This document shows positions 1 through 64,000 of a DNA stretch of 64,000 bases, piece after piece. Position 1 is the first letter of the stretch. Every line of letters begins with the position of its first letter. This DNA is from Pseudomonadota bacterium (GTDB lineage: Bacteria > Pseudomonadota > Gammaproteobacteria > Burkholderiales > Burkholderiaceae_C): positions 3,152 through 67,151 of the forward strand of contig JAZKIR010000020.1 of NCBI GenBank assembly GCA_040384785.1. Reading direction: 5' to 3'. Below the pieces are notes generated by a model. That model was not told the DNA's origin, did not search any database, and worked only from the letters and a program-made list of their open reading frames with translations. The position numbers were made by a program, and so were the translations under genes.

Positions 1-1
1 C

Positions 2-580
2 ATCACCTTCATCAAGGCCAAAGGATTCACGCAGGTTGACCTGTTGGGGTTTTCGTTGGGCGGAATGGTTGCCCAGGACGTCGTGCTGAAGGAGCCGCTG
101 CTGGTCCGCAAGATGGTTCTTGCGGGAACCGGGCCTGCGGGTGGCGAGGGCATCAGCTCGGTGGCGGGCGTGACCTTCTACGACATGCTCCGAGGTTTCT
201 TTACGGGCCAGGATGCAAAGCAGTACCTGTTCTTTACCCGCACACCCAATGGCATCGAGGCCGGCAAGGCGTTCCTGCAACGACTGCAGGAGCGCACTGC
301 GAATCGCGACAAGGACATCTCGGTAAGCGCATTTATGGCCCAACTGCAGGCCCTGCGCGCCTGGGGCGACAAAGAACCAGCGGACCTCTCGGTCGTGAAG
401 CAACCTGTACTCGTTGTCAACGGCGATGCGGACCGCATGGTGCCCACGCCCAACACACACGACCTGGCGCGGCGGCTTCCGAACAGCACGCTGATCATTT
501 ATCCCGATGCGGGTCATGGCGGCATTTTCCAGTTCCATGCCGATTTCGTGCCCAGCGCACTTGCGTTCCTTGCCCGATAG
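2..580 (+). CDS. alpha/beta fold hydrolase (5'-truncated by the window edge)
   Basis: Frame is open from base 2; GFSLGG nucleophile elbow; GDADRMVP and YPDAGHGG acid/His motifs; paralogous to 1490..2335. Confidence 0.85.
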   Translation: MTFIKAKGFTQVDLLGFSLGGMVAQDVVLKEPLLVRKMVLAGTGPAGGEGISSVAGVTFYDMLRGFFTGQDAKQYLFFTRTPNGIEAGKAFLQRLQERTANRDKDISVSAFMAQLQALRAWGDKEPADLSVVKQPVLVVNGDADRMVPTPNTHDLARRLPNSTLIIYPDAGHGGIFQFHADFVPSALAFLAR

Positions 581-609
581 ATAGCCTTTGCCCACAGGAG
601 CACCCCAAC

Positions 610-1440
610 ATGACCGAACCACATTTCACAACCGCCAAGATTGGCAAGCGCGCGCTGGTGACCGGTGCCTCCAGCGGCATTGGTGCGGCCATCGCGCGCG
701 AGCTGGCGGCGCTCGGCGTTGATCTGGTGCTGACGGCACGGCGCCGCGACGCACTCGATGCGGTCGCCGCGACCTGCAAGGGCGTGAAGGTTGAGATCGT
801 CACCGCAGATCTGGGCAAGCCCGACGCGGCGCGTGCACTATGGGACGCCGCCACCGCCAGCGGTCCCATCGACATCCTGATCAACAACGCCGGGTTCGGC
901 TACTTCCGCCGATTCGACGAAGTGGATTGGTCGCGCGATGCGGAGCTGATCCAACTCAACATGACCTCGCTCGTGGCGCTGGCGCGGTGCTTTGTGGATG
1001 CGCACAAGGCCAGCACTGGACCCGCGCACATGGTGAACATCGCGTCGACCGGTGCCTACCAATCCGTGCCGAACATGGCGCTGTATGCCGCGTCGAAGGC
1101 GTTCGTCCGTAACTTCAGCGAGGGCCTGCATGACGAGCACCGCGGCACGCCGCTGTCGGTGACCTGCATCTGCCCTGGCGGCACCGAAACTGCGTTCCAC
1201 GCCGCGTCCGGCGGGGGCGACTACTCATGGATTGCGAATGCGTCGACGAAAAGCGCGGAGTTCGTGGCGCAGGCCGCAATCCGCGCGATGCTGGCTGGCA
1301 AGCGCACGGTGGTGCCAGGCCTATTTAACAAGTTATCAACCTTCGGCGTGCGCTTCTTGACGCGGCGCTTCGCATCAAAGGTGGCGACCCAAGTGCTCGG
1401 CCAACCACGCTTGGCGTTGCCGGTGCGAAGCGCGACGTGA
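610..1440 (+). CDS. Short-chain dehydrogenase/reductase (SDR)
   Basis: TGASSGIG, NNAG and YAASK motifs; AGGAG RBS. Confidence 0.9.
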   Translation: MTEPHFTTAKIGKRALVTGASSGIGAAIARELAALGVDLVLTARRRDALDAVAATCKGVKVEIVTADLGKPDAARALWDAATASGPIDILINNAGFGYFRRFDEVDWSRDAELIQLNMTSLVALARCFVDAHKASTGPAHMVNIASTGAYQSVPNMALYAASKAFVRNFSEGLHDEHRGTPLSVTCICPGGTETAFHAASGGGDYSWIANASTKSAEFVAQAAIRAMLAGKRTVVPGLFNKLSTFGVRFLTRRFASKVATQVLGQPRLALPVRSAT

Positions 1441-1489
1441 TATCACAGAGGCGCAGGCAGCCCCCACCCACCCACAGGAGCATCCCACC

Positions 1490-2335
1490 ATGACCGATAC
1501 ACATTTCACCACCCCCACGCGCTTTGTCGAAGTCAATGGCGACAAGCTCGCGTACCGCCGCTGGGGCAACACCGCGACAGACCAGCCACCACTGTTTTTC
1601 TTGCAACACTTTCGTGGCGGTATGGACCATTGGGACCCGCTGATGACGGATGGCCTCGCCGCAGGGCGTGAGGTGATCCTGTTCAACGGGCGCGGTGTTG
1701 CATCTTCAACAGGCACACCGCGCACCCGGATCGAGGATATGGCCGATGACGCGGCGGCGGCCATCCGCGCACTTGGGCTGCGCCAAGTTGATGTGTTGGG
1801 TTTCTCGCTCGGCGGTTTTCAGGCCCAGGACCTGACCCGGCGCCACCCCGACCTGGTTCGCAAGCTCATGCTGCTGGGAACCGGACCACGCGGCGGCAAT
1901 CCTGATTCAGAGCCTGGCGTGCTGGAGAGGGCACCGCGTCCTGTTCCAACCATCGACGATTTTTTGTTTCTTTTCTTCGGTCGTTCCGAGGCAGCGAAGC
2001 AGGCCGGACGTGCCTTCTGGGAGCGCCGTCACCAGCGCAAGGAACAAGACCCACCCAGCTCCCCCGAAGTGATACAAGCCCAGATCGAGGCGAATATGTA
2101 CTACCTGCCAAAGCTGGATCCCAAGGCGCCTTTCGCCCACTTGCGTGACATCAAACAGCCGACATTCATCCTCAATGGCGTCAACGACGTGATGATTCCG
2201 ACCATCAATTCCTGGCACATGGGCCAGAACATCCCGAATGCCCAACTGTTCATCTACCCGGATGCCGGCCATGCGGCCCAGTTCCAGTACCCCGAGCGCT
2301 TCTTGCAACACGCCATCCAGTTTCTCGGCGAGTAG
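1490..2335 (+). CDS. alpha/beta fold hydrolase
   Basis: GFSLGG elbow, GVNDVMIP and YPDAGHAA motifs; AGGAG RBS. Confidence 0.9.
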   Translation: MTDTHFTTPTRFVEVNGDKLAYRRWGNTATDQPPLFFLQHFRGGMDHWDPLMTDGLAAGREVILFNGRGVASSTGTPRTRIEDMADDAAAAIRALGLRQVDVLGFSLGGFQAQDLTRRHPDLVRKLMLLGTGPRGGNPDSEPGVLERAPRPVPTIDDFLFLFFGRSEAAKQAGRAFWERRHQRKEQDPPSSPEVIQAQIEANMYYLPKLDPKAPFAHLRDIKQPTFILNGVNDVMIPTINSWHMGQNIPNAQLFIYPDAGHAAQFQYPERFLQHAIQFLGE

Positions 2336-2380
2336 AACGCTTTTGAAACGCGCGCAACCATTTAGAGAAAGAAAACCACC

Positions 2381-2773
2381 ATGTTGAAGTTCACATTCTT
2401 GTTATGGGCCCTGACGAGGCTGTTGCAGCGAGCGGTCAAAACAAATCCTGCCTGCGCAAAGTATGTGGAAGGAAAAGAACTGGTTTTCCAGATGCGAACC
2501 CGTGGCGGAATGGGCCGCCACTTCAGCATCCAGAACGGCAGGGTGCGCTCCACCGCCGGGCTCACCGACCATCCGCAGTTCACCTTCACGTTCAGCAACG
2601 CGGCCAAGGGCTTTGCCATTCTTTCGGCGAAGGACGGCAAGCAAGCCTTTCTGACCGCATTACACGACGAGGATCTGGTTGTCAGTGGGGACTTTGTTGA
2701 AGTGATGTGGTTTCAGGGACTGACGGAATACCTGCAGCCCAATAAGTCCGGCGCCTTAGTGCACGCCACTTGA
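2381..2773 (+). CDS. Conserved hypothetical protein, probable SCP2/sterol-carrier-like fold
   Basis: 130 aa with an SCP2-like pattern, ending in VVSGDFVEVMWFQGL. Confidence 0.55.
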   Translation: MLKFTFLLWALTRLLQRAVKTNPACAKYVEGKELVFQMRTRGGMGRHFSIQNGRVRSTAGLTDHPQFTFTFSNAAKGFAILSAKDGKQAFLTALHDEDLVVSGDFVEVMWFQGLTEYLQPNKSGALVHAT

Positions 2774-2817
2774 CAGGCTGGCTTGATGGATTTGGCTTTA
2801 CAAGCTAAGTGGGGCTG

Positions 2818-2860
2818 TAGCCCTCGTGGAATATGCGCAAGCAGCTATCAAGTTAGCAGT
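2818..2860. repeat. Second dispersed repeat family (TAGCCCTCGT...GCTAT)
   Basis: Related copies at 6025-6068, 36171-36213, 46581-46620 (reverse) and 56981-57024. Confidence 0.7.
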
Positions 2861-2993
2861 AAATGACATCGGCTAACACGTTGCAACCCGCGCCGCCCCC
2901 AGGCAAACCTTGTTGTAGTGGGGGTGTCTCCGAGCAATGCGGTTCCGCGGCTGTGGGATGACCGCAAGCCGTAAGCATTGACCCCCCTGGCCC

Positions 2994-4124
2994 CTACGCC
3001 AGATGCTTGTTAAAAAACGCCGTGAGCTTGGCCCAAGGAATCAGGTTTACGCGGTCATAAAGATCAACGTGGCCGGCGCCCGGAACGATGAATAGTTCCT
3101 TGGGTTCGGCAGCGCGCCGATAGGCATCTTCACTAAACTCTTTGGAATGCGCCTTGTCGCCGGTGATGAAGAGCATGGGACGCGGAGAAATCGTCTCGAT
3201 ATCATCGAAGGGATAAAAGTTCATGAACTTGACATTGCTGGTCAGTGTCGGGTGTGTCGTCAGCAGCCGCGTCGAGCTTTTAGGCGTGTATTCACCGCGT
3301 GGGGTGCGGTAGAAGTCATAAAACTCACGCTGAATCGGGTGGGTTTTTTCATTCAATACGTGCTCGGTTCCGCTGGTGTATTTGACCTGCCCGCCAGCGA
3401 ACTCTGCCCAGCGCTGTTCCACCGCGTCAGCAATGATTTTCTTTCTTTGCTCCAGTGTTTGCGATTTGTTGAGCGCATGGCGGTTGGCTGCGCCCATGTC
3501 ATACATGCTGACCGTCGCAATGGCTTTCATGCGGGGATCGATTTTGGCCGCGCTGATGATGAAGCTGCTGCTGCCGCATATACCAAGGGCACCAATCTGC
3601 CGCCTGTCAACAAAGGACTGGGAACCCAAAAAATCCACCGCAGCGCTGAAATCTTCGGCGTAAATATCCGGTGCAACAGCGTTGCGGGGTTGGCCATCAC
3701 TCTCACCCCAGAAAGACAAGTCCAAGGACAGGGTGACGAACCCCTGTTCGGCCATTTTTGTGGCGTACAGATTGGCGCTTTGTTCCTTGACGGCCCCCAT
3801 GGGGTGTCCCACAACGATGGCTGGGTTTTTCTTACTGCGGTCAAGATTTTTGGGCGTGAAAAGATTCCCGACGACCTCCATCTTGTACTGATTCTTGAAC
3901 GTCACCTTCTGCATCGCCACTTGGTTGCTCGTATAAAAATTGTTGGCGCCATTCGACATGTCGGGAGCCGTCTGCGCATGTGCAGCAAAGGGCGCACCAG
4001 CCACGCCCAATGCGCCCAGCGCGGCCACGCCGGTACCGGTCACTTTCAGAAAACTACGTCGGTCAGCGGCTGATGGGGATAACGCTTCTGGGGTCTCAAG
4101 ACTTTGGTTGATTGGCATGTTCAT
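2994..4124 (-). CDS. Tat-exported alpha/beta hydrolase (YcjY/dienelactone-hydrolase-like)
   Basis: RRSFLK twin-arginine signal; GHPMGAVKEQ, GICGS and GAGHVDLYD motifs; start moved to ATG 4124 after a GGAG RBS. Confidence 0.8.
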   Translation of the reverse strand: MNMPINQSLETPEALSPSAADRRSFLKVTGTGVAALGALGVAGAPFAAHAQTAPDMSNGANNFYTSNQVAMQKVTFKNQYKMEVVGNLFTPKNLDRSKKNPAIVVGHPMGAVKEQSANLYATKMAEQGFVTLSLDLSFWGESDGQPRNAVAPDIYAEDFSAAVDFLGSQSFVDRRQIGALGICGSSSFIISAAKIDPRMKAIATVSMYDMGAANRHALNKSQTLEQRKKIIADAVEQRWAEFAGGQVKYTSGTEHVLNEKTHPIQREFYDFYRTPRGEYTPKSSTRLLTTHPTLTSNVKFMNFYPFDDIETISPRPMLFITGDKAHSKEFSEDAYRRAAEPKELFIVPGAGHVDLYDRVNLIPWAKLTAFFNKHLA

Positions 4125-4203
4125 ATTGGGTGCTCCGGTTGAAAATGGAAATGGAAATGGAAAAGGAAGCGAAGATCGAGAAAGTGCTCTTTGCGGATGA
4201 CGG

Positions 4204-4689
4204 TCAATCCTTGAGGCGCTCAATCCTGACCTTCAGCGGCCCCGGACGCTGCAAGGCGGCCAAGCCGGTAACCACCTTGCCGAGTGGCACGAGCCCGCTT
4301 GCATACACGTTGTCGCCCGCGAAAATGGTCAGGTTGTTCCAAGGCGCGTAGTAGGTGATGTCGCCTTCCACCGGGTCCAGACCTTTCGGCGCGCCCGCCG
4401 TGGTCAGCTTGCGCGGCATGTCGCCGATACGTTCGACATTGGCAAAGTCCGTCAAGATCAGCGAGAACGGCAACAGGGCTGCGAAGTCGCGGGCGGTAGC
4501 GTTGTCGTACAACGTGGCGGTGGCGATTTCACCGTTGACGTTCAGGCGAATTTTCATGGGCGGCTCCTGTGCAAATGCGGGGAAGGTGCACATGGCAAAC
4601 AAGGTGCATACAGACAGTGCCGCAGCGTTCAGCCACGCCAACGCTCCGCACCGATCTGCGCCTGCAGTCCTGAGAGGGACGGCCTTCAT
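4204..4689 (-). CDS. Cyclophilin-like fold protein
   Basis: ATLYDNATARDFAALLP and GDITYYAPWNNLTIF are typical of this family. Confidence 0.75.
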   Translation of the reverse strand: MKAVPLRTAGADRCGALAWLNAAALSVCTLFAMCTFPAFAQEPPMKIRLNVNGEIATATLYDNATARDFAALLPFSLILTDFANVERIGDMPRKLTTAGAPKGLDPVEGDITYYAPWNNLTIFAGDNVYASGLVPLGKVVTGLAALQRPGPLKVRIERLKD

Positions 4690-4789
4690 GCGAGTGCTCC
4701 TTGTCTTCTTCTTTGGGTTCGTTGCGCCATGGGGACAAGTTTGGCGATTACGGTGGACTCTGACTAGATAATGAGTGGTTATATGGTTT

Positions 4790-4808
4790 ATTAGTTGTGC
4801 TAACTAAT
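4790..4808. promoter_or_regulatory. Putative LysR operator
   Basis: Perfect inverted repeat ATTAGTT-N5-AACTAAT containing T-N11-A, in the divergent intergenic region. Confidence 0.55.
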
Positions 4809-4828
4809 ATTCCGGGCAAACTGGATGC

Positions 4829-5743
4829 ATGGCACGACGCAATCTCAACGATTTACTGGCTTTTGTCACCGTGGCGCGGGAGGGCAGTTTTACCCGTGCG
4901 GCCGCTACGCTGGGGGTCACGCAATCGGCGCTCAGCCAGGCTATCAGCGGGCTGGAGACACGTTTGCGCATCCGCCTGCTGACACGCACCACGCGCAGCG
5001 TGGCACCCACAGCGGCAGGCGAACGCCTGGCACAGGCGATTGGCCACCGCTTCGACGAGATCGAGGCCGAACTGGACGCACTGACCGAACTGCGCGACAA
5101 GCCTGCGGGCACCGTGCGCATCACCTGTGGCGACCACGTGCTGCGCACCACGCTGCTGCCGAAGCTGGCGCCCTTGCTGCTGGAGTACCCTGATCTGAAA
5201 GTGGAGTTCGATGTCAACTACGGCTTCAGGGACATCGTGGCCGACCGCTTCGATGCAGGCGTTCGCCTGGGCGACTACATCGACAAGGACATGGTCGCTG
5301 TACCGATTGGCCCCAAGCTGCGCATGGCCGCTGTCGCCACGCCGCTGTACTTCGCCACCCATCCCGCGCCGCGAACGCCGCGCGACCTGACCGCACACCG
5401 GTGTATCAACATCCGCCATTCACCGCAGAGCGGGATCTACGTCTGGGAGTTCGAGCGGCAGGGCCAGCCGCTCAATGTGCGCGTGGAGGGCCAGGCGGTT
5501 TTCAACACCACACCGCCCATAGTGGACGCAGCGCTGGCCGGGCTGGGCATTGCTTTTTTGCCGGAAGAAGAGTTTGCGCCCCACATCGAGCAAGGCCGCC
5601 TGGTGCGTGTGCTGGAAGATTGGTGCCCGCCGTTTGCCGGCTACTTTTTGTACTACCCCAGCCGGCGGCAGTCCTCACCGGCGTTTGCTCTGGTCATGGA
5701 AGCATTGCGTGTGGTTGGTAACGTCAAACCCAAGCGACGCTGA
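4829..5743 (+). CDS. LysR family transcriptional regulator
   Basis: N-terminal HTH (SFTRAAATLGVTQSALSQ...RTTRSV) plus substrate-binding domain. Confidence 0.95.
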   Translation: MARRNLNDLLAFVTVAREGSFTRAAATLGVTQSALSQAISGLETRLRIRLLTRTTRSVAPTAAGERLAQAIGHRFDEIEAELDALTELRDKPAGTVRITCGDHVLRTTLLPKLAPLLLEYPDLKVEFDVNYGFRDIVADRFDAGVRLGDYIDKDMVAVPIGPKLRMAAVATPLYFATHPAPRTPRDLTAHRCINIRHSPQSGIYVWEFERQGQPLNVRVEGQAVFNTTPPIVDAALAGLGIAFLPEEEFAPHIEQGRLVRVLEDWCPPFAGYFLYYPSRRQSSPAFALVMEALRVVGNVKPKRR

Positions 5744-5750
5744 GGGCGGT

Positions 5751-5948
5751 TCAGATTCGTTCCAGCAAATGTGGCCGGGTAACTTGAATAATCCAGTTGA
5801 GCACCGCCTCCACACGCGGTGCTATGTGCCTGCGGTGGGGAAGAAGCAGGGAAACCAGTAGCCAGGGCGGTGTGAATTCCGGTAGTACCTCAACCAGCTC
5901 GCCACTGTCGCTCAAGCGCTGGCATGTTGGGATGGACACCTTCAGCAT
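5751..5948 (-). pseudogene. C-terminal remnant of a LysR regulator
   Basis: SGELVEVLPEF...LLPHRRHIAPRVEAVLNW matches LysR C-termini; no HTH-encoding region upstream. Confidence 0.6.
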
Positions 5949-6096
5949 GGATACCGACGTGCAACGGTGCGTGGATGGGATTCTTACTTCACTGTGGCTG
6001 TTTGGCTTAAGAGAAACCTGGCGCTAGCCCTCGTGCAGATTGCTTGATCCGCTATAAAAATACTAGCAACGCTGAGGGCCGATCCGCGCACTGTGG

Positions 6097-7014
6097 TCAA
6101 GGGCTTGCGCGAAACCGCCATTCCACCTGCAGTGCCACGCTTTCACCCGCATGCAACACACGCAGGCCCGGCTGGCCCGGCGCATGGAATGCGTCAATGG
6201 GGTGGGTCACCGGTTCAAAGCAGAAGGCGGGTCCGACGGGCGGGCGGTACAACAAACAATAACCGTCGTGCTGGCCTGCGTCATGGGTAACCGGCACGCG
6301 CATCTCCAGTTGCAACTGGTGTTCGGGCCAATCAATGCGGCCCAGTCCGGACCAGCCGGTGAAGGCGTTGTCGACCAGCGTGCCGTTCACGTCCAGCCCA
6401 CCGTTCAGATCCCAGGTGGCGGGCAAGTCGGTCGTGTGGATGGTCGGCAAGGGGTCTGCACCGCTGAGCCAGACCCCTTGCACGGCCGCTTGCAATCTCG
6501 TTTGCGGCGTGCGCAGAAACCAGGGGTGCAGCCCCAGGCCATAGGGCAGGGGAGACTCGCCCAGGTGCGTCACGCTGACGGACTGGTTGAGCCCACCGTC
6601 GACCAGTTGGAAGGTCTGCGTGGCGCGGTAGTCATACGGGTTGCCGTCAAAGTGATGGGACTCCAGCGCCATGACCAGCGTGTCCTGGTCGGGCTGGCTC
6701 AAGGTCCAGGGCTGCAGCCAACCGTCGCCATGGATGGGGTAGGGCTCACCGACGCGGTTCGGCGCCATGGCATGGAATTGCCCACCCTGTTCAAAACCGC
6801 CACCACTGATGCGGTTGGACCAGGGCAGCATCGCAAACGAGGCCAGCGAATAGCGGTCGGGGTTGTGGCCGTCCCAGGGGCGCCACAGGTCCAGCACATC
6901 ACCGTGTGCGCGCTCCAGTTGCCAGGCGGCGACACCGCCGCCCAACGTGGGTACCAGGCCCAGGCGTTGGCCAGCGTGGTGGAGCCAGACGATGGAGTGT
7001 TGCGGCAAAGTCAT
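6097..7014 (-). CDS. Aldose 1-epimerase (mutarotase) family protein
   Basis: PWSNRI, IHGDGW, GLHPWF, DNAF and CFEP motifs; start set at ATG 7014. Confidence 0.9.
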   Translation of the reverse strand: MTLPQHSIVWLHHAGQRLGLVPTLGGGVAAWQLERAHGDVLDLWRPWDGHNPDRYSLASFAMLPWSNRISGGGFEQGGQFHAMAPNRVGEPYPIHGDGWLQPWTLSQPDQDTLVMALESHHFDGNPYDYRATQTFQLVDGGLNQSVSVTHLGESPLPYGLGLHPWFLRTPQTRLQAAVQGVWLSGADPLPTIHTTDLPATWDLNGGLDVNGTLVDNAFTGWSGLGRIDWPEHQLQLEMRVPVTHDAGQHDGYCLLYRPPVGPAFCFEPVTHPIDAFHAPGQPGLRVLHAGESVALQVEWRFRASP

Positions 7015-7056
7015 GGGAAAGGGTCCTAAAAAACAAAGGGTAAAGCTAGCGTGGGC

Positions 7057-7199
7057 TATTGATCTTTCCACAATTCACGACAGAGACATTGTCCGTTCGC
7101 CCTGAGCCTGTCGAAGGGCTTAAGGCTTCGACAAGGCCCGTCCTGAGCCCGTCGAAGGGCTCAGCCCGAACGGTGTCGTGCAATACGGAACGCTCAATA
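7057..7199. repeat. Palindromic REP/MITE-like element, copy 1 (TATTGA...TCAATA ends)
   Basis: Core CCGTTCGCCCTGAGCCTGTCGAAGGG...GCTCAGCCCGAACGG recurs seven times in the window. Confidence 0.85.
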
Positions 7200-7206
7200 A
7201 GCGCCG

Positions 7207-8130
7207 CTATCCAGCAAAAACGTTCGCGGGCAAACCAGGGCTGTCCACGTCCACGCAAAACAGGCTGCCGGCCAGCGGCTGGGCCGCCAGTTGCGCGGGC
7301 GTCAGTCCGAAACAGGCGCTGCTGATGAACAGGGTCTTGAGGTCAACCCCGCCAAACGCGCAGTTGGTGATGTGGCTGGTTGGCAGCGTGATGCGGGCCA
7401 GCTCCGCTGCGCTGTGCGGGTCGTGGCAGGTGACGCAGGCGGCGCCCCAGTGGGCGATCCACAGGCGCCCGGCTGCGTCGGTGGTCATGCCATCGGGGTA
7501 TCCGTCGTGCTCCGCAAACCGCAGCCATACGCGCGGCTCACCCAGCGTGCCACTGTCGGGGTCAAAGTCAAAGGCGTTCACCCGGCCTTGCACGGTGTCG
7601 TTGAAGTACATCGTGCGGCCATCCAAGGACCAGGTCGGACCATTGGTAACGGTGTAGCCATCCACCATGCGGCTGCACCGTTCGTCCGGTGTGAACCGGT
7701 AAAGCGCGCCGGTGGGCAGCTTGCAATCAAAGTCCATGGTGCCGCCCCAGAAGCGGCCCTGCGCATCACACTTGCCGTCGTTGAAGCGGTTGCCGCTGCG
7801 CTCGGGCTCGGGTTGGTGCAGGCGCTGCAGCGCATGGGTGTCCGGGTCAAAAAAGGCAAAACCCTGGCGCAGCGTGACCAGCAGCCCCGGCGCTGCAGCG
7901 CGTTCGGCCACGGCGGAAATTTCTTCGTCAAACGCCCAGCTGTCCCGCGTTTGTGTGGCCGGGTGGTAGCGGTGCAGCTGGTGCCCCAGGATGTCCACCC
8001 AGTACAGCGCTTGCTGGCGCTGCGACCACACGGTGCCTTCACCCAGCGTCGCCCCGGCGGCCCAGATACAACGTGGCGTGCCCAGCATGCGCGGGACAGC
8101 TAAGGCAGATGTGGCGGAAATGTCAGGCAC
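7207..8130 (-). CDS. SMP-30/gluconolactonase family lactonase (probable L-arabinonolactonase/galactonolactonase)
   Basis: LGEGTVW, RFNDGKCD, NGPTWS, PDGMTTD and TNCAFGG motifs; lies in the sugar-acid operon. Start is GTG 8130 or ATG 8088. Confidence 0.85.
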   Translation of the reverse strand: MPDISATSALAVPRMLGTPRCIWAAGATLGEGTVWSQRQQALYWVDILGHQLHRYHPATQTRDSWAFDEEISAVAERAAAPGLLVTLRQGFAFFDPDTHALQRLHQPEPERSGNRFNDGKCDAQGRFWGGTMDFDCKLPTGALYRFTPDERCSRMVDGYTVTNGPTWSLDGRTMYFNDTVQGRVNAFDFDPDSGTLGEPRVWLRFAEHDGYPDGMTTDAAGRLWIAHWGAACVTCHDPHSAAELARITLPTSHITNCAFGGVDLKTLFISSACFGLTPAQLAAQPLAGSLFCVDVDSPGLPANVFAG

Positions 8131-8136
8131 GATGCT

Positions 8137-8254
8137 TATTGATCTTTCTGCAATTCGCGAAAAATACGCTTCCGTTCGCCCTGAGCCTGTCGAAGGGCCT
8201 AAAGGCTTCGACAAGCTCAGCCCGAACGGTGTATTGAAATACGGAACTCTCAAT
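8137..8254. repeat. Palindromic REP/MITE-like element, copy 2
   Basis: Same TATTGATCTTTC...GGAACTCTCAAT ends and core as copy 1. Confidence 0.85.
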
Positions 8255-8264
8255 CGCGGGCCGC

Positions 8265-9989
8265 TCAATGCGATTCACGCGGAACGGCCGCGCCGGAGCC
8301 GCCGACCAGGAAGTCCAGATCAGCCCCCAGGTGGGCCTGCTGCACATGGTCCACATACAGCTTCTGGTAGCCGCGGTTCGGGTGCACCGGGGGTTTCCAG
8401 CTCAGGCGCCGGTGTGCCAGTTCTTCTTCCGACACTTCCAGGTGCAGCCTGCGGCCGGCAACGTCGAGCACTATCATGTCGCCGTTTTGCACCAGGGCCA
8501 AGGGGCCGCCCGCGGCCGCCTCGGGTGAGGTGTGCAACACCACGGTGCCATAGGCGGTGCCGCTCATGCGGCCGTCGCTGATGCGCACCATGTCGGTAAT
8601 GCCTTTTTGCAGAATCTTTGGGGGCAGCGGCATATTGCCCACTTCCGCCATGCCGGGGTAGCCCTTGGGGCCGCAGTTCTTCAGCACCATGATGCAGTGT
8701 TCGTCGATGTCCAGCTCGTCGCCGTCAATGCGGGCGTGGAAGTCTTCAATGTCTTCAAACACCACGGCCCGGCCACGGTGTTGCAGCAGGTGGGCCGACG
8801 CGGCCGATGGTTTGATGACCGCGCCATTGGGCGCCAGGTTGCCGCGCAGCACCGCAATGCCGGCGTCTTTCATGAAGGGCTCTTCCGGGGTCTTGATGAC
8901 CTCGCGGTTGTAGCAGGGCGCGTGTTCAATGTTCTCGCCCAAGGTCTTGCCATTGGCGGTGATGGCACCCAGGTGCAGCAGCGGGCGGATCTCGCGCAGG
9001 ATGGCGGGCAGGCCACCGGCGTAGTAAAAATCTTCCATCAAGAATTTGCCGGATGGTTGCAGGTTCAGCAGGCAGGGCACGGCGGCGCCCAGGCGGTCCC
9101 AATCGTCCAGGTCCAGCTTCACACCCATGCGCCCGGCAATGGCGATCAGGTGGATCACCGCGTTGGTGGAGCCGCCGATGGCGGCGTTGGTGCGGATGGC
9201 GTTTTCAAACGCCTCGCGCGTCAGGATCTGCGACATGCGCAGGTCTTCCTTGACCATCTCCACGATGCGGCGTCCGCTCATCTGCGCCAGGCGGTTGCGC
9301 CGCGTGTCGGGCGCGGGAATGGCGGCATTCTCGGGCAGTGACATGCCCAGCGCCTCGACCATGCTGGCCATGGTGCTGGCCGTGCCCATGGTCATGCAAC
9401 TGCCCTTGGAGCGGTGCATGTCGCACTCGGCCGCCGTGAAATCTTCTTGCGTCATTTCACCGGCGCGCACCATTTCGCTCATCTGCCACACACCGGTGCC
9501 CGAGCCAATGTCCTTGCCGCGGAACTTGCCGTTGAGCATGGGCCCGCCGGAGACACCAATCGTCGGCAGGTCACAACTGGCCGCGCCCATCATCAGCGAG
9601 GGCGTGGTCTTGTCGCAACCCATCAACAACACCACGCCGTCAATGGGGTTGCCGCGGATCGACTCTTCCACGTCCATACTGGCCAGGTTGCGAAACAGCA
9701 TGGCGGTGGGGCGCAGTTGTGTCTCGCCCAGCGACATCACCGGGAATTCGAGCGGAAAGCCGCCGGCCTCGTAGACGCCGCGTTTGACAAACTCGGCCAG
9801 CTCGCGAAAGTGGCCATTGCAGGGCGTCAGCTCGCTCCAGGTGTTGCAGATGCCGATGACGGGGCGGCCATCCAGCTCGTCGTGGGGGTAGCCCTGGTTT
9901 TTGAGCCAGCTGCGGTGCATGAAACCATCACGGTCGGTCTTGCCAAACCAGGCCTGGCTGCGGCGAAATGGGTGTTTTTTGGAGTCCAT
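8265..9989 (-). CDS. IlvD/Edd family dehydratase (probable L-arabinonate/D-galactonate dehydratase)
   Basis: ELTPCN, GCDKTTP, SCMTMGTASTM, AIGGSTN and DGRMSGT motifs; start set at ATG 9989. Confidence 0.9.
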   Translation of the reverse strand: MDSKKHPFRRSQAWFGKTDRDGFMHRSWLKNQGYPHDELDGRPVIGICNTWSELTPCNGHFRELAEFVKRGVYEAGGFPLEFPVMSLGETQLRPTAMLFRNLASMDVEESIRGNPIDGVVLLMGCDKTTPSLMMGAASCDLPTIGVSGGPMLNGKFRGKDIGSGTGVWQMSEMVRAGEMTQEDFTAAECDMHRSKGSCMTMGTASTMASMVEALGMSLPENAAIPAPDTRRNRLAQMSGRRIVEMVKEDLRMSQILTREAFENAIRTNAAIGGSTNAVIHLIAIAGRMGVKLDLDDWDRLGAAVPCLLNLQPSGKFLMEDFYYAGGLPAILREIRPLLHLGAITANGKTLGENIEHAPCYNREVIKTPEEPFMKDAGIAVLRGNLAPNGAVIKPSAASAHLLQHRGRAVVFEDIEDFHARIDGDELDIDEHCIMVLKNCGPKGYPGMAEVGNMPLPPKILQKGITDMVRISDGRMSGTAYGTVVLHTSPEAAAGGPLALVQNGDMIVLDVAGRRLHLEVSEEELAHRRLSWKPPVHPNRGYQKLYVDHVQQAHLGADLDFLVGGSGAAVPRESH

Positions 9990-10078
9990 GTTTTCCAGGA
10001 ATCTTTCAGTGTGGATGGGCCCTGGGGGGCTTGACAAAGCGCATCGTAGCAAGGCACAGTGATAATGAAAAATACTTA

Positions 10079-10091
10079 AATTGATATTTTC
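10079..10091. promoter_or_regulatory. Candidate regulator site AATTGATATTTTC
   Basis: Identical 13-mer at 36061-36073; lies within tandem AATAC(T/C)TAAATTG repeats with a 21-bp period. Confidence 0.4.
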
Positions 10092-10118
10092 AATACCTAA
10101 ATTGCAATGTAAAAAGGA

Positions 10119-10904
10119 ATGAATGTGATGAGTGCTTCCAAAAACTTGGCCCTGTTCCCCAGCCTGCGCGGCCAGCGCGTCTTTATCACGGGCGGCGGAA
10201 CCGGCATTGGCGCGGCCATCGTCGCGGCTTTTGCCGAGCAGGGCGCCCAGGTCGCCTTCGTCGATGTGGCCGAGGCCGAGAGTGATGCGCTGGCACGCTC
10301 GCTGGCCGACGCGGGGCATCCGGCGCCCTGGTGGCGTGTTTGTGACGTGCGGGATGTGGCGGCGCTGAAGGCCGCTGTTGATGCCGCCACCGCGGAGTTG
10401 GGAGACTTTTCAACCCTGGTCAACAACGTGGCGCGGGATGACCGCCACACGCTGGAATCGGTGACACCGGAGTACTGGGACGAGCGCATGGCGGTCAACC
10501 AGCGCCCCGCCTTTTTTGCCATCCAGGCCATCGTGCCGGGCATGCGCCGCTTGGGCGGCGGCTCGGTCGTCAACATCGGCTCGACCGGCTGGCAATCCAA
10601 GGGCAGTGAATACCCCTGTTATGCCATCGCCAAGTCATCGGTCAATGGTTTGACGCGGGGGCTGGCAGGCAGCCTGGGGCGCGACCGCATCCGGGTCAAC
10701 ACCGTGTCGCCAGGCTGGGTCATGACCGAGCGCCAGATCAAGATGTGGCTCGACGCGGAGGGCGAAGAAGCCATCAAGCGCAACCAGTGCCTGCCCGACA
10801 AGCTGCAACCCTCGGACGTGGCCCGCATGGTGCTGTTCCTGGCCTCGGACGACGCCGCCATGTGCACCGCGCAGGAGTTCAAGGTGGATGCGGGTTGGAA
10901 TTAG
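10119..10904 (+). CDS. SDR aldose 1-dehydrogenase (Caulobacter XylB-like; probable L-arabinose/D-galactose dehydrogenase)
   Basis: FPSLRGQRVFITGGGTGIG, NNVARDDRH, YAIAK, VMTERQ and FLASDD motifs. Confidence 0.8.
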   Translation: MNVMSASKNLALFPSLRGQRVFITGGGTGIGAAIVAAFAEQGAQVAFVDVAEAESDALARSLADAGHPAPWWRVCDVRDVAALKAAVDAATAELGDFSTLVNNVARDDRHTLESVTPEYWDERMAVNQRPAFFAIQAIVPGMRRLGGGSVVNIGSTGWQSKGSEYPCYAIAKSSVNGLTRGLAGSLGRDRIRVNTVSPGWVMTERQIKMWLDAEGEEAIKRNQCLPDKLQPSDVARMVLFLASDDAAMCTAQEFKVDAGWN

Positions 10905-10944
10905 TAGGCCTAGCTGTAGGCCATGTGCGCGTACTTAACAAATC

Positions 10945-11030
10945 CCCGTTCGGGCTGAGCCCTTCGACGGGCTCAGGACGGGCCTTGTCGAAGCCGTCGT
11001 GAGCCCTTCGACAAGCTCAGGGCGAACGGG
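10945..11030. repeat. Palindromic REP/MITE-like element, copy 3
   Basis: CCGTTCGGGCTGAGC...GCTCAGGGCGAACGG core between convergent genes; TTAA on both outer flanks. Confidence 0.85.
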
Positions 11031-11089
11031 GGTTAGGCGAACCGCAATCGTTAACTGGCCGCTCACGCCCCGTCGGGATTAATCCTTAT

Positions 11090-12067
11090 TCAGGGAGCCG
11101 CCTCATCAGCCGCCATGTCCAGCTGTTTGCCATACACCGTGATTGCCGAGGCCTTCAGCGCGCGCAGCATGACCTTGGCGGCGGGCGACAACAAGCGGTC
11201 GCGGCGGGTGATGATGCCGAAGGCGTCCATCTGGCAGGGCAGGGCCATGGGCAGTATGGCCAGCAAGCCGTGGTCCGCGTAGTAGCGCGCCACATCGGTG
11301 GCCATCACGCTGAGCATGTCGCTTTGTTGCAGCATCTTGGTGGTGAACAGCAGTGACGCGGTCTCGATCACATTGTTGGGCGCCCGGAACCCCTCTTCCT
11401 GGAACATCAGATCAAACCGGTGCCGCAGCACGCTGCCGCTGGGCGGCACGATCCAGCCGCAATCCACCACATCGCCCAGAGAAGGCGTGGGGCCGGTGAA
11501 CAAGGGGTGGCCCGGGCGGGCCACCGCACATACCGGCTCGTCCGTCAGCATCTCGTAGCGCAGGTCGGCCTTTTCGTGCTGCGCAAACAGGCGCGCAACC
11601 AGGATGTCGAGCTTGCCCTGGTTCAGGCGCTCGATGAGGATGTCGCTGGTCTCGATCTGCAGCGCTATCTGCAGGTTGGCATGCTCCCGCTTGACCAGCG
11701 CAATCGCGGTCGGCAATAACGCGAGGCCAGGGGCGGTGATGGCGCCGACATTCACCTGGCCGAATTGCCCGCTTTTCGCCGCCTGAAGCTCCTCGTGCGC
11801 CTGGTTCAGGCTGCTCAGCGCCACCCGCGCGTGGCGGATCATGGTGTCTCCGTACCAAGTGGGGCGCATGCCACGGGGCAGGCGCTCGAACAGCGATACT
11901 TCCAGCGCGTCTTCCAGATCCTTGAGCAGTTTGGATGCGGCGGGCTGCGTCATGTTCAGCACTTCAGCCGCCCGGTGGATGTTTCCCTCTTCCGCCAGGG
12001 TGACCAACAGCAACAGTTGCCGGGTTTTGAGCCGTGCCCGAAGAAACCAGTGGATGTTATTTGTCAT
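11090..12067 (-). CDS. LysR family regulator (GbpR-like), divergent from chvE
   Basis: LysR HTH; arrangement resembles gbpR-chvE. Confidence 0.9.
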
Positions 12068-12217
12068 ATGCGGGTTTTCAATGATTCTAAAATTGGCATC
12101 ACAACTGCGCTAAACAGTATTAGAAAATTATCACTCAGATCCGTATCATCGGGCCTCTTCGCCAAAAAGGCAAAGATGACTGAAATCAAAACCAATCCTT
12201 CTCAGGAGACAAAAACC

Positions 12218-13294
12218 GTGAAAGCTCGTAGAACCACACTCAAGGCACTGGCCGCCGGCTTGGCGCTGGGTCTCGCCTTTGGGGCGCCCATGGCCCAGGC
12301 GCAGGACAAAGGCACCGTTGGCGTTGCCATGCCGACCAAAAGCTCCACGCGTTGGATCAGCGACGGCAACAGCATGGTTGCGGCTTTGGCCGCCAAGGGC
12401 TACAAAACCGATCTGCAATACGCCGATGACGACATCCCCAACCAGTTGGCGCAAATCGAGAACATGATCACCAAGGGTGTGAAGGTGCTGGTCATCGCGG
12501 CGATTGATGGCAGCACGCTGTCCAATGCGCTGCAAAAGGCGGCAGACAAGGGTGTCAAGGTTGTGGCCTATGACCGCCTGATCGTTGGCAGCAAGAATGT
12601 GGATTACTACGCGACCTTTGACAATTTCCAGGTCGGCGTGTTGCAAGCCCAGTCCATCGAAAAGGCCCTGGGCCTGAAAGAGGGCAAGGGCCCGTTCAAT
12701 ATCGAACTCTTCGGTGGTTCGGCTGACGACAACAACGCCTTCTTCTTCTACGACGGCGCCATGTCTGTGTTGCAGCCCTACATCGACAAGGGCAAGCTGG
12801 TGGTGCAGAGCAAGCAGCTGGGCATGAACAAGGTCTCCACCCTGCGCTGGGACGGCGCAGTGGCCCAGTCCCGCATGGACAATTTGCTGAGCGCCTACTA
12901 CGGCAAGGCCCGTGTGGACGCCGTGTTGTCGCCGTATGACGGGTTGAGCATCGGCATTTTGTCGTCGCTCAAAGGCGTCGGCTACGGCAGCGCCACACAG
13001 CCCTATCCTTTTGTGAGCGGACAGGATGCCGAGGTGCCATCCGTCAAGTCCATCATTCGCAAAGAGCAGTACTCCACCGTCTTCAAGGACACCCGCGAAC
13101 TGGCCAAGGTCACCGCCAACATGGTGGACGCCATGATGGCCGGCAAGACGGTTGAGATCAATGACACCAAGACCTACAACAACAAGGTCAAGGTTGTTCC
13201 CTCGTATCTGCTGAAACCGGTCAGCGTGGACCTGTCCAACTACAAGACAGTTCTCGTCGGCAGTGGCTACATCAAAGAAGAGCAGTTGAAGTAA
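12218..13294 (+). CDS. chvE: Multiple monosaccharide ABC transporter substrate-binding protein ChvE/SbpA
   Basis: [26 protein letters not shown] and SGQDAE motifs; GTG start after AGGAG. Confidence 0.9.
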
Positions 13295-13350
13295 GCACTG
13301 CAGTAGGCCGCATGGCATAGCCCGCGGCCGCGAACAAACAACGCCCTGAA

Positions 13351-13493
13351 GGCAACGCTGAACAAGTACCACCGTTCGGGCTGAGCTAGTCGAAGCCCTC
13401 TGCAAGTCTTTGATTTGTATGGGCTGCGTTTCGACCCTTCGTCAAGCTCAGGACGGGCCAGGCTCAACGCGAACGGACTTAGTCAGCGAAGCC
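13351..13493. mobile_element. 143-bp MITE, copy 4 (GGCAACGCTGA...TCAGCGAAGCC terminal inverted repeats)
   Basis: 11-bp imperfect TIRs flanked by TGAA/TTAA; same length and nearly the same sequence as 41030-41172. Confidence 0.75.
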
Positions 13494-13506
13494 TTAAGAC
13501 AGATCA

Positions 13507-13528
13507 GAGGACGGCGCAAGCCGTCCTC
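13507..13528 (+). terminator. Stem-loop after chvE
   Basis: GAGGACGGC-GCAA-GCCGTCCTC with a T-rich tract shortly downstream. Confidence 0.55.
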
Positions 13529-13622
13529 CGGGGACCCTTTTTCTTAAATTTATGCATTTGCGGGACAGACCGCAGCTACGCGCAGCGAGCCAGCTCTGTC
13601 CTCAACACTTTAGAGACCCATC

Positions 13623-14804
13623 ATGAAACACATTTTCTCCATCAGCGCCATTGCGCTGGCCACCACCCTGTGCGCCGCTGGTGCCCACGCTGACGACGGC
13701 AGCTTCGAGTTCCACGGCTACTCCCGCGGTGGCCCTGTGAGCCCCTCGGACGGTATCAAGGGCCGCTTCCAGCTCGGCGGCGACACACAAGGCTACCGCC
13801 TGGGCAACGAAGGCGACAACGGCATCGAGATCGAGCTGAGCAAGACCTTCAAGACCGACGCCGCCAACTACAGGGTCCTGTACATGCCCGCCAAGTGGGG
13901 CAGCGGAAACGTGGGCACCGAGCAGGCCTTTGTCGAAATCGGCGGCATGGGCTTCTCGCCACAGTCCAAGTTCTGGGTTGGTCAGCGCCGCCTGCGGATC
14001 CAGGACGTGCACATCGTTGATTACTTTTTGATGAACTACGGTGACAACCAGGGCGCCGGTGTGACCGATATCCCGATTGGCGGCGCCAAGCTGGGCCTGG
14101 GTGTGTTCACCGGCGACAAGTTTGACACCCCCGCAGCGACGGGTGTCAACGCTACGCGTTTTAATGCCGACATTTCCGAGATCGGTATCAACCCCGGCGG
14201 CAAGTTGCGCGTATTGCTGACCGGCGTCAACGGTACGGGCCTTGCCAACAGCACCACCGGCTCCGGCATCTCCGTGTCGCACAACCAGAGCGACTTTCTG
14301 GTTAAAGGCATGAGCAATGCTCTGTTCCTGCAAACCTCCACGGGCCACGCCCGCATCGATGGCGAGTTCCTGAACATCGACGGTGTGGCCGGTGGCCAGA
14401 AGGTCACCCGCATTGCCGACTCTTTGGGTTGGCAACTGGGCGCCTTTGGTGGCCAGACCCTGCTGAGCTACCAGATCAACAAGGACGACGTGACCGGCAT
14501 CGAGACCAAGGACACCTCCATCGGTGGCCGTATCTCGTACGCGTTCTCCAAGAATTTCAAACTCTTGGTCGACGCTGCAACGACAACCCGCACCGGCAAT
14601 GGCCCGGACCAGCGCCTGGACAAGTTGACGATTGCACCCACACTGTCGGTCGGTCCTGATTTCTATGCCCGCCCAGAGTTGCGTTTGTATGTGACCATGG
14701 CAAACTGGAATGATGCAGCGGGTGCGGCCAACGCCAGCAGCTTTGGTGCAGGCGGCAAGACTGCGCGCACCGTTGCGGGCATCCAATACGAGATCTGGTG
14801 GTAA
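13623..14804 (+). CDS. lamB: LamB/maltoporin-family carbohydrate porin
   Basis: Signal peptide; FHGYSR, YRLGNE, KFWVGQR, RPELRLY motifs; C-terminal QYEIWW. Confidence 0.85.
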   Translation: MKHIFSISAIALATTLCAAGAHADDGSFEFHGYSRGGPVSPSDGIKGRFQLGGDTQGYRLGNEGDNGIEIELSKTFKTDAANYRVLYMPAKWGSGNVGTEQAFVEIGGMGFSPQSKFWVGQRRLRIQDVHIVDYFLMNYGDNQGAGVTDIPIGGAKLGLGVFTGDKFDTPAATGVNATRFNADISEIGINPGGKLRVLLTGVNGTGLANSTTGSGISVSHNQSDFLVKGMSNALFLQTSTGHARIDGEFLNIDGVAGGQKVTRIADSLGWQLGAFGGQTLLSYQINKDDVTGIETKDTSIGGRISYAFSKNFKLLVDAATTTRTGNGPDQRLDKLTIAPTLSVGPDFYARPELRLYVTMANWNDAAGAANASSFGAGGKTARTVAGIQYEIWW

Positions 14805-14819
14805 GTTTTTAGGTATTGA

Positions 14820-14974
14820 GGCTTTGCTGATTATTGAGAGTTCCGTATTTCAAGACACCGTTCGGGCTGAGCTTGGCCTGCCATGAGCCTGTCGAATGGT
14901 CGAAGCCTTTGAGCCCTTCGACAGGCTCAGGGCGAACGGAAAGGATTTCGTCGTGAAATTCGGAGGAATCAATA
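14820..14974. repeat. Palindromic REP/MITE-like element, copy 5
   Basis: Left end GGCTTTGCTGATTATTGAGAGTTCC, shared core, right end GGAATCAATA. Confidence 0.8.
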
Positions 14975-15005
14975 TTTAGGTTTTCTCGGGGGTTAGGCGT
15001 TTATA

Positions 15006-15032
15006 GGGCGGTCCTTCGGCCGCCCTTTTTTT
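15006..15032 (+). terminator. Intrinsic terminator-like hairpin between lamB and gguA
   Basis: GGGCGG-TCCTTCGG-CCGCCC followed by a T7 run. Confidence 0.6.
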
Positions 15033-15050
15033 ACGGATACTTGGGGCACT

Positions 15051-16583
<1,533 letters not shown>

Positions 16584-16584
16584 C

Positions 16585-17778
16585 ATGGCAACCCCAAGCG
16601 TAGCCGCTGTGCCCGCCCAACCCAAGAGCCACGCGGGCTTTCTCAAAAACAACTTGCGTGACTACGGTCTGCTGATCTCCCTGGTCGCCATCATGGTGTT
16701 CTTCCAGGTGATGACCAATGGCACGTTGTTCCAACCCCTGAACCTGACCAACCTGATCCTGCAAAACAGCTACATCATCGTCATGGCGCTGGGCATGCTG
16801 CTGGTCATCGTGGCAGGGCACATCGACCTGTCGGTGGGCTCGGTCAGCGGTTTTGTGGGCGCTGTGGCCGCCGTGCTGATGGTCGAATACAAGCTGCACT
16901 ATGTGCCCGCCGCGCTGATTTGTTTGACGCTGGGTGCGGTCATCGGTGCGGCGCAAGGTTATTGGGTGGCGTTCCACAAAATCCCCTCGTTCATCGTCAC
17001 GCTGGCCGGCATGCTGGTGTTCAAGGGGCTGGCGCTGGCCGTGCTGGGTGGTTCGTCCGTGGGGCCGTTCCCGCCAGAGTTCCAACTGTTGAGCACCGGC
17101 TTTATTCCAGACCCCTTCGCCGGCGAGAGCCTGCGTGTTGCTTCACTGGTGGCCGGCCTGCTGATGGCACTGGTGCTGCTGGTTGTCAAGGTGCGGGGCC
17201 GGGCCGAGCGCATCAAGCACGGCATGGACAACGAGCCCTACGCCTTCTTCATCGTCAAGAACCTGGTGTTCGCCGCCATGATCGCGGCCTTCAGCTACCT
17301 GTTGTCCACCTACAAGGGCCTGCCCAATGTGTTGATCGTCATGCTGCTGCTGATGCTGCTGTATGACTTTGTGACCTCCAGAACCACGATTGGCCGGCGC
17401 ATTTATGCGCTGGGCGGCAACGAGAAAGCGGCACGCCTGTCGGGCATCAAGACCGAGCGCCTGGCCTTCTACACCTTCATCAACATGGGCGTGCTGGCGG
17501 CGCTGGCCGGTCTGATTTTTGCAGCGCGCCTGAACACGGCAACACCCAAGGCCGGCCTCGGCTTTGAACTGGACGTGATTGCCGCCTGTTTCATTGGTGG
17601 TGCCTCGGCATCGGGTGGCGTGGGCAAGGTGCTGGGCGCCGTCATTGGCGCCTTCATCATGGGTGTCATGAACAACGGCATGTCGATCATGGGTATCGGC
17701 ATCGACTACCAGCAGGTCATCAAAGGGCTGGTGCTGTTGGCGGCTGTGTGTGTCGACGTCTACAACAAAAACAAATAG
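16585..17778 (+). CDS. gguB: Sugar ABC transporter permease GguB/MmsB
   Basis: [24 protein letters not shown] and FELDVIAA motifs. Confidence 0.92.
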   Translation: MATPSVAAVPAQPKSHAGFLKNNLRDYGLLISLVAIMVFFQVMTNGTLFQPLNLTNLILQNSYIIVMALGMLLVIVAGHIDLSVGSVSGFVGAVAAVLMVEYKLHYVPAALICLTLGAVIGAAQGYWVAFHKIPSFIVTLAGMLVFKGLALAVLGGSSVGPFPPEFQLLSTGFIPDPFAGESLRVASLVAGLLMALVLLVVKVRGRAERIKHGMDNEPYAFFIVKNLVFAAMIAAFSYLLSTYKGLPNVLIVMLLLMLLYDFVTSRTTIGRRIYALGGNEKAARLSGIKTERLAFYTFINMGVLAALAGLIFAARLNTATPKAGLGFELDVIAACFIGGASASGGVGKVLGAVIGAFIMGVMNNGMSIMGIGIDYQQVIKGLVLLAAVCVDVYNKNK

Positions 17779-17790
17779 GAAGGAAGAGAC

Positions 17791-18753
17791 ATGTCATCGT
17801 CAACCATGACCCCATCACAAACTCCGCTATCCCCACTATCCCCGCGCTATCGAGGCGTCTTCCCGGTCGTTCCCACCATCTTCACGGCGCAGGGTGAGCT
17901 GGACCTGCCGGGCCAGAAGCGCTGTGTCGATTTCATGATCGATGCGGGCTCCACCGGCATTTGCATATTGGCCAATTTTTCGGAGCAGTTCTCGCTGTCG
18001 GATGCGGAACGCGAAGTTTTGACCACGACGATTCTGGACCACGTCGCCGGGCGCGTGCCCGTCATCGTGACCACCACCCACTATGGCACGCAGGTCTGCG
18101 CCCAGCGCAGCCGCCGCGCACAGGATGCTGGAGCGTCCATGGTCATGGTGATGCCGCCCTACCATGGCGCGACGATCCGTGTGTCGGAAGAAAAGGTGTT
18201 CGAGTTTTATGCCGGTGTGTCGGACGCCATCACCATTCCCATCATGGTCCAGGATGCGCCGGTCAGTGGCACGGCCCTGAGCGCCGCCTTTCTGGCCCGC
18301 ATGGCGAAGGAAATTGAACAAGTTTCCTATTTCAAGATCGAGACCGCCAACGCGGCCTCTAAATTGCGCGAACTGATACGCCTGGGTGGCGCGGCCATTG
18401 AAGGTCCTTGGGACGGTGAAGAAGCGATCACGCTGCTGCCCGATCTGGATGCCGGTGCCACCGGCGCCATGACCGGGGGCGCCTACCCCGACGGCATACG
18501 CAGCATCGTGGATGCCTATGCCGCCGGCCAGCGCGAAGAGGCCGTTGCCCAGTACCAGCGCTGGCTGCCGTTGATCAACTACGAGAACCGCCAGGGCGGA
18601 ATTTTGACCGCCAAGGCCTTGATGCTGGCAGGCGGCATCATTGCCAGTGATGCACCGCGCCATCCGTTTCCGACCATGCAGGCCGACGTGCGTGCGGGCT
18701 TGCTGGAGGCGGCGCGGCGCCTGGACCCCATGGTCCTGCGTTGGGGAAAGTAG
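17791..18753 (+). CDS. araD: 2-keto-3-deoxy-L-arabinonate dehydratase (DHDPS family, Azospirillum AraD type)
   Basis: GVFPVVPT, ILANFSEQF, YFKIET, GPWDGEEAITLL and LDPMVLRW match the L-KDA dehydratase family. Confidence 0.85.
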   Translation: MSSSTMTPSQTPLSPLSPRYRGVFPVVPTIFTAQGELDLPGQKRCVDFMIDAGSTGICILANFSEQFSLSDAEREVLTTTILDHVAGRVPVIVTTTHYGTQVCAQRSRRAQDAGASMVMVMPPYHGATIRVSEEKVFEFYAGVSDAITIPIMVQDAPVSGTALSAAFLARMAKEIEQVSYFKIETANAASKLRELIRLGGAAIEGPWDGEEAITLLPDLDAGATGAMTGGAYPDGIRSIVDAYAAGQREEAVAQYQRWLPLINYENRQGGILTAKALMLAGGIIASDAPRHPFPTMQADVRAGLLEAARRLDPMVLRWGK

Positions 18754-18760
18754 GCACCGC

Positions 18761-19930
18761 ATGTCCATGAATCCGGTGATCGCTACATTGGGGCGCCGAC
18801 TGCGGCTGGCAGTGATTGGTGGTGGGCCAGGGTCGTTCATCGGCGCCATGCACCGGCAAGCGGCGCGGCTGGATGACCGTTATGAACTGGTGGCCGCCGC
18901 GCTGTCTTCCGACCCGGTGAAATCCGTCGATGCCGGGCGTGCAATCGGTCTGCCCCCTGAGCGCTGTTATGCCAGCGGCATGGACCTGCTGGCAGCGGAG
19001 CAAGGCCATGCCCATGGTGCCGAGGTGGTGGCCATCATGACGCCCAACGACAGCCATTTCACGTTTGCCATGGCTGCGCTGGAGCGGGGTTTCGACGTCA
19101 TTTGCGACAAACCCATGACCAACACGGTGGAAGAGGCCGAACGACTGCACCAGCGGGTGCTGGACACCGGCCTGGTGTTTTGTTTGACGCACAACTACAC
19201 CGGTTATCCGATGGTGCGCCAGGCCCGCGCCATGGTCGCCGACGGTCAGTTGGGTGCCATCCGCCTGGTGCAGGTGGAATACGTCCAGGGTGGCCGCGCC
19301 AAGGCCGGGCCGGGGCGTTGCGCCTGGAAAGACGACCCTGTGCGGGGCGGCCCGTCACTGGTGATGGGCGATATCGGCACCCACGCACACAACCTGCTGC
19401 GTTTCATCACCGGGCTCGAAGTGTCACAGGTCGCCGCCGAGGTGGGCACCATCGTCCCGGAGCGAACCACCGATGACTACGCCGGCGCCATGCTGCGCCT
19501 GGACAACGGCGCGCGTGGCAGCTTTTGGGTGACCCAGGCTGCCGCGGGTGTGGAGAACGGTTTGCGCATCCGTGTCAGCGGTGAACTGGGTAGCCTGGAA
19601 TGGATGCAGGAGATGCCGCAGGCGCTGAGCTTCAAACCACTGGGCGCACCAGCGCAAAACAGAACACCCAATGGCCCGGGAACCTTGCCACTGGCCGCGC
19701 GTGCCTCACGCGTTGCGGCGGGGCACCCCGAAGGCTTTCACGAGGCTTTTGCCAACCTGTACTCGGATGCGGCCGAAGCCATTGCCGCACGCCGATCGGG
19801 GCAATCTGCCGACCCCCTGGCGCGGCACTTCCCGAATGCGTTGGACGGTTTGCTGGGCGTTCGATTCGTAGCCAGCGTCATCCAGTCCAGCCAAAACGGC
19901 AGCGCGTGGACACCTTGCACGCGACCGTGA
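18761..19930 (+). CDS. Gfo/Idh/MocA family oxidoreductase
   Basis: GGGPGSFIG, ICDKP, HNYTGYPMV and DIGTHA motifs. Confidence 0.88.
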   Translation: MSMNPVIATLGRRLRLAVIGGGPGSFIGAMHRQAARLDDRYELVAAALSSDPVKSVDAGRAIGLPPERCYASGMDLLAAEQGHAHGAEVVAIMTPNDSHFTFAMAALERGFDVICDKPMTNTVEEAERLHQRVLDTGLVFCLTHNYTGYPMVRQARAMVADGQLGAIRLVQVEYVQGGRAKAGPGRCAWKDDPVRGGPSLVMGDIGTHAHNLLRFITGLEVSQVAAEVGTIVPERTTDDYAGAMLRLDNGARGSFWVTQAAAGVENGLRIRVSGELGSLEWMQEMPQALSFKPLGAPAQNRTPNGPGTLPLAARASRVAAGHPEGFHEAFANLYSDAAEAIAARRSGQSADPLARHFPNALDGLLGVRFVASVIQSSQNGSAWTPCTRP

Positions 19931-19970
19931 TTCTTTTTTTTATCTACCACCCACAACACGCTTCAACACC

Positions 19971-21416
19971 ATGACACTGCCACAACACAACAACCTCATA
20001 GCAGGTGAATGGGTCGCCTCCAGCCACTACGCGCCCAACATCAACCCGTCGAATCTGGAGGATGTGATTGGGGAATATGCACAAGCCGATGCCGCGCAGC
20101 TGAACGATGCAGTTGCCGCCGCACAGCGTGCTTTCCCTGCTTGGGCCACCGGCGGCATCCAGGCGCGCTCCGATGCACTCGACAAAATCGGCAGCGAAAT
20201 TTTGGCCCGCAAAGAGGAGCTGGGCACGCTGCTGGCCCGGGAGGAAGGCAAGACCCGCGCGGAAGGCATTGGCGAGGTCACCCGCGCCGGCAATATCTTC
20301 AAGTTCTTTGCTGGCGAGTGCCTGCGTTTGGCAGGCGAGGTTTTGCCATCGGTACGCCCCGGCATCGCGGTTGAAGTGACCCGCGAGCCCATGGGTGTTG
20401 TGGGTTTGATCACGCCCTGGAATTTCCCCATTGCGATCCCGGCCTGGAAGATTGCGCCCGCATTGGCCTATGGCAATTGCGTGGTGTTCAAGCCGGCCGA
20501 CATAGTGCCCGGATGCGCCTGGGCGCTGGCCGAGATCATCAGCCGCAGCGGCATTCCCGCCGGTGTTTTCAATTTGGTCATGGGCCGGGGCAGCGTGATT
20601 GGCGACCCGCTGGTGAACCACCCCGGCATTGCCGCGGTGAGCTTCACCGGATCGGTGGGTGTGGGCCAGCGTATTGCGCAGGCCTGTGCACTGAACATGA
20701 AGAAGGTCCAGTTGGAGATGGGCGGCAAGAACCCCCAAGTGGTGCTGGACGATGCGGACTTGGCGACTGCTGTGGAACTCAGCGTGCAGAGTTGTTTTTA
20801 TTCGACGGGCCAGCGCTGCACCGCATCGAGCCGCCTGATCGTGACCGACCGCATTTACCCGGAATTCATCGCCGCCATGCAACGCCGCATGGCCAGCATC
20901 CAGGTCGGTGATGCCTGCCAGACAGGAGTCGATATTGGCCCCGTCGCCTCACAGGCGCAGCTGGAGCAGGATCTGTCGTACGTGGAAATCGGCAAGGCTG
21001 AAGGCGCACAACTGCTGGTGGGCGGCGAACGACTGACACGGCCCACCGATGGTTTCTACATGGCGCCCGCGCTGTTTGTAGACAGCACTGCGAGCATGCG
21101 CATCAACCGCGAAGAGATCTTTGGCCCTGTGGCCAGCGTGATCCGCGTCAAGGACTATGAAGAAGCCTTGGCGGTTGCCAACGACACACCGTTTGGTCTT
21201 TCGGCTGGCATTGCCACGACCTCGCTCAAATACGCGACCCATTTCAAGCGCCACGCACAAGCAGGCATGGTCATGGTGAACCTGCCCACCGCCGGTGTGG
21301 ACTACCACGTGCCATTTGGCGGGCGCAAGGGTTCTAGTTATGGCTCGCGTGAGCAGGGAAAATACGCGCAGGAGTTTTTCACGACGGTGAAGACGGCGTA
21401 TGTGATGGGTGGGTAG
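19971..21416 (+). CDS. Aldehyde dehydrogenase (probable alpha-ketoglutaric semialdehyde dehydrogenase)
   Basis: ITPWNFP, FTGS, LEMGGKNP, GQRCTA and EIFGPV motifs; last gene of the arabinose operon. Confidence 0.85.
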   Translation: MTLPQHNNLIAGEWVASSHYAPNINPSNLEDVIGEYAQADAAQLNDAVAAAQRAFPAWATGGIQARSDALDKIGSEILARKEELGTLLAREEGKTRAEGIGEVTRAGNIFKFFAGECLRLAGEVLPSVRPGIAVEVTREPMGVVGLITPWNFPIAIPAWKIAPALAYGNCVVFKPADIVPGCAWALAEIISRSGIPAGVFNLVMGRGSVIGDPLVNHPGIAAVSFTGSVGVGQRIAQACALNMKKVQLEMGGKNPQVVLDDADLATAVELSVQSCFYSTGQRCTASSRLIVTDRIYPEFIAAMQRRMASIQVGDACQTGVDIGPVASQAQLEQDLSYVEIGKAEGAQLLVGGERLTRPTDGFYMAPALFVDSTASMRINREEIFGPVASVIRVKDYEEALAVANDTPFGLSAGIATTSLKYATHFKRHAQAGMVMVNLPTAGVDYHVPFGGRKGSSYGSREQGKYAQEFFTTVKTAYVMGG

Positions 21417-21554
21417 ATAGGGTTCTGTTGGGGCGTCTGAGGCGACCGCGCTGAAAAATAGCTCCCGACCCCATTGCAGAAGTAGCCACCGATTAGGTGG
21501 CCGTGTGACGCCGATATTCGAGTGTTTGCAAAAATACATTCCCAATGACCAAGC

Positions 21555-21573
21555 AAAGGACGCCCCGTCCTTT
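21555..21573. terminator. Possible bidirectional terminator at the island boundary
   Basis: AAAGGACG-CCC-CGTCCTTT perfect hairpin between convergent transcription units. Confidence 0.45.
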
Positions 21574-21760
21574 GGTGATAGTCGGTGATGGCCCTAGTCT
21601 GTGCCATTCCTTCACTAGCGGCAATATTGACTTATCGACAGTTAGCTGACTTTGTTGGCAAGTCACCCGTATTGAACGTAATGAGCGCCAACAGGCTGGC
21701 GCCTCGTAGCAATTGACCTCTGCCAAGTTCCGGCAGTCAGTGCAAGCAAATGCGCTGCCC

Positions 21761-23776
21761 CTACAGTCGCACAATTTCCCAAGTGTTCGCACAAATCCCT
21801 GCTTCAATCTTCTGAAATCGTGATTCGTGGAGCGCAAAGCATAGCAAATGTGTCGGCCGCGAGAAGCCAACGTACATCATTTTGGCAGACTGACGTACGA
21901 GGTCATGCATCTCTCCGTTTAATTGTTTCCCGAGCAATTGAGATGCTAGCCTTTCCGATTCATAGCTACCGCCAGCGCCTTTCTCATAAAACGTCTCCAT
22001 GTAGAGGGTCGCGGTGTGCGTCTCACCCTTGACTCGATGAACCGTGGCCACCTCCACGCGAACACCATCATGCGTTAGGACGTTGCGTTCAACTGGCGCC
22101 GAAGCTGTTCCGGAAGCGGCCAAGGCGTCCTCTAAGTCCCCAAACACAAATCCCTTGCTTACCTCAACCTGGCAGCCGAACACCGCGCAGAATACTGGCA
22201 ACTGCGTGCGAATGTCCTCCAGAACCTCATCCTGTTCTCCCTTCGCAATCCCCATGCACCAGTTGTATAAGTTGATCTGAAAGGTCTGCCATTCGTTGGG
22301 ATGCTCGGACATCATGAACTCCCGCATGGTGTGTTTTACGAAGGGCAGGCCTGCTGAATCCTTTGCCTCTTCCAATCTTAGGATCCAGAGCAACGCTTTG
22401 ACGATGGAACTTTCGATCGGAGCAAACTGGCCGCAGCCCGTCACTGAATTTGCCAAAGCACCGGCTAGCACCGTATGCTCGGTGCGGCCTCGTTGAGCCC
22501 CTCTTTCGTATTGCGGGTAGTAGTCGGGCAGGCGCGTTTTGGTTGGCTCGGCCTTTGTCGCCCAGCCAATAGCCTTGCACCGGGTCTTGTCCGTCAGTGG
22601 CAAGACCTTCGCGTTCGCTAATTCGCGAACGATAGTTGCAAATCGGTGGATAACGGTCGGCAGAGTCGCATCTGAGTAGACGATAAAGCGCGGCTTGATC
22701 ATAATCAGTGAACCGTCGGGGTTTGTTCGGCGTCCGTCGATGTGAATGGGGCTGACGGCAAATGTGCTCACGACGCCGGCAAGCAACGGACCCAATCGGT
22801 AGCTTCCGTTTAGCTCCAACACCGTTTCACGATTCGCCCAGAACTCGCCGGATGTGGTCGTCTTACTCCCAAAGATTGACTGATTCCTGTCGCCTATGCG
22901 TTGGTATCCAACCCCGCTCGCACCCTCGTCAAAGAAGAGATTCTCCAGCAGCTCGTACTGATGACGCTCCATATCCTGCATTTCATCAACAAACACGTGA
23001 GAAAAACGCCGCTGGAGCAGCGGCTTAAGTGGCGCATATCTATAGAGTGCCACACGCGCCAGAAAGTACGCATCGTCATAGCAGAGAAAGCCGGACTTAA
23101 GTATGGATAGCTTGAAAGCATGAATCCACTCCCGCACACGTACTCTTTCGCTCTCGTTCCAGTCGTTGTAGTTTTGCGGCTTAGTATTACCTTGAGGCTT
23201 CCGGAACTCGATGGCTTTTCCACAGTAGCCGTCGGTCAGCGCATCTTTGCCATCCGCCCACGACCATCGAATCTTCTTGGCATGCGCCTTCAGGAAGCGT
23301 CTGGCGTTCTTGTTTTCTTGGTGGGTGAACCCTTTAACGCTCATCGGTGGATTCGTGAAACGCTGCTCATAAATGGCGTCGTCAATGTGTGCTGGCGCCT
23401 TGTGGTATCGATTTAGATAGTAGGGGATCGCGAGAAACTCGTCCACAAAGCGCTGTATTGTTCCTACAAAGTTTGGGTAGCGAAACAATTGGGTGCAATG
23501 CGGGCCGATACGGTCGCGTATTTCGTCGATGGCTGCATTGGTATGCGAGATGACCAAAATGCCGGCACCGTCCTGCCTTGGCAGCTTGCGATCCAAGATC
23601 AGCAGCTTGGCAAGCAGCGCAGTTGTCTTGCCGCTGCCGGGTACGGCGAGCAAGTCCAGTGTTTCCATGTTTTCTATGAACCGCCGTCGCTCCTCGTCAA
23701 AAGACTCCCCCTCGGGCAGTAGTATTCGCTCTGCATAGGCGATGTCGTCAGGCGCGAGGCTGAAGTCCACTGGCAT
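21761..23776 (-). CDS. gajB: UvrD-like helicase, Gabija GajB
   Basis: AVPGSGKTT, SHTNAA, DEMQD, GDRNQSIF, TVHRVKGE and YVGFSRP motifs; overlaps the end of gajA. Confidence 0.85.
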   Translation of the reverse strand: MPVDFSLAPDDIAYAERILLPEGESFDEERRRFIENMETLDLLAVPGSGKTTALLAKLLILDRKLPRQDGAGILVISHTNAAIDEIRDRIGPHCTQLFRYPNFVGTIQRFVDEFLAIPYYLNRYHKAPAHIDDAIYEQRFTNPPMSVKGFTHQENKNARRFLKAHAKKIRWSWADGKDALTDGYCGKAIEFRKPQGNTKPQNYNDWNESERVRVREWIHAFKLSILKSGFLCYDDAYFLARVALYRYAPLKPLLQRRFSHVFVDEMQDMERHQYELLENLFFDEGASGVGYQRIGDRNQSIFGSKTTTSGEFWANRETVLELNGSYRLGPLLAGVVSTFAVSPIHIDGRRTNPDGSLIMIKPRFIVYSDATLPTVIHRFATIVRELANAKVLPLTDKTRCKAIGWATKAEPTKTRLPDYYPQYERGAQRGRTEHTVLAGALANSVTGCGQFAPIESSIVKALLWILRLEEAKDSAGLPFVKHTMREFMMSEHPNEWQTFQINLYNWCMGIAKGEQDEVLEDIRTQLPVFCAVFGCQVEVSKGFVFGDLEDALAASGTASAPVERNVLTHDGVRVEVATVHRVKGETHTATLYMETFYEKGAGGSYESERLASQLLGKQLNGEMHDLVRQSAKMMYVGFSRPTHLLCFALHESRFQKIEAGICANTWEIVRL

Positions 23777-25508
23777 AACGGATAGCGTCGATTAGGTACT
23801 TGACATGCGGGTCGCTGCACAACCCGTTGCCGTCGATCTCGCCCTTGGCCATGGCCTGCGCGAGGCGGGCAGAAATTTCGGTCTTCGCGAGCACATGGCG
23901 CTGCAGTTTGTCGGACAAGGTCGCCTCAAAGTCTGTCCAATCTGATCTGCTGTGTACAGCCTTGGCAATCTCCGTGAATTTGGCACTAAAGGTCGTCGAC
24001 TTCCAGAGGCAGTACTCTAACGTCCACTGAGGTGAGATGAACGACTTCACACACTGACCATCGTACTTGGTCTCCTTGTTAGAGATGGCCGCCTTGAGTA
24101 GCGCTTTGTCGCCCGCAACTGGCCCGTCTTCCTTCAAAGGCAGAATATCGGCATCAGTGACGACAGCGATAGGCCTGGTGAAATGGGGGACATGCTTGCG
24201 TTTGAAAATGTTTGTGTAATGGATGAAAGCCAGACTACTTACATTGATGACTGCTACGCCAGCAGACGTCAAGTTGTAGCCAGCCAGCCGGGCGAGTTCG
24301 TGCAGCAACAGTTCCTCGGACCACCCCTCTACAAGAATCGCGCCCCGCGAAAAGAAAAGGTTTGCTTTCGTCACATCGAGGAACCGCTCGAGGAAAGCGT
24401 AGTCGTCGGTTCCGAGTTCTGTATGTCCTGCGCCCATTGGAAACGCATTGCCGCTGCCGCAAATGACCAGATTCTTGAGTTGGAGTTTGGAGCCAATGTT
24501 AGGGCTATGGGTGGTCAGAATAAGCTGGACCTCCTTTTGCTTCTGAAATGTCTCGATTGCCTGCATTTGAGCTTGCGGATGCAAGTGGGCTTCAAGCTCC
24601 TCGACTAATCCAAGTCGCAACCCTGTCCAGTTCTCTTTGTTAAGGTGCAGCAGTTCCGACGCCATGAACAGGCGGTTAAGCGTCCCAAGTCCAGGTCGTG
24701 TCTCGCCTTTAATCGAAAGTTCCAACTTTTCCAGGAGGCTTCTGAGCTGCGCGCGTTCGGTGACCGCGAGGCTTGTTTTGCTGCCCGGTTGGTACAGCGC
24801 GCCAATGTATGTGTCGATCTGGTCTTTCAACCCCTTGCCGAGTTGGTCACCGATCTGGACGCCAGCGTGATCGGTCCCATCGAAGTAACTTTCGATGGAC
24901 CCGTTGAATGCCGCCAGCAACTTCAACAGGACATGGTCAGTATTCTTGTTCTTAAATGCCTCATGTCCCACGAGAATCTGAGACAGACGAGAATTCTTGC
25001 GTGCAACGAGCTCCTCTTCGGCGTCGCGAAGTGGCTTCAGATAGGTAACTTTTAAATACTCCCTGGCTTCTGGACTAAGCGCCCGTCCGTGAGCATCCGC
25101 GCCCGCGCGAACTTCGTGAGGAAGTATCTTCCCATTTGAGGGATTCCTATAAACGTCGAGATTGAGAGTCAGTAGCGGGTTTACCTTGCCTTCCGAAGTT
25201 TCCCAAGCCAGGAACTCCGTGAAGTTCTTGCCTTCGTCAAGGCCGATGTCGGACAGAACCAATTCAATTCGCAACCGGTGCTGATCAGCATGAAAATCGT
25301 TCTCATCGATCCGGGCCCAATCGTAGCTATGAGTCTTCAGTACAAATCGAATCGCATCGATGATGGCAGATTTCCCCGAATCGTTCTCACCAATCAGCAC
25401 ATTCAATCCAGAATTGAATGTCAGTGCGAGATCGGGCTTTGTCAATGAGAATTCGGCGCTCCCGCCAAACTTCCTGAAGTTCCATAGTTTGAGCGTCGAT
25501 AGATGCAC
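23748..25508 (-). CDS. gajA: OLD-family ATP-dependent nuclease, Gabija GajA
   Basis: LWNFRKF, GENDSGKS, EELEAHLHP, TTHSP, and TOPRIM VEGWSE/TDAD motifs. Probable GTG start at 25508; the ORF extends to 25535. Confidence 0.88.
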   Translation of the reverse strand: MHLSTLKLWNFRKFGGSAEFSLTKPDLALTFNSGLNVLIGENDSGKSAIIDAIRFVLKTHSYDWARIDENDFHADQHRLRIELVLSDIGLDEGKNFTEFLAWETSEGKVNPLLTLNLDVYRNPSNGKILPHEVRAGADAHGRALSPEAREYLKVTYLKPLRDAEEELVARKNSRLSQILVGHEAFKNKNTDHVLLKLLAAFNGSIESYFDGTDHAGVQIGDQLGKGLKDQIDTYIGALYQPGSKTSLAVTERAQLRSLLEKLELSIKGETRPGLGTLNRLFMASELLHLNKENWTGLRLGLVEELEAHLHPQAQMQAIETFQKQKEVQLILTTHSPNIGSKLQLKNLVICGSGNAFPMGAGHTELGTDDYAFLERFLDVTKANLFFSRGAILVEGWSEELLLHELARLAGYNLTSAGVAVINVSSLAFIHYTNIFKRKHVPHFTRPIAVVTDADILPLKEDGPVAGDKALLKAAISNKETKYDGQCVKSFISPQWTLEYCLWKSTTFSAKFTEIAKAVHSRSDWTDFEATLSDKLQRHVLAKTEISARLAQAMAKGEIDGNGLCSDPHVKYLIDAIRYASGLQPRA

Positions 25509-25723
25509 GGGTGAGGTCCAATAAGGAGGATTCAAGAAGCAGAAGGATGTTAACTCTGCGTTGCTCTCCTGTGTCGCAAAAATTTCTCAAATCGCTTTTC
25601 GAAGTTGGCTATTGATAATCGAACATTGTCGTTAACCATCAAATGACTGCACCGGCGGCTACGGTCGTATGTGCATGACCGGTAGCCACTCCAACAATCG
25701 GTCAGAGTAGTTGGTCTGCATGG

Positions 25724-27916
25724 TTACTGCGGGGGGGTTAAGAATCCCATGTCAATCAGACTCTGTTCGCTTATGCCGTAGGCAACGAGTTTTGCCCAAG
25801 CCGCAGCAATGTCTTTCTCCGCTCCCATCTTGCCTGCGATCAACGCCATGGCCAACTCGACATGGTAGAGATTTGCGTCTTCATCAAGCGGTGGAGTCTG
25901 AATCGCCTTGACTAGATACTTTCCCATTTCCACTGACACTTCGTCCGAAGTGAGGGATCGAAGAATGGAGCAGGCAATCAGCTTTTCCGTGTAAGCGTCA
26001 CGAAACACGAAGCACGCGAGTCGTGTTGGCTTGGTCAGGGAGTAAGGATCCAAGACTGTTCCCTCGCCAGTTCTAAGCTGCTGCACAGCGCTCGCTGTGG
26101 CCACAAGTACCTGCAGTTGCGAAGACCCAGCCTTTCCTGCAACTGATCCTGCTCCCAATGGTGGGAAAGGAGCACCCCCAGGCAACCAGGTGAGATGCTC
26201 CATGGGATCAAGCTGCTCTCCATTTGACAACTGAGCCAGACGGGCGATGAGAGGGCTGTCCAGCTTCCCGCTCCCACTCGCCAGCCTTTCAAGCCATCTC
26301 TTTTCGTGACACCATGGGCAGTCAGTCGGGGTGTGCCAGTCTGGGAGGTGCACGCAATAGAGATGATGCAGTGTAGCTCCCCAGTCGTGGTTAGTCGTCA
26401 GCCCGCTTTTCACCTCCTCGAGTTGCTTTTTCGACTTGGTGGTTACTATTGGCGCGAAGAAGTGAACGTGATTGAATGTGTCCCATAAATGCGGGCGGGG
26501 TGTGCGCAAACGGACGTTGAGGTTACGCATCCGATCCCCGGAGACGATCTTGTCATCAAAGACCAATACTGTTGGCTTTCTGGCGAGGTTCTGCAGTTCG
26601 TCGAGCTGATCCTGAAAAACCACAGGCAGGTCGCGCCACTTTTTAATCGTCTCTCTGAGCAAATCGCTGGCCTTGTGATTGGCAATGACGACAAAGTCAG
26701 GTTGGGGATCCAATGACTGCAATTTCTGAATAACCTCGTCATGGAATTCCGGCGTCCTGAGCAGTACCGTTGCATCAATACCGAACGCGTGATGTCTGGG
26801 GTACGCCTCATTCGGATCATCGAAGTGCACCCTTAGCGCACCCGGAACTGCGCCGTACTTGTCCAGGAACGGCCGCTGCTCTTCGAAGAATTTCCTCTGG
26901 AGCTTGACCTCTTTGATCTCCGCGATACCGATAAGAAAGGAGTTTCCATGGACTCTTATCGGCGGCGGCTTTCCCTGCCCGCAGTGTTCACAAGAGGCTG
27001 CATCGGATGAGTGGAAATATCCCACGACCGAGAGTCGGGCTAAGGGCGTTAGATCATCAGGAAGATCGGTAGCTGCAAAGACCAAACAGATGTCCAATTC
27101 AATCTGGCTGGCCTCCGCCAACTCCGTGAGTACGTTGGCAAGCTTTCCTGTAGACGCAATTCCGATTACCGCTGTGATCGGTGGACCTTTGACTAAAATT
27201 CGCGAAGTTTCCGCTCTAAGCGTAGCTTCACTCGGATATCCTTTCAGACAGAGCACCTGATGCATTCCGCCATAGATATGGTTAACGTGTGTCCCGAGCA
27301 GTAGCATGCTGGGATGGTCCACCAGGAACCTGCGTTCCGGCAAGCTTTCGTCATGTGCCAGTTCCGCAACCAGAGACACAACTACCCAGTAAGCGGTTCG
27401 CTGTACTGCCTCTACACAGTCGAAAGCTTCGGAAAGGCGAATGAAGTGTGATGCGTGCGCTTTCGAGGGCAATTCGAAGTGCTGACCGGCGGGGGCGTGA
27501 ACAATGCAGCGAGGAAGTCCGTCCTCTATGGCGGCGTGCATAGCTTGCGCCACAAGCGCTTGAAGATCTTGCTCGCTCAAGGCGGAAAACGGTGCACCTT
27601 CCGCGACCTCATACTGAAATCGCAGTGGCTTGTAGGAGCCAGCGCGCAGGGTATTCACACCACGTCCGCAAAGCCATTCAGGGTCAGGTGCAAAAAAAAG
27701 GGCTCTTCCAGCCAGACGCTCCATTGCTTGGTGCCGAGCCACATCGATAGCTGTGTCTAGAGGCAGCCCCTGCGCCGATGCTTCCATCCACTGGGGACCT
27801 TTGAGGTAAATCAGAATGCTGTCGGCCTCCTGCACGCTCCTCTCGTCTAACCGAGTGAGTGCAGAACCAAGATCGCTGAGATCCGACAGCACCTCATGAC
27901 GCACAAAGGTTTTCAT
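25724..27916 (-). CDS. Uncharacterised 730-aa protein with two type I phosphoribosyltransferase-like domains and a possible STAS-like N-terminus
   Basis: HFELPSKAHASHFIRL (OPRT-like hood), degenerate VIGIASTG and intact VLVFDDKIVSG PRPP loops, CEHC and CPWC motifs. Confidence 0.6.
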   Translation of the reverse strand: MKTFVRHEVLSDLSDLGSALTRLDERSVQEADSILIYLKGPQWMEASAQGLPLDTAIDVARHQAMERLAGRALFFAPDPEWLCGRGVNTLRAGSYKPLRFQYEVAEGAPFSALSEQDLQALVAQAMHAAIEDGLPRCIVHAPAGQHFELPSKAHASHFIRLSEAFDCVEAVQRTAYWVVVSLVAELAHDESLPERRFLVDHPSMLLLGTHVNHIYGGMHQVLCLKGYPSEATLRAETSRILVKGPPITAVIGIASTGKLANVLTELAEASQIELDICLVFAATDLPDDLTPLARLSVVGYFHSSDAASCEHCGQGKPPPIRVHGNSFLIGIAEIKEVKLQRKFFEEQRPFLDKYGAVPGALRVHFDDPNEAYPRHHAFGIDATVLLRTPEFHDEVIQKLQSLDPQPDFVVIANHKASDLLRETIKKWRDLPVVFQDQLDELQNLARKPTVLVFDDKIVSGDRMRNLNVRLRTPRPHLWDTFNHVHFFAPIVTTKSKKQLEEVKSGLTTNHDWGATLHHLYCVHLPDWHTPTDCPWCHEKRWLERLASGSGKLDSPLIARLAQLSNGEQLDPMEHLTWLPGGAPFPPLGAGSVAGKAGSSQLQVLVATASAVQQLRTGEGTVLDPYSLTKPTRLACFVFRDAYTEKLIACSILRSLTSDEVSVEMGKYLVKAIQTPPLDEDANLYHVELAMALIAGKMGAEKDIAAAWAKLVAYGISEQSLIDMGFLTPPQ

Positions 27917-29061
27917 GCAACAGGGGAGAGGTTCTTTCGGTCGAACAAGTCAGGCTGGTCTAGACCGGGAGCATATTCTGGAACCCATATAGATATGGAA
28001 GTACCGCATCCCCGGGTTAAGTCGTCCTCCACGACGGCGTTCCTATCTAATTGCGGATAGGGAGACTCCCCAAACGAAAAATCCTGGACATAGTGAATAC
28101 CTGAAGAGTGAATTTCGATGCGAGCACGCATCTTGTGGGCAGCAGACAATGCATGCGAAAGTCCCAAGCCCCGTTTAATTGCCCCCTGCGGCTTTCGGGT
28201 CACTTCGCGAACAAAGGCACGTGCGAACCGGTCCCTCGCCGACTCATCAGGCGATGCCGCTGGCAAAGTCACCTGGATACCGTCTCCTTGGTCCGCTACC
28301 GTTAAGCATACTAGCCCAAGCCCCAACTTGCCCTCTGGCGATTCAGTCGTTCTGGAGATGTACTCCCGCAGTCCCTTCGATAGCTTGTCAAGCTTTGTAG
28401 TAGTACCGACGACTACCTTCTCAATCAGCAGCGCCCTGACGCCTTGACGAGCAACCTTGTTCTTTGACGATTGGCCATGTTCTTGGGAATTGACGAAGCA
28501 TTCAAACACAAACGAGTTCAAGGGTGACTCAGTAGACGAGTTCAGAAAGCTGCGAAAACCCATGGCCACTGTCATCGAGGTGAGCAGTTGACGAAAGTCA
28601 GACTCGTCTAGGGGGAAGTCTTTGTCCTCATTCTTGGCGTAGGCCTTGAGCTTAGTCGGCAGCTTGTGGCCTGGGTCTACGCAAACCAAGGCGCAGTTCT
28701 GCCCCTTGCCTAGAAGGCCTCCGCGTTGCAAGTAAAAGTGGGCCAGGTTCTCATCAAATGTTTTTGACGCGGCCTTGCTTTCCTGCCCAAACGACTTCTC
28801 CTTCGAATGGCGGATAAGGGAGATGCCAAACGGGCCGCCCAACAAGCAAGCTTCAAACTCTTCGGCGCTTACCGGTTCTGGGAACGCACACTGCATGACT
28901 AGCTCGCCCTTCTTGTGGGTGGCGAGTTTTGCGAGTGCAAGCCCTTGTGCACCAGGTTCAAAGCCAGAGGACCGAGTGAGCCTGAATCCATTGATGACAG
29001 ACATGTCCCAAGACCGGACATCGTCAATCGTGCAGTTTTCAACAATGGTTTGAATCTTCAT
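27913..29061 (-). CDS. GHKL (histidine-kinase-like) ATPase domain protein
   Basis: N-box ECFVNSQEHG, G1 VADQGDGI, G2 RGLGL and terminal GTSISIW; ATGA overlap with the PRTase gene. Start is ATG 29061, or 29214 for the longest ORF. Confidence 0.7.
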   Translation of the reverse strand: MKIQTIVENCTIDDVRSWDMSVINGFRLTRSSGFEPGAQGLALAKLATHKKGELVMQCAFPEPVSAEEFEACLLGGPFGISLIRHSKEKSFGQESKAASKTFDENLAHFYLQRGGLLGKGQNCALVCVDPGHKLPTKLKAYAKNEDKDFPLDESDFRQLLTSMTVAMGFRSFLNSSTESPLNSFVFECFVNSQEHGQSSKNKVARQGVRALLIEKVVVGTTTKLDKLSKGLREYISRTTESPEGKLGLGLVCLTVADQGDGIQVTLPAASPDESARDRFARAFVREVTRKPQGAIKRGLGLSHALSAAHKMRARIEIHSSGIHYVQDFSFGESPYPQLDRNAVVEDDLTRGCGTSISIWVPEYAPGLDQPDLFDRKNLSPVA

Positions 29062-29531
29062 ATGTATGTCCCTAGCAGACTTCACCAACGAAGCATTAGC
29101 GTCTTTCGGCCAAATATGCGTAACGAAGAAGTCGATGCTCTGACAGTCTGAGCAGTCAGCCTTTTCGGCAATAGATATCGTAGCAGCCTCTGAAATGAAG
29201 GGCTGCTTTCGCATTCAGGCTGTTGATCGTACCCGTTGATACAACACCCATGAATGATTGCTTTGTAGCAATGACCCTGGGGGCGCTAAATACTTCTTTA
29301 GGTGAAAGCCCGACAGCTATCGATAGCCCGATATTCCCGATAGCCAAGGTTCTGGGACTTGCGTGCCCTTCCATAAGATGTATTGAAACCCGGGCGCCAC
29401 CGGTGAGTTCCAACCTCCGAAGTTTTTCAACACAGCGCTCGATAGCTGCCGTTCGCGAAGGACTGGAACTGGCCTCGGTGCAGAGACCGTGATGATGGCT
29501 GATAGGTAGTTGGGCCAGCCAACCGACGCCG

Positions 29532-30176
29532 TCAGCCTTGGAGTTCTCGCCAAGCTTGAACATACAAGCGCCCCCTGGCCAGCACCTCACTGGCGGGTGT
29601 GCCCGGCGCATAAAGCTGGCTACCGATGCCAAAGCCGGTGGCCCCAGCAGCGGCCCACGGCGCCATGCTCTCTGGCGTGATGCCGCCTACGGGCCACAGG
29701 TCGGTGCCTGCGGGCAGCACGGATTTCAAAGCCTTCAGCCCGCCATGCCCGACCATTTCTGCGGGGAAAAGTTTGAGCGCATGGGCACCGGCTTCCAGGG
29801 CCGTAAAGGCCTCGGTCGGTGTGGCGACACCGGGTGCGCACAACATGCCCAGTTCCACGCTGCGGGCGATCACGCGCGCATCGCAGTTGGGGGAGACCAT
29901 CAAACGCCCACCGTGGGCATGGACCGCTTCCACATCGGCCACGGTCAACATGGTGCCGCCGCCTACCAGCGCATCGGTCGGCAGCCTGCGGGCCAGTATC
30001 TCTATGCACTGCAGCGCGCCTGGGCGGTTCAGCGGGACCTCCAAGGTACGGAAACCACTCTCCAGCATCGCCTCACCCACGGCCAGTGCGTTGGCAGGGT
30101 CCAGACCACGCAGGATGGCCACCAGCGGCATGTTGCGGGTTTGAGCCAGTCGTTGTTGTGGTGCAGTGTTCATCAT
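29532..30176 (-). CDS. dgoA: 2-dehydro-3-deoxy-6-phosphogalactonate aldolase
   Basis: PLVAILRG, EVPLN, VSPN, LKLFPAE and GFGIGSQLY motifs. Confidence 0.92.
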   Translation of the reverse strand: MMNTAPQQRLAQTRNMPLVAILRGLDPANALAVGEAMLESGFRTLEVPLNRPGALQCIEILARRLPTDALVGGGTMLTVADVEAVHAHGGRLMVSPNCDARVIARSVELGMLCAPGVATPTEAFTALEAGAHALKLFPAEMVGHGGLKALKSVLPAGTDLWPVGGITPESMAPWAAAGATGFGIGSQLYAPGTPASEVLARGRLYVQAWRELQG

Positions 30177-31099
30177 GGGTGTTGGGTCGCAGATTGAATA
30201 CGGGCCACGGCCGCCAGAAAGGCCGCCTTGGCGTCCAACACTTCGAAGCGCAGGTCGAGCAGTGCGGCGGCGACCTGGTAGTGTTGGGCCAGTTCGGGTG
30301 AGCCTATGAGTTTGAAGGTATTCATGCTGTGTGAGCCAGGTGGGGTTCGCCGAACATCATGGAGTTCACTGCCGATCAGCAGGCCACTCAAATACGCCTG
30401 GCTGCTGGCGGCGGGCATGTCGCCGCACACCACGCGGGCGCGGCAGGAGAAGAGTTGGTGGCTGAGTCCACCCTTGCCAGCGGCGTGCACACCGTCAGCG
30501 AATGCGCTCGCATCCCACACGGGCGCTGCCTTGCCCATGGCCGCCGCCAGCGTGCCATGCTGGCCCAGCAGATTGAACAGCTCGCCCGTCATGTAGGTGC
30601 GCAGTTGCAGGATGCGTCCGTGGTCCAGCTCAACCCATTTGCTGTGTGTGCCCGGCAACACAAACCAGCCGCTGTGGTGGCCCAGAGCCAGGGCGCCCAA
30701 CAACTGCGTTTCTTCGCCGCGCATCACGTCGGGTTGGCCCCACTGGTCGCGGATGTTATAGCCCGGCACGATGACACAACGTGGGGCAATGGGCGCGTCC
30801 GGCACCGTGAAGAGGTGTGCGGGTAGCGCATCCAAAACAACACGGTGGTCCACATAGGGCACCTCGTGCCAGCCCAAGGCACTGCCCACCATGCCGGACA
30901 TCACAACCAGATTAGGCGTTGCTTGCAACTGGTGCAGCACATCCTGCAGCGCAGAGCCGAATCGCCCCTTGCAGGCCATGGCGCCATCACCGTCGGCAAA
31001 TTCATGGACACATACACCATGCGCGTCCAGCGCATAAGCGCGCCGGTGGGTGGTGCCCCAGTCCACACCAACGGTTTTCACGATTTTGTCTTGACCCAT
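30173..31099 (-). CDS. dgoK: 2-dehydro-3-deoxygalactonokinase
   Basis: VDWGTT, DVMRGEETQ, LPGTHSKW and YMTGELF motifs. Confidence 0.92.
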   Translation of the reverse strand: MGQDKIVKTVGVDWGTTHRRAYALDAHGVCVHEFADGDGAMACKGRFGSALQDVLHQLQATPNLVVMSGMVGSALGWHEVPYVDHRVVLDALPAHLFTVPDAPIAPRCVIVPGYNIRDQWGQPDVMRGEETQLLGALALGHHSGWFVLPGTHSKWVELDHGRILQLRTYMTGELFNLLGQHGTLAAAMGKAAPVWDASAFADGVHAAGKGGLSHQLFSCRARVVCGDMPAASSQAYLSGLLIGSELHDVRRTPPGSHSMNTFKLIGSPELAQHYQVAAALLDLRFEVLDAKAAFLAAVARIQSATQHP

Positions 31100-31129
31100 G
31101 TTCTTACTTTTGCCCGGTGGTGTTCTTCG

Positions 31130-32134
31130 CTAGTGCGACTTGCGCCCCGACTCAAACACCCGTTGCAGCACACAAAACACAAACAACAACACACCGATCA
31201 CAATGCGTGTCCACCACGAACTGAGCGAACCGTCAAACATGATCAGTGACTGGATGATGCCCAGCGTGAGCACACCAAACAGCGTGCCGACGATATAACC
31301 CACGCCACCGCTGAGCAGCGTGCCGCCTATCACCACGGCGGCAATGGCATCCAGCTCCAACCCGACGGCGTGCAGGCCATAACCCGAAAGCATATAGAAG
31401 GTGAATACCACGCCACCCAGGGCCGAACAAAAGCCACTCACGGTGTAGACCAATACCGCGGTGCGCGCCACCGGCAGACCCATCAGCTTGGCCGAGTGTT
31501 CGCTGCCACCGATGGCATAAACGGTGCGGCCAAACTCGGTGCCATGCGCCACGAATATGGCAACGGCCAGCACCACCAGGGCCAGCAGCGCGCTGAGCGA
31601 CAGGGCGGCACTGTCACCCCACAGCTCGACACGCATTTGCGCCAGCGCGGTGTAGGCCTCGTCCGTGATGCTGATGGAATCGATGCTGATGAGGTAACAC
31701 AGGCCACGCGCCAGAAACATGCCCGCCAGCGTGACGATGAACGGCTGCAACCGAAAGCGCTGGATCAACCAGCCCATGAAGGCGCCGAACAACGTGCCCA
31801 TACACAGCACCAGTGGAATCGCCTGCCACAGGCTCCAGTGCCGGTGCTCCACCAGCGCCGCCAACACCATGGTGCTGAGTGCCACCACCGAACCCACCGA
31901 CAGATCAATGCCGCCGGACAGAATGACAAAGGTCATGCCCACCGCCACAATGACCAGGAAGGCGTTGTCGATCAACAGGTTCAAAAATGCCTGCGCCGAG
32001 AAGAACCCGGTGTAGGACACCGAGCCAAACACCGCCATCGCCAGGAACAGCGACACCGTGGCCGCCAGCGGCATGAATTTAGGCGCCAGCCGCCAGCGCC
32101 GCGTGGATGTCGTCGGGTTGAGGTTGTTGCTCAT
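31130..32134 (-). CDS. yjfF: Sugar (galactofuranose-type) ABC permease YjfF
   Basis: GGIDLSVGS, IQPF-type IVTLAGMF and ELDAIAAVVIGG motifs; ATGA overlap with ytfT. Confidence 0.85.
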   Translation of the reverse strand: MSNNLNPTTSTRRWRLAPKFMPLAATVSLFLAMAVFGSVSYTGFFSAQAFLNLLIDNAFLVIVAVGMTFVILSGGIDLSVGSVVALSTMVLAALVEHRHWSLWQAIPLVLCMGTLFGAFMGWLIQRFRLQPFIVTLAGMFLARGLCYLISIDSISITDEAYTALAQMRVELWGDSAALSLSALLALVVLAVAIFVAHGTEFGRTVYAIGGSEHSAKLMGLPVARTAVLVYTVSGFCSALGGVVFTFYMLSGYGLHAVGLELDAIAAVVIGGTLLSGGVGYIVGTLFGVLTLGIIQSLIMFDGSLSSWWTRIVIGVLLFVFCVLQRVFESGRKSH

Positions 32135-33204
32135 GCGCGGCTCCCCGATGCTGGGCGCACCACCCACCCCCGCACGGCACTGCGGAAGTCGGCCGACTGC
32201 AGCAGCATGACCGCAAACACCACAGCCGCCTTCACCACCAGGTTGATCTCGGGCGGCACACCAATGGAATAAATGGTGGAGGTCAGGGTCTGGATGATGA
32301 GTGCGCCCACCAGGCTGCCCGCCAGGCTGAAGCGCCCGCCGGTGAGCAGCGTGCCCCCCAGCGTGACGGCCAGAATCGCGTCCAGCTCCATCAGGTTGCC
32401 GGCGTTGTTGCCGTCGGCGCTTTTGACGTTGGAGCTGATGATCAGGCCCGCCACACCGGCGGTCAGGCCGCAGAAGGCATAAACACACACGCTGATCAAG
32501 CGCTCACGCACACCGGCAAGCCGGGCCGCGGCCGGGTTGATGCCAATGGCCTGGATGAACAGGCCCAAGGCCGTGCGTGTGACCGCCAGGTGCACCACCA
32601 GGTACACCGCAGCCGCAATGAATAGCGCGAACGGCAAGCCCAGCAGAAAACCGTTGCCGATATAGAAATACGGGGCGTAGTACACGGTGACGATTTGCCC
32701 GCCCGTCGCCAGTTGCGCAATGCCGCGCCCGGCCACCATCAGTATCAGCGTGGCGATGATGGGCTGCAGGCCGATCTTGGCCACCAGCAAGCCATTCCAC
32801 AAACCACAGGCCAGCGCCACCAGCAAGGCGCACAGGATGGCCAGCGGCATCGGGAAGTTGCTGACATGCGTGGGCACACCGTCGTGGATGACCAGCCTGC
32901 CGCCAATCATCAACGCCGCCACCGACGCACTGATGGCCACCACGGCGCCGACCGAAATGTCTATGCCCCGCGTGGCAATGACCAGGGTCATGCCCAGCGA
33001 CACCAGCATCAGCGGGGCCGAGCGGTTCAGGATGTCGATGATGCTGCCGTACAAGTGGCCATCGCGCCACTGCAGCACCCAGAAGCCGGGGTTCAGGCTG
33101 GCATTGACGGCCAGTATCAGGAACAGTGTGACCAGCGGCCACAGCAGCGGGTGCGACCGCAGGCGTTGACCCCACGAGGCCGTATTGGTATTTTGCGCAC
33201 TCAT
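32131..33204 (-). CDS. ytfT: Sugar ABC permease YtfT
   Basis: RGIDISVG, QPIIATLILMVAGRG and SSNVKSADGNNAG motifs. Confidence 0.85.
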   Translation of the reverse strand: MSAQNTNTASWGQRLRSHPLLWPLVTLFLILAVNASLNPGFWVLQWRDGHLYGSIIDILNRSAPLMLVSLGMTLVIATRGIDISVGAVVAISASVAALMIGGRLVIHDGVPTHVSNFPMPLAILCALLVALACGLWNGLLVAKIGLQPIIATLILMVAGRGIAQLATGGQIVTVYYAPYFYIGNGFLLGLPFALFIAAAVYLVVHLAVTRTALGLFIQAIGINPAAARLAGVRERLISVCVYAFCGLTAGVAGLIISSNVKSADGNNAGNLMELDAILAVTLGGTLLTGGRFSLAGSLVGALIIQTLTSTIYSIGVPPEINLVVKAAVVFAVMLLQSADFRSAVRGWVVRPASGSRA

Positions 33205-34745
33205 GCCTGCCCCGCAATCATGGCGTAGACCGCGTGGTCGGACGTGCCGGCGGGCAGTTCGCCCACCTTGGCGCGGTCACGCATCACGACGATGCGGTCC
33301 GAGACCCGCACCACCTCTTCCATCTCCGACGAGATGAACAACACGGCCATGCCCGCGCGGGCCAGCGTCAAAATTTCGTTCATGATTTCTTGTTTCGCCG
33401 CGATGTCTATGCCGCGGGTCGGTTCGTCCAGTATCAACAGGCAGGGCTTGGTCGCCAGCCAGCGCGCCAGCACCGCCTTTTGCTGATTGCCTCCTGACAA
33501 TTGCCCAATCGGTGTTTCGATATCGGCGGTCTTGATGCCCAGGGCCTTGACGTAGTGCAGTGCCAGCTGCGCCTGCTGCGCGCGTGACAAACAGGGCCAC
33601 AGGCCCTGGCGTGCCTGCAGCGCCAGCGCAATGTTTTCGCGCACCGACAGTTCGGCAATGATGCCCTCGGCCTTGCGGTCTTCGGGGCACAGGCCCAAGC
33701 CCAGACGGATGGCCTGCGCTGGAGACTGCATGCGCACGGTCTTGCCCTGCACGGTCATCTCGCCGGCATCGCTGCGGTCCAGGCCAAACAAGACGCGGGC
33801 CAGCTCGGTGCGGCCCGAGCCCAACAAGCCGCCCAGGCCTACTACCTCGCCCCGGCGCAGCGCCAGGTCCATTGGTTTCACATGGCCGTGCCGTGCCAGG
33901 CCGCGCACCTGCAGCACCTCGGGCGCCTGCGTGCCGGCATGCTCTGGCGTGCTGGCTTGCGGCGGTGGAGTGTCCACCATCTCGCGGCCCACCATGGCTG
34001 CAATCAGCGCGCTGTGCCCCAGATCGGCGGCCCGGTATTCACCCACCAGTTGGCCATTGCGCAGCACCGTGATGCGATCACACAAAGCATATACCTGGTC
34101 CAGAAAATGGGTCACAAAAAGAATCGCCATGCCCTGCGCACGCAGTTGGCGCAACACGGTGAACAGGCGTTCGACTTCGTCGTCGTCCAGGCTGGAGGTG
34201 GGCTCATCCAGAATCAGCACGCGCGCCGAAATGCTCAGGCCCCGCGCGATGGCCACCATCTGCTGCACCGCGACCGAATAACTGTGCAGCGCTTGTGTGA
34301 CGTCGATGTTGAGGTTGAGCCGCGCCAGCAAGGCGCTGGCGTCGCGGTGCATGCGCGCCCAGTCAATGGCCCAGGCACCGCTGGCGCCGCGGCGCGGGTA
34401 GCGCCCGGCAAAGATGTTTTCTGCCACCGACAAATTGGGGCACAGGTTGACCTCCTGGTACACCGTGCTGATGCCCAGTTGCTGCGCCTCCAATGGCGAT
34501 GCCGCTGCGATGCGTTGCCCGCCCAGGCGCATCTCGCCCTGGTCGGCCCGGTGCACGCCGGTCAATACCTTGATGAGCGTGGATTTGCCCGCGCCGTTCT
34601 GCCCCATCAGGGCATGCACCTCACCGGCGAACAAACGCAGGTTGACGCCGCCCAGCGCCTGCACGCCCGCAAAGTGCATGGTTATGGCAGACAACTCCAG
34701 CACGGGCTGCTGCTGTGCGTCGGAGGTCTCGTGGTTGACGGTCAT
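33201..34745 (-). CDS. ytfR: Sugar ABC ATP-binding protein YtfR
   Basis: [17 protein letters not shown] and two LDEPT motifs. Confidence 0.88.
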   Translation of the reverse strand: MTVNHETSDAQQQPVLELSAITMHFAGVQALGGVNLRLFAGEVHALMGQNGAGKSTLIKVLTGVHRADQGEMRLGGQRIAAASPLEAQQLGISTVYQEVNLCPNLSVAENIFAGRYPRRGASGAWAIDWARMHRDASALLARLNLNIDVTQALHSYSVAVQQMVAIARGLSISARVLILDEPTSSLDDDEVERLFTVLRQLRAQGMAILFVTHFLDQVYALCDRITVLRNGQLVGEYRAADLGHSALIAAMVGREMVDTPPPQASTPEHAGTQAPEVLQVRGLARHGHVKPMDLALRRGEVVGLGGLLGSGRTELARVLFGLDRSDAGEMTVQGKTVRMQSPAQAIRLGLGLCPEDRKAEGIIAELSVRENIALALQARQGLWPCLSRAQQAQLALHYVKALGIKTADIETPIGQLSGGNQQKAVLARWLATKPCLLILDEPTRGIDIAAKQEIMNEILTLARAGMAVLFISSEMEEVVRVSDRIVVMRDRAKVGELPAGTSDHAVYAMIAGQA

Positions 34746-34794
34746 GGTTTGCTGTTGGCTCAAGAAAAACAAGCCGCAGAGCGGCTTGCTTTAA

Positions 34795-34914
34795 GGCTCT
34801 GCTGATTATTGAGAGTTCCATATTTCATGACACCGTTCGGGCTGAGCCCTTCGACGGGCTCAGGACGGGCCTTGTCGAAGCCTTTGAGCCCTTCGACAGG
34901 CTCAGGGCGAACGG
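34795..34914. repeat. Palindromic REP/MITE-like element, copy 6
   Basis: TTAA then GGCTCTGCTGATTATTGAGAGTTCC; core nearly identical to copies 3 and 5. Confidence 0.85.
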
Positions 34915-34975
34915 AGGTTTATTGTTACCTTAACCAATAGGCGCCTCGGGCTTACGGGCCCAAGTCGCTACCGGG

Positions 34976-35941
34976 TCAGTACTTGCGCGACGGGAATTCC
35001 TTGGCCGCCACTTCCATCGGGAAGATACCTTCCTGCGTCACGATACGGCGGGGCAGGGTCTTGCCCGCCACCAGGTCTTTGACGGCCGACATCAGCTGCG
35101 GGCCCAGCAGGGGGCTGCACTCCACGGTCACATCCATCTTGCCGGCGATCATGGCTTCAAACGCGCCCTTGACGGCATCTACCGAAATGATGGTGATGTC
35201 CTTGACCGGCTTTAGGCCCGCTTCTTCGATGGCCTGGATCGCACCAATGGCCATGTCGTCGTTGTGCGCATACAGCACATTGATTTTCTTGCCCTCGGCC
35301 TTGAGGAAGGCTTCCATCACTTCCTTGCCCTTGGCGCGGGTGAAGTCACCGGTTTGTGAGCGGATGATCTTGATACGTGGCTCGGCCTTGATGATTTCCT
35401 CGAAGCCCTTTTTGCGGTCAATGGCCGGGCCCGAACCCACGGTGCCTTGCAGCTCCACCACATTCACGTCGCCCGTGGTGGTCTTGATTTTTTCCAGCAA
35501 CCAGCGACCGGCCTTGCGGCCTTCTTCGGTGAAGTCGGAGCCCATGAAGGTCACGTACAGCGAGGTGTCCTTGGAGTCCACCGAGCGGTCGGTCAAGATG
35601 ACCGGAATCTTGGCGGCCTTGATTTCTTTCAGCACGGTGTCCCAGCCCGACTCCACGACCGGTGCGAACGCAATCACGTCCACCTTTTGCGCGATGAAGG
35701 AGCGCAGGGCCTTGATCTGGTTTTCCTGCTTTTGCTGGGCGTCGGAGAACTTCAGTGTGATGCCTTCCTTGGCGGCGGTTTCCTTGATGGAGTTGGTGTT
35801 GGCGCTGCGCCATTCACTCTCGGCACCGATCTGGCTGAAGCCCAGCACGATTTTCTTTTGCGCAAAAGCAGTCAGGGGCATGCCCACTGCGAACGATGCC
35901 GCAACCAGTGTGGCAATCAGCGTACGTCGGTTCTGTGTCAT
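34976..35941 (-). CDS. ytfQ: Sugar ABC substrate-binding protein YtfQ
   Basis: GFSQIGAESEWR, DAQQKQENQI and VECSPLLGPQ motifs; GAGGAG RBS. Confidence 0.88.
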   Translation of the reverse strand: MTQNRRTLIATLVAASFAVGMPLTAFAQKKIVLGFSQIGAESEWRSANTNSIKETAAKEGITLKFSDAQQKQENQIKALRSFIAQKVDVIAFAPVVESGWDTVLKEIKAAKIPVILTDRSVDSKDTSLYVTFMGSDFTEEGRKAGRWLLEKIKTTTGDVNVVELQGTVGSGPAIDRKKGFEEIIKAEPRIKIIRSQTGDFTRAKGKEVMEAFLKAEGKKINVLYAHNDDMAIGAIQAIEEAGLKPVKDITIISVDAVKGAFEAMIAGKMDVTVECSPLLGPQLMSAVKDLVAGKTLPRRIVTQEGIFPMEVAAKEFPSRKY

Positions 35942-36281
35942 CAAAGTCTCCTCTTGTGTTGTATGGAATGGGAACAAAAATCAGGCAAGGAATGCGGTGC
36001 GGTTCCTACCCTGCTGTATGAAACCTGGGCGGATGATACGGACGGAATCGATATACATCCAATTGATATTTCGGGACTATCGATGTGCAAACCAGGATTC
36101 GTAAAAACCCTAGGTTCTGGACCCAATCTTTCAGCGCGATGGCACCGTAGACTTTTATGAAATCGGCCTCTAGCCCTCGTACGATATGCTTAGTGCGCTA
36201 TTGAATGCATAGCGTCCTATTCTCAGCGTCCCATGCCCTGCATCACGGACGGCACCCCCAAGCCCCCCGTGCACCTGTTGT

Positions 36282-37595
36282 TCAAAGGTAGGTGTTCAGC
36301 AAATTCTCTACCCGTTCCTGCCGCCCCGAGACCGGACGGGTGTCGTTGTTGTGCGCCAGCACGTGGGCGGCCACCGCGTCCAAACCCAGCTTGCCGGCCA
36401 TCACGCCCTGGCCCCAGGGTTCGCTCCAGCCTGCGTAACGCTGTTCGGTCACCTGGGCCAGCTTGCCGTCCTGGATCATCTTCTCGGCGATCAGCAGTGC
36501 ACGGGCGCTGACATCCATGCCGCCGATGTGGCCGTGGAACATGTCTTCGGGGTCAATCGACTGGCGGCGCACCTTGGCGTCAAAGTTGAGCCCGCCGGTG
36601 GTAAAGCCGCCGCCTTGCAGGATCAGGTACATGGCCAGCGCCGTGTCGGCCACGTTGTTGGGGAACTGGTCGGTGTCCCAGCCGCATTGCGCATCACCCC
36701 GGTTCATGTCGATGGAGCCAAAGATGCCAAGGTCGAGCGCGGTGGCAATCTCGTGCTCAAAGCTGTGGCCGGCCAGCGTGGCGTGGTTGGCTTCGATGTT
36801 GACCTTGATTTCTTTCTCCAGCCCATGGCGGCACAGGAAACCGTAGACCGTGGCGGTGTCAAAGTCGTACTGGTGTTTGGAGGGTTCGCGTGGCTTGGGT
36901 TCGATCAGGATGCTGCCCTTGAAGCCGATCTTGTGTTTGTACTCCACGACCATATTCAGGAAGCGGCCCATCTGGTTCAGCTCCTGGCCCATGCGGGTGT
37001 TGAGCAGGGTTTCATAACCTTCGCGTCCACCCCACAACACGTAGTTTTCGCCGCCGAGTTTGAGCGTGGCATCCATGGCTTCCTTGACCTGCAAGGCGGC
37101 CATGGCAAAGATTTCCGGGTTCGGGTTGGTGGAGGCACCGGCCATGAAACGGCGGTGGCTGAACAGGTTGGCCGTGCCCCACAGCAGCTTCATGCCGGTG
37201 GCCTCTTGTTTGGTGGCCAGCACGTCCACCATCTCACGCAGATGGTTCACGCTGTCACGCGGGGTGGCGCCTTCGGGGGCGACATCGCGGTCATGGAAGC
37301 AGTAGTAAGGCGCGCCCAGTTTGGCGAAAAATTCAAACGCGGTATCGGCCTTGGCCTTGGCACCCGCCATGGGGTCGGCCAGCAGTTGCCAGGGGCGCTC
37401 AAAGCTGTCGCCGCCAAACGGGTCGGAGCCGTTGCCACAAAAGCTGTGCCAGTAACACACGGCAAAACGCAGTTGGTCTTGCATGCGTTTTCCCAGCACC
37501 AGGCGGTCTTTGTCATACCACTTGAAGGCGAGCGGGTTGGCGCTGTTGGGGCCTTCAAAGGCAACGGGGGCGATGTCAGAAAAATAGGATGTCAT
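36282..37595 (-). CDS. xylA: Xylose isomerase (class II)
   Basis: FAVCYWH, FHDRD, WGGREGY, IEPKP, NIEANHA and GWDTDQF motifs. Confidence 0.97.
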
Positions 37596-37622
37596 GGGGT
37601 TCCTCAAAAGTGCGGTGGGTCA

Positions 37623-39086
<1,464 letters not shown>

Positions 39087-39105
39087 GGTGGTTGTGGTGG
39101 TGCGA

Positions 39106-40233
39106 TCACGGTGTGGTTGTTGTTGAACGGGGGTGCATGGGGCGCAGCTCGTGGTGCAGCACCAGTGCGGCAGCGCCCACGGCTGAGGCCAGCAGGCCGT
39201 AGTGCGCGGGGCGCACCGCGGGTGCGGCCATGCCACTGCTGGCGGCGTAGCCTTGCAGCGTGTCTTGCGCCACTTGCACGATGCCGGGGTAGCGTTCACA
39301 CGATGGGCCGCCGACCACCAGCACACTGGGGTTGAAGGTGGTCCACAGGTTTTGCAGCACCACGCCCAGGTAGCGTCCGCCTTGCGCAGGGTCCGGCAGT
39401 TGGGCCAGGGCGCGGGCGCCAAAAAAAGTTTCGGCACAGCCCTGGCGGCCGCACGAACAGCGGGGCCCGTCGATCTGCAAGATGCTGTGGCCAATTTCAC
39501 CGGCCATGCCCTGGGTGCCGATGAACAGCTGGTCATTGAGCACAATGCCCGCGCCCACACCGGCTCCGCAGGTGACAAAAATCAGCGAATCACGGGCATC
39601 GGTGGGCAAGAATTCGTATTCGCTCAAGGCTGCCGTGTCGGCTTCGTTTTGCACATGGACGGCCACGCTGGGCAGACCGGCCTGCGCCAGGGCCTGTGTG
39701 ATTTGCGGGACAAAGTCCACATTGCGCCAGCCCAGGTTGGGGGCAAAACGCACCACTCCCGTGGCTTCGTCAAACGCACCCGGCAAGCCCACGCCAATGC
39801 CCGCCAGTTGCACGCCGCGCTGTGCCAGCTCGGCGTGGACACGGAGCACCAGGCGGGCGGCCTGCTGGCACACAGCCTCGGGTTCGGGGCTGTCCAGGGG
39901 CTCCTCCAGCGCATGCAGCACCTGGCCCAGCAGTGACACGCCCACCACACGCAGGGCTTCCACCGCCACTTCCACGCCGATCAGGCCACGCGTGTTCCCG
40001 TCGATCTGCAAGGGCGTGGAAGGGCGGCCCAAGCCTATGGCTGCGGTGACGCCTTGCTCGCTGACCCAGCCCTCCAGCATCAGCTCACGCACCAGCTGGC
40101 TGACGGTGGATTTGGTCAGCCCGCTGTGCTGCGCCAGTTGCGCGCGTGACAGGCCGGTGTGCTGGCGCAGCAAGCGCAGCAGCACACTGCGGTTGATGCG
40201 TTTGACAAGTTGTTGGTCGCCGGTGGTGTTCAT
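39106..40233 (-). CDS. ROK family transcriptional regulator (XylR-type)
   Basis: HTH SRAQLAQHSGLTKSTVS, GRP motif, and GEIGH...CSCGRQGC zinc motif. Confidence 0.9.
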   Translation of the reverse strand: MNTTGDQQLVKRINRSVLLRLLRQHTGLSRAQLAQHSGLTKSTVSQLVRELMLEGWVSEQGVTAAIGLGRPSTPLQIDGNTRGLIGVEVAVEALRVVGVSLLGQVLHALEEPLDSPEPEAVCQQAARLVLRVHAELAQRGVQLAGIGVGLPGAFDEATGVVRFAPNLGWRNVDFVPQITQALAQAGLPSVAVHVQNEADTAALSEYEFLPTDARDSLIFVTCGAGVGAGIVLNDQLFIGTQGMAGEIGHSILQIDGPRCSCGRQGCAETFFGARALAQLPDPAQGGRYLGVVLQNLWTTFNPSVLVVGGPSCERYPGIVQVAQDTLQGYAASSGMAAPAVRPAHYGLLASAVGAAALVLHHELRPMHPRSTTTTP

Positions 40234-40265
40234 GGTGAGCGGTCAGTAGTGCAAGCAGGCGGGAC

Positions 40266-41192
40266 TCACAGGCTGTGGGTCTGCGGTTTGCCTTCGGGTT
40301 GTTTGCCAGCGATGATCATGCCGAGCACTTCGTCTTCGGTGACATCACTGGTGCGGTAGGTACCCACCAATTTTCCATTTTTCATCACCGCCAGTCGGTC
40401 ACTCAGGCCAAACACGTCAGGCATGTCGTGGGTGATCAGGAAAATGCCCACACCCTCGGCCTTGAGCTGGCGCACCAGGTTGCCGACCATGGCGGTTTCC
40501 TCCGGGCCCAGCGCGGCGGTGGGCTCGTCCATGATCAGAATCTTGGCGTTGAAATAAATCGCCCGCGAGATCGCCACCACCTGGCGTTGCCCACCCGAGA
40601 GGCGGCGCACCGGCGTGCGCACGTTCTTGAAATTTTTATTCAGCCGGGTGAACACCTTGCGGGCTGCGGCGTCCATGCGGCGGTCGTCCAGCGTATGCCA
40701 GCGCGTCAGTAGTTCGCGGCCTAGAAACAGGTTGGCCACGGCATCCAGGTTGTCGGCCAGCGCCAGCGTCTGGTAGATGGACTCGATGCCGCAGTGCTGC
40801 GCATCCACCGGGCTGCGGATGTGCGCCTTCTGGCCGCTGATGATGACCTCGCCGCTGTCAATCGGATAGGCCCCGGCCAGCATTTTCATCAGCGTTGATT
40901 TGCCCGCGCCGTTGTGCCCCAGCAAGGCCACGACCTCACCGGCATACAGGTTCAAGCTGACATCGTCCACGGCTTGTACGCCGCCAAAGGCCTTACCGAT
41001 ATGGTGCAGCTCCACCAACGACGGCTTAGGGCAATGCTGAACAAGTACCTCCGTTCGGGCTGAGCTTGGCCTGTCCTGAGCTTGGCGAAGGGTCGAAGCC
41101 TTCTGCAAGTCTTTGATTTGTAAGGGCTGCGTTTCGACAGGCTCAACGCGAACGGACTTAATCAGCAAAGCCTTAGTGTTCGCGGCGCTCAT
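40266..41192 (-). CDS. xylG: Xylose ABC ATP-binding protein (single domain) with an in-frame 49-codon MITE insert
   Basis: [16 protein letters not shown] and MDEPT motifs; ATG 41192 overlaps the xylH stop (ATGA). Confidence 0.8.
41030..41172. mobile_element. 143-bp MITE, copy 7, with TTAG target-site duplication
   Basis: TTAG at 41026-41029 and 41173-41176 flanks TIRs GGCAATGCTGA/TCAGCAAAGCC. Confidence 0.85.
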
Positions 41193-42379
41193 GCTGTATC
41201 TCCCGTCATGCGGCGGTAAATCACATCGAACACCACGGCAACGATCAGCACCTGGCCAATGATCACGTAGCGCATGCCAATCGTCACGTCCAGGAGCAGC
41301 ATGCCGCTGTCGATCGACTGCATGATCAGCGCCCCCAGCACCGAGCCCGAGATGGAGCCGCTGCCCCCGGCCAGCGCCGTGCCACCAATCACCGCTGCGG
41401 CAATCACATACAGCTCCATGCTGGCGCCCAGCGAGTTGGTGCCCGCGTTCAATCGGGCAATCGACACGATGGCGGCAATGGTGATCAGCACCCCCATCAG
41501 GGCAAACAGCATCAGCGTGACGCGGCGCACCGGAATGCCCACCAACGCGGCTGCCTCGGGGTTGCCGCCCATGGCAAACACGTAACGGCCAAAACGCGTG
41601 CGGTGCACGAGGAAGGACAACACCAGCGCCACACCCGCCCAGATCAGCACCGGCACCGGAATGCCCTGGGGCGCGTCTTTGCCGGGAATCTGGTAGCGGT
41701 TCATGGCCGCCACAAAGGCCAGCACAATACACACCGGCACCAGCACCATGGCGGCATCCAGCCACAGCGGGTTGTTGGGCAGGTCATAGGCGGCGTTGGC
41801 ACGCCGCCGCGACCAGGTCTGGGCCACCAGGGCCAGCACCATCAGCCCGACCAGCAGCCAGCTGGCGGTGACCCCAATGGCCCCGTCGTAGCCGCCGCCC
41901 AGGCGTTGAAAAAATGCGTCATTGACCGGCTGCGTTTTGCCGTCGGCCACCAAAAAGGCCGCGCCGCGAAACGACATCAGGCCGCCCAGCGTGACCACAA
42001 ACGAAGGCACACCCAGCATGGCGGTCAGCGCCCCCTGGTAGAGCGACACGGCAATGGCCACGGCCAGCCCGGCCAGCGCGGCGGGCACCCAGTGCCAGCC
42101 TGCGGTGTACATCAGGGTGGCAATCAGAACCCCGACAAAACCCATGACGGAGCCCACCGACAAGTCAATGTGCCGCGCCACGATGACCAGCACCACAATG
42201 GTCGCCACCACCCCGACCACGGCCGTTTGCTGGGCGATGTTGTAGAGGTTCTCGGCCGACAAAAACAACCCGCCCGAGAGCACGTTGAACACCAGGGCTA
42301 TCACGGCCAGCACCGTGCCCATCATCACCAGCCGCCAATCGATGGCGGCCTGTCTCAGCACATTCAAAACGGGATTCAC
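41189..42379 (-). CDS. xylH: Xylose ABC permease
   Basis: [16 protein letters not shown] and MGGNPEAA motifs; GTG 42379 follows a GGAG RBS. Confidence 0.85.
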
Positions 42380-42398
42380 AAGCTGTCTCCGCAAGGCA

Positions 42399-42432
42399 TT
42401 AAAAAACCGCGAACTGTTGCCAGCCCGCGGTT
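42399..42432 (-). terminator. Attenuator-like hairpin after xylF
   Basis: On the minus strand AACCGCG...CGCGGTT runs into a T tract, between the xylF stop and the xylH RBS. Confidence 0.45.
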
Positions 42433-42465
42433 CGTGGGCTCGGCTCACTCAGTAGAAAAGGTGCT

Positions 42466-43488
42466 TCACTTGCAGGCGGCAGGGCCTTTGGCGGCGTCCA
42501 CACCCTTGCACAGGTCTTCCTTTTTGATCCAGCCGGCCGTGACCACCTGGTCCAGGTTTTTGGCGGTGACCGGCACGGGTTTCAGAAACTGGGCCTGCAG
42601 TGCGACCTTCTTCTCACCGCCGTCCCAGGTCTGGGCCCCGGCTACCTTTTGGCCCTTGGCCAGGGCCACTGCAGCCGCAGCGGCATCGCGGCCCAGGTCA
42701 CGTGCGTCTTTCCACACCGACACGGTTTGCGTGCCCAGTGCCACACGGTTCAGCGCGGCGTGGTCGCCGTCCTGGCCCGACACCGGAAGTCCCTTGATGC
42801 CCTTGGCGCTGAGTGCGGCCACGACACCACCGGCCGTGCCGTCGTTGGACGCCACCACGGCGTCTACCTTGCCACCGGTCTTGGTCAGAATTTGCTCCAT
42901 GTTTTTCTGTGCCACTTCAGGCTTCCAGCCGTCGGTGTATTCCTCTCCCACGATTTTGATGTCGCCTTTTTTCACCGCGGCATCAATGATTTCCTGCTGG
43001 CCTTCACGCAGAAAGTTGGCATTCGGGTCGGTGGGGGAGCCCTTGATCATCACGTAGTTGCCCTTGGGTTTGGCGGCAAACACGGCACGCGCCTGCATGC
43101 GACCGACTTCCTTGTTGTCAAAGGTGATGTAGAACACGCCGGGCGCCTCGATCAGGCGGTCATAGGCCACCACCGGAATCTTTTGCTGGTTGGCCTTGTT
43201 CACGGCGGGCAGGATGGCATCCTTGTCCATGGCCAGAATGATCAGCGCCTTGGCCCCTTTGGCGATCAGGCTGTCTATGTCGGCCAACTGCTTCTCGGGG
43301 GAACCACCGGCATCGGCACTGATGTAACTGGCACCGGCCTTGGCCAATTGCGCCTTGATGGCGGCTTCGTCGGTCTTCCAGCGCTCTTCCTGGAAGTTGG
43401 ACCAGCTCACACCCACGACTTGGGCGAACGCGCCGGCGGCAGCCATGCCCAGTGCAAAAGCAGTCAATGTTGTCTTCAGTTTCATCAA
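42466..43488 (-). CDS. xylF: D-xylose ABC substrate-binding protein
   Basis: [29 protein letters not shown] and SGQDGD motifs. Confidence 0.9.
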
Positions 43489-43578
43489 TGTCTCCTGTTT
43501 ATCCGGCCTGGTGCAGGCCAGTGTTTTTTGACGGGCTTGTCAAAGCCATCTCGCCGCATCCAATGCAATGTCATGCAT

Positions 43579-43664
43579 TTAGTTTTTGCAACGAACTAAT
43601 TATGGAGAGGCGTGGGGCACCTGCGAATAGGGGCAAACCCGATATAGTTCACTGAACAAACTTA
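43579..43664. promoter_or_regulatory. Two putative ROK/XylR operators
   Basis: TTAGTT-N9-AACTAA (43579-43599) and ATAGTT-N9-AACTTA (43644-43664) upstream of xylF. Confidence 0.5.
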
Positions 43665-43807
43665 ATAAGTGGCATCGCCAAACCCTGTATTGGATCGATT
43701 GGTGAAACAGTAATGAGCGGAAAGTGCGGTTTATCTGTGCGAATTTAGAAACTAAAGTCCGTACCAGCGCTTCAGAGCTTTCTTTCAAACATCCACAGGA
43801 GTTTTCC

Positions 43808-44674
43808 ATGATCCGCACTACCGTACTCGCCACCTCGCTGGCCATTGCCTTCACCAGCGCCCAAGCCGCCCAACCGCTGACCGTTAAGGTCTACAACGCC
43901 GACGGTGCCAGCTTCAACGTCACCTCCACGCTGGTCTATGGCGAAAAAGACGCGCTGGTCATCGACGCCGGTTTCACCCGAGCCGACGCGTTGCGCATTG
44001 CGGCCAACGTGCTCGACAGCGGCAAACAGCTCACCACTATCTATGTGAGCCAGGCCGACCCCGACTACTACTTCGGCGTGGAGACCCTGAAAGAGTTCTT
44101 CCCCCAGGCCGACGTGGTCAGCAGCCCCGCCGTACTGGAAAAACTGAACGCCAAACTGGCCGGCAAGGTCGCGTTCTGGGGCCCCAAGATGGGTGCCAAC
44201 GCGCCGCGCAAACCGGTGGTGCCGCGTGCGCTGGAAGGCAACACCTTGACGCTGGAAGGCCAGACGATTGAGATCCGCGGCACACAAGGCCCGCTGGCCC
44301 ATCGCCCGTATGCATGGATCCCGTCCCTGAAGGCCATCGTCGGCAACATCGGCGTGTTTGGCAACATGCACGTGTGGACCGCCGACACCCAAACGCCGGC
44401 CCTGCGCGCCGCCTGGGTGGCGCAGCTGGACGAGATGGCTGCGCTCAAGCCCGTGCTGGTTGTGCCCGGCCACATGAAGGCCGGCACCGCGGTCGACGCC
44501 AGCGCCATCGCCTTCACCAAGGACTATTTGCAGACCTTTGAAAAGAATCTGGCCGCCAACACAACCAGCGCCACGCTGATTGGGGCCATGAAGCAGTCCT
44601 ACCCGCTGGTGACCGATGGTGCGATGTCGCTGGACATTGGCGCCAAGGTCAACACCGGCGAGATGAAGTGGTAA
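43808..44674 (+). CDS. Secreted MBL-fold metallo-hydrolase
   Basis: Signal peptide; LVIDAGF, SQADPDYYFG (variant HxHxDH) and VVPGH motifs. Confidence 0.8.
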   Translation: MIRTTVLATSLAIAFTSAQAAQPLTVKVYNADGASFNVTSTLVYGEKDALVIDAGFTRADALRIAANVLDSGKQLTTIYVSQADPDYYFGVETLKEFFPQADVVSSPAVLEKLNAKLAGKVAFWGPKMGANAPRKPVVPRALEGNTLTLEGQTIEIRGTQGPLAHRPYAWIPSLKAIVGNIGVFGNMHVWTADTQTPALRAAWVAQLDEMAALKPVLVVPGHMKAGTAVDASAIAFTKDYLQTFEKNLAANTTSATLIGAMKQSYPLVTDGAMSLDIGAKVNTGEMKW

Positions 44675-44710
44675 GCCATTGATCAACAGCAACCCAAATC
44701 GGAGTCAACC

Positions 44711-45151
44711 ATGAAACCCGTCAAAACCCTACTCGTCGCAGCGTCCCTCGTGGCCCTCTTCTCAGCCAGCGCCTTTGCCCAGACCAACAAAGAGGTCGTC
44801 GTGGCTGGCATGAAAGGCCTGTTCATCACACGCGACGTGTCCGTCATTGACAAGTACTGGTCCCCCAGCTACGTTCAGCACAATCCGGCAGTGCCGAACG
44901 GTTCCGCTGTGCTCAAGGGATGGGTAGGCAGTCTGGGTCCCGATTTCAAGTACGAGCCCGGCATGGTGGTCGCCGAAGGTGACTTGGTCATGTTGCATGG
45001 CCGTTACACGGGCATGGGTCCCAAAGCCATGGTTGGCGTAGACATCTTCCGTCTTGCCAACGGAAAAATTGTGGAGCACTGGGACGTGTTGCAAGAAGAG
45101 ACGGTGAAGACCGCCAGTGGCAACCCCATGTTTTCCAACCCACAAAAGTAA
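44711..45151 (+). CDS. SnoaL-like/NTF2 family protein with signal peptide
   Basis: YVQHNP, VAEGDLVMLH and DIFRLANGKIVEHWDV motifs. Confidence 0.8.
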   Translation: MKPVKTLLVAASLVALFSASAFAQTNKEVVVAGMKGLFITRDVSVIDKYWSPSYVQHNPAVPNGSAVLKGWVGSLGPDFKYEPGMVVAEGDLVMLHGRYTGMGPKAMVGVDIFRLANGKIVEHWDVLQEETVKTASGNPMFSNPQK

Positions 45152-45163
45152 TTGGATAAACCC

Positions 45164-45799
45164 ATGCACACCACTGTTACGTATCTGTTCGACCCCCTGT
45201 GCGGCTGGTGCTACGGCGCGTCGCCCGCGATCCAGCAACTGGGAAAACATGCCAATATCCAGCTGGAGCTGGCCCCATCCGGCTTGTTTGCCGGCGGCGG
45301 GCGCACCATGGATGCGGCCTTTGCGGACTACGCGTGGTCGAATGACGTGCGCATTGAAAAGCTGACGGGCCAGCGCTTCACCGAGGACTATCGCAGCAAG
45401 GTGCTGGGCCAGCTCGGCAGCGCCTTTGACTCGGCCGCCACGACGCTGGCCTTGACCGCCGTGTCCTTGACCGCGCCACAGCGCGAGCTGGACACGCTGA
45501 AGGCTTTGCAGGAAGCGCGCTACGTGCAGGGTCTGGACACCTGCGACGTGTTGGTGGTGGAGACACTGCTGCGCGACCTGGGGCTGGCTGTTGCCGCGGA
45601 CCGTTTGGCCGCAAGCGACGCCGAGCTGCTGGCCGCCAACGCCGCGCGCATCCAGACGGCGCGGGGCCTGATGCAGACCTTTGGCGTGCAGGGTGTGCCG
45701 GCCCTGGTGGTCACTGATGGCAAGGGGAGTCGGCTGTTGCGTGGCGATGCGCTGTACGGCAATGTCGACAAGCTGCTCAGCCAAATCGCTGTGGCCTGA
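45164..45799 (+). CDS. DsbA/FrnE-like thioredoxin-fold protein
   Basis: FDPLCGWCYG CxxC and GVQGVP cis-Pro motifs. Confidence 0.8.
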   Translation: MHTTVTYLFDPLCGWCYGASPAIQQLGKHANIQLELAPSGLFAGGGRTMDAAFADYAWSNDVRIEKLTGQRFTEDYRSKVLGQLGSAFDSAATTLALTAVSLTAPQRELDTLKALQEARYVQGLDTCDVLVVETLLRDLGLAVAADRLAASDAELLAANAARIQTARGLMQTFGVQGVPALVVTDGKGSRLLRGDALYGNVDKLLSQIAVA

Positions 45800-45843
45800 A
45801 CATCGTTGCGGAACCTGTCGTACGCGAACAGAAAGAGCTTGCC

Positions 45844-46095
45844 ATGACCATTCTTCACCAAGTCCTGGTTCACCAGCGCGCGGGGCTTTGGCGCGAGGCG
45901 CACAACCTGGTGCAAAGCGACGACTCGGAACTGGCAGCCTGGCTGCACGGCATCCTGCACATTCAAGAGGGCGACCTGGAAGATGCCGAGTATTGGTACG
46001 GCAAGGCCAACCGGCACTTCCGCAGCCGCGGCAGTTTGGACGAAGAGCTGGAACGCTTCGAGGCAGCGTTGCTGCTTGCCGATGGCTCGGCATAA
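45844..46095 (+). CDS. Small conserved hypothetical protein
   Basis: 83 aa; the AHNLVQ...WLHGILHIQEGD...AEYWY pattern looks like a conserved family. Confidence 0.6.
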   Translation: MTILHQVLVHQRAGLWREAHNLVQSDDSELAAWLHGILHIQEGDLEDAEYWYGKANRHFRSRGSLDEELERFEAALLLADGSA

Positions 46096-46136
46096 CAGGC
46101 CGCGTTGTCCAACACCTATTGAACAGAAAGACAGAT

Positions 46137-46526
46137 ATGCGCAACAACTACGACATTGTCAAAGACCACTACGCGGCCTCTGCGCGCGGAGACATCGCCG
46201 CCATGTTTGCCAACGTTTCAGAAACAGTTGAGTGGACCGAGATGGCGGGCTTTCCCTGCGCCGGCACATGGGTCGGCCCGCAAGCGGTGATGGACAACGT
46301 ATTCAAGGTCCTGGGCTCCGCGTGGGAGAACTACCGTTTCGAATTGGAACATTTGGTGGACGGTGGCGATGCCATCGTTGGCATCGGCACCTACTCGGGC
46401 ACCTACCGCGCAACCGGCAAACCCATGCAGGCAAGGGTCGCGCACGTGTGGCGCCTTGACTCTGGAAAGGTCATTCGATTCGAGCAGTTTACGGACACGC
46501 TGTTGGTTGCGAACGCGATGCGTTGA
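46137..46526 (+). CDS. SnoaL-like/NTF2 family protein
   Basis: VEWTEMAGFP, HVWRLDSGKVIRFEQFTDT motifs. Confidence 0.8.
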   Translation: MRNNYDIVKDHYAASARGDIAAMFANVSETVEWTEMAGFPCAGTWVGPQAVMDNVFKVLGSAWENYRFELEHLVDGGDAIVGIGTYSGTYRATGKPMQARVAHVWRLDSGKVIRFEQFTDTLLVANAMR

Positions 46527-46737
46527 TGGCAAGGCGAACACTGGTGCTCAATGTCTCTTGGGGAAGCCCTGGCATCAATAACTCCTGATTTGATAGCGAC
46601 TTACGCATATTTCACGGGAGCAAGCGGCAATTTTTATCATCAGACTCCTGCGAATGGCGTGGAGTGCCTTGTGGTCCACGGCTTACTGTGTGGCGGCACA
46701 TAACTAGTGGCCAAGGCGAAGCGCTTGGCCCCAGAGA

Positions 46738-47754
46738 TCAATGCTTGATCACCACTTTTCCGAAAACACTGCGGGTCACCAGTCGCTCGAACGCGAGCTT
46801 GGCATCGTCGAATGTGTAGCGGCTGTCGATGGTGGGGCTGATCTTGTGTTCCGTGATGAACCACACAAGGTCTTCGAGGTCTTTGCGGCTGCCAAGAGCG
46901 ATGGGGCGGTAGAGCGCCTGACTCATGAACATGGACATGAATTCGACCGACCCCTGTAGGCCTGCCAGCACGCCCACCATCGAGACCTGCCCGCCCACGG
47001 CGATCGCCTTGATCGATTGTTCGAAGGTACCTGGCCCGCCCACTTCAACAATGCGGTTCACGCCATTTCCGCCCGTCATCTCTCGCACCTGTTGCGACCA
47101 TTCTGGTCGGGTCTTGTAGTTGATCGTCTCGTCGGCGCCGAGTGCTTTGAGCTGCTCGGCCTTCGCATCGCTCGACGTGGTGGCGATGACTCGGGCACCC
47201 ATGGCTTTTGCCAACTGGATGGCGAACAGAGAAACGCCACCGGTGCCTTGCGTGAGAACCGTGTCGCCCGCCTTCACACCCTTGACGGCTGACCAGGCGG
47301 TGACTCCCGCGCATGGCAGCGTGGCTGCTTCGTCGAAGCTGAGTGCGTCTGGAATGCGGATCAAGGCTTCGGCGGATACTGCGCGGTAGTCGGTCAACCA
47401 GCCATCTTCATACGACGCGTATTGAGAGTATTTTCCGGTATACGGTCCATCAATCCAGTCTGGGAAGAAGGCGTTGGTGACCCGATCACCCACGCTGAAC
47501 CGCGTGACGCCCTCGCCGACGGCCACGACTTCTCCGGCGCCATCCGAGAGTGGAATTCGGCCTGATGGAATGGGGACGGAATAGTTTCCTTCCAGAATGA
47601 GGATATCCCGATAGTTCAGCGATGACGCACGCACGTTCACGAGCACTTCGCCTGGTGCCGGCGTGGGGATGGGCATCGAATCTTTGGCCAAGCCGTCGAT
47701 GCCAATGGGTTTTTCGATGCGAAAAGCGCGGGATTGCTTAGTTGAAGTGATCAC
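46738..47754 (-). CDS. NAD(P)-dependent MDR-family alcohol dehydrogenase/quinone reductase
   Basis: SLNYRD, SDGAGEV, TLPCAGVTAW, QGTGGVS and GKVVI motifs. Confidence 0.9.
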   Translation of the reverse strand: MITSTKQSRAFRIEKPIGIDGLAKDSMPIPTPAPGEVLVNVRASSLNYRDILILEGNYSVPIPSGRIPLSDGAGEVVAVGEGVTRFSVGDRVTNAFFPDWIDGPYTGKYSQYASYEDGWLTDYRAVSAEALIRIPDALSFDEAATLPCAGVTAWSAVKGVKAGDTVLTQGTGGVSLFAIQLAKAMGARVIATTSSDAKAEQLKALGADETINYKTRPEWSQQVREMTGGNGVNRIVEVGGPGTFEQSIKAIAVGGQVSMVGVLAGLQGSVEFMSMFMSQALYRPIALGSRKDLEDLVWFITEHKISPTIDSRYTFDDAKLAFERLVTRSVFGKVVIKH

Positions 47755-47839
47755 AAATTTTCCTTAAAAGACGAAGAGCCGTATCTTTATCCATAAGGTG
47801 TCTCTTGAGAATCCCGCCTAAAGTGATCATACTGTGTAG

Positions 47840-48745
47840 ATGAACTACACAATTGCTCGAGGTGATTTGGATGGGGTGGTGGTGTTCCTGGCAGTGGCAG
47901 AGGAACGCGGTTTCCGTGCCGCTGCGAGGCGCCTGGGCGTTACACCATCGGCAATCAGCCAAGCGATCCGATCCTTCGAGGACCGCGTGGGTGTTGCCTT
48001 GTTGGTCCGCACAACCCGGAGCGTCGGATTGACAGAGGCCGGTGAGCGGCTGTTACTCCAGGTACGACCCGCAGCGCAACAGGTACTGCAAGGAATAGAG
48101 TCCGCGCGCAGTTTGGCCAACTCGGTCACCGGCCTGCTGCGCATCAGTGTGCCAAAGGCCAGCGTACCCATGCTGACCGAACGCTTTGTTGCGGGATTCC
48201 TGATCGCGAATCCCAGGCTTCAACTGGAGTTGATCGGTGATGACCGCTTGGTGGACATCATCGCTGAAGGGTGTGACGCGGGTGTGCGCCCCCGCTCCTT
48301 TGTACAGGCGGACATGGTTGCAGTCCCACTAACCGCCGAAGAACCGCAGGTGGTCGTCGGCTCGCCATCGCTGCTGGCACGCTACGGCCGCCCTTCACAA
48401 CCGGACGACATTCGAAATATTCCGTGCATTGCCTTTCGGCAGGCCGACATTGTTCAGAACGAATGGGCGTTCAATGTGGTGGGTGAACGCCGCGCTGTCC
48501 CCATTCGCGGCCCATTGATACTGGACGATGTGGCAGCCTGCATCCAGGCAGCTGAGCAGGGGGTGGGGCTGTTCAGGCTTCCGCGCTCTGTCGTGGCACG
48601 CAACATCCACGCGGGAACACTGGAGGTCGTTTTGGATGCCTTCGCCGTTGCATTTCCTGGGTTGGCACTGTATTACCCCAACCGGCGAACCGTTCTTCCG
48701 AAGTTGCGAGCATTTATTGACTATGTATTGTCCAACGGGCTTTGA
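47840..48745 (+). CDS. LysR family regulator
   Basis: HTH plus RTTRSV; divergent from the MDR gene. Confidence 0.92.
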   Translation: MNYTIARGDLDGVVVFLAVAEERGFRAAARRLGVTPSAISQAIRSFEDRVGVALLVRTTRSVGLTEAGERLLLQVRPAAQQVLQGIESARSLANSVTGLLRISVPKASVPMLTERFVAGFLIANPRLQLELIGDDRLVDIIAEGCDAGVRPRSFVQADMVAVPLTAEEPQVVVGSPSLLARYGRPSQPDDIRNIPCIAFRQADIVQNEWAFNVVGERRAVPIRGPLILDDVAACIQAAEQGVGLFRLPRSVVARNIHAGTLEVVLDAFAVAFPGLALYYPNRRTVLPKLRAFIDYVLSNGL

Positions 48746-48939
48746 AGTGCAAGCGCCATGTGATTACTTTCCGCCGTAATAGCGCCGATCACTTTTGCAA
48801 GCTGTCTGCTCACCGTGATGAAGGCGTGCCCCAGCTGAACGAGCGGCCACCACACATGGGGCAAAGCCAAGAGAACCATTCATAGATAGGGTCCCAGCTG
48901 TTGATGGAAAAGTGTCAGCAAGCGGCGAAGCCCACTTCT

Positions 48940-52792
<3,853 letters not shown>

Positions 52793-52796
<4 letters not shown>

Positions 52797-53092
52797 TTGG
52801 AGATGACGGTTGCGAGCTTCATGGCAATCTGCATGTTGCCATCAACCTGCATTTTGCCGCCCATGAATGCTTTGGTCGGGTCCAGCGCTCCCTTCAGCAT
52901 CTCCTTGAAGTTCGCTGCGGACAGCGTCATGGTTGTCTCTGGCTTTTCTGAACATTCGCTGCTTAGCTTGACTTCACCGGAGCGGGTGTCAAGAAAGAGG
53001 CTGCCGTCGGGGCTTAAGTCGAAGTGGACCAATATGGGGCCGACTGGCGTTGCCATTGCCTTGGTGCTTAAAAGTTCTGCAAGTTCATTCAT
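52793..53092 (-). CDS. SCP2 sterol/lipid-binding domain protein
   Basis: AFMGGKMQVDGNMQIAMKL motif. Confidence 0.85.
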
Positions 53093-53363
53093 TGGGAATC
53101 TCGTTCAGTGAGTTGTGGTTAATTGATAGGCGCAGCTCCACAACGGAGGGTGCTGCCCGGCGCTGTGTCAAATACTTGAATGAGTCTTCTATGTTCAGTT
53201 CAATATTCAATTAGTGGAATATGCCATAAATATACTATTGATGCAATGGCTCCTGTTCTTTGGGACTTAGCCTGATGGTTTTGGCTGTTTGTGTGGATGA
53301 CGAATGGCTGCCCGAAGGTGGCCGCCTGCTATGCTCCAGCCTGTCTCATCAAGCGCCGCAACA

Positions 53364-53915
53364 ATGTCCCTCGCCCACGCCATCCTGGTCTGTCTCGTTG
53401 ATGAACCCATGACCGGGTACGAACTGGCGAAACGCTTTGACAGCTCAGTAGGTTTTTTTTGGCGCGCCAATCATCAGCAGATTTATCGTGAATTGACCCT
53501 GCTTGGCGAGAAGGCCTATGTGAAGGGCAAGCTTGTCAACCAGGTAGGGAAACCAAACAAGACGGTTTTCTCCGTCACGAAAGCTGGTAAGGATGTGCTC
53601 TGGAAATGGAGCCAAGAGTCAACGCCGCCGGCCTCCATAAAAGAGGAGCTGATGTTGAAGTTCTATGCGCTATCAGCTGTGGACACGAAGGCACTTGCCG
53701 AGCAGCTGGTTCAGCGGATGGAGGAACACCGGGAGCGACTGGAGCTCTACCAGCAGATACTGAACAAGACCTACAAAGACGCGAGCAGCCTTGACTTGGC
53801 CGCAACTGGGCGGCTGCTCGGACTCAAAGCAGGACTTAGCCTTGAGCGCAACTGGATTGAGTGGGGCACGGAAGCGCTTGAGGCACTCAAGCGCTTTGAA
53901 GGTCTTAAGCCCTGA
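53364..53915 (+). CDS. PadR family regulator
   Basis: MSLAHAIL, TGYELAKRF and QIYREL motifs. Confidence 0.9.
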   Translation: MSLAHAILVCLVDEPMTGYELAKRFDSSVGFFWRANHQQIYRELTLLGEKAYVKGKLVNQVGKPNKTVFSVTKAGKDVLWKWSQESTPPASIKEELMLKFYALSAVDTKALAEQLVQRMEEHRERLELYQQILNKTYKDASSLDLAATGRLLGLKAGLSLERNWIEWGTEALEALKRFEGLKP

Positions 53916-54175
53916 TCAAATTGGCAACTGCGGCGGACTGAGCGCCAGCAAGTTGCATCTTGGCAAGCAGGCGGCCCATCGTTCAAACAACTGCTGTTCC
54001 ATGAAAGCAGGTTCGTAAGCGCCCAGGCAGGCTTGATTGCGGTATGCCGTTCCTGTGGACTCCATGCCTGCCTCTCATTGATAGGTATACATGCGTTCAT
54101 TGTGAGAACTGAATGGCCGTGTCAAGCGCGGAAGCAACTGCCCCACGCCAACAGGGCAGCCGCTGACCCCGCAAA

Positions 54176-55156
54176 TCAGTTCTTCAGAAAGTCCAGCAAA
54201 TCCTGGTTCAGCCTGTCCTTGTGGGTATCGGTGATGCCGTGGGGTGCGCCGGCGTAGATAACCAGTTTCGCGTTCTTGACCAGCTTGGCAGCGGCGCGGG
54301 CCGAGGCGTCGATGGGGACGATCTGGTCGTCGTCGCCGTGCACGATCAGCGTGGGCACGTTGAACTTCTTCAGGTCCTCGCGGAAGTCCGTGGCCGAGAA
54401 GGCCGCGATGGAGTCGTAGGTGTTCTTGTGCCCGCCCTGCATGCCTTGCGCCCAGAACGACTGGATCATGCCCTGCGAGGCCTTGGCGCCCGGGCGATTG
54501 AAACCAAAGAACGGACCCGACGCGATGTCGAGGTAAAGCTGCGAACGGTTGTCGAGTGAACCCTTGCGGATGCCATCGAATACTTCCAGCGGCAGACCGT
54601 CTGGGTAGGTGTCGGTCTTGAGCATCAGCGGGGTGACGGCAGACACCAGCGCAACCTTGCTGATACGCGCCGTGCCATGGCGGCCAATGTAGCGTGCCAC
54701 TTCACCGCCGCCGGTCGAGAAGCCGACCAGGGTCACGTTCTTCAGATTCAAGGTGTTGATCACGGTCGCCAGATCGTCGGCGTAGTGGTCCATGTCATTG
54801 CCGTCCCAGGGCTGGCTGGAACGGCCGTGGCCACGGCGGTCATGTGCGACGACGCGGTAGCCTTTGGATGCAAGAAACACCATCTGCGATTCCCAACTGT
54901 CCGAACTCAGCGGCCAGCCATGGCTGAAGGTCACGACCGGGCCATTTTTCGGACCCCAGTCCTTGTAGTAGAGCTGCACGCCGTCGCGCGTGGTGATGGT
55001 GCTGGCCGTCTTGGCGATGCCCGCAGTGGCTTGCGCAACCGGGCTTGTTGACTTGGCGGCGGCTGCCATCGCAGAGGCCATGCTCAGAGAGGTGGCGAGT
55101 GCCATGGAGAGTGCAGCTGCGAGTGCACTCAGCTTGCGGCGGGAGAGGTGGTTCAT
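54176..55156 (-). CDS. cpo: Non-heme chloroperoxidase-like alpha/beta hydrolase with an N-terminal signal
   Basis: [26 protein letters not shown] and GAPHG motifs. Confidence 0.85.
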
Positions 55157-55280
55157 GGTGCTTTTTCCAGTAAAAAAAGAAAGGGCAGATGGGGCAGTGC
55201 CGGTTGGCAGCATGAATTGTCCGCGCCTATTCGATACCAATTGCTATAATAAGTATCAATAAATTGATCTGGAGTATTTT

Positions 55281-56120
55281 GTGATGGCTGTTGACGGGGA
55301 TCGACTGGCTGCGCTGCTGGACCACTTCTCCATCACCGCGCGCACCTTCCACACGGGCATGCTGTGTGGCAGCAATGGCTTGCAGGGCGAGGCCGGCGTT
55401 GGACAACTCCACTTGGTCCGGCAGGGAGCGGTTGAGGTCTTCCACGGCGCAGTGCTCGCCACGCGTATCACCGAGCCCAGCCTGCTGCTTTACCCGCGCC
55501 CGCTGGCGCACCGGTTTGTCACCGACTCCGAGCACGGCGCAGCGTTCGCATGCGCGAACCTGCTGTTCGATGGCGGCCCTGCCAATCCGGTCGCCATGGC
55601 GCTGCCGGATTTCGTCTGCCTGCCGCTGTCTGCCTTGCCGGGGGCCGCGCCGGTGCTGGAGCTACTCTTCGAAGAGGCCTTCGCCCGCAACTGCGGACGC
55701 CAGGCCATGTTGGACCGTTTGTTTGAGGCCGTGCTGATCCAGATCCTGCGCTGTCTGATGGAAGACGGCCTAGTGCAAACCGGCATGTTGGCCGGCATGG
55801 CACACCCCCAGTTGCGCCGCGCACTGGTTGCCATACACGAACACCCTGCGCGGGACTGGTCGCTGGAAGAACTTGCAGACCACGCCGGCATGTCGCGCAG
55901 CGTGTTCGCCAACAGCTTTCGCGATCGGATTGGTTGTACGCCAGGGGTCTATCTGCAACGCTGGCGCATCAACCTCGCGCAGCAGGCGATGGTGCGGGGG
56001 CGTGCACTCAAATTTGTCGCCACCGACGTAGGTTATGGCAGCGAAGCCGCCTTCTCACGCGCATTCAAAGCCTGCGCCGGTATCTCACCCGGCCAGTGGC
56101 GCGCCGCACGTCGGGCATAA
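55281..56120 (+). CDS. AraC family regulator (cupin N-terminus)
   Basis: WSLEELADHAGMSRSVF and VGYGSEAAFSRAFK motifs. Confidence 0.9.
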   Translation: MMAVDGDRLAALLDHFSITARTFHTGMLCGSNGLQGEAGVGQLHLVRQGAVEVFHGAVLATRITEPSLLLYPRPLAHRFVTDSEHGAAFACANLLFDGGPANPVAMALPDFVCLPLSALPGAAPVLELLFEEAFARNCGRQAMLDRLFEAVLIQILRCLMEDGLVQTGMLAGMAHPQLRRALVAIHEHPARDWSLEELADHAGMSRSVFANSFRDRIGCTPGVYLQRWRINLAQQAMVRGRALKFVATDVGYGSEAAFSRAFKACAGISPGQWRAARRA

Positions 56121-56361
56121 AGAACACCCGCCTAGCTTGCCGGCGGAGTGGCCCGCTCCAATGGTCGTGACCAAGCGGGAGCATCAGGTGGTGTCGCAGC
56201 GAGTGCAATGAAACGCTTGCTTGACAAAGTCTGTCGCGTCGGCTGGTGTCGTTCTTGCAGTACGACTACCCCGACCGCCACCCAAGCCGGAGCCCGAGCC
56301 CGTGGTCAAGGGCGCTGGTGAAAAGCAGTCAGATAACACGGATGGCTCGAAACCACGACGA

Positions 56362-56390
56362 TTGACGGCGCGTACGTAACAACGTACCAT
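56362..56390 (+). promoter_or_regulatory. sigma70 promoter with overlapping toxin-antitoxin operator
   Basis: TTGACG-N17-TACCAT; GTACG-N6-CGTAC inverted repeat between the boxes. Confidence 0.6.
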
Positions 56391-56416
56391 TAAACTGAAT
56401 TCTGAGGGAAACCCAA

Positions 56417-56659
56417 ATGCAGTCACTTACCGCCAGCGAAGCACGCGCAAATTTATACCGGATCATTGATGAGACGGCGGCATCCCACCAACCGATCATC
56501 ATTTCTGGAAAACGCACAAGTGCCGTTTTGGTGTCGGCTGAAGACTGGAGTGCGATTCAAGAAACCTTGTACTTACTTGCTGTGCCAGGCATGCGTGAAT
56601 CCATCAAGGCAGGTATGGCGGAGCCGTTGGCAAAAAGCGCGAAGGCGCTGAAGTGGTGA
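56417..56659 (+). CDS. yefM: Phd/YefM antitoxin
   Basis: TASEARANLY, VLVSAEDWSAIQETLYLL motifs. Confidence 0.9.
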   Translation: MQSLTASEARANLYRIIDETAASHQPIIISGKRTSAVLVSAEDWSAIQETLYLLAVPGMRESIKAGMAEPLAKSAKALKW

Positions 56660-56919
56660 GTTGGGAGGTCGTTTTTGCCAAGCAGGCACTCAAAGATGCA
56701 AAGAAGATTGCAGCCAGCGGCCTCAAGCCCAAGGCGCAAGAACTGCTTGCGCTTCTTGCCACCAATCCGCTGCAAAACCCACCGCCTTTTGAGAAGTTGG
56801 TCGGAGACCTTGCTGGAGCCTACTCACGCCGCATCAACATCCAGCACCGACTGGTTTACGAGGTGTTCACCAAAGAGAGGGCCGTCCGTGTACTGCGTAT
56901 GTGGACCCACTATGAGTGA
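56653..56919 (+). CDS. yoeB: Txe/YoeB toxin
   Basis: PPPFEKLVGDL, YSRRINIQHRLVY and MWTHYE motifs. Confidence 0.92.
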   Translation: MVSWEVVFAKQALKDAKKIAASGLKPKAQELLALLATNPLQNPPPFEKLVGDLAGAYSRRINIQHRLVYEVFTKERAVRVLRMWTHYE

Positions 56920-57040
56920 ACGGGCTGACAGGTTGGTCCACGCAGACTGGCACAACAGGCATCAACAACAAACAGGACGCTAGCCCTCGTGGAATAATCG
57001 CAAGCAGCTACTATTTCAATAGCACACCAAGGACCCCATC

Positions 57041-57283
57041 GTGTGCCTAGCCATTCCCGCCCCTATAGTGGAACTCTTGCCGGCACTGCGTGCCGTGGTC
57101 GATCTGGCCGGGGTGCGCTAGGAGGTGTCCATTGATCTGGTGGACGACGCGTAGGTGGGCGTCTACGTGATCATCGATGTGGGCTATGCCATTGGCAAGA
57201 TCGATCGCGAGGAGGTGCAGCGCACGCTGGCGCTGTTTGCAGAAATGGCTCGGGTGGTGAAGGCCAGCCATGAAATATATTGA
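57041..57283 (+). pseudogene. hypC: hypC/hupF hydrogenase maturation chaperone pseudogene
   Basis: Begins MCLAIPA...VVDLAGVR; in-frame TAG stops at 57119 and 57152; later VGYAIGKID. Confidence 0.8.
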
Positions 57284-57305
57284 CGAATTCAGCGATGGAG
57301 ACGGC
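57270..57305 (+). pseudogene. hypD: 5' stub of hypD
   Basis: MKYIDEFSDG directly follows hypC; similarity is then lost. Confidence 0.6.
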
Positions 57306-57316
57306 GCACCCAAGCG

Positions 57317-59128
57317 TCAAACCAGCCCATGTTTCCTTGCCCGATACGCCAGCTTGGGTCGCGTGGTGTTCAGCAACCGGGCGGCTGCGGACAGGTTGCC
57401 GTGTGCGGCGGTGATGGCGCGTTGTAGCGTTTCGCTCTCGGTCTGCTCCAGTGTCTGGGGTGCACTACTGCCGCTACCAACTTCAGGCGCAGCCCGCGCA
57501 GCATTCAGATTCAGCGTGCCCGAGTCGGCTTGCAGCCGCAAGGTCATGACGTCTTCGCTCAAGGTCTCGCCGCTGGTGAACAGGTGGTGCAGGTCGATCA
57601 GGCCGTCCGTATCCGCCGTGATCACGGCGCGCTCCACCAGGTTTTGCAGTTCGCGGATATTGCCTGGAAAGTCGTAGTTCAGCAGCGCCCGCACGGCGGC
57701 CTGGCTGAAGCCCCGGACCGCGCAGGCGTGTTTGTGCCGGTAGTGGTTCAAGAAGTGGTTCATCAGCAGGGGGATGTCGTCGCGCCGCTCGCGCAGCGGC
57801 GGCAGGTGGATGGGGAACACATTCAGACGAAAGAACAGATCCTCGCGGAACTTGCCGTCGCGTACGGCCTGGCGCAGGGCTTCGTTGGTGGCGGCCACCA
57901 CACGCACGTCGACCGCAATGCTGCGTGTGCCACCCACGCGTTCGATCTCGCCCTCTTGTAGCGCACGCAGCAGCTTGCCCTGGGCCACAAAACTGAGCGT
58001 GCCAATCTCGTCCAGAAACAATGTGCCACCACTGGCGCGCTCGAAGCGGCCGGGCCGCGAATGGCTGGCGCCGGTGTAGGCACCGCGCTCCACGCCAAAC
58101 AGTTCGGACTCGATCAGCGTGTCCGGTATCGCAGCGCAGTTGACCGCCACAAACGGCTGGTCCTTGCGCGGGCTGATCTTGTGCAACATGCTGGCGAACT
58201 TTTCCTTGCCCACGCCGGATTCGCCGGTGAACAGCACCGTTGCCGACGTGCGGGCCACACGGCTCAACTGGTGGCAGGCCGCGTTGAAGGCAGACGAGGC
58301 GCCCACCATGGCGTCACCGGCCACGGCGGCAGCCGTGGGTAGCTCGGCGGCCTTGGCGGGTGGGCGGGCGTAGGCGGCGGTGTCGACAAACTCCTTGGCG
58401 TTGAGGTAACGCATGTCCTCTTCCACGTCGTCCCATAACTCGGCCGATTTGCCCAGCACGCGGCAATGTGCGTCACCCATGGACCGGCATTCGATTTCGC
58501 GGAACACAACCAGGCAACCCAGCAGCGTGCTGACGTAACCGGTGGCATAACCCACCTGCATCCAGCAGGCTGGCGAGCCACCAATGCCGTAGGCGGCAAT
58601 GTGTTCATCGTCCTCGCTGGCGTTGTGCCACAGGAATTCACCCTCGTAACGGCTGGTGTCGGGGTCATACGACGCACGCACCAGCTCCACCTTCACCACG
58701 CCCTCCAACGCGTGCAGGCGGGTGCCGGCAATGGCGGCGGCCAGCGGGTCGGCGTCGGGCCATTGTTTGCGCACCAGTTGCGCGTCGCGGGCGCCGCTGA
58801 CATAACCGGCGCGCGTGAAGAGGCCCCGGGCGCGCTCCTGGCCTAGGCTGTCGATCATTTCGCGGCGCAGCGAACCCAGCGCCTCGGTGTGCAGCAGCAC
58901 CATGCGCTGGTCTTGCAACCAGATGCGCCCGTCACCGGGCGAAAAGAACAGGCACTCGCTGATGTCGGCCACGCTGGGGTGAGCGGCGCTGATGGCTGCG
59001 GCGCCACTGGCCGTAGCGCTGGTGAAGCTGCCCATGGCCTTGGCCACGGCGGTGCTGTCGAAGTTGCCCAAGGTGGTTCCGGTGGCACGGGCCACATCGG
59101 CCAGGGAAATCCGCTTGGATGTTGTCAT
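57317..59128 (-). CDS. sigma54-dependent activator, XylR/DmpR type (XylR_N, V4R, AAA+, Fis HTH)
   Basis: [30 protein letters not shown] and FPGNIREL motifs. Confidence 0.92.
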
Positions 59129-59308
59129 CGTCTCGCCCACTATTTTGATGGTTTGGACAAATGTAGCGGCATTTTTTAACCAAATGGTAAAAATTTTTGC
59201 GTCAAATTGACGCTGCTGCAGCGCAATAAATCCGCCTAGGGTATGTCCCTAATTTCCCCAGCATGCGGCGGTCTGGCACGGGCATTCGCAGCCCGGTGCT
59301 GGCACAGC

Positions 59309-59325
59309 TTGGCCCAGGCATTGCA
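59309..59325 (+). promoter_or_regulatory. sigma54 -24/-12 promoter
   Basis: TTGGCCCAGGCATTGCA has GG-N10-GC spacing; UAS-like TTGGACAAAT and TTAACCAAAT lie upstream. Confidence 0.6.
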
Positions 59326-59384
59326 ATGCATAGATACGCCACACGGATGTGGTGACCTGATCAAACAACCCAAGGAGACAGCGA

Positions 59385-60839
59385 ATGGGAGCTTCCGAAA
59401 CCATTGCATTTTTGAATTTTTCCGGCCTGGCGCCCACCCCCAAGGGCGGTGGTGTGCGCGAGGTGTTGGAGCCCGCCACTGGGCGCCTGTTGTCGACCGT
59501 GGGCATTGCCAATGCGGCCGATATGGCGGTGGCCACGCAGGCTGCGGCTGCCGCGCAAAAGTCTTGGGTGGCGGTGCCACCGCGTGAAAAGGCCGAGGTG
59601 TTCCGCCGCGCCGGTGCGCTGTTTTTGCAGCACTTTGACGAACTGGCCTTGTACGCCACGCGGGAGACCGGTGGCATCCTGCCCAAGGGCCAACACGAGA
59701 TTCGCGAGGCCATCACCATCTGCCACCTGGCCGCTGCCATGCCACTGCAATCGCAAGGCCATGTGTTGCCCAGTGTGCCGGGTCGCACCAGCATTGCGCG
59801 GCGTGTGCCGCACGGTGTTGTGGGTGTGATTTCGCCGTTCAACTTTCCGCTGATCCTGACCCTACGCGCCGTGGCTCCGGCCTTGGCTGCCGGCAATGCC
59901 GTTGTCATCAAGCCCGACAGCCGCACACCGGTGACCGGCGGTCTGATGATTGCCCGCGTCTTTGCCGAGGCCGGTTTGCCCGAGGGCCTGTTGCAGGTCC
60001 TGCCGGGTGACGCCGAGGCCGGCGAGGCCCTGGTGACCGACCCGCTGGTGCCGATGATTGCGTTCACCGGCTCACCTGCAGTCGGTCGCCGCATTGGTGA
60101 GCTGGCGGGCAGGCACCTGAAGAAGGTGTCGCTGGAATTGGGTGGCGCGAATTCGTTGCTCATCTTGGATGACGCCGATCTGGATATTGCCGCCAGCAAC
60201 GCGGCCTGGGGCGCCTACCTGCACCAGGGGCAGATCTGCATGGCCTCCAACCGCATCCTGGTGCAGCGCGGCATTGCGCAAGAGCTGATCCAGCGGCTGG
60301 TTGGCAAGGCCACCCATTTGCCGGTGGGTGATGGCGCCAGCGGCCAGGTGGCCCTGGGACCGCTGATCGATGCCAAGCAGCGCGACCGTGTGCACGCCAT
60401 CGTGCAAGACAGCATCCAGGCCGGTGCCAAGCTGGAAGCCGGAGGCACGTTCGACGGCCTGTTCTACAAACCCACGGTGTTGTCCGGCGTGAAGCCCGGC
60501 ATGCGTGTGTTTGACGAGGAAACCTTTGGCCCGGTGGCCAACATCATCACCTTCGACACCGATGAGGAGGCCATCGCGCTGGCCAACAACAACACCGGCA
60601 GCCTGGCCTGCGCCGTCATTTCCAAATCGCTGGGCCGTGCCATGGCCATGGGCCAGCAGCTCAAGTGCGGCATGGTGCACATCAACGACCAGACGGTGAA
60701 CGACGACTGTGTCAACCCCTTTGGCGGCCCCGGCATCGCCGGCAACGGCAGCAGCGTGGGCGGCCCCGCCGACTGGGAGGAATACACCCAGTGGCAGTGG
60801 ATGACCATCAAGGACACGGCCCCGATGTACCCGTTCTGA
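59385..60839 (+). CDS. Benzaldehyde-type aromatic aldehyde dehydrogenase
   Basis: ISPFNFP, LELGG, HQGQICM and ETFGPV motifs. Confidence 0.85.
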   Translation: MGASETIAFLNFSGLAPTPKGGGVREVLEPATGRLLSTVGIANAADMAVATQAAAAAQKSWVAVPPREKAEVFRRAGALFLQHFDELALYATRETGGILPKGQHEIREAITICHLAAAMPLQSQGHVLPSVPGRTSIARRVPHGVVGVISPFNFPLILTLRAVAPALAAGNAVVIKPDSRTPVTGGLMIARVFAEAGLPEGLLQVLPGDAEAGEALVTDPLVPMIAFTGSPAVGRRIGELAGRHLKKVSLELGGANSLLILDDADLDIAASNAAWGAYLHQGQICMASNRILVQRGIAQELIQRLVGKATHLPVGDGASGQVALGPLIDAKQRDRVHAIVQDSIQAGAKLEAGGTFDGLFYKPTVLSGVKPGMRVFDEETFGPVANIITFDTDEEAIALANNNTGSLACAVISKSLGRAMAMGQQLKCGMVHINDQTVNDDCVNPFGGPGIAGNGSSVGGPADWEEYTQWQWMTIKDTAPMYPF

Positions 60840-60878
60840 CCTCACCATCTTTCAGTTTTCAAAAAAACAGGAGCACAC

Positions 60879-61646
60879 ATGAGTCTGCAAGGAAAAACCA
60901 TCGTCATCACAGGCACCTCGTCCGGCATCGGTGCCGAAGTGGCCAAGCTCGCCCGCTTCCAGGGCGCCACCGTCATCGGCATGGACCGCAACGACCCCAG
61001 CCTGACGCTGGACCACTTCATCAAAGCCGATCTCGGCACGGCCGAGGCCATTGATACCGCCGTGGCGCAACTGCCGGATCACATTGATGCGCTGTGCAAT
61101 GTGGCTGGTGTGCCCGGCACGGCTGCTGGCGAGCTGGTGGCCCGCGTCAACTACCTGGGCGTGCGCCACCTGACCGAAAAAGTCTTGGCCCGCATGCCGC
61201 GTGGCGGCAGCATCGTCAACGTGGCTTCGATCCTGGGGGCAGAGTGGCCGCAGCGTCTGGCGCTGCACAAGGAGCTGGCGGTGATGAAGAGTTTTGCCGC
61301 TGGCGCCCACTGGCTGCGCGACCACCCGGTGCCGCAGGAGACGTGTTACCAGTACTTCAAGGAAGCGCTGATTGTGTGGAACGCCACGCAGTCGCAGGAG
61401 TGGTTCATGGGCAAAGGCGTGCGCATGAACTGCGTGGCACCCGGCCCGGTGTTCACACCCATTTTGGGTGACTTTGTGCAGATGCTGGGCCAGGACCGCG
61501 TGCAGGCCGATGCCCACCGCATGTTGCGCCCCGGCTTTGCCGACGAGATTGCTCCGGTGATCGCCTGGCTGTGCAGCGATGCGGCGCGCTGGGTCAGCGG
61601 CGTCAACATCCCGGTCGATGGCGGCCTGGCCTCGACCTATCTCTGA
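60879..61646 (+). CDS. SDR, coniferyl-alcohol/3-alpha-hydroxysteroid dehydrogenase-like
   Basis: TGTSSGIG, NVAGVPG, YQYFKEAL and PGPVFTPIL motifs. Confidence 0.8.
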   Translation: MSLQGKTIVITGTSSGIGAEVAKLARFQGATVIGMDRNDPSLTLDHFIKADLGTAEAIDTAVAQLPDHIDALCNVAGVPGTAAGELVARVNYLGVRHLTEKVLARMPRGGSIVNVASILGAEWPQRLALHKELAVMKSFAAGAHWLRDHPVPQETCYQYFKEALIVWNATQSQEWFMGKGVRMNCVAPGPVFTPILGDFVQMLGQDRVQADAHRMLRPGFADEIAPVIAWLCSDAARWVSGVNIPVDGGLASTYL

Positions 61647-61682
61647 CAGCTTCCAAAAAACGAAAAAAGAGGAGACAACACC

Positions 61683-62822
61683 ATGAAAAAAACTATTCTG
61701 GGCACCGCGCTCGCAGCGGCGCTGCTGGCCCTGGCGTGTACCGCGCACGCCGACATCACCATCGGCGTGAACCTATCGCTGACCGGCCCGCTGTCCTCGC
61801 TGGGGCTGCCGGTCAAGACCTCGTTGGACCTGTGGCCCGAGCGCATAGGCGGCGAGAAGATCAAGCTCATCGTGCTGGACGATGGCTCCGACACCATAGG
61901 CGCGGTCAAGAACACACGCCGCTTCATCATCGAAAGCAAGGTGGACCTGTTGCTGGGCTCGTCGGGCGTGCCGGCGGTGCTGGCCATGGCGCCGGTAGCG
62001 GCGGAGACACGCACCGTGCAGTTGGCTTTTGCTCCAGCTCCGCGCCCCGGTGGCAAGGACGACTGGACCTTTCCGCTGCCGCAGCCGGTGTCGCTGATGT
62101 CGGACGCCGTGGCCAAACGCATGGTGGCCGACAAGGTGAAGAAGGTCGCATTCCTGGGTTGGAACGAGGGTTATGGCGAGATGTGGCTGCAGGCCTTCAC
62201 CGCCTCGGCCAAGAAGGCCGGGCTGGAGATCGTATCCACCGAGCGTTTCGCACCACCCGACACCGCCATCACATCGCAGGCCTTGCGCGCCATTGCCAGC
62301 AAGCCCGACGCCGTGCTGATCGTCGGTGCCGGATCGGCCGCGGCGATGCCGCAAATCAACCTGCGCGAACGGGGCTGGAGCGGCCTCATCTACCAGACCC
62401 ATGGTGCGGCATCGCCCGACCTGGTGCGTGTGGGTGGCAAGGCGATGGATGGCGCGATTTTGCCCGCGGGCCCGGTGCTGGTGGCCGAGCAATTGGCCGC
62501 CAACAACCCCATCAAGCCAGTCGCCATCGAATACGTGAACGCGTTTGAGAAGACCCACGGCGCCAACTCGCGCACGCAGTTTGGCGCGCACGCCAACGAC
62601 GCGCTCAAGGTGTTGCAACGCATCGTGCCGGTCGCGTTGAAGAAGGCCAAGCCGGGCACGCCCGAGTTCCGCCAGGCGCTGCGTGATGCGTTGGAGAGCG
62701 AAAAAGAAATCGTCATTTCACACGGCGTTCTCAACTTCACACCCACCGACCACATTGGTTTTGATGAACGTGCCGTCGTGATGCTGAAGATAGAAGGCGG
62801 GCAATTCGTGCTGCAACGCTGA
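61683..62822 (+). CDS. ABC substrate-binding protein (branched-chain/aromatic-acid type)
   Basis: Signal peptide; LSLTGP, LDDGSD and QTHGAA motifs. Confidence 0.85.
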   Translation: MKKTILGTALAAALLALACTAHADITIGVNLSLTGPLSSLGLPVKTSLDLWPERIGGEKIKLIVLDDGSDTIGAVKNTRRFIIESKVDLLLGSSGVPAVLAMAPVAAETRTVQLAFAPAPRPGGKDDWTFPLPQPVSLMSDAVAKRMVADKVKKVAFLGWNEGYGEMWLQAFTASAKKAGLEIVSTERFAPPDTAITSQALRAIASKPDAVLIVGAGSAAAMPQINLRERGWSGLIYQTHGAASPDLVRVGGKAMDGAILPAGPVLVAEQLAANNPIKPVAIEYVNAFEKTHGANSRTQFGAHANDALKVLQRIVPVALKKAKPGTPEFRQALRDALESEKEIVISHGVLNFTPTDHIGFDERAVVMLKIEGGQFVLQR

Positions 62823-62888
62823 GACACACACAGAAGAAAACACACCGGACGCCAAGTCCGGGCCACCCCCCTTAACAGGAGACAAACC

Positions 62889-64000
62889 ATGAAACTTCGC
62901 CGCACCTGGGTAGCGGCAGCGGTAGCGTTCGCGCTGCCGGCTGCACACGCCTTCGACATTGACACGCAGAACTCGGATTTCAAGATCCGGCTCGACCTGA
63001 CACCCAAATACAGCACGGCCAACCGCCTGAAAGACCCGTCGCCGGAACTGACACGTTTTGATGTGACGACCGACCCCGGCACCATCAACGAGGACGATGG
63101 CAACCACAACTTCCAGAAGGGCCAGATCTCCAACCGCTGGGACCTGCTGGCCGAGCTGGATGTGAGTGGTAAAAACTTTGGTGGCCGCATCAGCGCAACC
63201 GCCTGGCACGACAGCGTGTACCTGCGCAAGAACAGCTACCGGGGCACACCGGTCAACGTCGGTAGCAATGTGGTTGGCAACTATCCGCTGGCCAATAACT
63301 ATGTCGCCACACAGGCCCCCGACGACTTCTTGCCATCGACCCGCGCACAACACGGGCAGGGCAGCGAGATTCTGGATGCCTTTGTCTACTTCAAAGGCGA
63401 CATCCACAACATGAAGGGCACACTGCGCGTCGGCAAACACACGCTGCAGTGGGGTGAGAGCCTGTTCTTCGGCCAGAACGGCATTGCCAACGCGCAGGGG
63501 CCGGTGGATGTGGCCAAGATTGTTTCGGTACCGGGCTGGCAGTTCAAGGAAGTGCTGCTGCCGGTGGAGCAGGTATCGGGCTCGCTGCAATTGGCCGAAG
63601 GCCTGTCGTTGGGCGCTTACTACCAACTCAAGTGGCGTGCCAGCAAGATACCGGGTGTTGGCAGTTATTTCTCCAACCAGGACTATGTGGGCACCGGCGT
63701 CGTCAATTTTGGCAATGACACCAAAGGCAACCCTATCCTGTTGACCAACGACCCGGCCAAGGACTTCAGGCCGAGTGACTCCGGGCAGGGTGGTGTGCAA
63801 CTGCGTTGGAGCCCCACCGGCAGCGAATACGAGTTTGGCTTCTACGCCGCGCAGTACCACGACAAGACACCCGCCGTGCCGGTGTTCGATTTCGTCAACG
63901 GCAATGTGCACCTGGCCTACGCCAGCAACATCCGCACTGCGGGGGCCAGCGTGACCTCATCGGTGGGACAGCTCAACTGGGCGCTTGAAGGTTCGGTGCG
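62889..64000 (+). CDS. DUF1302-like outer-membrane protein (3'-truncated by the window edge)
   Basis: Open frame from ATG 62889 after AGGAG; signal peptide; DDGNHNF, LDAFVY, WGESLF and YYQLKW motifs. Confidence 0.75.
   Translation, partial: MKLRRTWVAAAVAFALPAAHAFDIDTQNSDFKIRLDLTPKYSTANRLKDPSPELTRFDVTTDPGTINEDDGNHNFQKGQISNRWDLLAELDVSGKNFGGRISATAWHDSVYLRKNSYRGTPVNVGSNVVGNYPLANNYVATQAPDDFLPSTRAQHGQGSEILDAFVYFKGDIHNMKGTLRVGKHTLQWGESLFFGQNGIANAQGPVDVAKIVSVPGWQFKEVLLPVEQVSGSLQLAEGLSLGAYYQLKWRASKIPGVGSYFSNQDYVGTGVVNFGNDTKGNPILLTNDPAKDFRPSDSGQGGVQLRWSPTGSEYEFGFYAAQYHDKTPAVPVFDFVNGNVHLAYASNIRTAGASVTSSVGQLNWALEGSV

What the first reader, a model, noticed from the sequence alone, without database searches (positions are those of the whole stretch)
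25724..29214. Candidate new anti-phage module: GHKL ATPase coupled to a tandem-PRTase protein, directly upstream of Gabija
Seen in the sequence: two same-strand genes joined by an ATGA overlap, about 190 bp upstream of gajA in an AT-richer island. The first gene has all GHKL boxes ([22 protein letters not shown]) but no recognisable H-box, transmembrane sensor or receiver partner. The 730-aa second gene has two repeated units. Unit 1 has an OPRT-like HFELPS hood (aa 146), a PRPP loop lacking the acidic pair (VIGIASTG, aa 250) and CEHC. Unit 2 has an intact VLVFDDKIVSG loop (aa 450) and CPWC. The N-terminus (IYLKGPQWMEASA, S47) loosely resembles the phosphorylated loop of STAS anti-anti-sigma domains. 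Established knowledge: SpoIIAB/RsbW-type GHKL kinases phosphorylate STAS serines; PRTases occur in defence systems such as ShosTA; defence genes cluster. Inference: a partner-switch in which the ATPase/kinase gates a PRTase effector that drains PRPP or nucleotides, or modifies a target, on infection. PRTase-type conflict effectors have been predicted computationally, so novelty must be checked.
Basis: partly seen in the sequence, partly recalled or inferred. Interest (0 to 1): 0.88.

Follow-up and report, generated by a model that had tools for sequence, protein, structure and literature searches.

The report
GHKL ATPase plus tandem-PRTase defence-island pair
Two overlapping genes next to a Gabija system encode a histidine-kinase-like ATPase and a protein with two phosphoribosyltransferase-like domains; this pair travels between bacterial defence islands and is a distant, untested relative of the catalogued candidate anti-phage system PDC-M65.

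Summary
Two minus-strand genes overlap by ATGA. Gene A runs 27913-29061 and is 382 aa, not the 433-aa ORF. Gene B runs 25724-27916 and is 730 aa. They lie 188 bp upstream of a complete gajA/gajB, in a four-gene island of lower GC.

A has all the GHKL boxes, and they are conserved. Its relatives hit Pfam HATPase_c, and Foldseek gives only GHKL-type matches.

B has a PRTase fold. Its two units are homologous (hhalign E 2.4e-6). Unit 2 keeps the canonical DD-x-x-x-SG PRPP loop; unit 1 has lost the acidic pair.

A sits directly upstream of B in all 25 related loci. These loci are flanked by Gabija, BREX, Type III R-M, SIR2-HerA, ShosTA, MzaE/AIPR or Avs1, often with integrases. The pair is therefore an autonomous, mobile module associated with defence islands.

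It is not new as a candidate. Both proteins hit PADLOC PDC-M65A/B weakly and in register, and 63 of 64 diverse relatives of B hit PDC-M65B. I found no paper that tests or names this system.

The proposed STAS-like phospho-serine S47 is not conserved. A kinase role for A remains possible but is untested.

Best model, largely inferred: A is an ATP-dependent regulator, and B is a PRPP-using effector that disrupts nucleotide metabolism on infection.

The parts
27913..29061 (-). Gene A, 382 aa. It has an N-terminal alpha/beta domain of unknown family (aa 1-135, 28657-29061), a linker, and a C-terminal GHKL (Bergerat-fold) ATP-binding domain (aa 176-365, 27967-28536).
   Evidence: ORF. Start at ATG 29061 with an RBS. 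Alignment A2 of 31 homologues. HATPase_c is hit by 25 of 31 members and HATPase_c_2 by 7 of 31. AF2 model: pLDDT 84, pTM 0.87. Foldseek matches are GHKL ATPases only.
29062..29214 (-). It is probably untranslated leader or promoter region.
   Evidence: Gene callers and most homologues start at the downstream Met. The RBS AGGGA lies at 29069-29073.
28474..28503 (-). N box of A: E187-CFV-N191-SQE-H195-G196. This is the ExxxNxxxHG form typical of histidine and anti-sigma kinases, not the ExxxNxxDA form of GyrB/Hsp90/MutL/MORC.
   Evidence: E187, N191, E194, H195 and G196 are invariant in A2. The assignment to a motif class rests on established knowledge of GHKL families.
27913..27916 (-). ATGA overlap: the TGA stop of A and the ATG start of B. 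This implies translational coupling.
   Evidence: Sequence. A ends at or near the start of B in all 25 related loci.
25724..27916 (-). Gene B, 730 aa. Domain order: variable N-terminal alpha/beta domain, degenerate PRTase-like unit 1, PRTase unit 2, conserved helical C-terminal domain.
   Evidence: ORF. Alignments A1, A3 and A4. AF2 model, pLDDT 74. Foldseek gives OPRT/APRT/HGPRT at E 1e-5 to 1e-3, probability 1.0. 842 family representatives.
27605..27916 (-). N-terminal domain of B (aa 1-104), a small beta-alpha-beta domain.
   Evidence: Identity to the distant clade is 11-18%, against 30-40% for the PRTase units. Distant relatives align only from about residue 110. S47 is not conserved.
26912..27604 (-). 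PRTase-like unit 1 (aa 105-335). It has an OPRT-like hood motif H146-F-x-L-P-S151-x-x-H154...F158-x-R160, then VDHP (199-202). Its PRPP-loop equivalent IGIASTG (251-257) lacks the acidic pair. It ends with H302...C309-x-x-C312. It is probably a non-catalytic ligand-binding or regulatory pseudo-PRTase.
   Evidence: Conservation. Homology to unit 2: hhalign probability 88.9, E 2.4e-6.
26282..26911 (-). PRTase unit 2 (aa 336-545). Its hood is H364-F-D-D-P...R374-H375-H376. It has a canonical PRPP loop VLVFD454D455KIVSG460 (D454/D455 at 26552-26557). It ends with W527-H528...C533-P-W-C536-x-E538. It is the predicted catalytic domain.
   Evidence: D454, D455 and G460 are at least 90% conserved, and C533, C536, E538 and H364 are invariant, in 100 relatives. 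Profile hit to APRT at the PRPP loop. Pribosyltran is hit by 23 of 64 relatives, best E 4.5e-10, and PRTase-CE by 11 of 64. It is the most conserved domain.
25727..26281 (-). C-terminal helical domain of B (aa 546-730), of unknown fold. Residues conserved across the superfamily: S591, R615, R653 and E687 are invariant; R559, L563, Q612 and L622 are at least 90% conserved. S591 lies in a Gly-rich loop that is predicted to be flexible.
   Evidence: Low pLDDT at 548-631. Invariant columns.
23748..25535 (-). gajA, the Gabija OLD-family ATPase-TOPRIM nuclease. It is a neighbouring system, not part of the A-B module.
   Evidence: PADLOC GajA E 2.8e-202; Pfam AAA_15 and OLD-like_TOPRIM.
21761..23776 (-). 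gajB, the Gabija UvrD-like helicase. It overlaps gajA by 29 nt.
   Evidence: PADLOC GajB E 2.9e-233; Pfam UvrD-helicase.

Best explanation
A and B form an autonomous two-gene module that is horizontally mobile and most likely acts in anti-phage defence. It is a divergent clade of the uncharacterised PADLOC candidate PDC-M65.

Shown by sequence, structure prediction and context:
- A is a GHKL-fold ATP-binding protein with a novel N-terminal alpha/beta domain.
- B carries two homologous PRTase-derived domains. Unit 2 keeps the PRPP/Mg-binding DD-x-x-x-SG loop. Unit 1 keeps only the phosphate-binding STG loop and an OPRT-like hood. Each unit ends in a His...CxxC motif.
- The two genes are always adjacent, in the order A then B, and usually overlap.
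- The pair is found beside many different known defence systems and integrases.

Inferred mechanism:
- B unit 2 is the effector. It consumes PRPP and/or phosphoribosylates a base or other nucleophile, which perturbs nucleotide pools or targets as the ShosT-type PRTase toxin does. This would stop phage replication, probably at a cost to the cell.
- B unit 1 and the conserved C-terminal domain act as ligand-sensing or auto-inhibitory elements.
- A uses ATP binding and hydrolysis, or phosphotransfer, to hold B inactive or to switch it on when infection is sensed.
- The fast-evolving N-terminal domain of B supplies partner or trigger specificity.
For: Operon:
- ATGA overlap.
- A sits directly upstream of B in all 25 loci, with B identity from 25% to 86%.

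GHKL:
- Invariant N, G1, G2 and G3 boxes.
- HATPase_c hit by 25 of 31 members.
- Foldseek best hits are ParE, GyrB, TopoII, sacsin and MORC2, a phage HATPase_c protein at probability 1.0, and an EsV-1 histidine kinase at 0.98.

PRTase:
- Foldseek gives OPRT/APRT/HGPRT at E 1e-5 to 1e-3, probability 1.0.
- Profile hit to APRT at the PRPP loop.
- Pribosyltran hit by 23 of 64 relatives and PRTase-CE by 11 of 64.
- Weak ShosT hits (4 of 64 relatives) and retron III-A PRTase hits (one relative for each of two PRTase_III-A models).
- Internal duplication at E 2.4e-6.

Defence context, adjacent or within about 3 kb:
- Gabija: the window and L015.
- Type III R-M: L001 and L011.
- ShosTA: L003/L004.
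- SIR2-HerA: L018.
- MzaE/AIPR plus a NERD helicase: L016.
- BREX: L019.
- Avs1b/c on C. necator pHG1.
- HipA plus NERD: L005.
- Integrases or IS elements: L007, L013, L015, L018, L024.
- Relatives of 85-88% identity sit beside different systems, so the pair moves as a unit.

PDC-M65 link:
- B hits PDC-M65B at E 1e-6 and A hits PDC-M65A at E 2e-3. The matches are collinear, and the gene order and lengths are the same (398/763 against 382/730).
- 63 of 64 diverse relatives of B hit PDC-M65B, best E 1e-38.
- 13 of 31 relatives of A hit PDC-M65A, best E 3.5e-5.

Precedent: ShosT binds PRPP and is toxic through disturbed purine metabolism (PMC11961720).
Against: - No member of this family or of PDC-M65 has been tested. 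PDCs are explicitly unvalidated, and one tested PDC showed no activity (PMC12409345).
- About 8 of 19 neighbourhoods show no recognisable defence gene next to the pair: L002, L006, L008, L010, L021 and, in part, L007, L009 and L023.
- The window's own B has no Pfam hit, and A is below the HATPase_c gathering score.
- Structural matches for A are weak: the best PDB E-value is 9e-3.
- Unit 2 has no obvious long flexible loop.
- The acceptor substrate is unknown.
- Nothing shows that A and B interact physically.
- Nothing shows whether A is an ATPase or a kinase.
- No expression data exist; the window is a metagenome contig.
Confidence: 0.5

Rival explanations
1. Toxin-antitoxin logic, as in ShosTA. 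B is an intrinsically toxic PRTase. A is a labile or stoichiometric antitoxin that neutralises it. Phage-induced shut-off of host expression frees B. ATP binding by A would serve folding or sequestration rather than sensing.
For: - The genes are translationally coupled and overlap.
- The pair is strictly conserved.
- ShosTA works this way with a PRTase toxin (PMC11961720).
- DS-32 pairs a PRTase with a NADAR antitoxin-like protein (bioRxiv 10.1101/2025.01.08.631726).
- A is more conserved than B in every pair.
Against: - The putative antitoxin is encoded first and is a 382-aa enzyme-like protein with fully conserved ATP-binding boxes. That suggests catalysis, not mere sequestration.
- There are no data on toxicity or protein stability.
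Confidence: 0.2
2. Partner-switch kinase model. A is a SpoIIAB/RsbW- or HK-like protein kinase that phosphorylates B, and the phosphorylation state gates the PRTase.
For: - The N box is ExxxNxxxHG and the G2 box is GLGL, both typical of kinase-class GHKL proteins. The GHKL domain is C-terminal, as in histidine kinases.
- HATPase_c_2, the anti-sigma kinase family, is hit weakly by 7 of 31 members.
- Histidine-kinase hits in BFVD.
- B has one superfamily-invariant serine, S591, in a Gly-rich loop predicted to be flexible.
Against: - The proposed acceptor S47 is not conserved, and the N-terminal domain is absent or unalignable in most of the superfamily.
- There is no H box or DHp domain, no STAS or REC Pfam hit, and no phosphatase or sigma-factor partner.
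- The PDB structural neighbours are topoisomerase, MORC and sacsin ATPases.
- S591 as acceptor is pure speculation.
Confidence: 0.13
3. A-B is an accessory module of Gabija, making a four-gene system. For example, it could tune the nucleotide pools that are known to regulate GajA.
For: - It lies on the same strand, 188 bp upstream of gajA, with no predicted terminator between them.
- A second, independent adjacency of A-B directly upstream of GajA/GajB occurs in L015, with a different Gabija subtype.
Against: - None of the other 23 loci held has Gabija nearby.
- The closest relatives (85-88% identity) sit next to BREX, MzaE/AIPR or no recognised system.
- Gabija is complete and functional as a two-gene system in the literature.
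- The promoter and terminator scan is only a crude consensus scan.
Confidence: 0.05
4. Not an immune system. It would be a mobile-element maintenance, addiction or regulatory module, or a nucleotide-salvage or secondary-metabolism regulator such as a PurR/PyrR-like PRPP or alarmone sensor, that merely hitch-hikes in variable genomic islands.
For: - Several neighbourhoods are housekeeping or uninformative: L006, L008, L010.
- PRTase-like domains can be non-catalytic ligand sensors. B. subtilis PurR bound to ppGpp appears among the fold hits.
- Unit 1 is degenerate.
- There is no experimental evidence for defence.
Against: - Recognised defence systems are directly adjacent in about 10 of 19 neighbourhoods. 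That is far above what the small share of a genome devoted to defence genes would give (my estimate, not measured here).
- B has no DNA-binding domain.
- The unit 2 catalytic motif is under strong conservation.
- The family is sporadically distributed and occurs on megaplasmids.
Confidence: 0.12

Closest known systems
PADLOC candidate system PDC-M65 (PDC-M65A + PDC-M65B; PADLOC-DB v2.0.0, 2023)
   Same: - Two adjacent same-strand genes in the same order.
- Similar lengths: HMMs of 398 and 763 positions against proteins of 382 and 730 aa.
- Both window proteins give collinear hits, and to no other PADLOC family.
- 63 of 64 diverse relatives of B hit PDC-M65B, and 13 of 31 relatives of A hit PDC-M65A.
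   Different: - The window's hits are weak and partial: E 1e-6 over about a third of the B model and E 2e-3 over about a third of the A model. PADLOC would probably not call it.
- The N-terminal ~105 aa of B is specific to this clade.
- PDC-M65 is only a computational candidate. I found no paper that mentions it.
ShosTA (and PsyrTA) toxin-antitoxin defence systems
   Same: - A PRTase-domain protein is the toxic effector. ShosT binds PRPP through the three canonical loops and perturbs purine metabolism (PMC11961720).
- It is a two-gene operon in defence islands.
- A few relatives of B give weak ShosT hits.
   Different: - ShosT is a HAD-like pyrophosphatase fused to a single PRTase, and its partner ShosA is DprA-like.
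- Here the partner is a GHKL ATPase, and the effector is a tandem PRTase with CxxC motifs and an extra C-terminal domain.
- The window's B does not hit ShosT.
- In L003/L004 a bona fide ShosTA sits next to an A-B pair as a separate system.
Retron type III-A PRTase-like effectors and Ophion OpnC
   Same: PRTase-like effector domains that are required for anti-phage defence (PMC12746101; bioRxiv 10.1101/2025.09.30.679545). One relative of B gives a weak hit to each of two PRTase_III-A models.
   Different: There is no reverse transcriptase or ncRNA, and no rSAM or PHP partner, next to A-B. Those effectors have a single PRTase domain.
Detocs (histidine kinase, phosphotransfer protein and REC-PNP effector). 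This comparison is from my own knowledge and was not tested here.
   Same: Conceptually it couples a GHKL-class ATP-using sensor or regulator to an effector that attacks nucleotide metabolism.
   Different: A has no H box or DHp domain. There is no Hpt protein or REC domain. The effector here is a PRTase, not a purine nucleoside phosphorylase.
GHKL-regulated defence proteins (paraMORC/Shedu type I-D VcSduA; SLFN-pAgo GHKL)
   Same: A GHKL ATPase is thought to control an effector (PMC12137116; bioRxiv 10.64898/2026.05.29.728809).
   Different: In those systems the GHKL domain is N-terminal, MORC-like, and fused to a nuclease or Ago. In A it is C-terminal, has a kinase-type N box, and is a separate polypeptide from a PRTase effector.
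Type I phosphoribosyltransferases (OPRT PyrE, APRT, HGPRT) and ComFC. The comparison with ComFC is from my own knowledge.
   Same: The fold is shared. Both have an OPRT-like F-x-L-x-S hood motif and a PRPP loop (unit 2). As in ComFC, Cys-x-x-Cys motifs accompany a PRTase fold.
   Different: The B family is a 730-aa tandem architecture with extra domains. Unit 1 lacks the acidic pair. The CxxC motifs follow each PRTase unit, rather than preceding it as in ComFC. The genes are not in a nucleotide-biosynthesis or competence context.

Membership tests
PADLOC PDC-M65 (candidate two-gene system) | Protein matching the PDC-M65B HMM | tested here: inconclusive
   The window's B gives E 1e-6 and 25 bits, covering residues 301-547 against model positions 299-557 of 763. 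By transitivity, 63 of 64 diverse family members hit PDC-M65B, best E 1e-38. Superfamily membership is clear. Meeting PADLOC's own calling threshold is unlikely.
PADLOC PDC-M65 (candidate two-gene system) | Adjacent protein matching the PDC-M65A HMM | tested here: inconclusive
   The window's A gives E 1.7e-3 to 2.1e-3 over model positions 129-277 of 398. 13 of 31 relatives hit it, best E 3.5e-5, and no other PADLOC family recurs.
PADLOC PDC-M65 (candidate two-gene system) | Gene order A then B, same strand, adjacent | tested here: met
   ATGA overlap in the window. The order is the same in all 25 loci.
GHKL (Bergerat-fold) ATPase/kinase superfamily | N box (E/N), G1 (DxGxG), G2 (GxGL) and G3 (GT) motifs in the correct order | tested here: met
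   E187/N191, D257-x-G259-x-G261, G298-L-G300-L301 and G353-T354 are invariant or at least 90% conserved in 31 homologues.
GHKL (Bergerat-fold) ATPase/kinase superfamily | Profile or fold match to HATPase_c | tested here: met
   HATPase_c is hit by 25 of 31 members, best E 7e-5; the window's own protein scores 16.7 bits, below the gathering score of 26.4. Foldseek gives a phage HATPase_c protein at probability 1.0, and GyrB/ParE/TopoII/MORC2/sacsin at E 9e-3 to 0.3.
GHKL (Bergerat-fold) ATPase/kinase superfamily | ATP binding and hydrolysis or phosphotransfer | not testable with these tools
   Needs biochemistry.
Two-component histidine kinase | DHp/HisKA domain with a phospho-accepting His (H box), and a REC-domain partner | tested here: not met
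   Neither protein hits HisKA, HPt or Response_reg. The N-terminal domain of A is alpha/beta, not a helical hairpin. No REC gene is in the island.
SpoIIAB/RsbW-type anti-sigma Ser kinase with a STAS partner | STAS-domain partner with a conserved phospho-accepting Ser/Thr | tested here: not met
   S47 is replaced by V or A in homologues, and only W43 is invariant nearby. B has no STAS Pfam hit. The N-terminal domain is not conserved across the superfamily.
SpoIIAB/RsbW-type anti-sigma Ser kinase with a STAS partner | Small single-domain HATPase_c_2 kinase | tested here: inconclusive
   HATPase_c_2 is hit weakly by 7 of 31 members, best E 1.9e-3. The N box is of the kinase type. But A is 382 aa and has an extra N-terminal domain.
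Type I phosphoribosyltransferase | PRTase fold | tested here: met
   Foldseek gives OPRT, APRT, HGPRT and XPRT at probability 1.0, E down to 1.2e-5. Pribosyltran is hit by 23 of 64 relatives, best E 4.5e-10.
Type I phosphoribosyltransferase | PRPP loop: four hydrophobic residues, two acidic residues, then x-x-(S/T)-G | tested here: met
   Unit 2 has VLVFD454D455KIVSG460. D454, D455 and G460 are at least 90% conserved in 100 relatives. Unit 1 (VIGIASTG) does not meet this feature because it has no acidic pair.
Type I phosphoribosyltransferase | PRPP-dependent phosphoribosyl transfer to a defined acceptor | not testable with these tools
   Needs enzymology. Even for ShosT the acceptor is unknown (PMC11961720).
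ShosTA | ShosT (PPase-PRTase) together with a DprA-like ShosA | tested here: not met
   The window's proteins hit neither ShosT nor ShosA. There is no DprA-like ORF in the island. A true ShosTA was recognised in L004 with the same tool, so the test works.
Gabija (as extra subunits) | Consistent co-occurrence with gajA and gajB | tested here: not met
   Gabija is adjacent only in the window and in L015. It is absent from the other 23 loci.

The most novel reading that the evidence does not exclude
The pair is a new immune mechanism, not another PRPP drain. In this reading A, a kinase-class GHKL protein, uses ATP to license B. B's catalytic unit 2 then phosphoribosylates a macromolecule (phage DNA, RNA or protein) or makes a non-canonical nucleotide. 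The degenerate unit 1 acts as an allosteric nucleotide or PRPP sensor, and the invariant Ser591 loop or the C-terminal domain is the switch. The DS-32 system, which pairs a PRTase with a NADAR glycohydrolase-like protein, hints that some defence PRTases may make a reversible macromolecular modification.
Probability: 0.12. Interest if true: 0.85.

Novelty: new member of a known kind. Interest (0 to 1): 0.55.

Why it matters
If the pair protects against phage, it would validate PDC-M65, a whole uncharacterised candidate family. That family has about 840 representatives at 50% identity, mostly in Proteobacteria and including the megaplasmids of Ralstonia solanacearum and Cupriavidus necator H16.

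It would also add a new regulatory logic to PRTase-based immunity: a GHKL ATPase or kinase controlling a tandem enzyme/pseudo-enzyme PRTase. How defence PRTases kill or arrest cells is still unresolved even for ShosT. A system with a clear catalytic unit, a degenerate sensor-like unit and an ATP-dependent partner is a tractable model for that question.

The divergent clade found here would also extend the detection models of PADLOC and DefenseFinder.

Tried and rejected
Searches that found nothing or little:
- Pfam and NCBIfam on the window's own proteins. B has no hit and A has only a sub-threshold HATPase_c hit. The domains had to be established through relatives.
- HMMER profiles against PDB sequences. 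These gave only an E~2 APRT hit for B and nothing for A.
- hhalign of unit 1 against unit 2 on the shallow 26-sequence alignment. The result was insignificant (probability 5). It became significant only with the 100-sequence alignment.
- IMG/VR viral contigs and GenBank phages. No relative of B was found, so there is no evidence that the pair is phage-borne.
- The search for related loci with the diverse alignments A4 and A5. This failed because no stretch was conserved enough, so neighbourhoods of the most distant relatives could not be surveyed.
- A profile search with A2. It did not reach beyond the same ~62 clusters.
- Literature searches for PDC-M65, PRTase-CE and GHKL+PRTase defence. No paper describes this architecture.
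- Sequencing-run search. Only metagenomic DNA runs hold the sequence, so no transcription evidence is available.
- Direct and inverted repeats, tRNAs and integrases flanking the island. None was found.

Ideas rejected:
- S47 as a STAS-like phospho-site: the residue is not conserved.
- Histidine-kinase two-component membership: there is no H box and no REC domain.
- Obligatory linkage to Gabija.
- Membership of ShosTA or of the retron systems.

Full report
**1. What is in the sequence**

Four long minus-strand ORFs fill window 21.7-29.2 kb:
- gajB, 21761-23776
- gajA, 23748-25535
- a 730-aa ORF, "B", 25724-27916
- a 433-aa ORF, 27913-29214

PADLOC models identify the first two as a complete Gabija system: GajA at E 2.8e-202 and GajB at E 2.9e-233.

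GC is 0.50-0.55 over 21-29 kb, against 0.62-0.65 on both sides. The flanks are housekeeping. On one side is an ORF I read as an aldehyde dehydrogenase (19971-21416). On the other are ORFs I read as dgoA/dgoK-like genes and sugar ABC transporter genes. These three names are my own reading of the translations; I did not run them against a family library.

I found no tRNA, integrase or flanking repeat.

The junction between the two upstream genes reads GCATGAAAACC. The TGA stop of the first gene overlaps the ATG start of B. B ends 188 bp before gajA.

The first gene ("A") almost certainly starts at the ATG at 29061, giving 382 aa. That ATG has an AGGGA Shine-Dalgarno 7 nt upstream. Gene callers and 25 of the 31 aligned homologues start there.

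The window is a contig from a watershed metagenome. No RNA data exist for it.

**2. Protein A**

On its own, A gives only a sub-threshold HATPase_c hit at E 0.01. In an alignment of 31 homologues of 38-90% identity, the Bergerat-fold boxes are invariant or nearly so:
- E187-x3-N191-x3-H195-G196
- D257-x-G259-x-G261
- G298-L-G300-L301
- G353-T354

HATPase_c is hit by 25 of 31 family members, with a best E of 7e-5. HATPase_c_2 is hit by 7 of 31.

The AlphaFold2 model is confident (pLDDT 84, pTM 0.87). It shows an N-terminal alpha/beta domain (aa 1-135) packed against the C-terminal GHKL domain.

The recognisable Foldseek matches, including all the best-scoring ones, are GHKL proteins, but they are weak:
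- Against the PDB: ParE, GyrB, TopoII, TopoVI-B, sacsin SR1 and MORC2, with a best E of 9e-3.
- Against BFVD: a phage HATPase_c protein at probability 1.0, and an EsV-1 histidine kinase at 0.98.

The N box has the form ExxxNxxxHG and the G2 box is GLGL. By established knowledge of the superfamily, these forms are typical of the kinase branch (histidine kinases, SpoIIAB/RsbW). The GyrB/Hsp90/MutL/MORC branch has ExxxNxxDA instead. The GHKL domain is also C-terminal, as in kinases.

There is no H box or DHp domain, no transmembrane segment and no REC partner. I therefore conclude only that A is a GHKL-fold ATP-binding protein. Whether it is an ATPase or a kinase is open.

**3. Protein B**

B has no Pfam or NCBIfam hit of its own.

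The AlphaFold2 model has pLDDT 74, and residues 1-530 are mostly confident. Foldseek matches it to orotate, adenine and hypoxanthine-guanine phosphoribosyltransferases at probability 1.0, with E down to 1.2e-5. The family profile aligns the stretch around VLVFDDKIVSG to the PRPP loop of E. coli APRT.

A full HMMER search of 1.84 billion representative proteins found 842 relatives at E <= 1e-3, and 261 at E <= 1e-30. Nearly all are 700-780 aa long and align from about residue 110 to about residue 700.

Among 64 diverse relatives:
- 23 hit Pfam Pribosyltran (best E 4.5e-10).
- 11 hit PRTase-CE.

Residues that are invariant or at least 90% conserved in 100 relatives of 17-60% identity:
- H146, P150, H154, F158, R160, W177, D200, G257
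- C309, C312
- H364, R374, H375, H376
- D454, D455, G460
- C533, P534, W535, C536, E538
- R559, L563, Q612, R615, L622, R653, E687

S591 is invariant in the 64-sequence subset.

Profile-profile alignment of residues 125-320 against residues 345-545 gives probability 88.9 and E 2.4e-6 over 160-176 columns. The alignment is in register:
- HFxxPS..H aligns with VHxDDP..RHH.
- VDHPS aligns with the equivalent strand and loop.
- SVsSSG aligns with DDVxITG.
- CxxC aligns with CPWC.

B is therefore a tandem duplication of a PRTase-derived module. Unit 2 keeps the acidic pair and the SG of the PRPP loop. Unit 1 keeps only the phosphate-binding STG and an OPRT-like hood.

The N-terminal ~105 residues are the most divergent part: 11-18% identity in the distant clade, against 30-40% for the PRTase units.

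The C-terminal ~185 residues are helical, are modelled with low confidence, and carry several invariant residues.

**4. The proposed STAS-like phospho-serine**

S47 is replaced by V or A in many close homologues. In that stretch only W43 is invariant. The whole N-terminal domain is not conserved across the superfamily.

**5. Is the pair a unit, and where does it live?**

In all 25 related loci fetched, an A homologue lies directly upstream of the B homologue. B identity ranges from 25% to 86%. A is always somewhat better conserved than B.

Gabija is not conserved next to the pair. It recurs only in L015, where GajA is a different subtype, 24% identical to the window's.

Neighbourhoods of distinct loci:

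| Locus | Neighbours |
|---|---|
| L001 (Limnohabitans) | Type III R-M plus a dynamin-like/MIT_C protein |
| L011/L012 | Type III R-M |
| L003/L004 (Pigmentiphaga) | ShosA (E 4e-108) and ShosT (E 8.5e-40), directly upstream |
| L018 | SIR2-HerA, with an integrase |
| L016 | MzaE/AIPR and a NERD helicase |
| L019 (B 85% identical) | BREX: PglX, PglZ, BrxL |
| L024 (C. necator H16 pHG1) | Avs1b/Avs1c about 3 kb away, and IS66 |
| L005 (Pseudomonas sediminis) | HipA plus NERD |
| L013 | Integrases, an SbcCD-like pair and a UvrD-like helicase |
| L009 (Chitinimonas) | SF1 helicase-DUF2726, DUF3987, YagK |
| L007 | ThiF-DUF6791, HTH-M78, IS66 |
| L002, L006, L008, L010, L021, L023 | Uninformative or housekeeping |

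About 10 of 19 distinct neighbourhoods therefore have a recognised defence system immediately beside the pair. Relatives of 85-88% identity sit beside different systems. This is the signature of an autonomous module that shuttles between defence islands.

Homologues occur on Ralstonia and Cupriavidus megaplasmids. None occurs in the phage collections searched.

**6. Relation to what is known**

PADLOC-DB v2.0.0 contains a two-gene "phage defence candidate", PDC-M65. Its A model has 398 positions and its B model has 763.
- The window's A hits PDC-M65A at E 2e-3, and B hits PDC-M65B at E 1e-6. The matches are collinear, and neither protein hits any other PADLOC family.
- 63 of 64 diverse relatives of B hit PDC-M65B, with a best E of 1e-38.
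- 13 of 31 relatives of A hit PDC-M65A, with a best E of 3.5e-5.

The pair is thus a divergent clade of the PDC-M65 superfamily, probably below PADLOC's calling thresholds.

PDCs are unvalidated predictions (PMC12409345). A few others have been tested, with mixed results (PMC12881386). No paper in the searchable library mentions PDC-M65 or a GHKL+PRTase defence system.

Experimentally supported defence PRTases differ in architecture and in partners:
- ShosT is a HAD-type pyrophosphatase fused to a PRTase, with the DprA-like ShosA as partner. It binds PRPP and disturbs purine metabolism (PMC11961720).
- PsyrT.
- Retron III-A effectors (PMC12746101).
- Ophion OpnC, with rSAM and PHP partners (bioRxiv 10.1101/2025.09.30.679545).
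- DS-32, a PRTase with a NADAR partner (bioRxiv 10.1101/2025.01.08.631726).

**7. Most likely mechanism**

Shown:
- The fold assignments.
- Conservation of the ATP-binding residues in A and the PRPP-binding residues in B unit 2.
- Degeneracy of unit 1.
- Operon coupling.
- Mobility between defence islands.

Inferred:
- B unit 2 uses PRPP to deplete it, or to phosphoribosylate a base or other target. This would collapse nucleotide supply or modify a target and so abort phage replication.
- Unit 1 and the C-terminal domain sense a ligand or auto-inhibit.
- A uses ATP to keep B off or to switch it on.
- The fast-evolving N-terminus of B provides specificity.

I give this general scheme about 0.5. 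The rivals, with confidences:
- ShosTA-like toxin-antitoxin logic: 0.2.
- A true kinase partner switch on a site other than S47: 0.13. The only superfamily-invariant serine, S591, lies in a flexible Gly-rich loop and would be the first residue to test.
- A non-immune role: 0.12.
- A Gabija accessory role: 0.05.

**8. Verdict**

The folds, the operon and the defence context hold. The STAS/S47 switch does not. Novelty is reduced, because the architecture is already catalogued as the candidate PDC-M65 and PRTase effectors are established in defence.

The pair remains an uncharacterised and mechanistically interesting system, and culturable hosts carry orthologues. I score interest at 0.55.

Noticed in passing
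L015:1232-7378 compared with window 21761-29061: The arrangement A-B followed directly by GajA-GajB on the same strand occurs a second time. There the Gabija is a different subtype: GajA is 521 aa and matches PDLC00102, GajB is 344 aa and matches PDLC00148, and GajA is only 24% identical to the window's. B is 53% identical. This is either chance, since Gabija is common, or a weak preferential association.
   Followed up: partly
window 21400-29530: The island holds four genes and has lower GC (0.50-0.55 against 0.62-0.65). It sits between an ORF I read as an aldehyde dehydrogenase (19971-21416) and a dgoA-like ORF (29532-30176). It has no integrase, tRNA or flanking direct repeat, so how it was inserted is unclear.
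   Followed up: partly
window 23748-23776: The listed gajA ORF begins at a TTG at 25535, which is the first ATG/GTG/TTG after the upstream stop, so the true start may lie downstream. Its 3' end overlaps the start of gajB by 29 nt.
   Followed up: no
L003:6746-8337 and L004:6881-8472: In Pigmentiphaga humi and in a Burkholderiales MAG, a bona fide ShosA/ShosT pair lies immediately upstream of the A-B pair. Two different PRTase-based systems therefore sit side by side.
   Followed up: partly
L024 (Cupriavidus necator H16 pHG1, record 162815-166232): The model strain C. necator H16 carries a distant A-B pair on megaplasmid pHG1: H16_RS32265 (379 aa) and H16_RS35355 (756 aa), both annotated as hypothetical. 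It lies about 3 kb from an annotated Avs1b/Avs1c system and next to IS66 elements. This gives a convenient experimental entry point.
   Followed up: partly
window 25724-27916 (B) and 27913-29061 (A), compared across all loci: In every pair, A is more conserved than B, for example 87 against 86%, 67 against 56%, 40 against 31% and 30 against 25%. Within B, the N-terminal 104 aa diverge fastest and PRTase unit 2 slowest.
   Followed up: yes
window 26144-26146 (B Ser591): S591 is the only serine invariant across 64 diverse superfamily members. It lies in a low-confidence Gly-rich loop (PLGAGSVAGKAGSS) of the C-terminal domain. It could be a regulatory site or phospho-site, but this is purely speculative.
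   Followed up: no
L010:12301-14126: In one genome (GCA_006365075.1) the pair lies among ABC-transporter genes. It is followed by a small ankyrin-repeat protein and an Hsp70-like protein. The significance is unknown.
   Followed up: no
window 2001-4000, 12001-16000, 43001-44000, 53001-54000: These are other patches of lower GC in the window (0.53-0.59). They might be further horizontally acquired segments. I did not examine them.
   Followed up: no

Follow-up and report, generated by a model that had tools for sequence, protein, structure and literature searches.

A 143-bp MITE lies in frame within the first codons of a xylG-like ABC ATPase gene in the window (the whole stretch of 64,000 nt analysed here), and the account that we regard as probable is that the element entered xylG at codons 6-7 through mobilisation of the IS5 type, is read through to give a 308-aa ATPase and adds to this protein a tolerated N-terminal tail. 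The coordinates are collected in Table 1. On the gene strand, the gene begins ATG AGC GCC GCG AAC ACT AAG, continues with 147 nt and resumes with CCG TCG TTG GTG GAG CTG, the element being placed between codons 7 and 8. As a preliminary description of this DNA had stated, the 143-bp element and the 4-bp TTAG duplication add up to 147 bp, or 49 codons with no stop. Its coordinates and arithmetic are correct, the 49-residue peptide that it gave is identical to the gene-frame translation of the 147 nt, and removal of the insert does give, on the sequence, the N-terminus that it had described as restored. Within the 147 nt only the gene frame is free of stops, the other five frames having one to three each. 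Since one in six insertions would be open by chance, the open frame alone is weak evidence.

Table 1. Features of the xylose operon, the inserted element and its second copy, in window positions
Feature	Position	Strand	Remarks
xylG-like single-domain ABC ATPase ORF, insert included	40266..41192	-	308 aa; ATPase domain from about residue 58
xylH permease gene	41189..42448	-	directly upstream of, and translationally coupled to, xylG
xylF	42466-43488	-	412 bits against a TIGR02634 cut-off of 389.55
ROK regulator, FGGY kinase and xylose-isomerase-like gene (XylA2_C protein)			downstream of xylG
MITE, 143 bp	41030..41172	-	119-bp common family form plus 24-nt internal module; long hairpin
TTAG target-site duplication (CTAA on gene strand), start-codon-distal copy	41026..41029	.	
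TTAG target-site duplication, start-codon-proximal copy	41173..41176	.	overlaps codons 6-7 (ACT AAG)
Terminal inverted repeat GGCAATGCTGAACAAGT	41030..41046	.	resembles IS5 inverted repeat GGAAGGTGCGAACAAGTCC
Terminal inverted repeat ACTTAATCAGCAAAGCC	41156..41172	.	reverse complement of GGCTTTGCTGATTAAGT
Second 143-bp copy of the same MITE	13351..13493	.	intergenic; 0 of 6 frames open
Ancestral xylG ATG (predicted)	41190..41192	-	overlaps xylH TGA (41189-41191) as ATGA
Shine-Dalgarno-like GGGAGA	41199..41204	-	6-7 nt upstream of ATG
In-frame TTG (41016-41018) and GTG (41013-41015) just past element	41013..41018	-	only candidate downstream starts

The classification of the insert as a MITE, already made in the preliminary description, is borne out by its inverted repeats, by the 4-bp duplication, by the many copies of its family and by a relative in which the site is precisely empty. 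At the termini, the inverted repeats measure 17 nt each; the inner arms pair as well, with a complementarity of 70% over 27 nt and of 84% over 19 nt. The RNA fold of the element reaches -56.1 kcal/mol (z = -3.1), a value equalled by 0 of 200 shuffles, and for the 43-nt element end zero chance matches are expected in the window. Scans of positions 40800-41400 for sigma-70 promoters and intrinsic terminators returned none, so the element has no obvious promoter or terminator, and a search of 40900-41300 against Rfam gave no family at E <= 1. Both 143-bp copies in the window consist of the 119-bp form and the same 24-nt module, GCCYGTCCTGAGCTTGNCGAAGGG, which sits on opposite hairpin arms, inverted, in the two copies; each looks as if it had kept one half of a longer palindrome.

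Both states of the site were recovered from metagenomes. In a contig of a rhizosphere run (X4), 41024 is followed directly by 41172; exactly 147 nt are missing, which takes out the element and one copy of TTAG. The empty site that the preliminary description had proposed to seek by aligning orthologues is seen in this contig, and the orthologue N-termini lack the insert as well. Whereas the same description had allowed for all orthologues being extended, the 120 best of 8000 protein hits all lack the extension. The orthologues measure 253-292 aa; the closest ones start with MSAANITQSLVEL, MSAGNAKQALVEM and MSAGNTKQALVEM, and those starting with MSAANITQSLVEL or MSAGNTKQALVEM have 253-265 aa. 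The filled allele was found in one metagenome only, a watershed run (X1; Logan contigs, SRR26324625), in which one contig extends from xylG into the element by 29 nt, to 41054, and a second one leads from 41147, a position 26 nt inside the element, to xylH. The two junction contigs match at 100% identity, with depths of 21 and 18, and the empty allele was not seen in this run, where no contig joins the flanks directly. Inside the element, the depth rises to as much as 1163 versus about 20 in the flanks, because of the many element copies in the X1 community. Neither the filled junction nor the exact empty site turned up in a scan of JGI metagenome contigs, and an exact look-up of the 308-aa product in a gene-call collection gave no record, the only matching assembly being a Logan contig that breaks off within the element. 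When the 49-aa insert peptide was compared with 5.8 billion proteins, a single 76-aa hypothetical protein was retrieved (67% identity) and no other at that sensitivity. Given the filled junctions in X1, the 147-nt empty site in X4 and the N-termini of the orthologues, we conclude that the insertion is real and lacking in close relatives.

The genomic context of the interrupted gene, examined for xylF, xylH, xylA and xylB, is that of a xylose operon: xylF scores above its model cut-off, a permease gene lies upstream and the ROK, FGGY and XylA2_C genes lie downstream. The ATPase itself reaches only 186 bits against the cut-off of 724 for the full-length tandem XylG model (TIGR02633/PRK13549, about 500 aa) and aligns with positions 1-238 of the 500 in the XylG profiles. 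Thus, where the preliminary description spoke of the xylose ABC ATPase gene, the xyl operon context stands, but the product is a single-domain relative and not the 500-aa tandem XylG. Without the insert, this single-domain form has 259 aa. It has one nucleotide-binding domain (window 40266-41024), unlike the 500-aa tandem XylG of E. coli, and the short form is conserved across Comamonadaceae orthologues. In the 308-aa protein, matches begin at residue 76 for Pfam ABC_tran and at about residue 58 for the NCBIfam models. The best protein matches of the ATPase come from Comamonadaceae (Rhodoferax, Hydrogenophaga, Acidovorax and Curvibacter), in keeping with the betaproteobacterial host suggested before. 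Compared with L001, the closest relative, xylG shows 18 synonymous codon differences and one non-synonymous one, a count that points to purifying selection on the gene, with the reservation that the insertion may postdate the divergence used for the count.

N-terminal homology and the conserved overlap with xylH mark ATG 41192 as the ancestral start. Orthologues begin with, for example, MSAANITQ or MSAGNTKQ, to which codons 1-7 (MSAANTK) are homologous. The overlap of this ATG with the xylH stop as ATGA, reported earlier, is indeed observed, and a stop-start overlap between xylH and xylG is called in seven of nine loci (the window, L001, L120, L121, L123 as GTGA, L124 and L125); in L004, an overlapping upstream ATGA is present and is not called as the start, and L122 is the sole locus with a gap. 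The MSAANTK homology and the overlap in these seven loci agree with the earlier placement of the element in frame inside the ancestral coding sequence. The Shine-Dalgarno sequence is conserved in L001, L004 and L124. Within 20 nt upstream of TTG 41018 and GTG 41015 there is no Shine-Dalgarno sequence, whereas ATG 41192 has a suitably spaced GGGAG, and the ribosome-binding region of the two downstream codons overlaps the 3' arm of the hairpin. A start downstream of the element, which the preliminary description had named as the outcome that would speak against it, is therefore not indicated by the sequence, TTG and GTG being without a Shine-Dalgarno sequence. As there is no in-frame stop, a ribosome starting at ATG 41192 must enter XylG. 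From the sequence we infer that ribosomes read through the element and that the 49 residues are translated, and the transporter would have retained its function. The hairpin of -56 kcal/mol begins about 20 nt after ATG 41192 and could lower the translation of xylG. RNA runs were screened for the strain of the window, and the best word share was 0.08, i.e., other organisms.

The N-terminal tail of these ATPases is naturally variable in length and composition, which is why an insertion there would be tolerated. Among 59 aligned orthologues, the segment before LVE(L/M) ranges from 3 to about 44 residues, and the remainder is nearly invariant. AlphaFold2, run on the alignment of the 59 orthologues, gave a mean pLDDT of 74 and a pTM of 0.72, with residues 1-53 below a pLDDT of 50 and a confident ATPase fold from residue 58. 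Given that the insert has no alignment depth, a low pLDDT is expected for it and is no proof of disorder. The 49 residues of the insert probably form a floppy tail, and in the model the ATPase fold is unaffected by them.

The element belongs to a family that is widespread in Betaproteobacteria. A scan for the terminal inverted repeat pattern over betaproteobacterial genomes, with one genome per species, returned more than 112 stretches, and the hosts among the matches listed are Polaromonas, Rhodoferax, Nitrotoga, Gallionella, Ferrigenium, Sulfuritalea and Rhodocyclaceae. Copies from Polaromonas and from Rhodoferax MAGs are 88-92% identical to the element over 76-90 nt. From the scanned loci and the window, 30 complete copies with both flanks were taken, for which the commonest length is 119 bp. 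YTAR is found at the left flank of 25 of these copies and at the right flank of 23, where about 1 in 64 is expected by chance, and the 4-bp flanks are identical in 16/30. Fourteen copies have two YTAR flanks of which not both are palindromic; among these, seven pairs are direct and one is inverted, so the flanks represent a target-site duplication and not an extension of the inverted repeats. Only one of 32 complete copies, the one in xylG, lies in a long ORF, and zero to two of the six frames are open per copy, at about chance level; the family has no bias towards genes. We also considered whether the length might be tuned to codons and rejected this: length plus 4 is divisible by 3 in 20 of the 30 copies, but this is driven by one 119-bp subfamily and is thus no independent evidence of adaptation. 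A full-text literature search with the terminal repeat sequence returned unrelated primers only, and this IS5-like MITE family of freshwater and soil Betaproteobacteria is apparently undescribed. In a plasmid collection, only a 52-nt core match was found, on a Variovorax replicon and without annotation. The window holds five further intergenic palindromic repeats (7091-7173, 8150-8229, 10934-11033, 14819-14940 and 34792-34918), in which the MITE core CCGTTCG...TGAGC...TCGAA is combined with other outer sequences; two of them, at 14.8 kb and 34.8 kb, both open with GGCTYTGCTGATTA, and TTAG or TTAA occurs near their ends. These five may be sister MITE families.

The target site and the ends of the element, which are what the assignment rests on, make it most likely a derivative of the IS5 group. 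IS5 duplicates 4 bp of a YTAR target (PMC5009759), and the MITE resembles it in this 4-bp YTAR duplication (PMC5009759), in the inverted-repeat core GAACAAGTCC and in the leading GG. The end of E. coli IS5A, GGAAGGTGCGAACAAGTCC, shares with the ends of the MITE family the leading GG and GAACAAGTCC, the common pattern being GG...TGC.GAACAAGTCC, which is a short match and no more than suggestive. IS5 differs in being 1195 bp long with a transposase, whereas the MITE has 143 bp and no gene. Since the choice of YTAR is that of the IS5 group and the ends resemble those of IS5, mobilisation by an IS5-family transposase is presumed. The 117 fetched loci and the window contain no autonomous IS with these ends, taken as a transposase between two terminal inverted repeats at a distance of 0.7-2.5 kb. 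At one of these loci (L116), a 119-bp MITE copy (6577-6695) abuts a truncated DDE_Tnp_1_6 (IS5/IS1182-type) fragment (6750-7174), a stop-free ORF spans both, and no matching far end was seen; this arrangement could reflect the insertion of a MITE into a dead IS or be a remnant of the parent element.

The proposed sequence of events is the following. The 143-bp MITE, presumably mobilised in trans by an IS5-family transposase, would have entered a CTAA site across codons 6-7 of xylG and duplicated its 4 bp. It would have landed in the sole orientation and phase, one of six, that is free of stops, which is why xylG stays open, 143 + 4 making 147 bp or 49 codons. Ribosomes ending xylH at ATGA would most likely restart at ATG 41192, helped by GGGAG, and their read-through would produce a 308-aa ATPase with its first 56 or so residues as a disordered tail and its nucleotide-binding domain unchanged.

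In relatives, the same xylH/xylG junction carries another repeat, BRE, at 137-226 of L004, 181-270 of L005, 1501-1590 of L120, 401-520 of L121 and 401-510 of L123, in plus orientation in L004/L005 and L123 and in minus orientation in L120 and L121. The insert of L004/L005 comprises 90 nt including a 12-nt duplication of ATGAGCGCCGCG, which in L004 includes the ATG, and an 18-nt BRE remnant is present in L001-L003 (L001 75-100). In every one of these inserts and remnants, the frame is open from the coupled start, and such repeated preservation of the frame is expected if ribosomes start at the coupled codon. Aligned with the published BRE, the inserts score 67 (L004), 78 (L120) and 90 (L123). 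The window element was considered as a BRE as well and rejected, its score of 26 being within the range of shuffled sequences (mean 19, maximum 31). As to the assemblies themselves, L001, L002 and L003 are three independent metagenome assemblies of the closest relative that share their first base, which lies 62 nt upstream of xylG, and the contigs of L004 and L005 end within the 3' part of xylH. A decidedly improbable extension of these findings is that the first codons of xylG are a selected landing pad, used by at least two unrelated palindromic families with the frame always preserved; if this were true, the hairpin RNA or the encoded tail would tune either ATPase activity or the proportion of XylH to XylG.

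The same data can be read in other ways. It is conceivable, though unlikely, that the insertion is effectively intergenic, with XylG starting at TTG 41018 or GTG 41015 (250 or 249 aa) and the 56 upstream codons outside the working protein. The two in-frame codons do lie 2-3 codons past the element, the ATPase domain needs nothing before LVEL, the XylG of Hydrogenophaga begins MSAPLVEM, and the JGI gene caller picked a downstream ATG in the BRE-bearing L004. However, with no Shine-Dalgarno sequence in reach and their ribosome-binding region in the hairpin, TTG and GTG compare poorly with ATG 41192, which retains both a Shine-Dalgarno sequence and the stop-start coupling and from which the stop-free frame forces read-through. 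In addition, an open frame would then have been only a one-in-six event, and yet the BRE inserts of the relatives are all in frame. We consider it quite unlikely that the insertion is of recent date and harmful, whether mildly or strongly, i.e., a transient allele on its way to loss or pseudogenisation in which the hairpin or the tail cuts the output or function of XylG and the open frame is a matter of luck. Restriction of the filled allele to X1, its absence from the JGI metagenome contigs, the strong hairpin and a family that shows no preference for genes (one of 32 complete copies in a long ORF) would all fit such a history, but the filled allele is the sole one in X1 and has the depth of its flanks (21 and 18), the ORF is intact and near-identical to those of relatives, with the 18 synonymous versus one non-synonymous differences, and the tail that was hit accommodates anything from 3 to about 44 residues and, in relatives, other repeats.

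That the repeat was wrongly threaded into xylG during assembly is scarcely credible. Short-read assemblies do break within repeats, as the X1 contigs do 26-29 nt inside the element, whose interior is common to many copies (depth up to 1163 versus about 20). Against this, both unique junctions are present in X1 at 100% identity and flank-like depth, no contig joins the flanks directly, and a real transposition leaves just such traces as the duplicated TTAG and, in X4, an empty site that lacks exactly 147 nt. The reading that we prefer, insertion into xylG with read-through, is set against known systems below.

The insertion of repeats in frame has been known since RPE (2000) and BRE (2011), and no concept is changed by the present case. 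The added value is small and consists in the same N-terminal tail being recurrently occupied, with preservation of the frame, by two unrelated repeat families. It is a clean natural case of a mobile element that would add a peptide to a protein of essential fold without breaking it, and for this one insertion both states of the site (the empty one being precise), the duplication and the donor family are on record. The case is also of use for annotation, as starts of this kind are called differently by different gene callers and are places where metagenome assemblies break.

The parallel with Rickettsia palindromic elements drawn in the preliminary description is apt as an analogy, but membership of that family does not follow. 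According to the summary in PMC10969869, nearly half of the RPE copies lie in ORFs (Ogata et al. 2000), and RPE are palindromic repeats of about 100-150 bp that stand in frame in a housekeeping or metabolic gene and add a peptide while the fold is kept, which is the likeness. The differences are an unrelated host, a presumably unrelated sequence and the share of copies in ORFs, nearly half for RPE versus 1/32 here for long ORFs. The host being Comamonadaceae-like, the relation is one of analogy only. Unlike RPE, the window element has clear terminal inverted repeats and a YTAR duplication, which mark it as a derivative of a classical cut-or-copy transposon. BRE is a small repeat of Comamonadaceae and Bordetella that sometimes lies wholly inside coding sequences (Hot et al. 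2011; PMC3110155); it has about 90 bp and 69% G+C, occurs in tandem at some loci and varies in copy number between strains in a VNTR-like manner (PMC3110155). The likeness is its position, in frame at the same xylH/xylG junction in L004, L120, L121 and L123, and the difference is one of sequence, the window element scoring 26 versus 67-90 for the inserts of the relatives. In-frame repeats are found elsewhere as intragenic ERIC (Delihas 2007), pneumococcal BOX and RUP and Anabaena MITEs (reviews: PMC3184786 and PMC10969869), and the Coxiella repeats QMITE1/2 are small repeats fused in frame to genes (PMC5896051). Like the window element, ERIC, QMITE, BOX, RUP and the Anabaena MITEs are small and non-autonomous, and they lengthen or interrupt ORFs in frame, be it at the 5' or 3' end or in the interior; they belong to other families and hosts, whereas the insertion described here separates codon 7 from codon 8 in a gene with translational coupling.
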